Shown one piece after another: positions 1-64,000 of a stretch of 64,000 nt of DNA. Within the stretch, counting starts at the first letter, position 1, and each line of letters starts with the position of its first letter. Source of the DNA: an uncultured Planctomycetaceae bacterium. Its GTDB lineage: Bacteria > Planctomycetota > Planctomycetia > Pirellulales > PALSA-1355. The translations under genes and the position numbers were made by a program. The DNA lies in contig CAWHDQ010000014.1 of the NCBI GenBank assembly GCA_963828155.1, positions 225,089 through 289,088 of the forward strand, given 5' to 3'. The notes beneath the pieces were generated by a model. It was not told the DNA's origin. It saw only the letters and a program-made list of their open reading frames with translations, and made no database searches.

Positions 1-130
1 CGATTCCCCAGAATGGCGCTCGCGCGTCATAGTCTGGCATGTCTGTGGCCTCATTGAATCTAACGACCGGCTCTGCTGGTGCGTTGCCGGCTTCAGGCGG
101 CTTGTATGGATTGGACTGAGCGTCGCTCAT
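1..130 (-). CDS. Hypothetical protein, N-terminus only (runs off window), with planctomycete-type NPYxPP motif
   Basis: Hand translation from ATG at 130: MSDAQSNPYKPPEAGNAPAEPVVRFNEATDMPDYDARAPFWGI..., open to the window edge. Confidence 0.55.
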   Translation of the reverse strand, partial: MSDAQSNPYKPPEAGNAPAEPVVRFNEATDMPDYDARAPFWGI

Positions 131-461
131 GCCCAAAGTCTACCAGAGCTGCCGGCCTGGAACTGCGGGTCTAGCCGAGCGGGGGGCGGGCAATACACAA
201 GGCCTCGGCAATCGGAGCGGGACCGCGTTTGCTGTGAACCGGACGCTTTGATCCTCGCGATTGCTCAAGCGGTTGACGAATTACCGTGGTGAGCGGCCGT
301 TCGTAATGATCGTCACGAAGTGACGCGTCGTGCTCGGGCCGCGTCAATGCGGGGCAACACCGGCCGCCGCCGGCGGTCTTAACGAGGGAGTTCGTCGGCG
401 CGTTTGTCCCTGCCCCCTAATCTCTACTCCCTGCCCCCTTCCTCTGCTACCATTGCCGGGC

Positions 462-1815
462 GTGCGCTCCCATGTCGTTCATAGCCCGGGCATTCTGAGG
501 CCGCTGGTCTTGCTGGCCGGACCGGTGCTCGTTGAGCAAGTGCTGGGCATGCTGGTCGGCTTCTCCGATACGCTGCTGGCCGGACACTATCTGAGCCAGT
601 CGCATCTGGCCGCGATGACGCTGCTGGCGTATCTGCTGTGGGCGTTCAACGGCCTGTTCTCGGTGATCGCGATCGGCTCGACGGCGATGGTCGCCCGATT
701 TGCCGGCGCCGGCGACTACGAAGATGCCAACCGCGCGACCCATCAGTCGCTGCTGGTGGGCATGGTGCTGGCGGTGATCGCCACGCTGGTGATGATGGCC
801 CTGGGCCCGCGGTTGGTGGGGGTGCTCGGGGCCGAGGGGGAAGTGGCCGAGCTGGTCACGCGGTATTTGCGGTTCCTGCTGCCGATGCTGCCGCTGATCA
901 TGCTCGAGGCCGTGCTCATCGCCTGTCTGCACGGCGCCGGCGACACGATCACCGGCCTGGTGGCGATGGTGCTGATCAACGTGACCAACATCGCGCTGAG
1001 CTGGTCGCTGATCCTGGGGCTGGGCCCCCTGCCTCGGCTGGGTTGGGACGGCGTGGCGATCGGCACGAGCGTGGGCTTCGCCATCGGAGGGCTCGTGCCG
1101 CTGGCGGTGCTGATCCGCGGCCGGTATGGCTTGCGGCTCGAGTGGCGGTTGCTCAAGCCCGACTTCGGTCTGATCCGCCGCTTGCTGCGAGTCGGCTTTC
1201 CCGGCGGGGCCGACGTGATGTCGCTGATCGCGCTACAGTTGATTTTTTTGCGCTGGTCAACCAATTGGGCACGCTGGCGATGGCGGCCCACGGCGTGGCG
1301 CTGCGGATGGAGTCGCTGGCCTACCTGCCGGGCTACGCCTTTCAGGTGGCGGCCGGCACGCTGGTGGGCCAGTTCCTGGGCGCGGCGATCCGGCGCGGGC
1401 CCTGCGAAGCGTGCGGCTGGCGGGCGCGTGCAACCTGACGTTCATGATCGTGGCGACGATTGGGCTGTACTGGGGCGCCGATTGGCTGGCCGGCTGGTTC
1501 GTCTCGGCCGACGATCGGGCGGTCGGCGAGCTGGCGGCCCGGCTGCTGCGGATCGTGGCCTTGGCCCTGGTGCCGCTGGGAATCTTGCAAGTGCTGACCG
1601 GCGCCCTGCGCGGCGCGGGCGATACTCGCTGGCCGCTGGTCTTTACGCTGATCGGCTTTGTCGGCGTGCGGCTGCCGCTGGCCTGGTGGCTGGCCTTCCA
1701 CGAGGATTTTGGGGTCCGCGGGGCCTGGATCGCGATGGCGGTCGATCTGAGCTTCCGCTGCCTGTTGGTCGTGGGCCGCTTCGAGCAAGGGGGCTGGAAG
1801 CGGGTGCGGGTGTGA
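462..1815 (+). CDS. MATE family efflux transporter (2 apparent frameshifts, ~1250 and ~1395)
   Basis: Stitched ORFs 330/638/1411; MATE motifs 'D TLLAGHY', 'GAGDT', 'LRGAGDTRWP', 'GAWIAM'; many TM segments; first shift lies at a T homopolymer; start uncertain (GTG 462 or TTG 453). Confidence 0.85.
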
Positions 1816-1851
1816 GCGGCGCCGCGGGCTGGGTCTATTCGAGAACCGTCT

Positions 1852-1900
1852 CGGACAAGGGGACAGTCCCATTTTGCTGCGCAAAATCGGGACGGTCCCC
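1852..1900. repeat. Palindromic GGGACAGTCCC-type repeat/hairpin between convergent genes
   Basis: gggacagtccc-attttgc-tgc-gcaaaat-c-gggacggtccc: nested inverted repeats. Confidence 0.55.
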
Positions 1901-1920
1901 GATTGTTGGCGGATTGGCTC

Positions 1921-3095
1921 TCAGTAGCGGTACACGCGGCGGAACAGCCACAGGCCCCAGAGGCCGAACACGATGTTGCCCAGCCAGACCGCCAGCGGCG
2001 GCGCCGAGCCGTTCTTGGCCAGATTCACCGCCAGCATCAGCGGCGGATAGTACAGGACCAGGATCGGAAAGAAGCAGGCAAAGAACGTAACCCAAACCTC
2101 CGGGCTGCGGCGGCGGATGGCCATCGGCACGCCGACCAGCGCGAAGAAAAAACAGCTGAAGCCGTTGGCCCAGCGGCGGGGCGGTTCGGTCCGCATGCGG
2201 AACAGCGTGTTGCGGGCTTCGGCCAGCTCGTGCCGCCGCGCGGCGGTGGTGGGACCGGCCAGCCGCAGAAGGTCGCCGCCGGTCAGGGCCAGAGCGGCGC
2301 CGGCGGCTTGCTGCTGTTCCATCCGCTCGATCAGCTTGACTTGCTTGGGCGTGCGCTCGACGAGCTCCTTGAGCGACATCCGCGAGGGGCTCTCGCCGCT
2401 GGTGTCGCCGGCGTCCATCAGGCGGATTTCGCGCTCGAAGGTGTCGGAGAACTCGAATGTGTTGCCGTCCATCTCGATGCTGCCGTCGCGGCAGATCACG
2501 GTCAGCACGCCGGAGCCGGGATTGGACCGCAGCTCCGCCTCGCGGGCGCGGACCAGGACGGGCGCGGCGCCCCCGAGCGGAACGTGAACATCGGCATCAG
2601 CAGCCGGCGCCCTTCGACGCCTTTGACGTTGACCGAGAATTGCGGCGAGACGAAGCATTTCTGCGTGCGGAGCACGCTGTAGGCGATTTCCTCGAAGGCG
2701 TCGGTGACGACTCGCTTGACGCCCTGCGGAGTCCAGGAGAAGCCCACGTCGTTGAGCCAGAACGTGACCAGGCTCAGCACCACCGCCAGTCCGAAGACCG
2801 GCAGCAGAATGCCGGTCGGGCTGACGCCCAGCGCCTTGAGGGCCACCACTTCGCCGGCCGCCGACATCCGGCCGAACACGCTGGTGACGGCAAACAGCAT
2901 CGCTGCCGGCACCGCGAACAGCAGCGCCTGCGGCAGCAAGTAGGGCATCAGCCTGGCGATCGGCCCAATGCCCAAGCCGTGCTCGATGGCCTCGCGGCCA
3001 ACGCCCACCAACAGCAGCACGGCCGTCAGCGCGCCGACGACCAGCAGGAACACCTGCAGGACTTCGCCGAGAACGTAGCGCGGGAACAGCGGCAT
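1921..3095 (-). CDS. LptF/LptG (YjgP/YjgQ) family LPS export permease (frameshift ~2575)
   Basis: MPLFPRYVLGE..., 'FGRMSAAGEVVALKALGVS', C-terminal 'RWANGFSCFFFALVGVPMAI...WLGNIV'. Confidence 0.85.
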
Positions 3096-3816
3096 AGGAC
3101 CTTGCAAGCGGCGCGGGCCGCGCGGGAACCATTCCACCCTGGCGCCGACGAACGCGCGGGGCTCAGAGCCGCCAGCTTATAGACAGGGCGTGCAAGCGGC
3201 GTCAATGCGGCTTGCGCCACGGGACCGACCGCGCCCGGCTGCCAGCATCGGTTGCCGCGGCAGCTGGTCGGGCTGCGGCCAGGACCCAAGCCGGAGAAGG
3301 TTTTTGGGACGGCGGGGGCGGCGGGGGCAATAATCGCGCCGCTCGGCCGCGAATGGATTGTCGGTTGGCGGCCCGTGGGCGGCCTGCCGCACGAAATCCG
3401 GCTGCGGGGCCACACACAACCCCGGCGCGGGGTGCGGCCCCGTCTGACGGCTCCGGGCAGCCTTCGCCGGCGATTTTCACCGCCGTATCCGCGGTTTTCG
3501 CGGGCCGTTCGACTCGTTGTCGCCGACCCTGGGGCGGGTTTTGTCGGCCGCCCAGCCACTTTAACTCGCCGCGACCCTTATTTAAGATGAATCATTCCGG
3601 CCCCAGCGGCTGGACCCGTGATGTCGGAACCCACGGGTCGGTACCCCCGCGACAGTGCCGACGCGACTTGCGACAGGCGGCCGGTTGCCGGCGGCGCAGA
3701 GCGCCACTGAAATCAGCGACACGATAGCAGCGACAATACCTGGCTGCGGCGGCGACCGGCCGCCCGGCATTCGGCGCCCCCAGACGGCGCATCCCTTCGA
3801 GAGGAGAGCACGCGGT

Positions 3817-4632
3817 ATGCTACGGAACGTTCGTCCGCATCACATTTGGTTGGGCCTGCTGATCGTGGTCGGCGTGGCCTTCATCTGCGGCCTGACGCCG
3901 GCGCTGGCCTGGGCCCAGGAAGAAGCCAAAGAAGCCGTGCCCGAGCAGAAATCGAAGTTCTGGTGGTTCATCGAATCGTCGGGCTTCATCGGCCTGGTGA
4001 TCTTGATGCTGAGCATCTATTTCGTCTCGACGGTCTGCCGGCTGTTCATCGAATTCCGGCCGATCGTGGCGGCTCCGCCCGAAATCGTCGACGAAGTCGA
4101 AGACATGCTGCAGAAGCGGCAATTCAAAGAAGTCTACGGCGTGGTGAAGGACGACCCCTCGTTCTACGGCCGGGTGCTGGCGACCGGCATCGCCGAACTG
4201 CCCAACGGCCTGTCCGAAGCCCGCGACGCGATGGAACGGGTCAGCGAGTCGCTGACCGTGGAAATGGAAAAGAAGATCAGCATGCTGGCCGTGCTCGGCA
4301 CGCTGGGCCCGATGATCGGCCTGTTGGGTACGCTGAAGGGGATGATCGCCAGCTTCTCGGTGATCGCGCTGAGCGGCACGCAGCTCAAGGCCAGCGAAGT
4401 GGCCGGCGGTATTTCGGAAGCCCTGCTGCTGACGTTCGAGGGCGTGGCCCTGTCGGTGCCGGCGATTTACTTCTTCGCCATTTTCCGCAACCGCGTCTCG
4501 TCGCTCTCGGTGATGACGACGCTGCAGTGCGACGAGTTCCTGCGGCACTTTGCCCATGCGGCCCGCAGCAAGGCGCCCCCGGCCACGCCGGCCGCCGCCG
4601 CCGCGGGACCCGCCAAGGCCGCCAAGGCCTAG
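3817..4632 (+). CDS. exbB: MotA/TolQ/ExbB proton channel protein
   Basis: 'LGTLGPMIGLLGTLKGMIASF' and 'GGISEALLLTFEGVALSVPA' TM2/TM3 signature; signal-peptide-like N-terminus; GGAG upstream. Confidence 0.9.
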   Translation: MLRNVRPHHIWLGLLIVVGVAFICGLTPALAWAQEEAKEAVPEQKSKFWWFIESSGFIGLVILMLSIYFVSTVCRLFIEFRPIVAAPPEIVDEVEDMLQKRQFKEVYGVVKDDPSFYGRVLATGIAELPNGLSEARDAMERVSESLTVEMEKKISMLAVLGTLGPMIGLLGTLKGMIASFSVIALSGTQLKASEVAGGISEALLLTFEGVALSVPAIYFFAIFRNRVSSLSVMTTLQCDEFLRHFAHAARSKAPPATPAAAAAGPAKAAKA

Positions 4633-4709
4633 TCGACCGTCCCCGCGGAGCGATCGCTCACGCTCGACCGCTTGAAATCTGACGAGACCGTTTTTCCGGA
4701 TCGCACACG

Positions 4710-5179
4710 ATGTCTGGCTCTCTCGACTCGGCCGCCAATGCCGAACCGAATCTGACTCCGATGCTGGACATGGTGTTCCAGTTGGTTACCTTTTTCATGC
4801 TGGTGATCAACTTCAAGACCGCGGCGATGGATCTGGACCTGAAGCTGCCGGTCGTCGGCTCCGCCCGAATGGTCGAAGGGGCGCCGGCAAGGAGCTGGTC
4901 GTGATGAACCTCGACTCGCACGGCGTGCTCCGCGTCTACGGCAACGAGGTTCCGAACATCGAGGCTTACGTGCAGAGCGAGGCCCTCAGCAGCCGGCTCG
5001 CGGTCCAACGCGCCGAGGGCACCGAATTGAAACCGGGGGACGACCTGCCTTCGATCGTGGTCATCCGCGCCGACAAGGACACCCCGTTCAAATTGCTCAA
5101 CCGCCTGATCAAGGCCTGTCAGGACAACGGTTTTCGCAACTTTGCCCTCAAGGCCATGAACAAGGCCGAGGGGACGTAG
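4710..5179 (+). CDS. exbD: ExbD/TolR protein #1 (frameshift ~4890)
   Basis: 'NLTPMLDMVFQLVTFFML' with conserved Asp; C-terminal 'VVIRADKDTPF'. Confidence 0.85.
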
Positions 5180-5253
5180 CGCCATAGGCTGGTCCGTGGC
5201 GGGCCGCCCCCCGAGTTGAAACTGAAGTCATTGCACTCTGAGCGCGTGTTTCG

Positions 5254-5772
5254 ATGAGCCGGAAGAAGAAAAAACGGGGCAACGAGAACGTCGAGCTCAA
5301 CCTGGCCGCCATGCTCGACATGGCGTTCCAGCTGCTCACGTTTTTCATCCTCACGTTCAAGCCCGCCCCGGTCGAAGGCCAGATCGACCTGCGGATGCCG
5401 CCGCCCCAATCGATCACGCCGCTGGCCGGCGGCAAGAAGGCCGGGCAAGACACCTCGAACACCGATCCCCTGCAGGGGCTGAATACCCTGGTCGTCAGCG
5501 TGGCGGCCAATCCCAAGGACGGCACGATCGGCTCGATGCAGGTGGGCGACGAGCTGGTCGGTTCGCTTCCGCGGCTCGACGAGCGGCTGCGGTCGATCTT
5601 CGGCACGCCCACCTCGCCCAAGGATCAGGTGCTGATCCACGTCGACTCGAAGCTGACCTACGCCGCGCTGATGAGCGTGGTCGACGTCTGCACCCGGCAG
5701 GTGATCGTCGACAAGGATGGCAATCAGAAGCCGCTCTCGAAGATGAGCTTCGTCGAGATGGTGACCGAGTAG
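5254..5772 (+). CDS. exbD: ExbD/TolR protein #2
   Basis: 'ELNLAAMLDMAFQLLTFFIL'; 'VLIHVDSKLTYAALMSVVDVC'. Confidence 0.88.
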   Translation: MSRKKKKRGNENVELNLAAMLDMAFQLLTFFILTFKPAPVEGQIDLRMPPPQSITPLAGGKKAGQDTSNTDPLQGLNTLVVSVAANPKDGTIGSMQVGDELVGSLPRLDERLRSIFGTPTSPKDQVLIHVDSKLTYAALMSVVDVCTRQVIVDKDGNQKPLSKMSFVEMVTE

Positions 5773-6001
5773 TAAGGTCGCTGCCGCCGAGAGCGCGGCG
5801 CTGTCGATTCGGATTGCTGCCGCGACGTGTACGCCAGCAGCATTTTCTTACAGCCTGCGGAGTGCTTTGCTGCGCGGTGTGCGCGCACCGCCAGGCGTGC
5901 CTCCGCGTGGCAGGCGGAATAACCGGCCGCCGCCCACGCGAATCTTGCCCTGGAAGCGGGGCCAACGGTTTGCCGGCTTCCAGGAACTCGGAGGCCAGGC
6001 A

Positions 6002-6493
6002 ATGCGCCGCCGTCGACGTCACGCGGTTCAGACGGTCGAGCTCAATCTGGCGGCCATGCTCGACATGGCGTTTCAGCTGCTGGCATTCTTCATCCTCACG
6101 TACCAGACCTCGCCGGTCGAGGGCCAGATCGACCTGCGGCTGCCGCCCCTGGCGACGAGCGTGCCGGTTCCCTCGCCGGGCGGAGATGTTGGCCAGCCGG
6201 CCAGCGCGCTCGTGGGCCTGACGACGCTCGACGTGGAGCTGCAGGCTGGCGTCGGCGGCGAGTTGGGCGGCATTTTGCTGGCCGGCCGCCCGGTCGACGA
6301 CCTGGGGCGACTGGAGCGCAAGCTGGCCCGCACCCTGGCCGATCCGACGATGCCGTTTCAGCGCGTGGCCTTGCACGTCGGGCCGCGGCTCCGCTACGAA
6401 GCGCTGATGCAGGTGATCGATGTTTGCGGCCGGCTCCGGGTGGCGTCGGGGCAGAAGCTGGCAGAGCTGAGCTTGCGGGAAATTCCGGAATGA
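6002..6493 (+). CDS. exbD: ExbD/TolR protein #3
   Basis: 'ELNLAAMLDMAFQLLAFFIL...PVEGQIDLR' nearly identical to #2; GGAGG RBS upstream. Confidence 0.85.
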   Translation: MRRRRRHAVQTVELNLAAMLDMAFQLLAFFILTYQTSPVEGQIDLRLPPLATSVPVPSPGGDVGQPASALVGLTTLDVELQAGVGGELGGILLAGRPVDDLGRLERKLARTLADPTMPFQRVALHVGPRLRYEALMQVIDVCGRLRVASGQKLAELSLREIPE

Positions 6494-6663
6494 ACGGGCC
6501 GTGCGCTACCGGGCCGAGGACCGCTGTTTGCCGCAAATCGGCGGCTTGCCGGCCCCATCGCGAGGCGCGTTTTCGGACGACGTCCTCTATACTATATTTC
6601 TGCGGACCCCCGCGGGGCGCTGGGGCCCGGTATCCGCTCCCGCCGATCCAGGAATCGTTCGAC

Positions 6664-8346
6664 ATGCGACGTTTGCGCGATCGTCAACAGGCCCACTTGT
6701 TTCGCGGCGGCGAGTTGCCGCGACTGATGACGATGGTCGTGATGCTGCTGGTGTTGGGGATGCTCTATCGCCGGGCCTCCGATCACAATACCTGGCGGTT
6801 TCTGACCGGCGAGCCGGCGTCCATCGGGACGCTGGACGACGACTCGACCGGCAGCCGGCCGCGGAGCACCCCGCACGCGCCGATCCGCAGGCCGGGCTCG
6901 GTCGTCGTCACCGCGCCCGAAACCGATGCCGATCTGATGCTGGCCTTCGAGCACAAAACCGTTCGGCCGGCCAGCGGGCCCGATCTCACGGCGGCGCCGT
7001 CCGCTGAAACGACCACCTCCGCGGAAACGCCCCCCTCCGCCCTGGTCGCCTCCGCGGCGACCGACCCCGAGCCTCCTGCCGCTGTGGCGGAGCCGACCGA
7101 AGTGGCCCAGGCCGAGCCCGCGCAAGATCAACCGCCAGCCGCGCAATCGCCAGCGGTCGACGATCCGGCAAGCGCCTCGTCCGTCGAACCCGTCGCGCCG
7201 CCGGCCAGCACGAGCGAACCTTCAGATCAACCCGCCGCGGCGCCGGCTGCGGAAGCGCCGGCCGCTAAGGAATCACCAACCACCCGCGAAGCACCGGCCA
7301 CGAAGGATTCGTCGGCTGCTGGTGCGGGACCGGCTGCGGCGGACGCGCAGGGCAGCGCCGCACCGGCGGCGGATGCCGGCGACAAGAAGCCGAGCGAGCC
7401 TGTCGCGCCGGTGCTGCCGAAGCCGTTGTTCCGGCCCCATCTGCCGGCCGCGCCGGACAACGTTCTCGATCCCAACCAGGAGCCGGCCAGGCCCGAGCTG
7501 GAGCCGAATCCGCTGGATGAAGACCCGCAGGAGCGGCAGCAATTCGACCGCGAGGCCGAGGCGATCTCCGATCGCACGCCGCTCGGCGAGGAGGAAATGT
7601 TCGCCTACTGGCGGCTGATGCGCTGGGCCCAGTCGCAGAATGCCGACCAGCTCGTCAAGCGGGCCCGCGGCGATTTTCGCTACGGCGACCTGCTCGAGCG
7701 TCCGCAGGAATTCCGCGGCGACCTGCTCAAGGTCAACGTACACATTCGCCGCATCTTGCGGTACGACTCGCCGCCGGGCATTCCAGTCGACGCGCATGAA
7801 TACTACGAAGCGGTCTGCTGGACCGAGGCCACGCAATCCTGGCTGTACACCTGCGTGTTCGTCGATCTGCCCGAGGGAATGAAGGTCGGCGATTTTCTCC
7901 AGGAAGAAGGGACCTTCGTCGGATATTTTTTGAAGACCTACGTCTACCTCGACGGCCGGGGCATCAAGGTCAAATCCCCAATCCTGATCGGGCGGATGAT
8001 TTATCGGCAGGCGCCGGCGATCACCCAGAGCAAGGACGAATGGATCTGGGGGGCGGCGGTCGGCGGGGGCTTGCTGCTGCTGTTTTTCGCCCGCTGGGGC
8101 TTGCGGTCGATCGGCAAATCCGGCACAAACCCGCCGGTTCGCCGGGTTTTGCAGCGCGGGCCTCTGGCGGACGAGCCTAGCGAGGGGCAAAACATCGAAG
8201 AGTGGCTCCAGCAGGCCGAGGCGCAGACCCGGGAAGCGGAAATAAAATCGGCCCTCGGGCACGATTTCAATGGCAGCCGGGCCGGTGACGGAGCCTCGCT
8301 GTTGGGCGACCTGGAACAGGGCAATGCGGGGCGAAATGAGCCCTGA
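6664..8346 (+). CDS. Hypothetical membrane protein: N-terminal TM, Pro/Ala/acidic stalk, beta-rich globular domain, C-terminal TM
   Basis: TM 'LMTMVVMLLVLGMLY'; low-complexity PAAAP region; globular 'FRYGDLLERPQEFRG...GYFLK'; TM 'WIWGAAVGGGLLLLFF'. Confidence 0.7.
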   Translation: MRRLRDRQQAHLFRGGELPRLMTMVVMLLVLGMLYRRASDHNTWRFLTGEPASIGTLDDDSTGSRPRSTPHAPIRRPGSVVVTAPETDADLMLAFEHKTVRPASGPDLTAAPSAETTTSAETPPSALVASAATDPEPPAAVAEPTEVAQAEPAQDQPPAAQSPAVDDPASASSVEPVAPPASTSEPSDQPAAAPAAEAPAAKESPTTREAPATKDSSAAGAGPAAADAQGSAAPAADAGDKKPSEPVAPVLPKPLFRPHLPAAPDNVLDPNQEPARPELEPNPLDEDPQERQQFDREAEAISDRTPLGEEEMFAYWRLMRWAQSQNADQLVKRARGDFRYGDLLERPQEFRGDLLKVNVHIRRILRYDSPPGIPVDAHEYYEAVCWTEATQSWLYTCVFVDLPEGMKVGDFLQEEGTFVGYFLKTYVYLDGRGIKVKSPILIGRMIYRQAPAITQSKDEWIWGAAVGGGLLLLFFARWGLRSIGKSGTNPPVRRVLQRGPLADEPSEGQNIEEWLQQAEAQTREAEIKSALGHDFNGSRAGDGASLLGDLEQGNAGRNEP

Positions 8347-8590
8347 TTCGCCCGCCGGGGACAGGCTCCACGGACTTGACTGGGGCGCGTTTCGGGAAAG
8401 ATAATCGAGTGCTGGCCAGGCCCGGCCGGCAGGCGGTGCTGGCGTGGGTCGATGCTGCGCCGGTCGCCGCGCGGGCGGCTGGGCGTTTTTGTTTCTGGCA
8501 TCCAAGGCGGTTGGCGGCTCCCCCGACGCAGGCGTCGGATCGGCCGCCCCATCCGGCGGCGAGGGCTCGCCCTAGAAGAGGATGTAGTCA

Positions 8591-10180
8591 ATGTCGGAGA
8601 TTGCCTCCCAGATACCTGCCTCGAACGAGCTGGTCGAGGACCTGAAACTCTGGGTCCGCGAGCGCGGCCTGTGGTGGGCCACCAGCGTCACCGCCCATGC
8701 CGTCATCCTGTCGCTCGGCTTGCTCCTGGCCGGCGTGATCGTCACTCCGCTGAAGAATGACGATGCGCATGCCTTCGACGCCACCAGCGAGCCAATCGCC
8801 CCCGAACAGGAAATCGAGCACTTCGAGCTGGGCGAAGCTCCCGAGCAGCCGACCGAGTTGACAACCGACTCGCTGATGCTCGAGACGCCCACCGTCACCG
8901 AGCAGATCAATACCAGCGATGCCGATCCGTTCACCGAAGCCGGCGGCGGCATGGGCAGCGCCGAGGTCTCGTTCGGCGGCGGCGCAGGATTCGAGATCAA
9001 GGGCATGGGCGCGGGCCCGGCCCTGAAGAACATGGGCGGCATCGGCGGCTCGGGCGAGAGCACCAAGCCTGGCAGCGGCGGCAAGGGCGAAGGCTTCGGC
9101 TCGCGCGGCACCGGCGTCCGCAAGGCGATGCTCGGCCACGGCGGCACCAAGGCCAGCGAACGGGCCGTTGCCGCGGCGCTCAATTGGCTTGCCCGGCACC
9201 AGGGCCCTGACGGCAATTGGAGCCTGGCCAACTACAAGAAGATGTGCAAGGACGGCACCTGCACCGGCACGTCCCAGGCCGAGTCGGACGCCGGCGCCAC
9301 CGCGATGGCCCTGCTCCCCTTCCTGGCGGCCGGCCAGACGCACAAGTCCAAGGGTCCCTACCGCAAGAACATCTACGCCGGGCTCTACTGGCTGATCAAG
9401 AACCAGAAGACCGACGGCGACCTGTCGGCCGGCAGCCCGCAAAAGATGTACACCCACGGGCTGGCCACCATCTGCATGTGCGAGGCCTACGGCCTCAGCC
9501 AGGATCCGACCGTCGGCGGTCCGGCCCAGCAAGCGCTCAATTTCATCTGCAAGGCTCAGAACCCGGGCACCGGCGGCTGGCGCTACCAGCCCGGCGAAGA
9601 AGGGGATACCTCGGTCGTCGGTTGGCAGGTGATGGGGCTCAAGAGCGGGTTGATGGCCGGCCTCGAAGTCCCATCCCCTGTGCTTGAAGGGGCCCAACGT
9701 TGGTTGAAGTCCTGTGCCTCGGGTAAGGGCGGCCTGTTTTCCTACGAGCGGGCCGGCGGTCCGACCGACACGATGTCTTCGGTCGGTCTGCTGTGCTCGC
9801 AGTATCTGGGCATGCAGAAGCAGGACCCGGCCATGGTCGAGGGGGTCGCCTTCCTGATGGCCAATTTGCCCGACGTCAACAAGCGGAACACGTACTACTG
9901 GTACTACGCCACTCAGGTGATGCACAACGTGCCGGGCTACGATTGGGATAACTGGAACCGCCGGATGCGGAAGATCCTGATCGATACCCAGGTGCGCAAG
10001 GGCTGCGCCGAGGGCAGCTGGGATCCGGCGGTGCCGGCCAAGGACGTCTGGGGCGAACATGGCGGGCGGATCTTCATGACCAGCCTGTCCTGCCTGACCC
10101 TGGAGGTCTATTACCGCTACCTGCCGCTCTACAAGCTGGACGGCCAGGACGCGAAGAAGCCGGCCGGCGAGGCCAAGTGA
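8591..10180 (+). CDS. Membrane-anchored prenyltransferase/squalene-cyclase-repeat ((alpha/alpha)6 barrel) protein with TonB-like SxxxH anchor
   Basis: QW-like repeats WLARHQGPDGNW, WLIKNQKTDG, FICKAQNPGTGGW, DTQ..EGSW; 'YYWYYATQ', 'LEVYYRYLP'; TM with S32-x3-H36. Confidence 0.85.
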   Translation: MSEIASQIPASNELVEDLKLWVRERGLWWATSVTAHAVILSLGLLLAGVIVTPLKNDDAHAFDATSEPIAPEQEIEHFELGEAPEQPTELTTDSLMLETPTVTEQINTSDADPFTEAGGGMGSAEVSFGGGAGFEIKGMGAGPALKNMGGIGGSGESTKPGSGGKGEGFGSRGTGVRKAMLGHGGTKASERAVAAALNWLARHQGPDGNWSLANYKKMCKDGTCTGTSQAESDAGATAMALLPFLAAGQTHKSKGPYRKNIYAGLYWLIKNQKTDGDLSAGSPQKMYTHGLATICMCEAYGLSQDPTVGGPAQQALNFICKAQNPGTGGWRYQPGEEGDTSVVGWQVMGLKSGLMAGLEVPSPVLEGAQRWLKSCASGKGGLFSYERAGGPTDTMSSVGLLCSQYLGMQKQDPAMVEGVAFLMANLPDVNKRNTYYWYYATQVMHNVPGYDWDNWNRRMRKILIDTQVRKGCAEGSWDPAVPAKDVWGEHGGRIFMTSLSCLTLEVYYRYLPLYKLDGQDAKKPAGEAK

Positions 10181-10412
10181 GGCGGCGCAAAAGCGCCCGC
10201 GCAACCTGACCGGCACGAACGATCGAGACAAGTAAATGGGGGCCTGGCTGGCGGCCCCGCGGGAACCGAGAAGCCAGCGTCCTATCCACCAGGCACCACC
10301 GCGCGGCGGTCCTTCGCGGACCGTGCGACGCGGCGCGCCCCGTCGGTTGCCTTCCCATTCGCGAGGCCCGAACCGGCGGGGACTATCCTTTATTGCCGCA
10401 CTGGCTGCAAGC

Positions 10413-13400
10413 ATGAAACATCTGCATTGGCTCGGCGCTCGTCGGATCGGGGCTCCTTGGCTCACTGCCCATTGGCTCACTGCCCATTGGCTCAGCGCCG
10501 GCTGCTTCGTCGGGTTGCTCCTGGCTCTCGCTTCACCGGCGGGCGCGAAGGAAGAAGCCGACCGGTTTCTGGAGGAGCTCAACCGCCGCGGTTACGGCGA
10601 GGTGACGCTGACCTATCTCGACTTCCTCAAGCAGTCGAACCTGCTGCCCGAGGACGTGGCCGAGAACTGGGATCTTTATCAGTCCCGCGGCTGGCGGCTG
10701 GCGATCAACGAGGCCTTCAACGACAAGGAAGTCGAAGAGCGGACGGCCAAGGCCAAGGCCCTACTCGACAAGTTCCTCAAGGATCATCCCGAATCGCCCG
10801 ACGTGGGCGAAGAGGTGGCCGAGTGGGGCGACATGACGTTCAAGTCCGGCTTGCGGCTGTTTGCCCAAACCCGGATCACCAAGGACGCCGACAAGAAAGA
10901 CGCCCTGATGCAGAAGGCCCGGGCCGCCTTCCTGGAGGCCAAGCCGCGGTTCGAGCAGGCGGTCGAGCTGCACCGCAAGAACATGTCGGCCCTGCAGGCG
11001 GCCGCCGGCGGCGCCAAGGGCAAGAACGCCGCGGCCAAACAGGCTGCGATCGAGAACGCCGAGCTGCTGATGACCGATGCCCAGCTCAAGCTGGCCAAGG
11101 CCGATTTCTTTCTGGCCATGACCTACGCCGACGATGCCAGCGAGCAGGGCAAGGCCACCCGCAAGGCGACGCTGGAAAAAGCCCGCCTGCAGTTCGGCGA
11201 CATCTACCAGCGCGTATCGCACCGGCGTGATCGGCCTGATGGCCCACACGTTCGAGGGCAAGACGAGCGAAGAGCTGGGGGACGACGGGACCGCCCAGGA
11301 GATGTACGACGAAGTCCTGGCCCTGATGCCTGCCAACGGCAATGAGAAGGTCGACCGGCAGCAGGAGAACATGTTCTCCCAAGTCCAATACTTCTACTTC
11401 ATGATCGTGCTCAAGAAGGATGGGCCCAAGGCCATCCTGTCCGAGGCCCGCGAGTGGCTCAAGCTGTTCGAGAAGTGGCAGAAGGCGGACGGCTACCAGG
11501 GCATCGCGCTCGAGGTGGCCAAGGCCGACGTCGCCCTGCTCGAAAAAGGGGGCGGTGACCAGCGGCAGCAGCTCAAGAAGGAAGTCGACGACATCCTCAA
11601 GATGATGAAGAAGATCCCCAGCGAGTACCACAAGGAGGGGATGGAGCTCGCCCGGGAAATGAACAAGAAAGGCGGCAGCGCCGGACCGGCCAAGACCTGG
11701 GACGAAGCGGTCGCCAACGGCGACGACTCGTTCGGGGCTCAGAAGTGGGACGAGGCAATCCAGTTCTACGAGCAGGCCATCGGCATGTCCAAGGGCATGC
11801 CGGCCGCCGGGCGGAAGGCAACGCTGGCCTCGATCCGCGAGAAGTTGGAAACCTGCCACTACAACCAGGTCTATCACCTCTTCTCCGAGGGCAAAGAAGA
11901 GGAGGCCATGGCCCTGGCCGCCAGCCTGATCGAGGAGAAGAAGATCAGCGCCAAGAGCGAGACCGCCGGCAAGCTGGCCGCGCTGCGGGTACACATCATC
12001 CTCCGCCGCTACGCCTCGTCGCAGAATGCCGAGGAAAAGGAGAAGCTGCTCGCCGAGCTCACTGCGGCCGCGGCCGACGTGGTCGAGAAGTGGCCCGACA
12101 AGCCGGCCGCCGACGACGCGCGGATCGCCATGGCCCAGGCCGCGATGGTCCAGGGCAAGACGGCCGACGCAATTACCCAGCTCGAGGATGTGAATCCCCG
12201 TTCGGAGAAGTACCCCACGGCCCTGCACATGGCGGCCCTGGGTCACCTGCGGATCTGGAACGTCGAGAAGCAAAAGCCGCCGGCCGAGCGCAACGCCAAG
12301 CTGATGAAACAGGAGTCTGAGAAGGCCGTCGAGGATCTGGAAAAGTCGATCGAGGTCCAGACCAAGGCCCTCGGCGACGGCCAGTCGCTGCCGGGGCAGC
12401 TGATCGAGTCGGAGTTGGTGCTGGGCCAGGTCTATCTCGAGGCCAACGAGGCCCAGAAAACCGCCCAGCTGCTGCAGCCGGTCGTCGATTCGATCAAGGC
12501 CTCCAAGCCCGAGAAGCTCGATGGCACCATGCTCAAGGTCTTCAGCACCGCGGTCCGGGCGTATGTGGCCACGGGCGATATGACCAAGGGGGGCGACGTC
12601 GCCACGGTGCTCACCGACCTGGGCGACGACGTGGCCGACATCAACGCCGTGCTGGTGGCCTTCGCCCGGATGCTGTTCGCCGAGTACAAGTCGGCCAGCG
12701 CCGCCCTGATCGAGGCCAAGGCCGAAAACGACTCCCAAGCCATCGCCACGGCCGAAGCCCGGTTGGGGGGTACCAAGGAGCTCTTGGGCAAGCTGCCTCG
12801 AGCGGCTCGCCCCGCGCAAGAACAACACGCCGGTCAGCATGATCTCGATCGGCGACATGGCCGCCGAGCTGGGCCTGATCGAGCTGGCCAGCGAGATCGA
12901 CAATCGCATCCTGACCCACGCCGCCGAGGACGAAGCCTTCTCCGCCCAGTGCGGCCAGAGCGGGCTGACCCGCGTTCAGTCGCAACTGGTCGATCTGCTG
13001 CGGCAAAAGAAGCAATACGAAGAGGGGCTCAAGCAAGTCGACGCCCTGATCGAAAAAGTGCCCAAGGCCCTCGAGCCCCTGATGACCAAGGGCCGGATTC
13101 TGCAGGCCTGGGCCGAGCAAGACTCGGCCAAGTTTCCCGATGCCGTATCGCACTGGGCCAGCCTACGGCAGAAGCTGTCCGGGGCGGTGAAAAAACCCGG
13201 CTGCCCGGCCGACCTGAAGGCCAACTACTACGAAGTGAACTACAACGTCGCCCTCTGCCTGTTGCAAGAAGCGATCAAGACCAACGCCCCGGACAAGGCG
13301 ATCGACTGCCAGAAGGTGCTCAACGCCATGCTGATCAACGCGCCCAAGCTCGACGGCCCGGAAACGGTCGCCAAGTATCGCGAGCTGATCAAACGGGCCG

Positions 13401-13465
13401 ACGAAGTCGTCAAGAAGTCGCCCAAGGCCCAGCCACCGGCCAGCACGGCGGCCAAGGCCAAGTGA
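10413..13465 (+). CDS. Large exported all-alpha/TPR-like protein, ~1000 aa (frameshifts ~11215 and ~12797)
   Basis: Signal peptide 'FVGLLLALASPAGA'; helical TPR-like segments (AVANGDDSFGAQKWDEAIQFYEQAI; LLRQKKQYEEGLKQVDALI) across ORFs 10236/11134/12839. Confidence 0.75.
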
Positions 13466-13728
13466 CCGCCGCTTTGCCGCCGCGCCGGGTCGAGCTGGTG
13501 CTGGTCGATTTGGGCTTGCCCGGTACTGCCCTGCGGGCCGGCGAATGGCTGGTGGCCGCCGGGGCCGAAGTCGCCCGCGGCGACCGCCTGCTGGAGATCG
13601 TGGCCGGCAGCGTCACGGTCGATCTACCCGCCCCGGCCAGCGGCATTTTCGCCCAGCGACTGGTCGAAACCGACGCAGAGCTGCGCGTCGGTCAGGTGTT
13701 GGCCGTGATTCACGTCGCCGACGCATAA
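13462..13728 (+). CDS. Stand-alone biotin/lipoyl-attachment-fold protein lacking the acceptor lysine
   Basis: GTG overlaps upstream TGA; 'EWLVAAGAEVARGDRLLEIVAGSVTVDLPAPASG...VGQVLAVI' aligns to lipoyl consensus. Confidence 0.75.
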   Translation: MTAALPPRRVELVLVDLGLPGTALRAGEWLVAAGAEVARGDRLLEIVAGSVTVDLPAPASGIFAQRLVETDAELRVGQVLAVIHVADA

Positions 13729-13750
13729 CGTTAGCCGCGCACGCGTCATC

Positions 13751-13781
13751 CAGTCCCCAGCCCCCAATCCCCAGCCCCTCC
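13751..13781 (-). repeat. G-rich heptamer-type short tandem repeat after stop codon
   Basis: Minus strand ggggctggggattgggggctggggactgg; near-identical copy at 44861-44890. Confidence 0.6.
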
Positions 13782-13783
13782 GC

Positions 13784-14437
13784 CTACCGCACCAGCTCCA
13801 GCGTGCCCCACAGGCTGGGATCGACCGCGAATGGGAACTCGCTCGAAGCGGCGAATGTCTGCTCGCCCTGCTCGCGGTCGAACAGCCAATAGGTGAAGCC
13901 CAGCCGCGGATGATCGTCGGGCTGAAAGCCGGTCAGGGCCGCCGCCGGCACCAGGGCCGCCAGGCGATAGCCGTCGGGCCGGCGACTCGGCCGCGACCTT
14001 GAGCTGCCCGGGCCGGATCGGCCGGGCGTTTTCCCGGGCTCGTTCGATAAGCAGCTGATCGGCGACCGGCTCGGTCAGTTGCCGCCCGCCGCCGGCCGGC
14101 AAGAACACGAAGCGGTGGCAAAAGCGGCTGGCCCGGTGAATGTTGTGCGTGTCGCGGGTGTCGATCCAGACTTGCAGCCCGTCGCTGTCCTCGACGCGGC
14201 TGTCGCGGCACCAGGCCGGTTGGCTCTTGCCCGACACGTGGACATCGAGCGCCAGTCCCTCGGCGTTCCAGGCGGCCCGGACGTCGGCGTAGGCTTTGCG
14301 CCCTCGAGCTCGGACAAGGCCGGCAGGCGGTACTCTTCCGGCAGCTTGCCGGCGGCGTCGCTCCACAGCCGCTCGCGGTACAGGCACGGCACGGCGAAGC
14401 GAAACAGGAATCGGCTGGGCAGCAAGGATTCGGACAT
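13784..14437 (-). CDS. Conserved hypothetical protein, CBM9/DOMON-like (frameshifts ~14300 and ~13985)
   Basis: MSESLLPSRFLFRF...'DVRAAWNAEGL'...'DGLQVWIDTRDT'...'DPSLWGTLEL' stitched; stop at 13784. Confidence 0.6.
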
Positions 14438-14455
14438 GATCGACGGGTGCGGTTG

Positions 14456-17400
14456 CTAGGGGGCGTGCGCGGCTCTCAGCCGCGGGCGCTCAAGGCCGGT
14501 TCGCGCGCCCTGGGACAGGCTGTCGTAATGTTCGCGAAGGAAATCGGCCAGGTCTCCCTTGGCCAGGTCGTCGGCCTCGACGAACCGCAGCTTGACCACG
14601 TCGCGCTGGCCGCCGGCCTGGAACTCCTGCTCGGCCGCGAGCTTGGCCAGCCGGCCGAGGGCGAAGCGCCCTTGGGCCCGCTCAACTGTAGCTCAAGGTG
14701 TGCCTGCCGCTTGGTGAAAATGCTGGCCCAGGGTTCCTTCTGCTCGGCGACGAAGACGTGGACCACCTGCTGGTTGTTCCACAGGAACTGGCCGGCCGGC
14801 GCGGTCGCCGCCACCAGCTCGCACAGTTCCTCGAGCACGTCGACATCCCAGGCGGGCGTCTTGCCGGGCGGGAATCCCTTGCGCAGAAGTGCCATTTCTG
14901 CCCGAGCACCTTCCAGGGCATTACGTCCTCGGGATTCTGCCGCACCCGGGTGGAGAATTTCTCGAAGCCTGCGACCGCTTTGGCGACGAACTTCCAGAAG
15001 CCCGGCCGATCCACCTCGTCGAGCGAGTGGACTTGCAGCTGGATTTCCTGCCAGGGGCCGCGGAGGTTCTTGCATTTGACCCGCGGCTCGTGGCCGTAGA
15101 CCGGCAGGTCGGCCAGCTCGTTGAGCGGCTTGAGGTCGAGCTCGGTGATCAGCGCCTCGCGGCGGAAGGTGTTCTTGGCCACGCGGAACTTGAGCTTCAG
15201 CAGCCATTCTTCGCCGGTCAGGGCGTGGAAGAACCAGCCGTCGGCCTTCCGATCGCTGCAGATTTCGACGACGCTCCGCTCGTTCCAGTTGGTGGGCCCG
15301 AAGTCGCCCAGCTCCTGAATCTTGTCGACCAGCTGCTCCAAGATGCGGCCGTCCCAGCGGCAGGGCTGGCCGGTGCGGCCGACGCGATCCTGGGTGTGCC
15401 AGCGGCGGCCATTGGCCTGCCAGGGCATCTGGGCCTCGCGGCCGACTTCGGTGATTTCCAGATCGCCGTCGCGCTCGGTTTCCAGGGCGGAAAAATCGAA
15501 CCGCGGACGCTCTTTGTGCGGGCCGGCCGCCAGCACGGGGGCCAAAGCCTCGCCGGTGTGCGAACGCAGAGCGAGGCTCGCGGCGGCCCGGCGCGCCCTG
15601 CTTGGGCTTGGCCTGCGGCCGGGCAGGGGCCGCCTGCTGGGAGTGGGCCACGACATCCTCGGGCGTGCCGCTAACCACGACGTGGCCGCCGCCGGCGCCG
15701 GCCTCGGGCCCCAGGTCGATGACCCAATCGGCCGTTTTGATCACGTCCAGGTTGTGCTCGATCACCACCACGCTGTTGCCCAGGTCGACCAGCCGGTTGA
15801 GCACGTCGAGCAACTTGGCAATGTCCTCGAAGTGCAAACCCGTGGTCGGCTCGTCGAGCAGGTAGAGCGTGCGGCCCGTATCGGGCCGGGCCAGCTCGGC
15901 GGCCAGCTTCACGCGCTGGGCTTCGCCGCCCGAAAGGGTGGGCGCGGCCTGGCCGAGCGTCAGGTAGTCGAGCCCCACGTCGCACAGCGTCTGTAGGATC
16001 CGGCGGATCTTGGGAATGTTGGCGAACAGCTGCACCGCCTTGCCGCAGGACATGTCGAGGACGTCGGCGATCGACTGGCCGTGGTACCGCACCGACAGCG
16101 TTTCGGGATTGTAGCGCCGGCCGCGGCAGGTGTCGCATTCGACCCAGATGTCGGGCAAAAAGTGCATCTCGATGCACTTCTGGCCGTTGCCTTCGCAATC
16201 TTCGCAGCGTCCGCCGGGCACGTTGAAGCTGAACCGCCGGGCCGTGTACCCCCGCAACCGCGACTCGGGCAACTGGGCGAACAGCGTGCGGATCAGATCG
16301 AACACGCCGGTGTATGTGGCCGGATTCGAAGTCGGCGTCGAGCCGAGCGATTGCTGATCGACGCGGATCACTTTGTTGATCCGCTCCAGCCCGCGGATGG
16401 CGTCGTGGGCGCCGGGCATCGTCCGGGCCCGGTGCAACGCGCGGGCCAGCGAAGCGTACAGCACGTCTTCGACCAGCGAGCTCTTGCCGCTGCCGCTCAC
16501 GCCGGTGACGACCGTCAGCGCCCCCAGCGGAATCCGGGCCGTGACGTTCTGCAGGTTGTTATGCCGGGCACCGACGATCTCCAGCCAGCCGTCCGCGGGC
16601 CCGTCGGCAACCGGCGCGGGTTGCGCGCGCGGCCTTCTTGCCGCGTTTCTTGGTGGTGGCCGGCTCGGGGGGGGCTGCGGAGGTCGACGGCATCCGGCGA
16701 TTGGTCGGCACGGCGATCGCCTTCTTGCCCGACAGGTATGGGCCGGTGACGGACGTCTTGCTCTTGGCCAGCTCGGCGGGAGTGCCGCGAGCGACAATCT
16801 GGCCGCCCCCATCGCCGGCCGCGGGTCCGAAATCGAGCAGCCGATCGGCGCCGGCCAGGACTTCGCGATCGTGCTCGACGACCAGCAGCGTATTACCCAA
16901 GTCGCGGAGTTTTTCCAGCGCCCCGATCAAGCGGCCGTTGTCGCGCGGGTGCAGGCCGATCGTCGGCTCATCGAGCACGTACAGCACGCCGCACAGCCCG
17001 CTGCCCACCTGGCTGGCCAGGCGAATGCGTTGGGCCTCGCCGCCGCTAGAGGTCGGGGCCCGGCGGCCGAGCGTCAGATATTCCAAGCCCACGTCGACCA
17101 AAAACCGCAGGCGATTCTGCACTTCGCGCAACAGCTCGCCGGCGATCTTCCGCTCGCGGGCGTCGAGCTTCCAGTTGCCGACCAGGTCGAGCAATTCGCC
17201 CAGCGGCAAGCGGCACAGGTCGTCGATCGTGCGATCCTTGAGCCGCACGGCCGAGGCATCGTCGCGCAGCCGGCTGCCGCCGCACACCGCGCAATCGACC
17301 AGATCGACCAGGTGTTCCCACCGCGAGCGCAGGGCGGGGGAGAGCCGGGCCGCTTCTTCCAGGGCCGGATAGAGCCCCTTGTACTGGAACCGCAGCAGCG

Positions 17401-20400
17401 GGCGATCGGTCTTTTTGCGGCTGCCCGGTGGCAGCACGTCGATCCACTGCTCGTCGAGGCCGTGCATCACCACGCGCCGCTGCTTGGCGCTGAGTTGCTC
17501 GAACGGCACGTCCAGCGGCACGCCGGTCTGCCGGCCAAGGGCTTCGAGCATCGCTTCGAACAATGGAGTGCCGGCCACTGGGCCACAGGGCCACCGCGCC
17601 GGCCCGCAGCGTGAGCTTGGGATCGCGAGCAGCGCGGCCGGGTTGGCCCCGGTCTGGGTGCCCAACCCTTCGCAGGCCGGGCACCAGCCGAGCGCCCCAT
17701 TGAACGAAAAGCTGTGCGGCGTGAGCGGCTCGAAGCTGCGCCGCAGCGGTCGCAGGCAAAGTGCTGGCTGTGGATCGCGACCGGCCACTTCGGCTCGGGC
17801 ACGTCGTCGTGCGGCCAGGCCACGTGCAGCACGCCGTTGCCCAGCGCCAGAGCGTTTTCGACGCTGTCGGCAATCCGCGAGCGCGGCGTCGGAGCGAACG
17901 CTGATCCGGTCGACCACCACCTCGACCAGATGCTTGCGGCGGCGGTCGATCGTCGGCGGCTGATCGATCGAGCAGGTCGTGCCGTCGACCCGGAGACGCA
18001 CATAGCCGGCGGCCCGGATCTCTTCCCACAAGGTTTCGTACTTTTCGCCGACGTTGATCTCCAGCGGCGCCATCAGGTACAGCTTGGTGCCGGCCGGTTC
18101 GGCCATGATCTTGTCGACGATCTCGTCGGCCGTTTGGGTGCCGATCGGAATGTCGCAATCGGGGCAGTAGGGCTGCCCCAACCGGGCCATCAGAATCCGC
18201 AGGTAATCGTAGATCTCGGTCACGGTGCCGACCGTCGAGCGGGGCGTATGGCCCATCTGCTTCTGCTCGATCGCGATGGCCGGCGACAGCCCCTCGATGT
18301 GATCGAGCTGCGGCTTTGGGCATCTGGCCGACGAACTGCCGGGCGTAGGAGCTCAGGCTTTCGACGTAGCGCCGCTGGCCCTCGGCATAGACCGTGTCCA
18401 TCGCCAGCGAGCTCTTGCCCGAACCGCTCAGACCGCAGCAGACGGTCATCTTGTCGCGCGGAATCTCGACGTCGACGCCTTTGAGATTGTGCTGCCGGGC
18501 ACCCTGCACTCGGATGGCCTTGGTCGTGGGCAGCGGGGCGCTGGGCTTGGGCCGCGAGCGGCTGGCCGCCTGGCGGGCGGCGGTGCCGTCGAGCAGCTCG
18601 CGGAGCTTGCGGCCGGTGTGCGAGACTTTGTGTTTGGCCACCTCGGCCGGCGGGCCGGCGGCGACGAGTTGGCCGCCCGCGGCGCCCCCTTCGGGCCCCA
18701 GGTCGACGATCCAGTCGGCCGTCTTGATGACGTCCAGATTGTGCTCGACCACGACCACAGTGTTGCCGGCATCGACGAAGTCGTGCAGCACCTTGAGCAG
18801 CATCTTGATGTCGGCAAAGTGCAGACCGGTCGTCGGCTCATCGAGCAGGTAAAGCGTGCGGCCCGTGCTTTTCTTGACCAGCTCGCGGGCCAGCTTGATC
18901 CGCTGGGCTTCGCCGCCCGAGAGCGTGGGCGAGGGCTGACCGAGCTTGAGATAGTCCAGGCCCACGTCGTGCAGCGTCTGCAGCTTGTGGCGGATCTTGG
19001 GGATGTTCTCGAAGTGCTCGAGGGCTTGCTGGACGTCCATCTCCAAAACTTCGGAGATGCTACGGCCCTTGAACTTGACCTGCAGTGTTTCGCGATTGAA
19101 GCGGTGCCCTTCGCAGACCGGGCAGGTGACCCAGATATCGGCCAGGAAGTCCATCTCCAGCCGGTTGGAGCCGTTCCCCTCGCAGGCTTCGCACCGCCCG
19201 CCCGAGACGTTGAAGCTGAACCGGCCGGCCTTGTAGCCCCGGGTTTTCGACTCGGGCAGCTGCGTGTACAGGTCGCGGATTTCGTCGAACAGCTTGATGT
19301 AGGTCGAGGGATTCGAGCGCGGCGTGCGGCCGATCGGCGACTGGTCGATGGCGATCAGCTTGTCGAGATGCTCAAGTCCCTCGATCCGCTCGTGCGTGCC
19401 GGGCTCGCCCAGCCCGCCGTTCAGGTCGCGGCGGAGGGCCTCGACCAGGATGTCGTTGACCAGCGAGCTCTTGCCCGACCCGGACACGCCGGTGACGCAG
19501 ACCAGCGCACCGAGCGGCACGTCGACGTCGATGTTCTTCAGATTGTTGTGCCGCGCACCGACGATCCGCAGCCGCTTGTCGCCGATCGGCCGGGTCGCCG
19601 CCGGCACGTCGATCTGCAACTTGCCCGACAGGTATTGGCCGGTCAGGCTGCGCTCGGCCTTGGCGATCTCATGGGCCGTGCCTTGAGCGACCACTTCGCC
19701 GCCGCGGACGCCGGGCCCGGGCCCGAAGTCGACGATGTGATCGGCCGCCCGCATGGTGTCTTCGTCGTGCTCGACCACCACGACCGTGTTGCCCATGTCG
19801 CGCAAGTGGGTCAGCGTGTCGAGCAGGCGATCGTTATCGCGCGGGTGCAGCCCGATCGAGGGCTCGTCGAGAATATAGAGCACGCCGACCAGCCCGCAGC
19901 CGATCTGCCCGGCCAGGCGGATGCGCTGCGATTCGCCGCCCGAGAGCGTGGGGGCGGTGCGATCGAGCGACAGATATTCCAGACCCACATTGACCAGAAA
20001 GCCCAGCCGGCCGCGGACTTCCTTGAGCACTTCGGCCGCGATTTTTTGCCGGGTCGCGTCCTGCTCCAGTTCGCTGAAAAACCGCACCGCTTCGGCGATG
20101 CTTAGCCGGCAGACCTCGGCCAGCGAGCGCTCGGGGCGGTCGGCAAAATCGGCGTGCCGGCTGGCCAGCGTCACAGCCCGGGCCTGGGCGTTGATCCGCT
20201 CGCCGTTGCAATCGGTGCAGGCCAGCACGCACATGTACTTTTCCAGCTGCCGCAATTGCATCTTGCTCTTGCTGGAGCGATGCCGGGCCAGCAGCTGGGG
20301 GATGATGCCCTCGAATTTGCCGCCGTACTTCTGGCCGCTGGTGCCGCCGCGCCAGGTGAACGTGATGTGCTCGTCCCCAGTGCCGTCGAGCCAGAGCTGC

Positions 20401-21515
20401 TTCCGCTCGGGCGAGAGATCGCGCCAGGGGGTTTCGAGCATCGTGCCCGAGGGGAGCGAGCGCGTCCGCTCGATCGTCTCGGCCACGCCCTGAAAGATGT
20501 GCCGCCGCCAGCGCCCCATTTCTTTCCAGGGGCCAATCAGCTCGAAGCAGCCTTGCTTGAACGACAGCGCGTCGTTGGGCACGAGCAAGTGCGGGTCGAA
20601 GCTGTAGCGCTCGCCCAGCCCGTCGCACGAGCGGCACATGCCCTGCGGGCTGTTGAAGCTGAACAGCTGCGGCGTCGGCGGCTCGAAGCTGATTCCGCAG
20701 TGCGTGCAGGCATACTGGGCCGAAAGCTGGATATCGGCCGGTGTGGCTTTGGCTGCAGTAGCGGCTTGGGCTTCGGCCGGCCGCTTGCCCTCGTCGCCGG
20801 CTTCGGGGGCGACGATCAGGCTCCCCTCGCCCAGCTTGAGCGCCGTGTCGACCGCTTCGGCCAGCCGGGCCCGGGGCTGGCCGACTGCCAACCGGTCGAC
20901 CACTACCTCGATGTTATGCCGCATCTGCCGGTCGAGCTGCAGATCGTCGGTCAAGTGGACGATCCGGCCGTCGACCCGGGCCCGCATGAAGCCCTGCTTG
21001 ACCAGGTCGACCAGCAGGTCCTTGTGCTGCCCCTTCTGAGCCCGGATCAGCGGCGCGAGCACGGAAAATTTCGTGCCGGCCGGCAACTGGCCGATCCGGG
21101 CGATGATCTGCTCGCGCGTCTGAGCGGTGATCGGCCGCCGGCAATGCGGGCAGTGGCCAATGCCAGTCCGGGCGTAGAGCAGCCGCAGGTAATCGTAGAT
21201 TTCGGTAATCGTGCCGACCGTGGACCGCGGGTTCTGCCCCGACGATTTTTGCGAAATCGAGATCGACGGGCTCAAGCCGCTGATGTGGTCGACGTCGGGC
21301 TTGGGCATCTGCCCCAGGAACTGCCGGGCAAAGCTGGACAGGCTTTCGATGTACCGCCGCTGCCCTTCGGCGTACAGCGTGTCGAAGGCCAGCGAGCTTT
21401 TGCCCGAGCCGCTCACGCCGGTCAGGCAGATCAGCCGGTTGCGAGGCAGCTCGAGCTGGACATCCCGCAGATTGTGCTCGCGAGCGCCCTTGATGACGAT
21501 GTCGGCAGCGGGCAT
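14456..21515 (-). CDS. uvrA: Double-length (tandem) excinuclease ABC subunit A with C-terminal extension (several frameshifts)
   Basis: Four Walker A motifs (GVSGSGKSS x3, GLSGSGKSS), SGGE signatures and LDEP motifs; 'GAREHNL', 'YAEGQRRY' twice; UvrA zinc-finger Cys clusters. Confidence 0.93.
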
Positions 21516-21691
21516 AGGCTTAGCGGGGCGAGATAGAATCCGTTCAGGTGCCGGCGGGTGCGATCCCGAATTGTAGGTCCCTGCCCTGCCGCCCGGCAAG
21601 GTGGCGAGTTTCGGGGATCTGTCCTGACCGGGATTTAACGGTCGAATCCGCCGGCAAATGGCCACGTTTCGGTCAGGCCGGTTTGATAGGA

Positions 21692-21988
21692 TTGTGGCAT
21701 GCAATCAAGGCCGGGCGGCTTCATTTTGTGGGGCTTACGATCGCCATCGGCGCGTTCGCACTATGGCTGCAGGAATGGGCCTGGTTCTATCCGGCGGACC
21801 GGGGCGTGGCCGTTTGGTTCGGCGGCTGCATACTCCTGGGAGTGATCGCCGCAGGCGGTATCGGAAGCCGCTTCGATCGAACGATTTTCGGCATGTACGC
21901 TGGAGCAATTCTTGGCATGGCTGCTGCCTGCGCGATTCCATGGATTTGGCTGGTGCTCAGCCCCAACGGTCCAGAGCCACCGCTATGA
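21692..21988 (+). CDS. Small hypothetical membrane protein (3 TM)
   Basis: Three hydrophobic stretches; stop overlaps next ATG (ATGA); TTG start uncertain. Confidence 0.5.
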
Positions 21989-22410
21989 AGAGTCCATATC
22001 GCTGGTTTCGGTTCAGCTTGCGGACTGCGCTTGTCGGCTTCACGGTCCTAGCGATCTCGCTCGGCTGGCTGGCACGCGAGGTCCGGCGGGTTCACGAGCG
22101 GCGCCGTTTGTTCAGCGACGTACAAGATGCGCTTTGGGAGGTGGGAACCGTGCATGCGTACGGTGTTTCAAAACACGGGTTCACCGGCCTCTCCTCGTGG
22201 CGGAAGTGGCTGAGGGATGTCCCCAGACCCGCCATAGTAATGCCCTGGCCGGCATCTGATCCGCGCTACGAGGAAGTGCGCCGCCTATTCCCGGAGAGCA
22301 GGCTCTATTCGCACCAGCCGGCTGCTCGGGAACCCGCGGTGCAGATCGAGTATGCAGACGCGGACGAGCCGAGCGACGACTCGCCCGCGAGCGACGCCGA
22401 TTGTTCCTAG
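21985..22410 (+). CDS. Hypothetical protein with planctomycete-type 'RFSLRT' N-terminal anchor
   Basis: [28 protein letters not shown] followed by an Arg-rich helix. Confidence 0.65.
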   Translation: MKSPYRWFRFSLRTALVGFTVLAISLGWLAREVRRVHERRRLFSDVQDALWEVGTVHAYGVSKHGFTGLSSWRKWLRDVPRPAIVMPWPASDPRYEEVRRLFPESRLYSHQPAAREPAVQIEYADADEPSDDSPASDADCS

Positions 22411-22666
22411 CAGAATGCGAGGCATTTCGGCTCACTGATGTCGTGTTTGCCGACGCCCCGTGGCTGTCCTTGCGCTTTTTGCCGCGTTCAGGCGGCCGTC
22501 TCGATCCGTGATAGGCTGGACCATCGCGCGCGTCGGGCGCTGCGCATGTGAACACCGCCGGTCTTCCGCGATTGCGGAATACTGCTCGCGCTGCCAACAT
22601 GGAGCCCGTTGGGGCAGGCCCCACGTTGTTGCGACGCGCCGTTTCGATGCGGGCTGACAAAAACTC

Positions 22667-24268
22667 ATGACCACCTCCGGCAGCACTGCCAAGAGCCCGA
22701 GCGCCGCGGCCAGCGACATCTGCCGGCTCACGGCCGGCGAGATCGCCGAGCGGGTGCGGACGGGACAGTTGTCGGCCGAGCAAGTGGTCGAAGCCCATAT
22801 CGCGCGGATCGAGCAAGTCGACGGCCGGCTCAATGCGGTGGTGATTCCGCTGTTCGACCGGGCTCGGCGCGAGGCGGCCGAGATTGATCGCCGCCGGGCC
22901 CAGGGCGAAACGCTGGGCATCCTGGCCGGCGTGCCGGTGACGATCAAGGAATGCTTCCACGTCGCCGGCACGCAGGCCACGATCGGCATCGAGCGGTTCA
23001 TCGGTCAGTTGGCCGACGAGGACAGCCCGCTCGTGCGGCGCTGGCAGCGTGCCGGGGCGATCGTGCTGGGCAAGACCAACGTGCCGCAGCTCATGATCCT
23101 GCACGAAACCGACAACCCGGTGTACGGCCGGACCAACAATCCCTGGAACTTGGAGCGCTCGCCGGGTGGCTCGAGTGGCGGCGAAGCGGCAATCGTCGCG
23201 GCGGGCGGCTCGGCCCTGGGGCTGGCGAGCGACTTGGGGGGCAGCATCCGGCAGCCGGCCCACAGCAGCGGCATCTGCGGCTTGCTGCCGACGATGGGCC
23301 GGATCGAAATCAGCGGCAAGCGCGGCAATTTTGCCGGGATGGAAGCGCTTAGCCTGCAGCCGGGCCCATTGGCCCGCTCGGTCGAAGATTTGGAACTGGG
23401 CTTTCGTGCGCTCTGCGACGTGGGCGAGGAGAGCGAGAACTCGCGGATCGCGCCGCTGGCGTTCGCCGCCGGTCCGCCGGTCGACGTGGCCCGGCTGCGG
23501 ATCGGCCTCTTGCCGGACGATCATTTTTTCCGACCCGCGCCCGCGTTGCGGCGAGCGGTGGACGAAGCCGGCAAAGTGCTCGCGGCGGCCGGGGCCCGGG
23601 TCGAAGCGTTCGACTTTCCGGATATGGCGGCCGCGGTGCGGCTGTACTTCGGGCTGATCAGCGCCGACGGCGCGGCGAATCTGGCACGCACGCTGGGCAC
23701 GAGCCCGGCCGATTGGCGGATCCGCCGGCTGCTAAGGATTGCCGCGCTACCCGGCTGGTTGCGGGCTGGCGTGATCGCGATCTTGAACGCGACCGGCCAG
23801 CGGGGCCTCGCGCAATTGGTCGGCTGGAGCGGTGCCGTTTGGGCCGATCGCTATTGGCAGACGACCGAAGCCCGCAGCGCATTCACGCGCAAGTTCGTCG
23901 AGCGCCTGGACGCGGCCCGGCTCGACGCGCTGCTGCTGCCGCCGCACGCCCTGCCGGCGCTCACGCACGGCAGCACGATGCACCTGCCCGCCTCGGCCAG
24001 TTATGCGTTTCTGGCCAATCTACTGGGCCTTCCGGCCGGCGTGGTGCCGGTCACGCGGGTCCGGCCGGACGAAGAGAGCGATCGGCCGGCCAGCCGCGAC
24101 GTTGTGCAACGAGCCGCCAGCGAAGTTGAATCCAGTAGCGCGGGTTTGCCGGTCGGCGTGCAGGTCATCGGTCGCCACTGGCGCGAGGACGTGGTGCTGG
24201 CCGTGATGCGGACGCTGGAAGCGGGCCTGCGTTCGCGGTCCGATTATCCCCGCGACCCGCCGGTGTGA
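22667..24268 (+). CDS. Amidase signature family (fatty-acid amide hydrolase-like)
   Basis: 'GVPVTIKE', 'GKTNVPQ', 'SPGGSSGGEAA', 'SDLGGSIRQPA' (Lys-Ser-Ser triad motifs). Confidence 0.92.
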   Translation: MTTSGSTAKSPSAAASDICRLTAGEIAERVRTGQLSAEQVVEAHIARIEQVDGRLNAVVIPLFDRARREAAEIDRRRAQGETLGILAGVPVTIKECFHVAGTQATIGIERFIGQLADEDSPLVRRWQRAGAIVLGKTNVPQLMILHETDNPVYGRTNNPWNLERSPGGSSGGEAAIVAAGGSALGLASDLGGSIRQPAHSSGICGLLPTMGRIEISGKRGNFAGMEALSLQPGPLARSVEDLELGFRALCDVGEESENSRIAPLAFAAGPPVDVARLRIGLLPDDHFFRPAPALRRAVDEAGKVLAAAGARVEAFDFPDMAAAVRLYFGLISADGAANLARTLGTSPADWRIRRLLRIAALPGWLRAGVIAILNATGQRGLAQLVGWSGAVWADRYWQTTEARSAFTRKFVERLDAARLDALLLPPHALPALTHGSTMHLPASASYAFLANLLGLPAGVVPVTRVRPDEESDRPASRDVVQRAASEVESSSAGLPVGVQVIGRHWREDVVLAVMRTLEAGLRSRSDYPRDPPV

Positions 24269-24308
24269 CGCGCGCCGCCCCGCGGACACGCGCATCGAGT
24301 ACACCTAT

Positions 24309-24553
24309 GCGGCCCAAGGGGCCGCGGGAATCCAGCCCAGGGTTGGGCGGTTCCTCCGCCCCACCCTGGGTACGAGAACCGGGAAAACATTCCGGCCCTG
24401 AAAGGGGCCGCGGCGCCCTCGGGGCGAGGTGGAAATCCGATCGACGCTGCGATTCCGTTGGCCCTACAGGCCAATCCGGATTCTGAGGCGGTTAAGGTAC
24501 CCAGGGTCTGCGCTGCGCTGACCCTGGGCTGGTTTCCTGTGGCCCTTCGGGCC
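24309..24553. repeat. REP/MITE-like palindromic element with ~33-bp imperfect terminal inverted repeats
   Basis: Left ggcccaaggggccgcgggaatccagcccagggt vs reverse complement of right end ggcccgaagggccacaggaaaccagcccagggt; internal gccctgaaagggg hairpin. Confidence 0.7.
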
Positions 24554-24624
24554 AAGCGATTCCATCGTCAACCCGATTCATTGCGGCGGAATGGAACCAT
24601 TCCGGTGCGAAACAAAACCCGGCC

Positions 24625-25350
24625 TCACAGCGGCCAGGCTCGGCCGATGCGCTTGCGCTGCTGCTTGTGCAATTGATTGATGCCGCGGCGGGCGAGCTTG
24701 AGCATGGCGGCCAGTTGCTGCTCGCTGAAGGTGGCCTCTTCGCCGGTGCCTTGGACTTCGACGAACTGGCTGCGGCCGGTCATCACCACATTCATATCGA
24801 CGCTGGCCTCGACGTCTTCGGCGTAGTCCAGATCAAGCACCGGCCGGCCGTCGACGATGCCCACGCTGACCGCGGCCACGCTGTCGCGCAAGGGCCGGCG
24901 ACCTTGCGTCTCCGAATCGGGCAGCGTCCGCAGCGCATCGACCAGGGCCACGAACGCGCCCGTGATGCTCGCGGTCCGGGTGCCGCCGTCGGCTTCGATC
25001 ACGTCGCAATCGATGGCGATCGTCCGCTCGCCGATGGCCGACAGGTCGATGATTGCCCGCAGGCTGCGGCCGATCAGCCGCTGGATTTCCATCGTCCGGC
25101 CGTCGACCTTGCCCACGTCGCGGCGCTTGCGGGGCCGGGTGCTGCCGGGCAGCATGCCGTACTCGGCCGTGACCCAGCCGGTCCCTTTGCCGGCCATCCA
25201 GGCGGGCACCTGCTCCTCGACGCTGGCGGTGCACAGCACCCGGGTCGCGCCGGCTTCGATCAGCACGCTGCCGGGCGCGACGCGGGTGAAGCGGCGCTTG
25301 ATCTTGAGCGGTCGCAGTTCGTCGTCGGACCGCTGATCGTGACGTGGCAT
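24625..25350 (-). CDS. rph: Ribonuclease PH
   Basis: '[14 protein letters not shown]', '[12 protein letters not shown]', '[12 protein letters not shown]', 'DMNVVMT', 'EVQGTGE'. Confidence 0.96.
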
Positions 25351-25406
25351 GGCGGCAGGTTCCAAAGTCTGGGGGTCGATGGACGCACGAAGAATCCGGC
25401 AATGGG

Positions 25407-25712
25407 TCAGTTTGAAATCTCAGGTTTGAGCCCGTGTTTGCGTGCCCACTCGTCATTCCAGCCGTAGATTTTCACGTGCCACACTGGGGTCTTTTCGTTT
25501 TGCTGACCTTGGAGCTTTGTTTGCGTAAGTTGTCCATCGCCCGCCTTCGACGCAAAAAGATGCGTGTGGGGGCAATCGTCTTCCAGCAATCGCTGGCGGA
25601 GCCGTTCGAGCTCCGTGATGAGGTGCTCGATGCCGTTCAGGTCAGCGTGTACGGCGACGTATTGACCCGATTCGTCCGTTACGAAGCTCAGTAGATAGTC
25701 AGCTCTCGGCAT
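25407..25712 (-). CDS. Imm32-like immunity protein (orphan)
   Basis: '[15 protein letters not shown]', 'HTHLF', 'HVKIYGW' resemble the Imm32 family from memory; visibly lower GC than neighbours. Confidence 0.55.
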
Positions 25713-25822
25713 CTGGCGACCATCCTGCACGTGTGGGAACTCGTCGAACTATTGTCCACCGCGTGCGATCGTTAAGAATCCTGAACGCCAAACTGGCACA
25801 CTACGAAAAACCTCGCCGACTG

Positions 25823-26734
25823 CTACCGCAGAATCCAGGCCAGGATGCCCTTTTGCACGTGCAGCCGGTTGGCGGCCTGCTGCACGACCACGCTTTGTGG
25901 TCCGTCGATGACTTCGTCGGTGACTTCCTCGCCCCGATGGGCCGGCAGACAGTGCAGGAAGACGGCGTCGCGCGGGGCGTGCTGCATCAGGGCCGTGTTC
26001 ACCTGGTAACGGGCGAACACCCGCTTGCGATCCGACATTTCCGACTCCTGCCCCATGCTCGTCCAGACGTCGGTATACACGGCGCTGGCTTCGCTCACCG
26101 CTTCCAGCGGGTCGTCGGTCACGGTCAGGTCCAGTTCGGGCACTTCGCGGGACAGGTGGTCCTGGAACTTCTTCGAGAAGCGATAGCCGTCGGGCGTGGC
26201 CATGGCGAATCGCACGCCGACTTTGCCACAGCCTTCGGCCAGGCTGCGGGCCACATTGTTTCCGTCGCCCACGTAGGCCAGCGTGCGCCCCTTGAGCCGG
26301 CCGAAGATTTCCTTGAGCGTGTACAGGTCCGCCAGCGCCTGGCAGGGATGGGCTTCGTCGGTCAGGCCGTTGATGACCGGGCAGGTGGAGTATTTGGCCA
26401 GTTCGGTCACTTTGTGATGGTGGAACGCGCGGACCACGATCAGGTCGACGTACTGACTGAGCACCCGGGCAAAATCGGCCATGCTCTCGCGGGCGCCAAA
26501 GCCGACGTCGTTGCCCAGAAACAGGCTGGTGCCGCCGAGGTGGCTCATGCCGGCCTCGAAGCTGACCCGGGTCCGCAGCGACGGCTTTTCGAAAAGCAGC
26601 GCCATCACGCGGCCGGGCAGCAGCGGCTCGCGGAGGCCCTGCGCGTATTTGGTCTTCAGGTCTTCGGTGATCGCGAAGATGCGGTCGATTTCGACCGCCG
26701 ACAGATCGGCGACATTCAGCAGACTTCGAGTCAC
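25823..26734 (-). CDS. argF: Ornithine carbamoyltransferase
   Basis: '[13 protein letters not shown]', 'HPCQALAD', 'DVWTSMGQE', '[10 protein letters not shown]'. Confidence 0.96.
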
Positions 26735-26740
26735 GGCAGC

Positions 26741-27944
26741 TCAACCAATCTGCTGTTTGATCGCTTCGGCCAGGATGTCGCAGCCGGCGTGCAACTGCTC
26801 GTCGCTGAGGTTCATCGCCGGCAGCAATCGAATGACGGTGCCGTGGGTGCAATTGACGAGCAAACCTTTTTCCAAGCAGGTTTGCACGACGCCGTCTCCC
26901 TCGATCGACAATTCCAGGCCGATCATCAGGCCGACGATTCGCACCTCGCGAATGATCTCGCACGATTTCTGCAAGGCTTCGAGCCGCTGGCGGAACAGGT
27001 CGCCGAGGTGCTTGGCCCGGTCGAGCAGGTTTTCGTTGTCGATCATCTCCAGCGCCGCGATGCCGGCCCGGGCGGCGATCGGGTTGCCGCCGAACGTGGC
27101 CGCGTGCATGCCCGGCCGCAAGCTGGGGGCGATCTCGGCCGTGGTCATGAGCGCGCCGCCGGCGATGCCGCCGCACAGGGCCTTGGCGAGCGTCATCACG
27201 TCGGGCGTGACGCCGTAATGTTGATAAGCGAACCACTCGCCGGTCCGGCCGCAGCCGGTCTGAACTTCGTCGAACATCAGCAAGATGCCCTCGGCGGTGG
27301 CGATCTCCCGCAGGCCTTGCAGGAAGCCGGCCGGCGGAATGACCACGCCCCCCTCGCCCTGGATCGGCTCGATCATGATCGCGGCCGTCTCGTTGTCGAC
27401 CAGCCGGCGGACGGCGTCGAGATCTCCATACGGGGCGTAGACGAAGCCGGCCATCAAGGGCCCGAGGCCGGCGTGGTACTTGGGCTGGGCCGTCGCGGCG
27501 GTGGCACCGAGCGTGCGGCCGTGAAAGCCTCCCTCGAACGTGATGATCTTGTAGCGCCTCCTTGGGCGTGTGCAGCCGGGCCAGCTTGATCGCGGCTTCG
27601 TTGGCCTCGGTGCCCGAGTTGCAGAAGAACGCCTGGCCGCCGAAGCTCCGCTCGGAGAGCGCCTTGGCCCAGAGGCCCTGGGCCTCGGTGTGCCAGGTGT
27701 TGGGCACGTGGATCAGGGTGGCGACTTGCTCCTGGACGGCTTTGACGACCGGCTCGGGGCAATGGCCAAGCAGGTTGCAGCCCCAGCCGGGAAAGAAGTC
27801 GAGATACCGCTTGCCGGCGCTATCCCAGACGTACGAGCCCTCGCCCCGCTCGAGCACGATCGGGTAGCGGCGATAGTTGGGTACCACGTACCGCTTGAAC
27901 AGATCGAGCGTTTCGCTGGTTTTTTTCGCTTCGGCAATGGCCAT
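26741..27944 (-). CDS. argD: Acetylornithine aminotransferase (frameshift ~27555)
   Basis: '[15 protein letters not shown]', 'EPIQGEGG', 'FDEVQTG', 'TLAKAL', 'HAATFGGNP'; flanked by argB and argF. Confidence 0.9.
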
Positions 27945-28086
27945 GATCGTTTCCTCCGGACAAGCGGAAAGGCGGGCAGACGCTGCGGCAAGTTCGGCCG
28001 CCGCAGCTGGCCGCAGAATGCCTCGTTCTCGCGGCCGCTCCGGGCGGCGGCGGCCGGCATCGGCACAGGGCTCGGCCGCCGGCCGC

Positions 28087-28977
28087 TCAGGCCGGCAATT
28101 CCTTGATGATTTCGGTGCCGACACCCTTGGTCGTGTAAATCTCCAGCAGCAGCGAGTGGCGATGCCTGCCATCGATGATGTGGATCTTGCGGACGCCCTT
28201 GTCGAGCATTTCCAGGCAGGCCTCGACCTTGGGGATCATGCCTTTGTCGATCGCGCCGGTGCGGATCAGTTCGCGAGCTTTGTCCGCGGTGAGCGAGTTG
28301 ATCAGCGAGTCGGGCTGGTCCTTGTGCTCGCGGACTCCGTTCACGTCGCTCAGAAAGATCAGCTTCTCGGCGCCCGGCGCCAGCGCGACGGCCTGGGCGG
28401 CCGTATCGGCATTGACGTTGAGCTTCTCCCCTTTTTCGCTGCGGCACATCGAGGGAATGACCGGCACGATTCCGGCAAAGCACAAGTTGTCGATCGTGCT
28501 GCGGTCGACTCGGGTGACGCGGCCGACGTGTCCCAGGTCGATCGGACCTCCGGCATCGTCGGCCCACTTGAGCCGTTCGCCCCAAAGGACGTTGGTCGTG
28601 CGGAAGTTGAGCGGGGCGGCCCGGCCGCCGAATTGCTCGATGCGGTCGGCGATGTGCTCGTTGGTTTCGTAGCCCAGCACGCGCTCGACGATTTCGAGCG
28701 TGGCGTCGTCGGTCACGCGGCGGCCCTGGATGAAATTGGGCTGCAGGCCCGCGGCGTCCATCGCCCGGCTGATCGCCGCTCCGCCGCCGTGTACGACCAC
28801 GGGCCGCATGCCCACGGTCTCCATGAACACGATGTCGACCAGCAAGTGCCGCAGCGCGTTCTGGTCCTCGAGCACGCTGCCGCCAAGCTTGATGACCGTG
28901 ACCTTGTCGCGGAACTGGCGGATCCAGCCCAGGGCTTCGATCAGGACGTCGGCTTTTTGAGTGGGAGTGAGATACAC
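28087..28977 (-). CDS. argB: Acetylglutamate kinase
   Basis: 'VIKLGGS', 'VHGGG', 'NVNADTAA', 'GMIPKV', 'IIDGR'. Confidence 0.95.
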
Positions 28978-29031
28978 GTTGTAGGGCGCCGAAGTCCCGC
29001 ACAGCCCGAGCAAATCTGGCAGAAACCCGCC

Positions 29032-29060
29032 ATTTTACGGCCACCGCGGCGGGGTGTCAA
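29032..29060 (-). promoter_or_regulatory. Sigma70-type promoter of argBDF
   Basis: Minus strand TTGACA-17 bp-TAAAAT, ~55 bp upstream of the argB start. Confidence 0.7.
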
Positions 29061-29170
29061 CGGACCGGCCCCGGCCGGCAGGCGGCATGTCGTCACCGGG
29101 CTCGCCGCCGAGATCGGGTCGACATGCCGGGTCGATCGTAACGGTCGGGGGCATTTTGCCGGCCAATTGA

Positions 29171-29200
29171 TTGACACTGCCGGCAAACCGGCGATAAATT
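29171..29200 (+). promoter_or_regulatory. Sigma70-type promoter of pilM operon
   Basis: TTGACA-18 bp-TAAATT. Confidence 0.55.
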
Positions 29201-29384
29201 GAATGGTAAGAGAAGCGGCAGCCCTAGCTTAGGCACATCACGAACGCTCCCGTTCATTCGGCGAATCGGGCTGTCGGCAGGGCCGTGGAGTCGTATTCCG
29301 TGCCGGGGGGCCAGAACCCCGGCCGAGTGCGGCTTGCGCGGTACGACCTCGCGGTACGGAACAGACAATCCAAGGGAAGTTGCG

Positions 29385-31687
29385 ATGGCGAAATCGAGCG
29401 CCGTTTGGGGTATCGATATTGGGCAATGCGCCTCAGAAGCGCTCCGCTGCCGGCCCAACGAAGACTCGGGCCGGATGACGGCCGATGCCTTTGACTATAT
29501 CGAGTACCCGCAGATTCTCAGCCAGCCCGAGGCCGACCCGGTCGAACTGGTCCGCGAGGCCCTGGAACAGTTCCTGTCGCGCAATTCGGTACACGGCGAC
29601 CGAGTGGCCATCTCCGTATCGGGTCAAAGCGGTCTGGCCCGGTTCATCAAGCTGCCGCCGGTCGAATCGAAGAAGATTCCCGACATCGTCAAGTACGAGG
29701 CCCGGCAGCAGATTCCCTTCGCGCTGGAGGACGTCGTCTGGGATTACCAGCAGATGGCCGGCGGGAGCGAGGAAGAGGGCTTTTCGCTCGAAACCGAGGT
29801 CGGCTTGTTCGCGATGAAGCGCGATCAGGTCTATCGGGCCCTGCGGCCGTTCGAGGAGGCGGGCATCGCCGTCGACGTCGTCCAGCTCACGCCACTGGCG
29901 ATCTACAACTTCACCGTCTTCGATCAGATGCCCGATCTGCCGCCTTCGGACGAATACGATCCGGAGAACCCGCCGGAGTCGATGGTCGTGCTGTCGCTGG
30001 GCACCGACACGACCGACCTGGTGATTACCAACGGCTATCGGGTCTGGCAGCGGAGCGTGCCGCTGGGGGGGAGCCACTTCACCAAGGCCCTGAGCAAGGA
30101 ACTGCGGCTCACGTTTGCCAAGGCCGAGCACCTGAAACGCAATGCGATGCAGGCCGAGGATCGCGGGGCGGTCTTTCAGGCCATGCGGCCGATCTTCAGC
30201 GACTTGCTCACCGAAGTGCAGCGTTCGATCGGCTTCTTCACCAATATCGACCGCACGGCCAACATCGGCAAAGTGCTGGCGCTGGGCAACGCGATGAAGC
30301 TGCCCGGCTTGCAAAAATACCTTTCGCAGAACCTCGGCTATCCGGTGAGCGAGGTCGAATCGTATCGCGGGCTCAGCGGCTCGGCCGTGGTCGCGGCTCC
30401 GGCGTTCAAGGAGAACCTGCTCAGCTTTGCCGTCTGCTACGGCCTGTGCCTGCAAGCCCTCAACAAGAGCACGCTTTCGACCAATCTGCTGCCGCGCGAG
30501 ATCCTCACCGATCGGCTGATCCGCGACAAAAAGCCCTGGGCCGTGGGCGTGCTGGCCGCGGTCATCCTGGGCTGCTCGATCAGCTTCTTCGGACATTGGC
30601 GGGCCTGGCGCATCCGCCCAGATCGAACTGTTCAATAGTGCCATCAGCCGGGCCGACGCCGTCAAGGCCAAGGCCAAGAAGTACTCGGACGACTACACGC
30701 TCGCTCAGAAAACGTTCCAAGACACCGACCAGACGGGCAAGAACATCGTCGGCGGAGTCGAAGGCCGGCTGCTCTGGGCCGAAGTGATCAAAGCGATCGA
30801 CTGGTGCCTGCCCCACGATCCGCCGAACAAGCCCAAGCCGGCCGACATTCGGGCCCGCAACGAATTGCACATCACCGAAATCGAGTGCGAGCACCGCGCC
30901 GACCTGGCCACCTGGTATAGCGAAGTTCGCAGCCAGATCGACGAAGCCAGCCGGACCAGCGGCGGAGCCCCAGCCGTGCCGGGCGCGATTCCGCCCGCCG
31001 CCGGAGCGCCGCAGGCTCCTGGATCTCAGCCTGGCGCTCCGCCGGTTGCGCCCGCCCCCGTGACTCCTGCTCCGGCGGCCCCTGCTCCCGCGGGTCCGGC
31101 CGCGCCCGGGCCGGTCGCGCCGGGTCCGCCCGGCACCGCGCCCCGACCCGGCGCTGTTGCGGCTCCCGGTGCCCCCGGTGCGCCCGGTGCCGCAGGCGGC
31201 GAAGCGGCCGCCGGTCCGACCGGCGAAGGCTGGGTGGTCCAGCTGCGCGGCTACCACTATCACAACAAGCACCAGGGGCTCGAAGGGCGCCCAGTACGTC
31301 CGCGAACAGTTCCTCAAGAAGCTCGAAACTGAAAAGGTCGAGTTGCCGGTCGGCAAGAACCACGCGCTCGAGCTGGTGCCGATCAAGGATCTGGGCATCA
31401 GCTATCCCGTGCTCATCAATCCCAGCCAGATCGTCGACGAGCCGCTCATCGACCCGACCGTTCAGGATAACGAAGACGAGCCGGGCGCCGTTCCCAAGTC
31501 CAAGTCGGTGAACGTGCCGCGGTTCGATTTCGTGGTGCAGTTTTGTTGGCAGGAAACGCCCCCCAGCGTCCGGGCGAAGAAGAAGGCCGAGCGGACTGCT
31601 GCCGCGGCAGCGGCCGCCGCAGCGTCGGCCGCCGATCCGGGTGCTCCCGCGGCTCCGCCGGGAACCGCTCCACCGTCGGGTTCGTAG
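29385..31687 (+). CDS. pilM: Type IV pilus assembly PilM with C-terminal TM and PilN-like extension (frameshifts ~30615 and ~31290)
   Basis: 'WGIDIG', 'VAISVSG...RFIKLP', 'YEARQQIPF', 'EVQRSIGFF', 'NLLP' then TM and Pro/Ala-rich periplasmic part. Confidence 0.85.
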
Positions 31688-31795
31688 ATCGCTGAAAGTT
31701 CGTTGACCTGAAGAATCCAAACCGCCTGGCGGCAGACGTAACCGCCCCGCGGCAGTTGACCGACCCGATCCGGTTGCGACCGAAAGGCCTTCGCC

Positions 31796-33433
31796 ATGGA
31801 CAAGCTCAAAGCATTTCTGGCCGTCCTGAAAAAGCAGCACTTCTGGGTGCTTTGCGGGCTGGTGCTGATCCTGGGAATGGCCGGCTGGGCCTGGGCCACG
31901 TCGACGCTTTCGGCCCAATACAAGGCCAACCGCAATAAGATCGAAGGGACCTACAAGGACCTCGATCAGTTGCGGAGCAAGGAGCAGGAAAATACCGACA
32001 CGATCAAGGGCGTCTCGGACGAAGCTGTCAAGCTGAAGCGGATCGTCGCGACGGCCTGGGCCGATGTCTATGCCGAGCAGCGCGACCAGGTCTTGCGCTG
32101 GCCGAAGGTTCTGGGCGAGGACTTCCTGCGGATTGTGCCCCAGTTGGCACCGAACGAGGAGATTCCGGTCGACCAGCGGGAGCGCTACTGGAACTACGCC
32201 CGCTTGGAGTTTCCCCGGCTGCTCGAGATCATCGACGCCCGCAGCTACAAGGACAAGACGGACCTGGTGCCGCCCAACGATCCGGGGCGGGGTCCGCGCG
32301 GCGGCAAGGGAGGCCCGCTGGGCGGCGGTCGCCAGCGTCCGGCCGACGATCCGAATCTGCCGCCTCCGCACGATTACAAGGTTTTCTGGGACAACGCCGA
32401 CCAGCAAGCCATCGACACCCGGCTGGAATGGTCCAACACTCCCACGACGCAGGAAGTGCGGCAGACGCAGGAGGACCTGTGGGTCTATCAAGCGCTGTTG
32501 ACGATCATCAAGCACCTCAACGAGCGGGCCGACGGACACCACAACGCCAAGGTCAAGGAGATCCGCTCGCTGCTGATCGGCCGCGAGGCTGCCTTGCACT
32601 TCCAGGCCGGAATGGCCGAAGGTCGAATCGAGCATCCCGAGGCGGCGGGGCCCCCCGGAGCGCGGGCGCGCCGGAGGGCCGGCCGGCCGACAGCCGAAGA
32701 TGACGTCGCCGCAGGGACCGACGCCGGGCGCGCCTGGCCAGCCGACTAAATCGGATGAGGGCCGCTACGTCGACGACAAGGGGATGCCGCTGACGGCCGG
32801 CTCGACCGCGCCCCCCGAATTCAAGCGGATGCCGGTCTACATGCAGTTGCTCATCGATCAGCGGGAAATCGCCCGGCTGCTGGTCGAATGCGCCAATTCG
32901 CCACTGCCGATCGAAGTCCGGCAGTTCCGCGTCACCCCGGCCGATCCGAGCGTGCTCTCGTTCGCCGGCCGGCCGGCGCGGGGTCGGGCAACAATCCGGC
33001 GGCGGCGATGCTGGGCTTGAACCCGAATCGTCCCCGAGCCCGGGCGGGCGAGAATGCCGACGAGGAGCGCGACAAGAACCCGTATGACGTGGTCGTCGAG
33101 CTGTCGGGCATCATCTACATCTTCAATCCGCCCGACATGTCGAAGCTGGCCGGTGCCGAGCCGGCCGCAGCCGAGTCGGCGGAGGGCGAGACGCCGGTCA
33201 CGAGCGACGCGGCCCAACCCGGGGCGACGCCGTCCGATGCGGCCGGCGGCGACGATTCGGCCGACGAGGCGCCCGCCGCGCGCAAGACCACGCCCGCGGC
33301 CGAAGCCGGTCCGGGGGAAGATGGGGACGAACCGGCGGCCAGCGGGGCGAAAAACTCACGGGCTGCGGAAAAGCCCGCCGAGGACGATTCAATGGACGAG
33401 AAGAGCCCGGACAGTGAGGAGGCAAAGCCATGA
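31796..33433 (+). CDS. Hypothetical bitopic membrane protein in pilM operon (PilO-position; frameshifts ~32660 and ~32975)
   Basis: N-terminal TM 'HFWVLCGLVLILGMAGWAW', coiled coil, 'FKRMPVYMQL..DQREI..LLVECANSPLPIEVRQ'; acidic tail; overlaps next ATG. Confidence 0.65.
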
Positions 33434-35339
33434 AGCCCAAGCTCAAGCTCAATGCCAGCGCACTCAAGGAATTGGCGCTCCAACACGGCGAGAAGGCGGG
33501 ATTCGCCCTGGGGGTGTTGCTGCTCGTGATGTTCATCTGGTCGGCGGCCAAGACCGAGGTGCTTGGGCCGGAGAAGCAGCCTGACAAGCTGGAAGACGCC
33601 GCCACCAAGACCGACAATCACATCACCGGCGCAAAATGGGACCCGGTGGCCAAAGGCATCGAAGTGGTCGATTACGTGCAGCGGGCCAAGCGCGATCCGC
33701 TCAACGAAAAGGACTACCGCCTGAAGAATTACCTGACCAATCCGGTCTTCAACACCAAGGGCAAGCGGCCCGATCCGAAGATCTTTGCGGTCGAAGAATT
33801 GCAGGCGACCGCCGGGCTGGGAGTGTTTGCCTTCGCCCGGCCGACCGTCGAAGGCGAGCAGCCGCGCGGACCGGGGAACAAGAATCGACCGCCGATGGGT
33901 GGGCCGATGGGCCCCCCCGGCGGCCCAATCCCTGGTAGGAAGGACAAACCCAAGGGGCCGGGCGGGTCGAAGGACGCACCGGGACCCTTGGACCGGCTCG
34001 CCGGCGGTGGCAAGCCCCCAGGAGGTCCGTCGACCGGACCCGGGCGCCCCAAGCGAAATAGTGCCGAAAGCGGCATGCCCAAGGGCGTGCGGTTCTCGCG
34101 CGATGCGGAACTCCGCGGCCTGTCGTGGGTGGTGATTACCGGCGTCGTCCCGATCGCCAAGCAAGAGGTCGAGTTCGAAGACAAGTTTGGCAACGTGATC
34201 AAGCCGATGGGCGATGCCGACTCGCCGCAATACTCGGGTTACAAAATCGAGCGCACCGAAATCAAGCCGGGCGCCGCTCCGGACTGGCACGAGATCAACC
34301 TCAAGGCGAACTTGGAGAAATTCCGCAGCCGTTGGGCTGCGGAGGCGCCCGAAGTGGCCGACGCCGCCTACCTGCACCGTGGTTACACCGAGGGGTTGGC
34401 GCCGCTGGTCGGCGCCGATTGGGATCCGGCTGCGGTTGGACATCCCAAGATCCCCCTCATGCAGAAAAACGGCAGTCGCCCTCCCCGCTCAGCAACCGGT
34501 CGACGGTACGAACGACGATGAGGAAGAAGACGACGGTTTCGTCGGCGTCGGACCGCGGCCGGGGGCGGGCAATGCCGCGCCACCGACGATGATGCCCCGC
34601 CGCAAAGTTTCCAATCAGGGAGGGCCCCAGCGCCCGCAATCCAACTTCGTTTTGTTCCGCTTCACCGACACGGCGGTCGAGCCGGGCAAGCAGTACCAGT
34701 ACCGGGTCAAACTGCGGCTGGCCAATCCCAACTTCGGCGTCACCGAACGCTACCTGGTGAACCCCGAATCGGCCAAGCCCAAGGTCGTCTACTCCCCCTG
34801 GAGCGAACCGACGGCGGTGGTGACCGTCCCGCGGGATGTGGAAGTATTCGCCGGGCCGGTGGTCAAGCCGTCGTCCAAAGATCCGCTGATGCGCACCATG
34901 ATCAACCGACTCGACCGAGACCGCGGGCTCAAGCTGGTGGCCGAGCAGACGTTTCGCCGCGGCGACATCATGAGCATCCACACCACGATTCAGCCCGACG
35001 ACTCAACCGCGATCGCCACCCCAACGGCGATCGATGCCCAGCTCAATGCCGACGCGGTCGTGGTCGACATCGAGGGGGGCAAGCCGCTCAAAGGACGGAA
35101 TTCGTCGACCTCGCCCGGCGAATTGGTGCTGTTGCAGGGGGACGGCAGCCTGGTACTGCGCGACGAGTTCGAGGACGAGTCCACGTATCGCTTGCATTTC
35201 CCCGAGGAAGGCACGGAGAAAGCGAGCGATCCTCGAACCGACCCGGCGCCCGCCGAAGGAAAAAGGTTCGCGGCTCGAGAAGCTGCGCAGCGACGCGGGT
35301 CAGAAACGCAAGGGCAAAGGTGCCAAGGGGGGGCCGTGA
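33430..35339 (+). CDS. Hypothetical membrane-anchored protein in pilM operon with FnIII-like segment (frameshifts ~34480 and ~35260)
   Basis: 'HGEK' + TM; 'LFRFTDTAVEPGKQYQYRVKLRLANPN...WSEPT'. Confidence 0.65.
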
Positions 35340-35805
35340 GTTCGCGCGGCGCCGGCTTGCGGTGTCGCGGGGTGTGATCCGGCGCGGCTGGCGTGATTTC
35401 GCCCTGCCGACCGCAATTTCTCGATCGATTCGGCCGCGGGTGCCTCGACCGCCAGCGGCCGTTTTTCTTTGCCCGCTCGGGTTTTTCCGCCCCCGTGGCC
35501 GCGGCGGGAATTTTCGGCAACTGCCCTTGACCGGTTTTTTGCGGGCCGGTATTTATCCCGCCCTCTTCTTGATTCGGTTCCGAAACTTCGTTTTCCAGGC
35601 AGTTCGCAAAGCTTCCTCGCAGGTCGTTGCCGGCCGGGTCCGCTCGCGGATTTTCCGGCCGCCTCCCGGCGGGGCTTATCGCTGAGATTTCCCTACTCGC
35701 GTGACGCAGGCGGAGCGTGGCGGCGGCAACCGTGCCGGCGCCGGCGATCGTCGACGCCCCGCGAGTTCAGATCCGATATTGGTGCGAGTCTCGAATAGGA
35801 GAATC

Positions 35806-38800
35806 GTGTTGAGAATTTCGCAACTCCTACCCGCATGGGTCGCCGTTTCTCTGGCGCTGGCCGCGACGACGGCAATCGCCGGTCCGCAGTCGGTCACCAC
35901 GAGCCTCTGGCTTTCGGCCGGAGTGGTCGGGCAGACATCGGCGCCCCGGGCAACCGAGGCCGACCGCCGCGAGGTCGACAAGCTGCTCGCGCAAGCCCGG
36001 CAAGCGCTGGCCGACGGCCATTACGAGACCGCCGATTCGCTGATCTCGCGGGCCGAGGCGATGAAGGTCGAATACGGCCTGTTCCATGTCGGCGATACGC
36101 CCAAGAAGGCCCGCCGCGATCTGGACGCCGCCAAGCACCAGGGCAAGCGGACAATGCCGCCCAAGCCCGGCCAGATGGCCCGGCCCGACGGCCCGGCCGC
36201 CAAGACCGCGCCGCCGCCGGTCGGCTCGCAATTCGGCAACGTCACGCCGGCCGCCGCGGCTGCCGGAGCCGGCACGCTGGCCGATTCGGACAATCTGCCC
36301 ACGCTCGATCGCCGCGACACCGCGATGACCCGGGCCGGCCTGGCCCGGCCGAGCGACGTCAACCCGGGCGACGAGCCGGCGCTGCTCGGTGAAATGATTC
36401 TGCCCAACGACAATCCGGCGGCCGCGCTGCCGGCCACGGCTTCGCTCGACGCCCGCCGCAAGAGCGACGCGCTGCTGGTCGATGCCCGCCGCACCCTGGC
36501 GACCGGCGATGTCAAGCAGGCCACCGCCCTGGTCGAGCAGGCCAAGGCGCTCAAGGTGGGCTACGGCTTCCACGACGATTCGCCGGCCAAGGTCGAAGCC
36601 CTGATCCGCAAATACAAAGAAATGGCCGAAGCCGATGGCGGCCGGCCGACCAGCGAAGCGGCCCGCCGCCGCCGGACCGAAGTGCTGATGGAGGAATCCG
36701 AACAACTGATGCGCTGGGGCGAGTTCGACGAGGCCGAGCCGCCTGGCCAGCGACGCCGCCGGGCTGCGCGTCCCCTATGGCCCGTTCGACGCCAGTCCGA
36801 AAACCTTGCTGGAGCGGATCACCGCCGAGCGCAAACGCCGGCTGGGCAACGTCAAGGCCGAAGCGACTGCCGCGGCCCAAACTCTTGAAGCCGCCGTCGA
36901 AATGCCGCTCTTGGCCGCCGAAGTCGAAGCCCGCGACAAGGCCCTGCAGCTGACCCGGCAAGCCCGGGCCGCGCTCGCCGCCGGCCAAATCGACATGGCC
37001 GATTCGCTGGCCCGACAGGCCGAAATGTTGCACGTGCCCAATAGCGCTTTCCGTCCGCAGGACGACCGGCCGGGGCTGGTGACGCTGGAAGTCAGCAAGG
37101 CCCGGGCCCGCAACCAAGGTGTCCAACGGGCCGGCGGCTCGATCGAGGTCGGCAACCGCTACCCGGTCACGCAAACCGCCTACGACGAGCAGCACGATCC
37201 AACGCGCAACATCATTGCCGGCAACCGGCAAGTCTCGAGCACCGCCGACGACGAAGCGGCCGAGGCCGGGGACGACGCCAACGATCGCCTGCCGGGCACT
37301 CCCGACGGCGCCGTCCCGGGTCAGGTGCCGGCCGGTTCGGAAGCCATGAACCTGTTCCAGATGGGCGAGCAGGCCCTTCGGGATCGCAAGCCGGAAGTGG
37401 CCCTGCAATTGTTCCGCCAGGCGTACGCTCTGCGCAACCAGCTCAATCCCCAAACCGCCCAGCGGCTGCAGGACCACCTGCAGTTGCTGTCGGCCGGGCC
37501 CACGGCCCGGCAGGCCCCGCCCAAGGTGCTGCCCGACAGCCAGGCCTCGCGCGAGCAATTGCTCGGCAAGCAGCTTTCGGCTGAAGTCGCCCGGCAGCAG
37601 GACGCGGTCCGCAAGCTGTCGGAAAAGAACCCCAAGCAAGCGGCCGAGATCCTGGAAGGGCTGCGGGCGATGATTGAAAACTCGGACGCCACCAGCGATC
37701 TGAAGGCCGTGCTGCTGCGCCGCGTCGATGCCAGCCAGAAGGAATTCGACAAGTTCGTCGCCGAGAACGAAGGCCAGCTCGAGCTCGACGAGCAGAACCG
37801 CGAAGTGCTCGACAAGATCGAACTCCGCCGCCGCAAGCGAATCGAAACCGACACCAAACTGGCCAAGCTGGTCGATGAGTACCAGCAAATGATCGAGGAG
37901 CGCCGCTACGCCGAGGCCGAAGTGCTGGCCAAGCGGGCTGCCGAGCTCGATCCGACCAATCCGATTGCCAAGCAATTGCTCTGGAACGCCAAGTTCATCC
38001 ACCGCTCGGCGATCGTCAAGGACATCGAAAGCCGCAAGGAAGAAGGCTTCGTGGTCGCGCTCAACAACGTCGAAGAAGCGGGCGTTCCGTTCAACGACAA
38101 CCAGCCCTACCAGATGCCTGCCGCCAAGGAATGGAAAGAGTTGACCGAGAATCGGCGGAAGTATGCCGGCAACGGCAAGTCCCGCCGCAGCGAGCGCGAG
38201 CTCGATATCGAGCGGAAGCTGAAGACGCCGGTCTCGGCCAATTTCCAGGAGATGCCGCTCAACGAGGTGCTGCACCAGCTGGCCCGGCTGGCCGCAATCA
38301 ACCTGCACCTCGATCCCAAGGGCCTGACCGAAGAGGGCGTGGCCCCGGACACCCCGGTGACGCTCAACCTGGATCAGGAAATCTCGCTCAAGAGCGCGCT
38401 GAAGCTGATCCTGGAGCCCTTGCGGCTGAACTACGTGATCAAGGATGAAGTGCTCAAGGTCACCAGCGAGCAACTCCGCGACAATGAGGTCTACACCGTG
38501 CTCTACGGCGTGGGCGACCTGGTGATTCCGATCCCGAATTTCGTGCCCAACAACCGGATGGGCCTGGCCGGCTCCCTGGCCGACGCGATGTCGCAGGTTG
38601 GCCCCGGCGGCAGCCTGATGAACGTCGGCATGGGCGGACCCTCGGCCGTGCTGGCCAGCCGCGACGGCTCGGCCGGCAGCGGCATGATCAGCCCGCAGGT
38701 ACTGGCCCAGATGGGCAACATGGCCGGCGGGATGATGCCCCGGGCCGGTCAGCAGCAGAACGTGCCATTCGGCCCCGGCGGGATGGGGGGCGGTCAGCAG

Positions 38801-39964
38801 GCGGACTTCGACTCGCTGATCCAGTTGATTACCTCGACGATTCAGCCCACCTCGTGGGACGAAGTGGGCGGGCCCGGCTCGATCGCCGAGTTCCCCACGA
38901 ACTTGAGCCTGGTCATCAGCCAGACGCAGGAAGTACACGAGCAGATCGTGGACCTGCTCGAGCAGCTCCGCCGCCTGCAAGACCTGCAGGTGACGATCGA
39001 AGTCCGGTTCATCACGCTGAACGACAACTTCTTCGAGCAGATCGGCGTCGACATGCAGTTGGACCTGCCGACCAACGTAACCCAGACCGAGTTGACCAGC
39101 GCCTTGGCCAACAAGGGCTCGGTGGCGGTCGGTTTGAATCCGCCGGCGGCGGGGGCTCCGTTCCCGAACTTCACCTCGACGCTCGACATTCCGTTCAACC
39201 AGTCGAGCTTCGGTCTGGCCACGCCGCAGTTCGGCCAGCCGGTGAACGTGGCCTCCTTCGGCTTTGCGATCATCAGCGACATCGAGGCCTACTTCCTGGT
39301 CAACGCCAGCCAGGGCGACCGGCGGTCGAACGTGCTCCAGGCGCCCAAGGTTACGCTCTTCAACGGCCAGCAGGCGTTCGTCTCGGATACCACTCAGACG
39401 CCGTTCGTGATCAGCGTGATCCCGGTGGTGGGTGATTTCGCGGCGGCCAATCAGCCGGTGATCGTGGTCTTGAACGAAGGCACGTTCCTGACCGTGCAGG
39501 CCGTCATCTCGAACGATCGCCGCTTCGTCCGCCTGACCGTGGTGCCGTTCTTCAGCCAGATCGGCAACGTGCAGGAGTTCACCTTCTCGGGCTCCAGCAG
39601 CACCACCAAGCAAACCAGCAGCAGCAACAGCAGCGCTGGCGGCGATACGTCGAACAGCAGCAACGAAAACGACACGTCGAACAACAACGGCATTACGGTG
39701 CAGTTGCCATCCTTCGCCTTCGTGACCGTCACCACGACCGTGAGCGTGCCTGACGGTGGAACCGTGCTCTTGGGCGGCATCAAGCGATTGAGCGAAGGCC
39801 GGAACGAATTCGGCGTGCCGATCTTGAGCAAGATTCCCTATATCAACCGTCTGTTCAAGAACGTCGGCATCGGCCGCGAAACCCAAAGCCTGATGATGAT
39901 GGTCACGCCGCGAATCATCATCCAGGAAGAGGAAGAAGACCGCTTGGGCATCGCCCAGCCGTAG
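35806..39964 (+). CDS. Giant type II/IV secretin (GspD/PilQ family) with long helical N-terminal extension (frameshift ~36740)
   Basis: AGGAG RBS + GTG and signal peptide; N-domain 'NFQEMPL'; 'QVTIEVRF', 'APKVTLFNGQ', 'TTVSVPDGGTVLLGG', 'VPILSKIPYINRLF', 'MMVTPRII'. Confidence 0.9.
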
Positions 39965-40017
39965 GGCGGGCGAAGTGGCAGCCCAGCCGTAGGGCGGGCG
40001 AAGTGGCAGCCCAGCCG
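39953..40017 (+). repeat. 28-bp GTAG-type REP-like tandem repeat (2 copies + partial) overlapping secretin stop
   Basis: (gcccagccgtagggcgggcgaagtggca)x2 then gcccagccg. Confidence 0.85.
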
Positions 40018-40619
40018 GAAGGCGGCGGTTTAACGAGAATTCCCCCCGGGCCTCGGCAGTCGTTCGCGACTGTCGAGGCTTTTTGCATGCACAGGCGAGC
40101 CACTTTCCCAGCGAGCCGTGGGGCTTGTCCCCACGGTTTACAAGGCGGGACGCCGGTCGGACCGCGCGCGAAAAAAACGCCCGCCGCCGTATTCCCCGCA
40201 ACCCACCGCGGGGACAAGCCCCGCGGCTCGCCAGCGACAAACCGCGCTCTCTAGAGGCGCACCTCGGCACCCCGGTCACGCGGACTTTGCCCTAAACGGC
40301 CGCGGGCGCGAATTGCCAGCCCAGCCGGAAGGCGGCGGTTTAACGAGAATTCCCCCCCGGGCCTCGGCAGTCGTTCGCGACTGTCGAGGCTTTTTGCATG
40401 CACAGGCGAACCACTTTCCCAGCGAGCCGTGGGGCTTGTCCCCACGGTTTACAAGGCGGGACGCCGGTCGGACCGCGCAAAAAAACGCCCGCGGCCGTAT
40501 TCTCCGCAACCCACCGCGGGGACAAGCCCCGCGGCTCGCCAGCGACAAACCGCAGCTGTCCTGGGGCGCACCTCTGGACGGCAGACCCGCCGACTTGGCC
40601 CTAAACGGCCGCGGGCGCG
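40008..40619. repeat. ~310-bp imperfect tandem duplication, each unit holding a terminator-like hairpin and an inverted REP-like doublet
   Basis: Units ~40008-40316 and ~40317-40619; palindromes gagccgtggggcttgtccccacgg and ccgcggggacaagccccgcggctc in both. Confidence 0.9.
40050..40084 (+). terminator. Intrinsic terminator downstream of secretin (duplicated at ~40361-40395)
   Basis: gcctcggcagtcg-ttcg-cgactgtcgaggc followed by TTTTT. Confidence 0.75.
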
Positions 40620-42004
40620 GCGCGGCTCGGCGCGGGTCGGTATCGCGAATGATCTCGCTGATCCCGGTCTGGTTGAAGCCCTTGTAGCCCTGGTTCCGCT
40701 CCAGGATTTCCAGGTGCGAGCCGAGCGCTCCCTCGCGACGGAACTTTTCGGCCTGCTCGGCCGAGATCAGGCCGCTAGCCAGCAGCGCCTCGATTTTGGC
40801 CGGGGCGACCGGCCAGGCATCGGCCCGGGTGAAGGCCTGCCGCAGGAAGGGAAAATCGGTGAACGGCTTCATCGATTCGACCTCGACGCCCAGCAGCTGC
40901 TGCCGGGCCCGGTCGAAATCGAACCGGCATTCCAGATGATGCATCCCGGCTTCGAGAAACGCTTCGCCGTGCAGTCCGCACCACAGCCCGACGGTGCCCA
41001 GCCGGTCGCGCTCGGTCAGCGGCTCGTGGGCAAAATCGCCGGCAACTTCCTCGGGCGACAGGTCGACGTCGGCGAAGATCACCACGCCGCAGGCCGGTTG
41101 CTCGACCACTTGCGCGCCCCAGCCCGCCTCGCGGCCGCCGTAAAATCGCTCGCGGCACTGAAAGCCTAGCAGCTCGAAAATGCCGATCAGCCGATTGAAG
41201 TGCTTGCGGCTGGAGCGGTAGGTGTGATGGTCGTGGTTGGCCCAACCGAGGCCCAGCGCATCTTGCCTGGCCCGCTGCACTTGCCCCGCCCGGTTGCGCC
41301 GCTGCCAATACTCGCGCTCGCCGGCAAAAAACAGATCGCAGGTCCGATTCACGCCCAGCTGACTGATCGATTGCCGGATGAGTTGCCGGGCGTGATCGAA
41401 GCCCCCCTCGGCCGTGGGAAAGTGCCGGGCTCGGCGGCGAAATGCCTCGCCGTGCGCCAGCAAGGCCTGCAAGGTCTCGCCGGAGGGGGCCGCCATTTCG
41501 TGCCCCGTGTGATGGGCGGCCGGATCGCAGGTGCCGTGACGTTCGACGACCCAGAATTCGGCTTCGTGCGAGCGTGCGAGCGAAGCCTTGCGCACGTCGG
41601 CCAGCGGGGCCCCTTCGATCGCCACGTTCTCCAGCCCATGGGCGGCCAGAAAATCGACGACCGATTCCACGCGGATCGCCAGCCCGCGCTCGGCCTGATA
41701 GTACAAGTGAACGGGCGGAAAGAGCCCCTCCGGATGATGCCAGACGTCCTGATTGCCCGGGGCAGCCGGCTCGAAGCCCAGCTCGCCCAGCTTTCGCTCG
41801 TTGGCGGGCGAATGCTTGAGGCCCAGATGATCGACCCAGTCGAGCAGCCGGGTGCCGGTTTCGTCGAGCAAGCGGTTGGCCAGTCGGGCGGCCGGTTCGC
41901 AAACGGCGGTAAAATTCGGCCAGCGTGTGTTCGACAAACTGAGCGGCCTCGGGCTGCGGGGTCCAGACGAATTGCTTGAGCGGGCTGTCCGTGCGTATGG
42001 CCAT
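40601..42004 (-). CDS. Putative VOC-fold Fe(II) dioxygenase, HglS(DUF1338)/HPPD-like (frameshift ~41905; 3' end uncertain)
   Basis: GAAGGAG RBS; motifs NHDHHTYRS, GMHHLE, HLEILER..GYKGFNQTGISEIIRDT; as assembled it reads through to 40276. Confidence 0.6.
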
Positions 42005-42202
42005 GGGGTCGCTCCTTCGCCGCGGTGGGTTGCCTGGGGGTGAGCCGGCAGACGGCCGGCCGCTATAATTCTAGGGGCCCAGTGCCCGCCGGGCGACCGG
42101 ACAAGCCGGATTGTCTGCCGAACGGCTGCGGTGAAACCGATTTGCGCCTGGAACCACGGCGGGCCCGGGGCAGATTTCTCGAGCCGAAACCAAGGATCGC
42201 AT

Positions 42203-43345
42203 ATGCATCGCGTGCTGCTGTTGGGGGCCGGCAAGATCGGGCGGATGATTGCCCACTTCCTCAGTTCCGCGGGCGATTACGAGTTGCTCGTGGCCGATAG
42301 CGACCCGGCAGCGTTGGAGCGAGTCGAGCAGTTGCCCCGGGTCGAAACGGCCCGGTTCGACGTCGACGACGAGGCCGGCCTGCCGCGACTGATGTCCGGC
42401 CGGCAGGCTGTGATCTCGGCCCTCAGCTACCGCCATAACCCCATCGTGGCCCGCGAGACCCTGGCCGCGGGGGCCAGCTACTTCGACCTGACCGAAGACA
42501 TCGACACCAGCCACGAGGTGCGGGGCCTGGCCGAGCAGGCGCGGCCGGGGCAGATCTTCATGCCCCAGTGCGGGCTGGCCCCGGGCTTCGTCTCGATCGC
42601 CGCCCATTATCTGGCCGGCTGCTTCGACTCGCTCGATTCGGTCTATATGCGGGTCGGAGCGCTGCCGCTGTTTCCGACCAACGCCCTGCGCTACAACCTG
42701 ACCTGGAGCACCGACGGGCTGATCAACGAATACTGCAACTTCTGCGAGGTGATCCACGACGGCCGGCTGCTCGAGGTGCTGCCGCTCGAGGGGCTGGAGC
42801 ACTTTTCGCTCGACGGCGTCCGCTACGAGGCCTTCAACACCTCGGGCGGGCTAGGCACCCTGTGCGAGACGCTCGAAGGCCGCGTCCGGGCGCTCAACTA
42901 CAAGACGGTCCGCTACAACGGCCACCGCGAGCTGATGCAATTTCTGATCGGCGATCTGCGGCTGGGCGAGCGGCGCGAGCTGCTCAAGGAAATCCTCGAG
43001 AACGCTATCCCGATCACCCTGCAGGACGTGGTCGTGATCTTCTGCACCGTGACCGGCCAGCGCAACGGCGAGCTGGTGCAGATGAGCGACGCCCGAAAGA
43101 TTTATCAGCGCACGATCGACGGCGAAGTCTGGAGCGCGATCCAGATTACCACCGCAGCCGGCGTGTCGGCGGTGGTTGACCTGTTCTTTGCCGGCGCGTT
43201 GCCCAGCCAGGGCTTTGTGCGACAAGAGCAAGTCGACTTCCACAAATTTCTGGCCAACCGCTTCGGCCAGCATTATCACTGCTCCACGTCGCACCAGATG
43301 CCCAAGCCGCGGTTCGACGCCCGGGGAGCCGAGCATGTCGATTGA
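42203..43345 (+). CDS. Saccharopine dehydrogenase family, L-lysine 6-dehydrogenase-like
   Basis: 'LLGAGKIG', 'YFDLTED', 'CGLAPGF', 'RVGALP', 'YNLTWSTDGLINEY', 'EAFNTSGG', 'YKTVRY'. Confidence 0.85.
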   Translation: MHRVLLLGAGKIGRMIAHFLSSAGDYELLVADSDPAALERVEQLPRVETARFDVDDEAGLPRLMSGRQAVISALSYRHNPIVARETLAAGASYFDLTEDIDTSHEVRGLAEQARPGQIFMPQCGLAPGFVSIAAHYLAGCFDSLDSVYMRVGALPLFPTNALRYNLTWSTDGLINEYCNFCEVIHDGRLLEVLPLEGLEHFSLDGVRYEAFNTSGGLGTLCETLEGRVRALNYKTVRYNGHRELMQFLIGDLRLGERRELLKEILENAIPITLQDVVVIFCTVTGQRNGELVQMSDARKIYQRTIDGEVWSAIQITTAAGVSAVVDLFFAGALPSQGFVRQEQVDFHKFLANRFGQHYHCSTSHQMPKPRFDARGAEHVD

Positions 43346-44860
43346 CGCCCAGCCGCTGCTGGTGGATTTGTGCGGGCCGCTCATCACGCGCCGCATCGCG
43401 CCGGGCGCGGGCCAGAGCAAGCTCGCAGTGTACTCGCCGATCGACGGCAGCCTGCTGGCCAAGCTGGCGACCGATGGGCCGGCCGAAGCCCAGGCCGCGA
43501 TTGCCGCCGCGGCAGAAGCCTTTCGCAGCTGGCGCATCGTGCCCGGGCCAGTGCGCGGCGAGCTCGTGCGGCGGATCGGTCAGCGGCTGCGGGAACGCAA
43601 GACGGGGCTGGCCGAGCTGGTCACGCTGGAAACCGGCAAGATCACGGCCGAAGCCCTGGGCGAAGTCCAGGAGATGATCGACATCTGCGATTTCGCGGTC
43701 GGCCTGAGCCGGCAGCTTTACGGGCTGTCGATCGCCAGCGAGCGGCCGGCCCATCGGTTGATGGAGCAGTGGCATCCGCTGGGGCCCGTGGGCGTGATCT
43801 CGGCGTTCAATTTTCCGGTCGCCGTTTGGGCCTGGAACGCGATGCTGGCCCTGGTCTGCGGCGACACGCTGGTTTGGAAGCCGTCGGAAAAAACGCCTCT
43901 GACGGCCCTGGCCTGCCAGGCAATTCTCGACCAGGTGGCAGGCGAAATGAACGATGTCCCGCCGGGCCTCAGCCACGTCCTGATCGGTGGCCGCGAGCTC
44001 GGGCAGGCGCTGGCGGCTTCGCCCGACGTGCCGCTGGTCTCGGCCACCGGCTCGGTGGCGATGGGCCGGGCGGTGGCGCAGACCGTGGCGGCCCGGTTAG
44101 GTCGCTCGCTCTTGGAACTAGGCGGCAACAACGCCGTGATCGTCGCCCCTTCGGCCGATCTGGAATTGGCCGTCCGGGCGATCTTGTTTGCCGCCGCCGG
44201 CACCTGCGGCCAGCGCTGCACCACGGCCCGGCGGCTGATCGTGCATGAGAGCATCGCCGAGAAGTTGCTCGCCCGGCTGCGGGCCGTGTACGAGCGGCTG
44301 CCGATCGGCGACCCGCGCGCGGCCGGCGTGTTGGTTGGCCCGCTGATCGACGAACGTGCTTTTCGGGCGATGCAGCGGGCGCTCGAACAAGCCAAAGCGC
44401 AAGGCGGCCGTGTGTTTGGCGGTACGCGCGTCACCGCGGACGTGCCGGCCGGCGGGTTTTACGTTCGCCCGGCGATTGTCGAGATCGGTCCCGACGCCGC
44501 GATCGTGCAGGAGGAAACTTTCGCGCCGATCCTGTACGCCTTGCGCTATCGCACGCTCGACGAGGCGATCGCCTGGCAAAACGGCGTGCCGCAGGGCCTG
44601 AGCTCGGCGATCTTCACCACCGACGTCCGCGAGGCGGAGCAATTCGTCTCGCCCGCCGGCTCCGATTGCGGGATCGCCAACGTCAACCTGGGCACCAGCG
44701 GGGCCGAGATCGGCGGCGCCTTCGGCGGCGAGAAGCAAACCGGCGGCGGCCGCGAGAGCGGCAGCGATTCCTGGAAGGCCTACATCGCCGGGCCACCAAC
44801 ACGATCAATTACTCGAGCCAGTTGCCGCTGGCGCAGGGGATTCGCTTCGATGTGGAATAG
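43335..44860 (+). CDS. ALDH7/antiquitin-type aldehyde dehydrogenase (alpha-aminoadipate semialdehyde/P6C dehydrogenase; frameshift ~44785)
   Basis: 'GEVQEMIDICDFAVGLSRQLYG', 'SAFNFPVAVWAWN', 'LELGGNN', 'GQRCTT', 'SGAEIGGAFGGEK', 'LPLAQGIRF'. Confidence 0.9.
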
Positions 44861-44890
44861 GGGGCTGGGGGTTGGGGGCTGGGGACTGGA
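44861..44890 (+). repeat. G-rich heptamer-type short tandem repeat after stop codon
   Basis: ggggctgggggttgggggctggggactgg directly after ALDH TAG. Confidence 0.6.
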
Positions 44891-45139
44891 ACAGCCGGTT
44901 ATGCCAACCGCAGCCGGCCAGTCATTCCCGTTAAGCCCGTGGGCGGCGTCCCACGGGCCGGCCGCGGATCTGGCGCCGCATCCGAGAACCGATTCAACCA
45001 ATGAAGCGCTGGATTCACGCACCCGGCAGACGCTGACGCCTCACCACCGCCACGGACCGAGAGCCTGGACGCGTCCGTTTGCTGCGGCCATAATTTTGGC
45101 TTTCGTAAGCCCCGCACCCAACACTCAGGAGTGGATTCG

Positions 45140-47242
45140 ATGCGCGCAATGCGCCGATTTTCGCCCAAAATCTCCGCCTGCTGCGTGACGACCCTGGCAA
45201 TATTCTGGCTGGCGGCTGCGCAGGCGATGGCCGCTGAGCTCGCCGGCAGCGTCCAAGCCTGCGCGGGGGCCCGTTGCCGGCGCGACCATCCTGCTGAATG
45301 CGGCGGGTGAAGGTGCGCCCACGAAGCTGGCTCAAGGCAAAACCGACGCCAGCGGCGGGTTCAAGTTGTCCTTCGGTCCACCGCCGAAAGGGAGCGTGCT
45401 CTACCTGGTCGCGAAAGGTGGCACGCCCAAGGCAGCTGATGCCAAAGGGCCGAACGACGCCATCGCGTTATTGGCCATCCTGGGTAGTTCCCCGCCCAAC
45501 AAGGTCACGGTCAATGAGTTCACGACGATTGCGTCGGTCTGGACGGCGGCGCAGTTCTTGAAGGGCGATGTGCTGAGCGGCAAGAGTCTGGGCCTGAACA
45601 TCGCCGCCGGCAACGTGCCCAATTTCGTCAACCTCGAAACGGGCGGCTACGGCGGCGCGATCCAGGACGCCCTCAATCAGCGCCCAGACGCCGACGATGG
45701 CAAATTTCGCCACGCTGGCAAACGTGCTGGCCGGTTGCCTGACTCGGGTGACACCGGATGCGTGCAGCCGGTTTTTTGCGGCGGCGACGGACCCGGCCGG
45801 CAATGTGCCGACGGACACGCTGACGGCCTTGGAGATGATCGCTCGGAATCCGTGGCATGAGCCGGCGAAGATCTTTGAGCTGTTGGTCGCCTTCTATCCC
45901 GTTCCGCAGGGTAAATTCCTGCGGCCCACGCCGTTCCAGCCTTACCTGAGTTTTCCTCCGAGTGCGTGGGTGTTGCCGCTCAAGTTCACCGGCGGCGGGC
46001 TGTGTGCTCCCGGCAAGCTGATGATCGATGGCCAAGGCAATTGCTGGGCGGCTGACAACTTCCTGGTTGGTGCCCAGAACCAGTCAATCCTCTGGTCAGG
46101 CAATCTGACCAAGCTCGCCCCGAACGGCCAGCCACTGTCGCCGATGACTTCGGGCTTCACCGGCGGCGGGCTGATGGGGCCCGGTTTCGGCCTGACCCTG
46201 GATGCGGCGGACAATGTTTGGGTATCGAGCTTCACCGGCGCGGGAATTTCAAAATTCGACAATTCCGGCAAACCACTCTCACCGCCCGAGGGCTACACCT
46301 TGAACGGCCAGCTCGGCAAGATGCAGGGCATCATCGCCACGCCCAACGGCGATATTTGGGCCGTTGACGCAACGAAAATGCAGGTGGTCCGGTTCCCCAA
46401 GGGCGACGCGACCAAGGGCGAGTTGCTGATGCGAAACCCGACCGGCGACCCGCTGACGTAACCCCTACAAGCTGATGGCCCCGTTTCATCTGGCCATCGA
46501 TCAGCAGGACCGGATTTGGGTCTCGAACGCCGCGGGCGATTGGGTGACGCGGTTTGCGGCCAGCGATCCGACCAAGGTGGAAACCTTCAAAGTTGGCTTC
46601 AGCCCCAGCGGCCTGGCCATCGATAGCAAGGGCAACGTCTGGGTCTCCAATCGCCTGGGCAGTTCCGAGCGAGGCCGCCTGAAGTTGTATGGAAATGCTG
46701 GCGGCATTCAAGGTGGACATCGACGGCGACCCTGATCCGGCGGACCGGCTGACCAAGGTTCTGATTCCCGCGATGGCGGCGCAGACCTCGGGCTACTGGG
46801 AGGGTGGCAGCGTCTCCGTGCTAAGCCCGGATGGCAGCCAGGCATCCTTCTCACCGGTGTCCGGCAAGGGGCTCACCGGACCCTGGGCCGTGGCCGTGGA
46901 TGGCGACGATCATGTTTGGATTTCCAACTTCAGCACCTCCTCGGCAGGGATTGTCGAACTCTGCGGTTTTCAGACGGAGAAGAATCCCCCGGGAATGAAA
47001 CCGGGCGATGCCATCTCGCCGCCCGGCGGCTATGTGGGCGGCGGGTTGCAAATGCAGGTCGATATCGACATTGATCCTGCCGGCAACGTCTGGGTCTCGA
47101 ATAATTGGCAGGACTATCCGGCGGCGCTGCGTCCGGCGGTCGAACCGCTCTCCACTCTCGGCGCCGGCCAGGGCGTGGTCGTTTTTTATGGCCTGGCCAA
47201 GCCCGTGCGAACGCCCCTGATCGGTCCCCGCGCGATCCCTGA
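45140..47242 (+). CDS. Secreted NHL-repeat/beta-propeller protein (several frameshifts; end uncertain, 47242-47369)
   Basis: Signal peptide; repeats 'IDGQGNCWAAD', 'LDAADNVWVSS', 'IDQQDRIWVSN', 'IDSKGNVWVSN', 'VDGDDHVWISN', 'IDPAGNVWVSN'; 'VNEFTTIAS', 'PVRTPLIGP'. Confidence 0.75.
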
Positions 47243-47365
47243 CCGACAGCACGGCGTCTTTGTCGCGACGGACGCCAGACTTTCAGCGCGCATCGGTAAC
47301 ATGCTCAGGAAAACCCGTGCCATGTTGCCGAGCATGCGCCCGAAACGCGAATTGAAGGCTGCCCC

Positions 47366-47816
47366 CTAAAACTTCCTGTACTGCAGCCACTTGCCGTTCA
47401 GCGTGAGCTGCATCCGGGGTACCCCGGGCGGGTCTTCGACCTTGGCGATGTCGACCGACATGTCGATCGCGCTCATGATTCCGTCGCCGAACAGCTCGTG
47501 GGCAACGTCTTTGAAGACCGGGCCGTAGAGCATCACGGCTTCATAGAGCCGGTAGATGAACGGATCGGTCGGCGGCCAGGGCTGGGCCGGCATGCGGTGC
47601 GGGGCTTGCATCAGCACCGACCTGGATTCATCGGGGAGCGAGAGGAGCTTGATGAGGGCGTTTGCCTCGTCGGCCGTGGCTTGACCGTAGCCGTACAGGA
47701 GCATGGCCGCGTAGACCGGACTGCGGCCGATGGCTGTCGCCGACTTGCGGCCAGGTCAGACCGAGCTGTGCTTTCTGTTCGAGGCCGAGCTCGCAAATCT
47801 CGTCGCGCGTCAGCAT
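47366..47816 (-). CDS. cynS: Cyanate hydratase (cyanase; frameshift ~47745)
   Basis: 'PPTDPFIYRLYE', 'HELFGDGIMSAID', 'LNGKWLQY'; AAGGAG RBS. Confidence 0.92.
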
Positions 47817-47848
47817 GCGGCGTCGCTCCTTGGGCTGCGGCGCTCGTG

Positions 47849-48526
47849 CTACTTCGGCTTATCGCCGGTCAGCTTGGCGCCGGTGTAGGGGCTGAATTCG
47901 AAGTTGCCCGGGAATTGCTCGCCGGTCGTGGTGTCGAACTTGGGGGGCAGGAGCGAGCCCAGCGGCAAACGCCATTTGAACTCCTGGTCGCCGACGGTGA
48001 TCGAAAACATGCTCTTGCCCAGCGGGTCGAGCAGCCGCTTGTCGTTCTTGTCGCGGCCCTCGAAGGCGATGAACTCCATTGACTGGCCGAGCTTGCCCAG
48101 CGAAGCTCCGATCAGCGGCTTCATCGTCTGAAAGAAGGTCTTGGCCGCCGCGTCGAGGTCGTCGTCGGGGATGGGCTGATAGGTTTTCAGGCCGTGCTTG
48201 ACGACAATCTGAGACAGCATCTTTTCGCGCGGCGTCCCTTCGAAGCCGCCCAAGGGGCCGATCCGCCCTTCGACGATCGCCACGACGGTGTAGGGCCGAA
48301 CGAGCTTCAGGACTTCCTTCTGGCTGTCGGCCGGGACCGCGGGATTGTCCTTGAAGCTCTGTTCCCAGAACTCGTCGGGAATCCACCACACGATCAGCAC
48401 CGTGCCGTTGTCGGACCGCGTAACCTGCGTGTCGCGGACCAGCGGGGCCACGTCGGCCGCGCGGGCCGGAGCTGCCAAGCCCGCGGTCAGAGTCAATCCG
48501 AAGAGCCAGGCGAGATAGCGACGCAT
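47849..48526 (-). CDS. Secreted hypothetical protein
   Basis: GGAGG RBS; signal peptide MRRYLAWLFGLTLTAGLAAPARA; C-terminal 'FPGNFEFSPYTG'. Confidence 0.75.
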   Translation of the reverse strand: MRRYLAWLFGLTLTAGLAAPARAADVAPLVRDTQVTRSDNGTVLIVWWIPDEFWEQSFKDNPAVPADSQKEVLKLVRPYTVVAIVEGRIGPLGGFEGTPREKMLSQIVVKHGLKTYQPIPDDDLDAAAKTFFQTMKPLIGASLGKLGQSMEFIAFEGRDKNDKRLLDPLGKSMFSITVGDQEFKWRLPLGSLLPPKFDTTTGEQFPGNFEFSPYTGAKLTGDKPK

Positions 48527-48659
48527 CGGACGGACCTCCGCGGTTTGAGGACAAGGGACGGATGTCTGATCGTACCGAATTGCCCGCAGCTGTACCACCT
48601 TTTGAGATTTCGGTTCCGCAGCGTGGAATTCTCGGGCGGCGATCGGGGTTGATCGACTC

Positions 48660-49019
48660 TCAAGCCGGAAGCGGCAGCACTCTCAAATGCCCCTCCTGGG
48701 CAACGCTGAAATGCCCCCGCCACTCGATCGATTGCGAAAGAACCTGAATCGCGAAACGCGCCAGGTAGTCAGGCGAAGTCAGCGTGGGGCGGAGCAGGAT
48801 GATGCCCGACGAGGAATTCTGCCCCAAGCGATAGACCAGTTCGCCGAAATCTTTGTCGAACGTAACGAGCACCCGATCGTCGGCGACGGACGCCGCGAGG
48901 ACGGCGCGATCGTCCGCCCCCGGAATCGTTTACGCCACCCACGCCACGTCATGGCCCGCCTGGCGGAGGGCATCGACCGTCGTCGCCGGCACGTTCTCGT
49001 TGGCGAGCAGCCTGGCCAT
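48660..49019 (-). pseudogene. DUF5615/Mut7-C-like PIN toxin with in-frame TAA at codon 30
   Basis: MARLLANENVP...GHDVAWVA*TIPGADD...VLVTFDKDFGEL; same frame on both sides of TAA (48930-48932). Confidence 0.75.
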
Positions 49020-49028
49020 CGGAATTCC

Positions 49029-49259
49029 TTATCCGGCCAGGGGAAACACTCGTTCGTGCTTGAGCACCTCGGCCGCGTAGTGGAGCGCGGCCTGGATGTC
49101 GTCGGCGGTCAGCTGCGGATAGTTCTGCAGAATCTGCTCGTTCGACCAGCCCTCGGCCAGAATCGATAGCAGGAAGTCGATCGCCAACCGCGTCCCGCGG
49201 ATCACGGGCTTGCCCGCCAAAACTCCCGAGTCGACGGCGATGCGATCTTGCCACGTCAT
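49029..49259 (-). CDS. DUF433 family antitoxin
   Basis: 'VLAGKPVIRGTRL', 'EQILQNYPQLTADDIQAALHYA'. Confidence 0.9.
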   Translation of the reverse strand: MTWQDRIAVDSGVLAGKPVIRGTRLAIDFLLSILAEGWSNEQILQNYPQLTADDIQAALHYAAEVLKHERVFPLAG

Positions 49260-49379
49260 GGCATTTGCTCGGTCAGAAAAGCGCCAGCGATTACCTCTGG
49301 CTCTCATTCTAAGCCGCTGGCTCGCACCTTCCCAGGGGAAGGCATCGGGACGAGCCGTTCGAGCGCCAGATCAATTTGG

Positions 49380-52673
<3,294 letters not shown>

Positions 52674-52949
52674 GGTGTCGGGTCCCTCGCCTCCCAGGCT
52701 AGCTCCCTGCTGGCTGTAAAATCCCTCGAAATTACCACACCGCGAGCGACGGCTTCAAGGGGCCGGTGCCCGAGATTGACAGCAGCCCGCAGCGGTGGTG
52801 AAATGAGGTGTGCTAAGCGGTTGATCGCGGCCGGGTTCAGGTTCGCCGGGCGGTTTTGCTGGCGAGCCAGCGGAGGGACTCTGCGCACCCGGCCCGAGCA
52901 TCGTTGCCCTACCTTGATTCCTCACGCCTCACTGCCGGAGAGCTGCCGT

Positions 52950-53775
52950 ATGCGGCCCACACGAGCCCTTGGCGCCCCTGTTCTTTTGGCCCTCATCGTT
53001 TTGGCGGCCTTGGCCCATCCCGCGGCCGCCCAGCGGCGCAATAACGGCCGCAACTACGCCGCCATGCGGCAGGCCATGATCAACCAGCTGCAGCAGCAGC
53101 TGACCGCGGCCCGGCAGACCTTGTCGGCGGCCCAGGCCGAGATCGCGCAGGCCCAGGGCAAGATCGACGAGTCGAAGTCGCGCGTCGAGACCGCCAAGAG
53201 CGCGCTGGAATCGGTCCACAACGACAACGCGCAATTCGCGCCAAGCGCTCGACCAGCTCGAAGCCGAGCTGATCGAGAAAGCCGGCCCCGACTCGGACAT
53301 CGGCAAGGCCCACGCCGAGCTGCTCGACGCCGAGGACGCCCACGCCACGGCCAAGAAGAACGTGCTCAACAGCCCCGAGTACAAGGCCAAGATCGCCGCG
53401 ATCGAGCCCGACCAGCGGAGCAAGCAATTGCCGCTGGTCTTGAAAGAGGCCCTCAAGGAAGACTCCGACTACCAGCGGGCTCGCAGCCGGCTAGCCCAGG
53501 CCAAGAACCATTGGGGTCAGGTCCGGACCGCCATGCTCCAGGCCAGTTCGGAATGGATGGCCGCCAGCAAGGCCATGCGCAATTCCCACACCGAGGAGCA
53601 CAAGGTCGAGGGCGAAGCCCGGGCGGGCGCTATGGCCCGGATGCCCGCCGCGGCCCGCATGCGCGACGCCAAGGAAGTGGCCGACGCGGCGATGGAAACC
53701 ATCGCCATGTGTGAGGCCCAGCTCCGGTCGCTGGGCGTCAATCCCTCGCCCCCGGCCAAGACGACGGGGAGTTGA
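52950..53775 (+). CDS. Secreted coiled-coil hypothetical protein (frameshift ~53235)
   Basis: Signal peptide '...LAALAHPAAA'; Ala/Gln/Glu/Lys heptad-rich sequence. Confidence 0.65.
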
Positions 53776-53829
53776 GGAGGCGTGAGGCTTGAGCCCTGAG
53801 GGATGAGGCAGGTAGGCTTCTTCGTCCTC

Positions 53830-54110
53830 AAGCCTGAAAGGCTTCCGGAGCGCAGCCCAGGGCAAGCGCAGTGCGCCCTGGGTTTGCTGGGCGGTTGCGA
53901 AATCTTCTTCGCCCTGAATGGGCGACGGAACCCGGCTATCACCGCAGCAGGGCTGTTGGTCTGCTGACCCGAACTGGTCTACTGACCCGACGTGCGCGCC
54001 CGACTCCTCCGCCCATGCAGGGCGGTTGTACAGGAGTCGGCGGATTGGTCTTCCCAGGGTTTGCGCTGCGCTCCAACCCCTGGGCTGGGCTCCTACGCCC
54101 CTTTAGGGCG
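53830..54110. repeat. REP/MITE-like palindromic element, same family as 24309-24553
   Basis: gcctgaaaggc, cagcccaggg..ccctggg, gccctgaatgggc, and inverted end ccctgggctgg..gcccctttagggc. Confidence 0.7.
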
Positions 54111-54151
54111 GTTGCGTTCCGGAAATCACGCCGCCGAATGACGAACCAGGA

Positions 54152-54884
54152 TCAATGCTCGTGCCTGTTCGGATCGCGGTCCAGGTGCTGCTGGTCGCGA
54201 TGGAAGTGCAGATTGGGTAGCGCTTCGAGCAGCCGCAGGATTCCGTCGTCGGTGGCCTGCGAGCCGTCGAGATAGAACGATTCGAGCTGCGCGAGGCCGT
54301 GCAGCTGGTCGAGCCCGGCGTCGGTGATCGGCACGTCGATCAGGTGCAATGCCCGCAGCCGCTTGAAGCGCCCGAGGCAGGCCATCCCTTCGTCGGTGAT
54401 CCGCGGGCTGCCCAGCCGCAGCAGCTCCAATCGCGGGAGGGCGGCCAGGCGCAGAGCCCCGCATCGGTGATTTCGGCCTGGGGCAGATTGAGCACCCGCA
54501 GGCTTTCCAGCCCCAGCAGGGCTTCAATCCCGGCATCGCCGATCGTGCCGCCGCGAATCCGCAGCTGCTCGAGCGATTTCAGATTGGCCAGCGACTGGAG
54601 CCCAGCATCGGTGACGTCGGCCTGATCGAGGACGATTTTTTCGAGCGTGATCAGGCCGGCCAGGCGGGCCAGCTCGGCATCGCCGACGGGCGCCTGCGTG
54701 ACGACGATCTCGAAGGTCTCGCCCCGCAGCGCGGCTTTTACTTGCTCGTCGAACGACGGTTCGGTGCGGGCTGAGCCTGTGGGCGATCGACCGCAGCCGG
54801 CAATGAGCAGGCAGCAAGTGGCAAACCACGCTCCCTTGCGGGTCGCAGCGGCGAGCAATTCGGCCTGGCGTCGCTGTGGTTCAT
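54152..54884 (-). CDS. Leucine-rich-repeat lipoprotein (frameshift ~54440; start uncertain)
   Basis: Lipobox-like 'LLIAGC'; repeats 'VTDAGLQSL', 'IGDAGIEAL', 'ITDEGMACL', 'ITDAGLDQL'. Confidence 0.75.
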
Positions 54885-55089
54885 GCGAGCGAGCTTAGCA
54901 CGCCGCGAACGCGAAGGGCAACGACATCCAACGGCCGGTAGCATCCTAAATCTTTGTTGCCATCCCCGGCCGGTCTAGCCCGGTCGTTCTTTGGTAGTGT
55001 CCGACTGGAACCGCACAGGGCGAGCCAAGCTGGTTGGCCGGCGGGGCTTTGCGGGAAGTTGGTAAATCTTTGCGCGAAGCCGTCGTCTA

Positions 55090-55464
55090 TCACCACGGTT
55101 CGCCATTTCCAAACGACCAGTCCTCGCGGTCAACAAAGACCAAGCTAATGAAGACATCCTCGCGGCGCACGCCGAGCCGGCGGTTCAGCTCGTCGGCTAT
55201 GTGCCGGAAGAAGGCGCGTTTCTGCTCCTTGGTGTTTCCGACGGTGCTCGTTACTTGAATGTAAATGAGGTCGCCCGACCGCTTGATGCCGAGAAAGTTC
55301 GGATCGAACACAAAATTCTCGGGCGCATGCTCGCCAATGACCATGAAGCGGTCTCCATCCGGCGCCTTTAGTATCCCGACAATCCCCGCATACACGACAT
55401 TGCCCACGGCCGAGCGGTATTCGGGTGTTTTTCCTAAGGCCAGATCGATACGTGCAAACGGCAT
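55090..55464 (-). CDS. Tautomerase superfamily protein (Pro-1, MSAD/YusQ-like)
   Basis: MPFARIDL..., 'DRFMVI.EH', 'EQKRAFF', 'EDWSFGNG'. Confidence 0.88.
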   Translation of the reverse strand: MPFARIDLALGKTPEYRSAVGNVVYAGIVGILKAPDGDRFMVIGEHAPENFVFDPNFLGIKRSGDLIYIQVTSTVGNTKEQKRAFFRHIADELNRRLGVRREDVFISLVFVDREDWSFGNGEPW

Positions 55465-55726
55465 AGCAGTCTTCCTTTCAATGCGGACCGTACCCGATAG
55501 AACAACGCGCTTCGCCAGGCCCGAGCCGTGGCGAAGATTAGTAAGTCAGCACCCGGCCCGAGGCCGACAGCGCGGGGGATCAGCCGCGCTTGCCAGGCGA
55601 GCCGGCATTTTAGTGCGGCGTAGGGCCAGATGAAAAAAATCGGGGCTGCGACCCGGTAGCCAGTAGCGCTACGCAGCGGGTTGAGTCGCCAACAAACACA
55701 GCCCACATGACCGCGGGTGGCTGGCA

Positions 55727-56599
55727 CTAGGGCTTCGATTCACGCGACTTCGCCGCGGCCGACGACTTCTTGTCGGCGGGCTTAGGAGCTTTTTCCGCCG
55801 CAGCCGCCGGCGGCGTGTCGGGCTCGGCCGGGGTACTGAGATCGGCCAGCAACCGGCGAATCATTTCGTGCTCGACCCGGGTCGCCCGGATCGCTAGCCG
55901 CGAATCCAAGGGCCTGACTTTGAATCCCGACGCGGAGGCAGCCGGCGTTCCGCGGGAACCCTCGGATCCCGGCAACGTGTCGACCGGATCGAACATTTGC
56001 ACGACTCCGACGAGCTCGTCCATTTGGTCCGCTTTTACCGCTGCACGGTCGTAGAGCCGGACCATTAGATGCCGGTCGGGATCGTCCTCCGGAACGATCA
56101 ACACGATCTCGCCGTCGACGATGTACGTCAGCTTGAGCTGCCGCAGCACCACGTCGAGCGACGTGCCTAGGGACATTCCCTTGAGATTGGAAGTGACCGG
56201 GGTGCATAGGCTCACCGAAGCGTCTTCGAGCGCACGACTATCGATTTGGATTTCCACAATGTGTAAATCCTTTAAAAAGTCGACCACGTCCTGCAGCGGC
56301 GCCTCGACGAATTCAAACGACGTCGGTTCTGTCAGTTTCTGGCACACTCGTGGGTGCGGTTCCTTGCCCAGCCGGATCGGAGCCGGCCTTCTGGCCGGCA
56401 CCGGCTTGGCGGGCTTCGGCGCCTGAGTCGCTCCATCCGCGATCAGGGCTTGGCCCAGCCGCGCTTGCGGTCGCCGCGGCTCGCCGGGCGGGCCCGCCTC
56501 ACCCAGTTGCATGCTTCTGGCGACGCGCGTACACAGCAGCCCAGCGCCTGCCGCCAACAGCGCGACAACCGCGACCGAACCAACGATGGAGCGGCGCAT
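55727..56599 (-). CDS. Exported protein with secretin N-terminal (STN/N0-like) domain, no secretin barrel
   Basis: 'FEFVEAPLQDVVDFL...IDSRALED...TPVT.NL..MSLGTSL..VL..LKLTYIVDGEIV' matches the N-domain of the secretin at ~38230-38470. Confidence 0.7.
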   Translation of the reverse strand: MRRSIVGSVAVVALLAAGAGLLCTRVARSMQLGEAGPPGEPRRPQARLGQALIADGATQAPKPAKPVPARRPAPIRLGKEPHPRVCQKLTEPTSFEFVEAPLQDVVDFLKDLHIVEIQIDSRALEDASVSLCTPVTSNLKGMSLGTSLDVVLRQLKLTYIVDGEIVLIVPEDDPDRHLMVRLYDRAAVKADQMDELVGVVQMFDPVDTLPGSEGSRGTPAASASGFKVRPLDSRLAIRATRVEHEMIRRLLADLSTPAEPDTPPAAAAEKAPKPADKKSSAAAKSRESKP

Positions 56600-56736
56600 G
56601 AGTCCCTCCTCTTCTTAGGATGGCGGCGAATGCCGCAGGCCGAAGGAAATGCCGGGCCGAGCCCTGTTCCGCAAAGCTCGCCCGCGCCGGTCATCCTACC
56701 GCTGCCCGGGATGTCGGGCAAACTTATCGAGAGCGG

Positions 56737-57049
56737 CTACCGCCCCTGCATCATCCGGGCTCGGGCCATCGCGTCTTCGGCTTCGGGGATGCGGCCGGCG
56801 CTGATAGGTGACGCTCATCGCGGTGAAGCTGAACGGATCGTTCGGCTCCAGTTGGCAGACGGTCTGGCCGTGGCGGATCGCCTCGTCATGCCGCTTCAGC
56901 CGGCCGTAGATCACCGCGAGCGCCGAATGGGCCAAGGCATAGTTCGGGTCCTGAGCCACGAGCTCTTGAAGCTTGGCGACCGCCTCGTCCAGCTTGCCCT
57001 CGTCCTTGAGTTTGTCGGCCTGGTCGTACAGCTGTTCATTGGTGGGCAT
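56737..57049 (-). CDS. Small TPR protein (frameshift ~56795)
   Basis: 'GKLDEAVAKLQELVAQDPNYALAHSALAVIY', 'EPNDPFSFTAMS'; stitched end 'AEDAMARARMMQGR*'. Confidence 0.75.
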
Positions 57050-57558
57050 CGGCGGCTTCAGCTCCGGCGGGTCAAAAGCAGGGGGGGGAACGGGTTGGTC
57101 TCTAGAGTTTACCAATCCTGCCCGAAGTTCGCTTGCAGAGGCGATGCAGGCAAGGCGAGCCGGGACGACTCAGCGGGATCGCGTTGTGCTACCGATCCGC
57201 CGCCCCATGGTGCCAACGCGCAGCTGCGGCTGCGGCCTGCAGCGGGGCTTTTACGGCCGGGCCGCCACCCGTCGCCAGGCCTGCTACGCCAGGGCCCGGT
57301 GTTTTGGCGAAGATTTGCCGGCCGGATCCCCCCCGCGAGCAGGCCGGCCGCCGGGGTGTTGGCGGCGTCAAAACCGGTACTTTGAGTTGAACTGGTTCTT
57401 CCGACCCGACCGATAACAACCCACGGAGCGGCCCGCGCTCCGGCGGGCGGCCGCCTGTTGCCGCCTGTCGTACTCGCCCTGCCCGCGCGAGCATCCCGTC
57501 CCCGGGACGAGCGGCCGACGACACGAGTCGGGCAACCCACCCGCCAAAGGTTTTCGCG

Positions 57559-58425
57559 GTGAATATCCATCCGCAAGCGATCGTCAGCCCGCAGGCCAAA
57601 CTCGGGCGTGACGTAGTGATCGGTCCCTTCGCGATCGTCGAAGCCGACGTTGTCATCGGAGACGGCTGCCAGCTGGCGGCCGGCGTGATCGTCAAGAGCG
57701 GCGCGACGCTGGGCGCGAACAACCGGGTTATCGAGGGCAGCGTCATCGGCGGCGCACCGCAGCACACGCGGATGCCCGAGCGGTTGGGGAGCGTGCGGGT
57801 CGGCAACAACAACACGATCCGCGAGCACTGCACGATCCATCGGGCACTGCACGAAGGCGCCACCACGATCGTGGGCGACAACAACCTGCTGATGGTCGGG
57901 GCCCACGTGGCCCACGACTGCCAGGTCGGCAGTCACATTGTGTTTGCCAACAACACGCTGTTGGCCGGGCACGTGTGCGTCGAGGACCGGGCGTTCCTCT
58001 CGGGGGCCGTCGGCGTACACCAGTTCTGCCGCGTCGGCCGGCTGGCGATGATTGGCGGCCACGCCCGCGTGGTGCAGGACGTGCCGCCCTACGTGATGAT
58101 CGACGGAATCAGCGGCTGCATCGTGGGCCTGAACCTGGTGGGCCTGCGGCGGAACGGATTCGTGGCCGAGGAAATCGCCGAGCTGAAAACCGCCTATCGG
58201 TTGATCTATCGCAGCGGACTGGCCTGGAGCGAGATTCTCAAGCAGCTGCAACTGCAGTTCGCCCAAGGGCCGGCCAGCGAGTTTTATCCGTTTCTGTCGC
58301 AGGGCAAACGGGGCTTCGTGCAGGAGCGGCGGATGCCACCGACCGCCACGCTCAAACTGCGGCGGCCGGCCGAAACCGAGGACGAGCTCGGGTTCGACCA
58401 GGCCCAGAAAAAGGCAGCCGGCTGA
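57559..58425 (+). CDS. lpxA: Acyl-ACP:UDP-GlcNAc O-acyltransferase
   Basis: Hexapeptide repeats; 'IREHCTIHR', 'AHVAHDC', 'LAGHV', 'VHQFCRVG', 'QDVPPY', 'GLNLVGLRR'. Confidence 0.9.
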   Translation: MNIHPQAIVSPQAKLGRDVVIGPFAIVEADVVIGDGCQLAAGVIVKSGATLGANNRVIEGSVIGGAPQHTRMPERLGSVRVGNNNTIREHCTIHRALHEGATTIVGDNNLLMVGAHVAHDCQVGSHIVFANNTLLAGHVCVEDRAFLSGAVGVHQFCRVGRLAMIGGHARVVQDVPPYVMIDGISGCIVGLNLVGLRRNGFVAEEIAELKTAYRLIYRSGLAWSEILKQLQLQFAQGPASEFYPFLSQGKRGFVQERRMPPTATLKLRRPAETEDELGFDQAQKKAAG

Positions 58426-58752
58426 GACGCCGCGTCAGCAAAGGCCACCCGGGCAAGGGGACATTCGCTGGCCGCCGGGCGACCCTTCGTCCAGGGGATG
58501 GGCTGCCGGCCCGTGGCTGCTCGGCGAGCGGCCTAAAGGCCCATTTCTCCCCGATTGCCGGCACTTTCGCTGGATCTGGCACCGCCGGACCGCGCTGCTT
58601 TGCCTGCCGGGCCCGTATATACTAAAGGTGTCCGTCCCCGCATCGTTACACCTGCGGGCCGACGGCGCCGTTGCGGCCCGATTCTCCACCTAGTTACGTC
58701 GCCCATGGCCGGCCGCATCGAGTCTTCAGTAGGGGTGGCCGTGAAAGGGCAC

Positions 58753-59194
58753 ATGGACCTGCTCTGTCCGCAATGCGGCTGGAGCAAGAGCTGCGGCCCC
58801 TTGGACATGGTCGAGCAAATGCGCTCGGTCCGAATGCTCCGCGTCGGCGCAACGGTGGATCCGGCGCTTCTGTTCGAGCTGTTCGGCGCGGCGGCCGCCC
58901 GCAGCACCTGTCCCGGCTGCGGGCACACCGGCATGTCGGCCGTGGCCGAGTCGTCGGGCCGCTGGCCCGATGCTCGCAAGTGCCGCCGTCTGCGGCTGCG
59001 CGATTCCGCGAGCCCGGCTGGAAGCAATGCCCGAGAGCAAGCACTGCGCCGGTTGCCAGCATGACATCGAACGGGGCAAGCTGAGCCGCGACACCGATTT
59101 TTGCCCGCGCTGCGGCACCGTGCGTAAGATGCGTGCCAGCCATAACGGCAGCGTCACGCGGTATACGATGTTCTGTCCGGCCTGCCATCGGTAG
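58753..59194 (+). CDS. Multi-zinc-finger protein with central TraR/DksA C4-type finger (frameshift ~58985)
   Basis: CPQC, CPGC, CAVC..IPRARLEAMP..CAGC, CPRC, CPAC. Confidence 0.7.
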
Positions 59195-59283
59195 GGCAGG
59201 CGGCGCACTGCAATTCCTTTTCAGGCGTGCGGTTGCGATGCGCACCCGCCCGTTTCGCACGCGCCGAATTCTCGGCGCAGGGC

Positions 59284-59324
59284 ATCTTGATGAAATCTTG
59301 ATGCGCCCCGGGCCATTCTTGACA
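59284..59324 (+). promoter_or_regulatory. Probable KdpE-type (OmpR family) operator
   Basis: ATCTTGATG direct repeat with 11-bp period (59284, 59295) plus a related TTCTTGACA, ~150 bp upstream of the kdp operon. Confidence 0.55.
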
Positions 59325-59463
59325 CCCATTTTGCGCGCTTCTCGCTACAGTTCTTCGATAGAGAGAGCAGTCGGGCACGAGCGGCACGCCAATCGCGATG
59401 CCAGGGCTTGCTGAAGCGGGACCGGTCGCGGTTCGGCTCAAAAAATTGCCAGGAGACGCAACG

Positions 59464-59547
59464 ATGCAAGACGTCATTTTCGTGGGGCTCACGCTGGTGC
59501 TGTTCGCCCTGTCGTTCGGGGCGGTCGCCTTTTGCCAGAAGCTGTAG
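59464..59547 (+). CDS. 27-aa hydrophobic peptide upstream of kdpF
   Basis: AGGAG RBS; [27 protein letters not shown]. Confidence 0.6.
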
Positions 59548-59628
59548 AGCAAGCTCGCGGCCGGCCGGCGGGACGCTTGAGGCCCGCCGGGACTGCCGGT
59601 TTCGAACCCAAGCGAGGAAGAACCGAAC

Positions 59629-59721
59629 ATGAGTGGGATTTATCTGCTGGGCGGCGTCGTCGCGGCGCTGCTCTTTGTCTACCTGTTTGTGGCCCTGCTG
59701 CGGCCGGAGTGGTTCGCATGA
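59629..59721 (+). CDS. kdpF: K+-transporting ATPase subunit F
   Basis: [30 protein letters not shown] with YL..ALL.PE.F motif; TGA overlaps kdpA ATG. Confidence 0.85.
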
Positions 59722-61489
59722 ACGCGAATATCGTAATTCAACTGAGTCTGTACCTCGTTGTCTTGGTGCTGTTGGCCAAGCCGCTCGGGGCTTTCATGGC
59801 CCGCGTGTTCGAAGGCCGCCCCTGCGGCCTCGATCGGCTGTACGGCGGCTGCGAGCGAGCCATCTACCGGCTGTCGGGCGTCAATCCGGCCGAGGAGATG
59901 AACTGGAAGACCTACACGGTGGCGATGCTGCTGTTCAACGCCGTCGGCTTGCTGTTCGTCTATGCGTTGCAGCGCGTGCAGCATCTGCTGCCGTTCAACC
60001 CGGCCGGTCTGCCGGCGGTCGGCCCCGACTCGTCGTTCAACACGGCCGTCAGCTTTGCCACGAACACCAACTGGCAAGGCTACGGCGGCGAAGCCACGAT
60101 GAGCTACCTGACCCAGATGCTGGGTCTGGCGGTGCAAAACTTCGTTTCGGCCGCCTCGGGCATCGCCACGCTGGTGGCATTCATTCGCGGACTGTCGCGA
60201 CACACGGTCCAAACGATCGGCAACTTCTGGGTCGACCTGGTCCGTTCGACGCTCTACGTGCTGCTGCCGTTGTCGGTGGTGCTGGCCTTGGTGCTGGTCT
60301 CGCAGGGCGTGGTCCAGTCGTTCAAGCCGTATCAGACGGCCCACCTGATGGAAGCGGTCAACGACGCGGAAGGCAAGCCGGTCGTGGAACAGACGCTCCC
60401 CCTGGGGCCTGCCGCTTCGCAAGTGGCGATCAAGCAATTGGGCACCAACGGCGGCGGATTTTTCAACGTCAACTCGGCCCATCCGTTCGAGAACCCCACG
60501 CCGCTGGCGAATTTCCTCGAGCTGCTGGCGATCCTGCTGATTCCGGCCGCGCTCTGCTACACGTTCGGCGTGATGGTCGGCGACACCCGGCAAGGCTGGG
60601 CGATCCTGGCCGCGATGCTGGTGCTGTTCGTGCCGCTGCTGTTCCTCTCCGCCTGGAGCGAGCAGCAGGGCACGCCGCAGCTGGCCAAGGCCGGCGCCGA
60701 TCAAACGCCGGGCCCCGGCCAGTCGGGCGGCAACATGGAAGGCAAGGAAACCCGCTTCGGGATCGCCAATTCGGCCCTCTGGGCCGCGACGACCACGGCC
60801 GCCTCGAACGGCAGCGTCAACGCGATGCACGACTCGTTCACCCCGCTGGGCGGGCTGGTCCCGATGTGGCTCATTCAGCTGGGCGAAGTGATTTTCGGCG
60901 GCGTCGGCAGCGGACTGTACGGCATGCTCGTGTTTGCGATCATCGCCGTGTTCGTGGCCGGGCTGATGGTCGGCCGCACGCCCGAGTACCTGGGCAAGAA
61001 GATCGAAGCCTACGAAATGAAAATGGCCGCGATCGTGATTCTGGTGCCGCCGCTGGTGGTGCTGGTGGGGGCCGCGGTGGCTGTGGCCGGGCCAGGACTC
61101 CATTACACCGATCCCGCCACGGGCGCTCAGGCGGACAATGTTCCCAATCCTGCGCTCACGGCTTTTCGGAAGTGCTCTATGCCTTCAGCTCGGCCGGCAA
61201 CAACAACGGCAGCGCCTTTGGCGGCCTGAGCGCCAACACGCCGTTCTACAACGTGGCCCTGGGCCTGGCGATGTTCTTTGCCCGTTACTGGCTGGCGATT
61301 CCGACGTTGGCGATCGCCGGCTCGCTGGCCCGCAAGAAACACACGCCCCCCAGCGCGGGCACGTTGCCGACGCACACGCCGCTGTTCGTGGTGCTGCTGG
61401 TGAGCGTGGTGGCGATTGTCGGCGCGCTGACGTTCATTCCGGCGCTTGCCTTGGGGCCGATCGTCGAACAGTTGCAGATGTATCAGTAG
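59718..61489 (+). CDS. kdpA: K+-transporting ATPase subunit A (frameshift ~61150)
   Basis: '[10 protein letters not shown]', '[11 protein letters not shown]', 'SNGSVN', 'GGVGSG', '[10 protein letters not shown]'. Confidence 0.95.
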
Positions 61490-61551
61490 GTAAGAACACG
61501 AGCCGGCCCTCCTGGGTGCCGGATTCTTCGTCGCAATAAAGGTCAGGTATC

Positions 61552-63627
61552 ATGACTTCGCAGACCAAAGCCCGGTCGCTGTTCGATCCGCAGATCGTCC
61601 GCCGGGCGATGTGGGAATCGGTAAAGAAACTCGACCCGCGCCACCAACTTCGCAACCCGGTGATGTTCACCGTCTGGGTCGGCAGCGTGCTGACCACGTT
61701 TCTCGGGTTCCAGGCTCTGGCCAGCCACGGCGAAGAATCGGCCGGATTCGTCTTCGGCGTCTCCGCCTGGCTCTGGTTCACCGTGCTGTTCGCCAACTTC
61801 GCCGAGGCGATGGCCGAGGGCCGCGGCAAGGCCCAGGCCGATTCGCTCCGCGCCGCCCGCCGCGACGTGATGGCCAAGAAGCTGGCCACCGCCAGCCGCG
61901 ACGCCAAGTACGTGATGATCGACGCTCCGCGGCTGCGCAAGGGGGACATTCTGCTCGTCGAGGCCGGCGACCAGGTGCCCGTCGACGGCGAAGTGATCGA
62001 AGGCATTGCCTCGGTCGACGAGAGCGCCATCACCGGCGAAAGCGCGCCGGTCATCCGCGAAAGCGGCGGCGACCGCTCCAGCGTCACCGGCGGCACCCGG
62101 GTGCTGAGCGACTGGATCGTGATGCGGGTCACGGCCGATCCCGGCGAGACATTCCTCGACCGGATGATCGCCCTGGTCGAAGGGGCCAAGCGGCAGAAGA
62201 CGCCCAACGAAATCGTGCTCGACATTTTGCTCGCCGCGATGACGATCATCTTCCTGTTGGCCTGCGTGACGCTGCTGCCGTTTTCGATCTACAGCGTGCA
62301 GGCGGCCGGGCAGGGCACGCCGGTCACCGTGACAGTGCTGGTCGCCCTGTTGGTGTGCCTCATTCCCACCACGATCGGCGGGCTGCTCTCGGCCATCGGC
62401 ATCGCCGGCATGGACCGGATGATCCAGGCCAACGTGATCGCCGTTTCCGGACGGGCGGTCGAAGCCGCCGGCGACGTCGACGTGCTGTTGTTGGACAAGA
62501 CCGGCACGATCACGCTCGGCAATCGGCAGGCGGTCGAGTTCATTCCGATCGACGGCGTGACCGACAAGGGGCTGGCCAACGCCGCCCAGATGTCGTCGCT
62601 GGCCGACGAAACCCCCGAGGGCCGCAGCATCGTCGTGCTGGCCAAGGAGCGGTACGGCCTCCGCGGGCACAACCTCAGCGAGTTGCACGCCGAGTTCATT
62701 CCCTTTTCCGCCCAGACGCGGATCAGCGGCGTCAACATCGACGGCAAGCGGCTGCGCAAGGGCTCGACCGACGCGATCGAGAATTTCGTCCGCGAGCTGG
62801 GGGGCGACCTACCCGACGAGCTGCGGCGCACCGTCGAACGCATTGCGATGCAAGGCGGCACGCCGCTGGTCGTGGCCGAAGACCGCAAGCCGTTGGGAGT
62901 GATCTACCTGAAAGACATCGTCAAAGGGGGGATCAAGGACCGGTTTGCCGAGATGCGGCAGATGGGCATCAAGACCGTGATGATCACGGGCGACAACCCG
63001 CTGACGGCCGCGGCGATCGCCGCCGAAGCCGGCGTCGACGATTTTCTGGCCCAGGCCACGCCCGAGGCCAAGCTGCGGATGATTCGCGACTATCAGGCCG
63101 GCGGCCGGCTGGTGGCGATGACCGGCGACGGCACGAACGACTCGCCCGCGTTGGCCCAGGCCGACGTCGCCGTGGCGATGAACAGCGGCACTCAAGCTGC
63201 GAAAGAGGCCGGCAACATGGTCGACCTCGACTCGAACCCGACCAAGCTGATCGAGATCGTCGAGATCGGCAAGCAACTGTTGATGACCCGCGGGGCGCTG
63301 ACCACGTTCAGCATCGCCAACGACGTGGCCAAGTACTTCGCGATCATCCCGGCCGCGTTCGCCGGCACGTATCCGGTGCTCAAACAGTTGAACGTCATGC
63401 ACCTGGCCACGGCGAACAGTGCGATTCTGTCGGCGGTGATCTTCAACGCCTTGATCATCATCTTCCTGATACCGCTCGCGCTCCGCGGCGTGAAATATCG
63501 GGCCGTCGGCGCCGGCACGCTGCTCCGCGACAACCTGCTGATCTACGGCCTGGGGGGGCTCATTGTGCCGTTCCCCGGCATCAAGCTGGTCGACATGCTG
63601 CTGGTCGCCCTGGGGTTGGCGGGTTAA
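61552..63627 (+). CDS. kdpB: K+-transporting P-type ATPase subunit B
   Basis: 'TGES', 'CLIPTTIG', 'DKTGT', 'TGDGTND'. Confidence 0.97.
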
Positions 63628-63711
63628 CCAAACGAACCTCCACCTCCCGCCAGCCCTTTGGGCGGCCTTTTGCGAAACGCGAATAACTGAGTTACTAAGG
63701 AAACCAAGATC

Positions 63712-64000
63712 ATGTGGTCTCAACTTCGTCCGGCCCTGTGCGTGTTCGTCCTGCTGACGATCGCTACCGGCCTGGTGTATCCGCTGCTCGTGACGCTGGT
63801 GGCTCAAACCATCTTCCCGCACCGGGCCGATGGCAGCCTGATCGTCGATGCCCAGGGGGAGATCGTCGGTTCGGAATTGATCGGCCAGCCGTTCAGCGAT
63901 CCGAAATACTTTTGGAGCCGCCCCTCGGCTACCGGCCCTGTGCCGTACAACGCGTCCGCTTCGAGCGGCTCGAACCTGGGCCCGACCAATCCGGCCCTGG
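63712..64000 (+). CDS. kdpC: K+-transporting ATPase subunit C (partial)
   Basis: Hand translation MWSQLRPALC...YPLLVT...GSELIGQPF..PKYFWSRPSA...SSGSNLGPTNPAL. Confidence 0.92.
   Translation, partial: MWSQLRPALCVFVLLTIATGLVYPLLVTLVAQTIFPHRADGSLIVDAQGEIVGSELIGQPFSDPKYFWSRPSATGPVPYNASASSGSNLGPTNPAL

Follow-up and report, generated by a model that had tools for sequence, protein, structure and literature searches.

Results and discussion

Our combined analyses suggest, with moderate confidence, that a row of genes in a soil planctomycete encodes a Ton/Tol-type machine driven by the proton motive force, in which the protein starting at 8591 would act as a transducer with a non-catalytic toroid head. 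The row lies in a stretch of 64,000 nucleotides (hereafter the window) and, as an earlier note on this DNA had reported, consists of eight genes, all on the + strand within 3817-13728: exbB, three exbD genes, a gene for a two-helix membrane protein (TM2), the toroid gene, a TPR gene and a lipoyl-like ORF. The TonB-like front end proposed in that note stands, and the gene order is conserved in relatives; "undescribed" is too strong, the lipoyl-like ORF lies outside the conserved core, and "receptor-less" applies to the window but not to the genome.

Motor subunits and the two-helix protein

The exbB/tolQ-like proton-channel subunit gene, exbB (3817..4632, 271 aa), matches PF01618 at 82.6 bits (cut-off 22.9), scores under all NCBIfam equivalog cut-offs for TolQ and ExbB, and has a product with a signal-peptide-like N-terminus. 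The ExbD1-type gene exbD1 (4706..5179) has its helix-bearing N-terminal part in one frame and its C-terminal part, which matches PF02472 at 28.7 bits, in another. The same family is matched by the ExbD2-type gene exbD2 (5254..5772, 172 aa; 46.2 bits) and by exbD3 (5999..6493; 43.3 bits), a diverged ExbD2-type copy that is ~43% identical to exbD2 and cross-matches with it in tblastn. All three keep the membrane-helix Asp, as noted before (PMLDMVFQL in exbD1, AMLDMAFQL in both exbD2 and exbD3). In alignments, ExbD1-type orthologues form a conserved subfamily (mean column identity 70%) and ExbD2-type proteins a separate conserved one, with the exbD copy number varying from 2 to 4 across related loci. 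Given their protein families and the Asp retained in the ExbD helices, we infer a motor in which ExbB would form the channel ring and the unlike ExbD1 and ExbD2 types the proton-carrying core, ExbD3 being an extra ExbD2-like copy.

TM2 (6664..8346), previously described as a stalked protein with two membrane helices, indeed has two hydrophobic helices around a low-complexity stalk: helix 1, the long stalk, a conserved domain of ~200 aa, helix 2 and an acidic tail with IExWL. Searches of Pfam, NCBIfam and PDB found no relative. All 37 of its homologues are unnamed or "hypothetical", and the Atlas neighbours of one of them are Planctomycetota clusters without any family. The gap of 245 nt between TM2 and the toroid gene contains a promoter-like site (8376-8405, + strand), and the strongest terminator-like hairpin of the + strand (8460-8482) also precedes the toroid gene. 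Both come from a consensus scan only and hint that the row may comprise more than one transcription unit.

Anchor, linker and head of the toroid protein

The toroid-headed TonB-like protein (8591..10180, 529 aa) has an anchor helix at 8669-8743, containing WWATSVTAHAVILS, in which Ser32 (8684-8686) and His36 (8696-8698) form a Ser32-x3-His36 motif; a conserved box follows at residues 75-97 (8813-8881). Both residues are invariant in 28/28 orthologues and are also found in 14/14 copies from relatives. The 80 loci yielded 91 toroid ORFs, of which 78 have a helix ahead of the head; this helix carries S-x3-H in 69/78 family members, versus 13/726 helix-like segments from the remaining ORFs of these loci. 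Planctomycete proteins with a genuine TonB_C domain (n=12) carry the same kind of anchor. When 53 toroid anchors were compared with these 12 TonB anchors by hhalign, a probability of 93.9 (E 1.6e-7, 33 columns) was obtained from windows that we had centred on S-x3-H, which favours a match; control comparisons with the ExbD1 and TM2 alignments gave probabilities of 0.4 and 1.3. The unbiased comparison of full-length toroid and TonB-protein alignments produced only a spurious 26% match elsewhere. Finally, with an HMM built from the 12 TonB anchors we screened all 14,739 six-frame ORFs of the 80 loci; 92 of these ORFs are toroid ORFs. At E<=0.1 the 22 matches of the HMM were 20 toroid ORFs and two front pieces of broken toroid genes, at weak E-values (best 7.4e-4 across the loci; 0.1 to 2 genome-wide).

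Of the SHLS motif, only Ser and His are present, positions +11 and +15 being Gly43 and Ala47, and the linker of 125 residues is Gly-rich (25 Gly) and not Pro-rich (8 Pro). Judged by its sequence, the protein at 8591 has a TonB-type anchor; the SxxxH-anchored TonB-like protein of the earlier note is thus borne out at its front end (28/28, 69/78), and its head is not that of TonB.

The alpha/alpha-toroid head (~9137-10138) scores 34.1 bits against SQHop_cyclase_C, above the cut-off of 26.1, and among solved structures it is most similar to squalene-hopene cyclase (E 2e-6, ~90 residues). An enzyme of the cyclase kind was nonetheless rejected: the head covers 84 of the 319 profile positions, scores 42.8 bits where the NCBIfam squalene cyclase cut-off requires 322.7, and D-x-D-[DE] was found in 0/28 orthologue heads searched. 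The database names cyclase or prenyltransferase are probably misleading. QW-type helical hairpin repeats are common to this head and to the toroids of squalene-hopene cyclases, terpene cyclases and prenyltransferases. It differs from terpene cyclase toroids in matching the cyclase domain profile over only a quarter of its length, in having no D-x-D-D-type motif, in falling far under the NCBIfam cut-offs, and in that the protein is membrane-anchored, with the head predicted to lie outside the cytoplasm. Conservation of the head is very strong: numerous aromatic and polar residues are invariant, as are two Cys. One paralogue, L105, has borderline matches to TED_complement and Pec_lyase, which are alpha/alpha-toroid families.

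Gene order and distribution among relatives

The order exbB, exbD (2-4), TM2, toroid, TPR is repeated across Pirellulales. The earlier interpretation presupposed a gene order kept in relatives, and our neighbourhood survey found it conserved: exbB, exbD and TM2 lie immediately upstream of the toroid and TPR genes in 9/12 relatives' loci. Among 27 evaluable orthologue-like loci, each with at least 5 kb upstream, exbB and exbD accompany the toroid gene in 18 and TM2 in 19 (exbB and TM2 upstream of it), a TPR gene lies downstream in 16, and all four are present in 15. Three of the genome's four non-flagellar exbBD clusters each have a separate S-x3-H toroid gene behind them. When 85 heads were placed in a quick tree, a single group of 33 (SH-aLRT 87) took in 20 of the 22 copies linked to ExbBD and TM2. 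The toroid family is large, with 18 members in the genome among the matches listed and up to at least 12 per genome across the phylum.

Many copies stand apart from a motor: 32/61 evaluable family copies have no nearby exbB, TM2 or TPR gene, and exbBD is nearby in 5/29 loci of CTD-only paralogues. These motor-less copies, together with the terminator-like hairpin ahead of the toroid gene and a head conservation that would fit a ligand site, agree with an explanation that we consider quite unlikely, namely that the toroid protein is an ordinary anchored periplasmic binding protein or enzyme encoded near exbBD, with S-x3-H as a signal-anchor habit of the lineage. However, the motif is rare in other helices of the loci (13/726) and is shared with genuine TonB proteins of the phylum, one genome has three separate exbBD clusters that each come with a toroid copy, and in classical systems it is normal for TonB paralogues to lie apart from exbBD.

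The TPR protein, frame changes and the lipoyl-like ORF

The exported TPR-like protein (10413..13465, ~1017 codons) gives weak TPR matches only. Its length and signal-peptide-like start agree with the ~1000-aa exported protein described before, but its gene runs through three frames in the window. Three-frame translation of exbD1 and tblastn with the intact orthologue of a relative, G003, revealed three frame changes that the earlier note does not mention: one in exbD1, between 4877 and 4889, and two in the TPR gene, at 11213/11215 and near 12794. The exbD1 and TPR frames are therefore not intact in the window as written. The genome is 73% complete in 15 contigs (the two closest relatives, 61-62% in 6-10 contigs) and the TPR protein is a single ORF in G012, G013, G004 and G003, so the frame changes look like assembly indels and are most likely assembly errors. 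Taken at face value, the broken frames would make exbD1 and the TPR gene pseudogenes of a locus decaying in this strain. We regard this as very unlikely, since the completeness and contig numbers of this genome and its relatives are the pattern of an indel-rich assembly, break positions differ among the relatives' copies, the BamA, UvrA-like and CarB genes are likewise split, and the flanks of every break have 69-92% amino-acid identity to the intact G003 orthologue.

The lipoyl-fold mini-ORF (13462..13728) starts with a GTG that overlaps the TPR stop (GTGA) and matches PF00364 at 33.1 bits. As claimed earlier, it is lysine-free; aligned by HMMER with an E2 lipoyl domain of solved structure, it has Ser at the lipoyl-Lys position. 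It lies outside the conserved core and adjoins the TPR gene in just 5 of the 92 related loci searched (L013, L014, L017 and L018 among 12, and L030 among 80, with L018 and L030 being the same site of G010). One more lipoyl-like match, in L063, is on the opposite strand. Among these loci the TPR-adjacent form is confined to the genus and G010; it is a lineage-specific addition.

Receptors, classical transducers and the possible target of the machine

The 23 + 8 window ORFs scanned contain no TonB-dependent receptor, TolB or flagellar family, as the earlier note had stated for the window; the genome's PF00593 and PF07715 matches are on other contigs, and neither of its two MotAB loci is in the window. 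The term receptor-less holds for the window but not for the genome, which has one Plug-plus-barrel receptor on contig C9. An ordinary TonB encoded elsewhere, the alternative partner that the note had considered, did not turn up: TonB_C, TonB_2 and TolB_N were not found in the genome, and TonB_C was found in 3/31 relatives and in none of the other 28. Plug-domain receptors occur in 16/31, and therefore 14 receptor-bearing genomes, the present one included, show no classical TonB.

These 14 genomes fit an import role, in which the toroid-headed proteins would energise outer-membrane uptake via the few TonB-dependent receptors or another channel, with the numerous paralogous heads corresponding to different cargoes. 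So do the size of the toroid family, which resembles multiple TonB paralogues, and the borderline TED_complement and Pec_lyase matches of L105. In addition, planctomycetes take up dextran and GFP into their periplasm by an unexplained mechanism that is blocked by CCCP (PMC5394234; PMC12673574). Yet G001-G003, which have the full locus, show no Plug-domain match, toroid genes far outnumber receptors, and no transport theme emerged among the neighbours of 12 unlinked toroid paralogues. Import therefore seems unlikely to us.

A Tol-Pal-like role, which is compatible with the transducer model, appears doubtful but conceivable. Here the machine would import nothing but would tether or remodel the cell wall or outer membrane, such as during budding; the TPR protein would be CpoB-like, and a component of the wall or outer membrane would be the ligand of the toroid head. 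Since TolB_N was not found in the genome, the classical Tol-Pal system is seemingly missing, and the locus exists in same-genus genomes without a Plug-domain receptor. The TPR protein has a faint match to the Tol-Pal protein YbgF/CpoB (E 2.6e-4), but at 21.6 bits it is far under the cut-off of 90.1. Similarly, the locus adjoins LptF/G and MatE/MurJ-like flippase genes at the family level, but this context is not retained outside the family; the MatE-like query matched 1/80 loci. Moreover, neither a TolB analogue nor a tie of the locus to division was identified. That the machine has to do with envelope remodelling or macromolecule uptake, a possibility raised in the earlier note, is speculation.

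Relation to known systems

The Myxococcus AglRQS-Glt motor is laid out as one TolQ-like and two TolR-like subunits, a TonB-like transducer and TPR proteins. The present locus, which combines one TolQ-like with two unlike TolR-like subunits and adds a TonB-like and a TPR protein, could by that layout encode a gliding-type surface motor. We consider this highly improbable, as an equal layout is published for non-gliding PVC loci (PMC12204202) and the genome has flagellar MotAB loci; the parallel, whose sole basis is one TolQ-like plus unlike TolR-like subunits, appears overstated.

The closest published kin are the vWA-headed "motor-driven force transducers", which occur in PVC bacteria and other phyla (Williams-Jones et al. 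2025, Mol Biol Evol, PMC12204202), and "undescribed" is thus too strong a word for the machine. Both share a single helix with conserved Ser/His, a disordered region with a conserved box, a linker of ~100 residues, a globular non-TonB_C head, and co-encoded tolQ-like, two unlike tolR-like and TPR genes. In contrast, the head is an alpha/alpha toroid here and vWA there, the TPR gene is downstream here and upstream there, and the present locus has TM2 between motor and transducer and three ExbD genes. The words "cyclase", "prenyl" and "toroid" are absent from the main text of that paper, and our literature search found no paper on toroid-headed transducers.

With TonB of the ExbB-ExbD-TonB system, the toroid protein shares the N-terminal S-x3-H anchor, the gene position behind exbB-exbD and the anchor-linker-head build; it differs in having no TonB_C, a Gly-rich rather than Pro-rich linker, no Leu and second Ser of SHLS, and no receptor in its locus. 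Tol-Pal (TolQ-TolR-TolA-TolB-Pal-CpoB) resembles the locus in that a single row combines the motor with an anchored transducer and a TPR protein, and in a possible envelope role, but in this genome there is no TolB_N match, no TolA was identified and the CpoB likeness is far under cut-off.

A proposed toroid-headed force transducer

In the transducer model that we favour, the 529-aa protein would replace TonB/TolA, a role suggested by motif, position and synteny. Its single helix would dock on the outer face of the ExbB ring via Ser32/His36, the conserved box 25-45 residues past the helix would engage periplasmic parts of ExbD, as does the "motor box" of TonB/TolA, and the Gly-rich linker of ~125 residues would bear the non-catalytic alpha/alpha-toroid head. 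Proton flow would then cause the motor to pull on the structure bound by the head, be it periplasmic or at the outer membrane. As partners or scaffold, the co-inherited TM2 and the exported 1000-aa TPR protein are the likeliest candidates. Counterpoints to this model are the retention of two of the four SHLS positions, the Gly-rich linker, the hairpin between TM2 and the toroid gene, the 32/61 copies without a motor, and exbD1 and TPR being out of frame. If the model is correct, the TonB-like partner would end in a ring of helices instead of a TonB domain, and the locus would represent a little-studied variant of energy-carrying envelope machines.

Results

Layout of the locus and its motor subunits

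Eight genes lie in a row on the + strand between positions 3817 and 13728 of the window, in a genome of 66% G+C, and all eight were seen in the order that the earlier note had described correctly: exbB, three exbD genes, a gene for a two-helix membrane protein (TM2, 6664-8346), a gene for a 529-aa protein with an alpha/alpha toroid head (8591-10180, here the toroid or 8591 protein), a TPR gene (10413-13465) and a lipoyl-like mini-ORF (13462-13728). The row is flanked upstream by a diverging LptF/G-like gene and a MatE/MurJ-like gene, and downstream by converging genes that include a UvrA-like gene. Gaps between its genes measure 74-245 nt, and the one between the TM2 and toroid genes holds a promoter-like site and the best + strand terminator-like hairpin, so the row may comprise two transcription units. 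An Rfam scan of window positions 3100-14500 matched no family. Near-identical pieces of the locus (7284-7465, 10042-10289 and 13054-13435) were present in one metatranscriptome run, a hint of expression that is weak at best.

ExbB matched the MotA/TolQ/ExbB family (PF01618) with 82.6 bits against a cut-off of 22.9, and ExbD1-C, ExbD2 and ExbD3 matched ExbD/TolR (PF02472) with 28.7, 46.2 and 43.3 bits, respectively, against a cut-off of 25.4. The membrane aspartate that had been ascribed to all three ExbD helices is indeed kept in each, as read from the translations. ExbD1-type and ExbD2-type proteins form two subfamilies, each conserved separately, a pattern compatible with a motor that combines both types in a mixed ExbD pair; ExbD3 adds a further copy of the ExbD2 type.

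Two of the genes are interrupted by frame changes that the earlier note did not mention: exbD1 (4706-5179) switches frame between 4877 and 4889, and the TPR gene does so at 11213/11215 and again near 12794. We read these three changes as assembly indels because the genome, though in only 15 contigs, scores 73% for completeness and the two relatives nearest to it score 61-62% with 6-10 contigs, because the relatives' copies break at other places or nowhere (in the relative G003 the TPR gene is a single open frame of 1057 codons), because BamA, a UvrA-like gene and CarB are also split, and because 69-92% protein identity to an intact orthologue flanks each break. Many other genes are split between frames, at window positions 330-3132, 14476-21704 and 49383-52754 and at 2039-5743 of L107, a locus on another contig; they include MatE-like, LptF/G-like and UvrA-like genes, CarB and, elsewhere in the genome, BamA. 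Splitting of this kind is more in keeping with an assembly rich in indels than with decay of the genes. In seven public runs merely 5-11% of sampled words were present, and the contigs from four public runs in which the three frame changes were looked for were short pieces of related strains. One base at position 7248, within TM2's low-complexity stalk, is absent from contigs of two unrelated metagenome runs; these contigs may derive from other strains, and the frame of the window is still open there.

A TonB-like anchor on a toroid-headed protein

The anchor helix of the 8591 protein reads LWWATSVTAHAVILS, and its Ser32 and His36 are invariant in 28/28 orthologues, all of which carry the single N-terminal helix with a TonB-type Ser-x3-His motif; the earlier note had pointed out this motif in the window protein. 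The wider toroid family comprised 91 ORFs, 78 of which have a helix preceding the head. Sixty-nine of these 78 helices contain the motif, compared with only 13 of the 726 helix-like segments found in the remaining ORFs of these loci. Twelve planctomycete proteins that end in a genuine TonB_C domain have an anchor of this kind. The profile built from 53 toroid anchors matched the profile of these 12 TonB anchors (probability 93.9, E 1.6e-7, 33 columns), a comparison biased by the centring of both sets of windows on the motif beforehand; against alignments of the helix-bearing ExbD1 and TM2 the toroid-anchor profile gave no match (probability 0.4 and 1.3, respectively). To reduce this bias, we built an HMM from the 12 TonB anchors and ran it against all 14,739 six-frame ORFs from the 80 loci. 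It gave 22 matches at E<=0.1, namely 20 toroid ORFs and two front fragments of broken toroid genes. Weighing against a TonB-like reading, the anchor E-values are all modest for so short a segment. Across the whole genome the top matches of the same HMM include three toroid genes at E 0.6-1.7, which is not significant, and comparison of full-length toroid with TonB profiles gave only a spurious 26% match that did not recover the anchor.

The remainder of the N-terminal region is only partly like TonB. In E. coli TonB the SHLS motif places Leu 11 and Ser 15 residues after its first Ser; Gly43 and Ala47 stand at these positions in the 8591 protein. The linker is rich in glycine, not proline (125 residues, with 25 Gly and 8 Pro), and the Ser precedes the head by 148 residues in most orthologues and by 108-162 in the majority of paralogues. 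After the helix comes a box that is conserved among the orthologues, at residues 75-97, IEHFELGEAPEQPTELTTDSLML, with L90, T92 and L95 invariant. The "motor box" of TonB and TolA sits at the matching position, according to the portion of PMC12204202 available to us.

In the head, similarity to squalene-hopene cyclase is restricted to the QW repeats and covers 84 of the 319 SQHop_cyclase_C profile positions; the squalene cyclase family cut-off is missed by far (42.8 versus 322.7 bits). Invariant residues of the head include H289, E298, D339, W345, Y438-Q442, H445 and R493. The acidic motif of class II terpene cyclases is D-x-D-D; no D-x-D-[DE] motif was found in any of 28 heads. Since the match is confined to QW repeats, scores fall far under the cyclase family cut-offs and no motif of the D-x-D-D type is present, the labels "prenyltransferase/squalene oxidase repeat protein" and "terpene cyclase" used by the sources probably describe the fold and not the function. 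No TonB_C domain (PF03544 or PF13103) was found in the 8591 protein, and no vWA match in its head.

TM2, the TPR protein and the lipoyl-like ORF

TM2 is a protein of 560 aa with two helices, arranged as a short basic N-terminus, helix 1, a variable stalk, a conserved domain of ~200 aa, helix 2 and an acidic tail bearing an IExWL motif; the stalk is ~230 residues longer in the window's genus. No relatives were found in Pfam, NCBIfam or the PDB, and the best E-value of its profile against solved structures was 0.17. All 37 homologues are unnamed, and the Protein Atlas neighbours of one were Planctomycetota clusters without any family. We considered TM2 as a relative of TonB and rejected this, full-length TonB profiles giving 0.4%. 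The TPR protein has ~1017 codons, a signal-peptide-like start and weak TPR matches along its whole length. We infer roles for TM2 and the TPR protein from co-inheritance alone.

The lipoyl-fold ORF has 88 codons, and its GTG start overlaps the TPR stop codon. It matched PF00364 with 33.1 bits (cut-off 22.1), and its best solved matches are E2 lipoyl domains. The fold is thus that of a lipoyl/biotinyl domain without the modifiable lysine at the hairpin tip: as had been claimed, the ORF contains no Lys, and when HMMER aligns it with a solved E2 lipoyl domain, Ser occupies the lipoyl-Lys position. As the ORF lies 3' of the TPR gene only in the window's genus and in one other relative (G010), it is not part of the core.

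Conservation of the gene row

The earlier note had named a gene order not kept in relatives as a possible refutation of its proposal; the order recurs both among 12 loci fetched from relatives and among 80 species-level loci. In the first sample, 9 of the 12 loci have exbB, 2-4 exbD genes and TM2 immediately upstream of the toroid and TPR genes, two of the nine being partial or rearranged (one without exbBD beside TM2-toroid-TPR, the other with TM2 7 kb away), and 2 of the 12 are lone toroid paralogues. The second sample consisted of 80 loci taken from contigs, with one genome per species, and held 27 evaluable orthologue-like loci, those with an N-terminus like that of the orthologues and 5 kb or more of sequence upstream; one locus of the sample, L030, has an intact set of orthologues. 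Among these, exbB and exbD were found in 18, TM2 in 19, the TPR gene in 16 and all four in 15. Where the head alone is alike, exbBD was present in 5 of 29 loci. A quick tree computed from 85 heads placed 20 of the 22 copies linked to ExbBD and TM2, the window's included, in one group of 33 rows, a grouping that is not strongly supported (SH-aLRT 87). The other half of the tree consisted mainly of unlinked paralogues.

Several variants of the row were observed. The toroid gene is tandem-duplicated (2-3 copies) between TM2 and the TPR gene in three loci (L036, 9996-13381; L061, 1001-5512; L019, 7042-9989). In the cultured Paludisphaera soli JC670, the minus strand of L088 (1956-8386) encodes in succession a TPR protein of 1072 aa, an ExbB-like protein and an S-x3-H toroid protein of 701 aa, with no exbD detected between them. 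The toroid family likewise occurs in Singulisphaera acidiphila DSM 18658. In three Phycisphaerales loci (L081, L094 and L101), exbB and one exbD are followed by giant toroid proteins of 1214-1590 aa, which have three helices with S-x3-H in the last and form a clade of their own (SH-aLRT 100).

Toroid proteins in the genome and the phylum

Of eight MotA/ExbB-family matches in the genome, two are flagellar-type MotAB loci; exbD matches mark four non-flagellar exbBD clusters, and three of these have an S-x3-H toroid protein of their own downstream. The fourth (L109, contig C6, 364000-376000) is without a toroid gene. It comprises giant TPR ORFs, 1142 and 654 aa long and probably fragments of a single gene, then exbB, two exbD matches and an unrelated 342-aa multi-helix protein without a family. 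This layout is the one published for vWA transducers, and no vWA match was seen.

No TonB_C, TonB_2 or TolB_N was found in the genome, which scores 73% for completeness. The term "receptor-less", which the earlier note had drawn from the window, does not extend to the genome, where one Plug-plus-barrel receptor lies on contig C9. Among 31 genomes of this group (G000-G030), the toroid family occurred in 31, each with several anchored toroid proteins, the Plug domain in 16 and TonB_C in 3; TonB_C was thus not found in most sampled Pirellulales (28/31), including 14 of the 16 Plug-bearing genomes. Three relatives (G001-G003) have the locus and gave no Plug match. In a survey of 121 genomes across the phylum, each at least 90% complete, the toroid family was found in 112 and TonB_C in 89, and so both often coexist outside this class. 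None of the 7 genomes from the single family of the same class that was sampled gave a TonB_C match.

The 42 ORFs scanned around 12 unlinked toroid paralogues had no common theme and included proteases, kinases, TPR, PSCyt/DUF1501 and others. A full-length paralogue that has no motor genes beside it is arranged head-to-head with BamA (POTRA and Omp85) in the genome studied (L107, contig C3, 97039-102992), and a lone paralogue in another genome (L067) has a BamB-like gene nearby. A type IV pilus-like assembly row is located ~15 kb downstream of the locus (window 29175-39961), with PilM at 29175-30635, several ORFs without family matches, a 1084-aa secretin at 36710-39961 and interspersed arginine-biosynthesis genes. 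Pili have been discussed in connection with planctomycete uptake; nothing in the window ties this row to the ExbBD locus.

Discussion

To our knowledge, Ton and Tol are the only well-understood routes by which inner-membrane energy is spent at the outer membrane of diderms. Our combined findings make it reasonably probable that the locus encodes a Ton/Tol-type motor whose transducer has a toroid head, along with two co-inherited, uncharacterised partners. TonB docks on ExbB-ExbD and binds a TonB box; on the transducer reading, the 8591 anchor would likewise dock on ExbB-ExbD. The 8591 protein resembles TonB in its N-terminal helix with Ser-x3-His, but lacks the full SHLS motif, the TonB_C domain and the Pro-rich spacer. 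The locus differs from Tol-Pal in that TolB_N was not found in the genome and the YbgF/CpoB match reached only 21.6 bits against a cut-off of 90.1, and the likeness seen to the AglRQS-Glt gliding motor, in which Glt envelope proteins accompany AglR/Q/S, lies in the layout of one TolQ-like and unlike TolR-like subunits. Unlike class II terpene cyclases such as squalene-hopene cyclase, the head has neither a full two-domain match nor D-x-D-D.

The closest published system is that of motor-driven force transducers with vWA heads, as far as it is described in the portion of PMC12204202 available to us. Common to those proteins and the 8591 protein are a helix with a conserved His (His36, invariant here) and a linker of ~100 residues. 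Their genes also have similar neighbours, namely one tolQ-like gene, a pair of dissimilar tolR-like genes and a TPR gene. [quoted passage not shown] They differ in that the window protein carries a toroid head instead of a vWA head, the TPR gene lies downstream, the gene order is another and an additional partner is present; the logic of the locus is otherwise that of the vWA transducers. The earlier proposal of an undescribed envelope machine was supported in part: the TonB-like anchor and the kept gene order speak for it, whereas "undescribed" goes too far, as transducers of the same logic have been published. The words "cyclase", "prenyl" and "toroid" are absent from the main text of PMC12204202, a toroid head goes unmentioned in the accessible portions of PMC12204202, PMC12505986, PMC5394234 and PMC12673574, and our full-text literature search found no paper on a toroid-headed ExbBD partner. 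TonB, Tol-Pal and TolQ do not occur in the accessible portion of a 2025 review of the phylum (PMC12673574).

Macromolecule uptake in planctomycetes is sensitive to CCCP by a mechanism that is left unexplained in the available portion of PMC5394234. One speculative and rather unlikely reading is that toroid TonB-like proteins are the long-sought energy couplers of this uptake. Dozens of paralogous heads of a glycan-binding type would share a few ExbB-ExbD motors and pull polysaccharides or proteins across the outer membrane and into the enlarged periplasm, with the locus carrying TM2 and the giant TPR protein as the core motor station. Such coupling would account for dextran and GFP uptake stopping once the proton gradient collapses.

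If toroid proteins are force transducers, the public cyclase/prenyltransferase annotation misleads for thousands of genes, and the known transducer heads would extend past TonB_C/TolA and vWA. The co-inherited TM2 and 1000-aa TPR proteins offer new handles on the target of the transducer, and the locus, relevant to envelope biologists, is testable in culturable planctomycetes. As force transducers, the toroid proteins would provide a testable candidate for proton-gradient-dependent envelope processes in planctomycetes, CCCP-sensitive uptake included.
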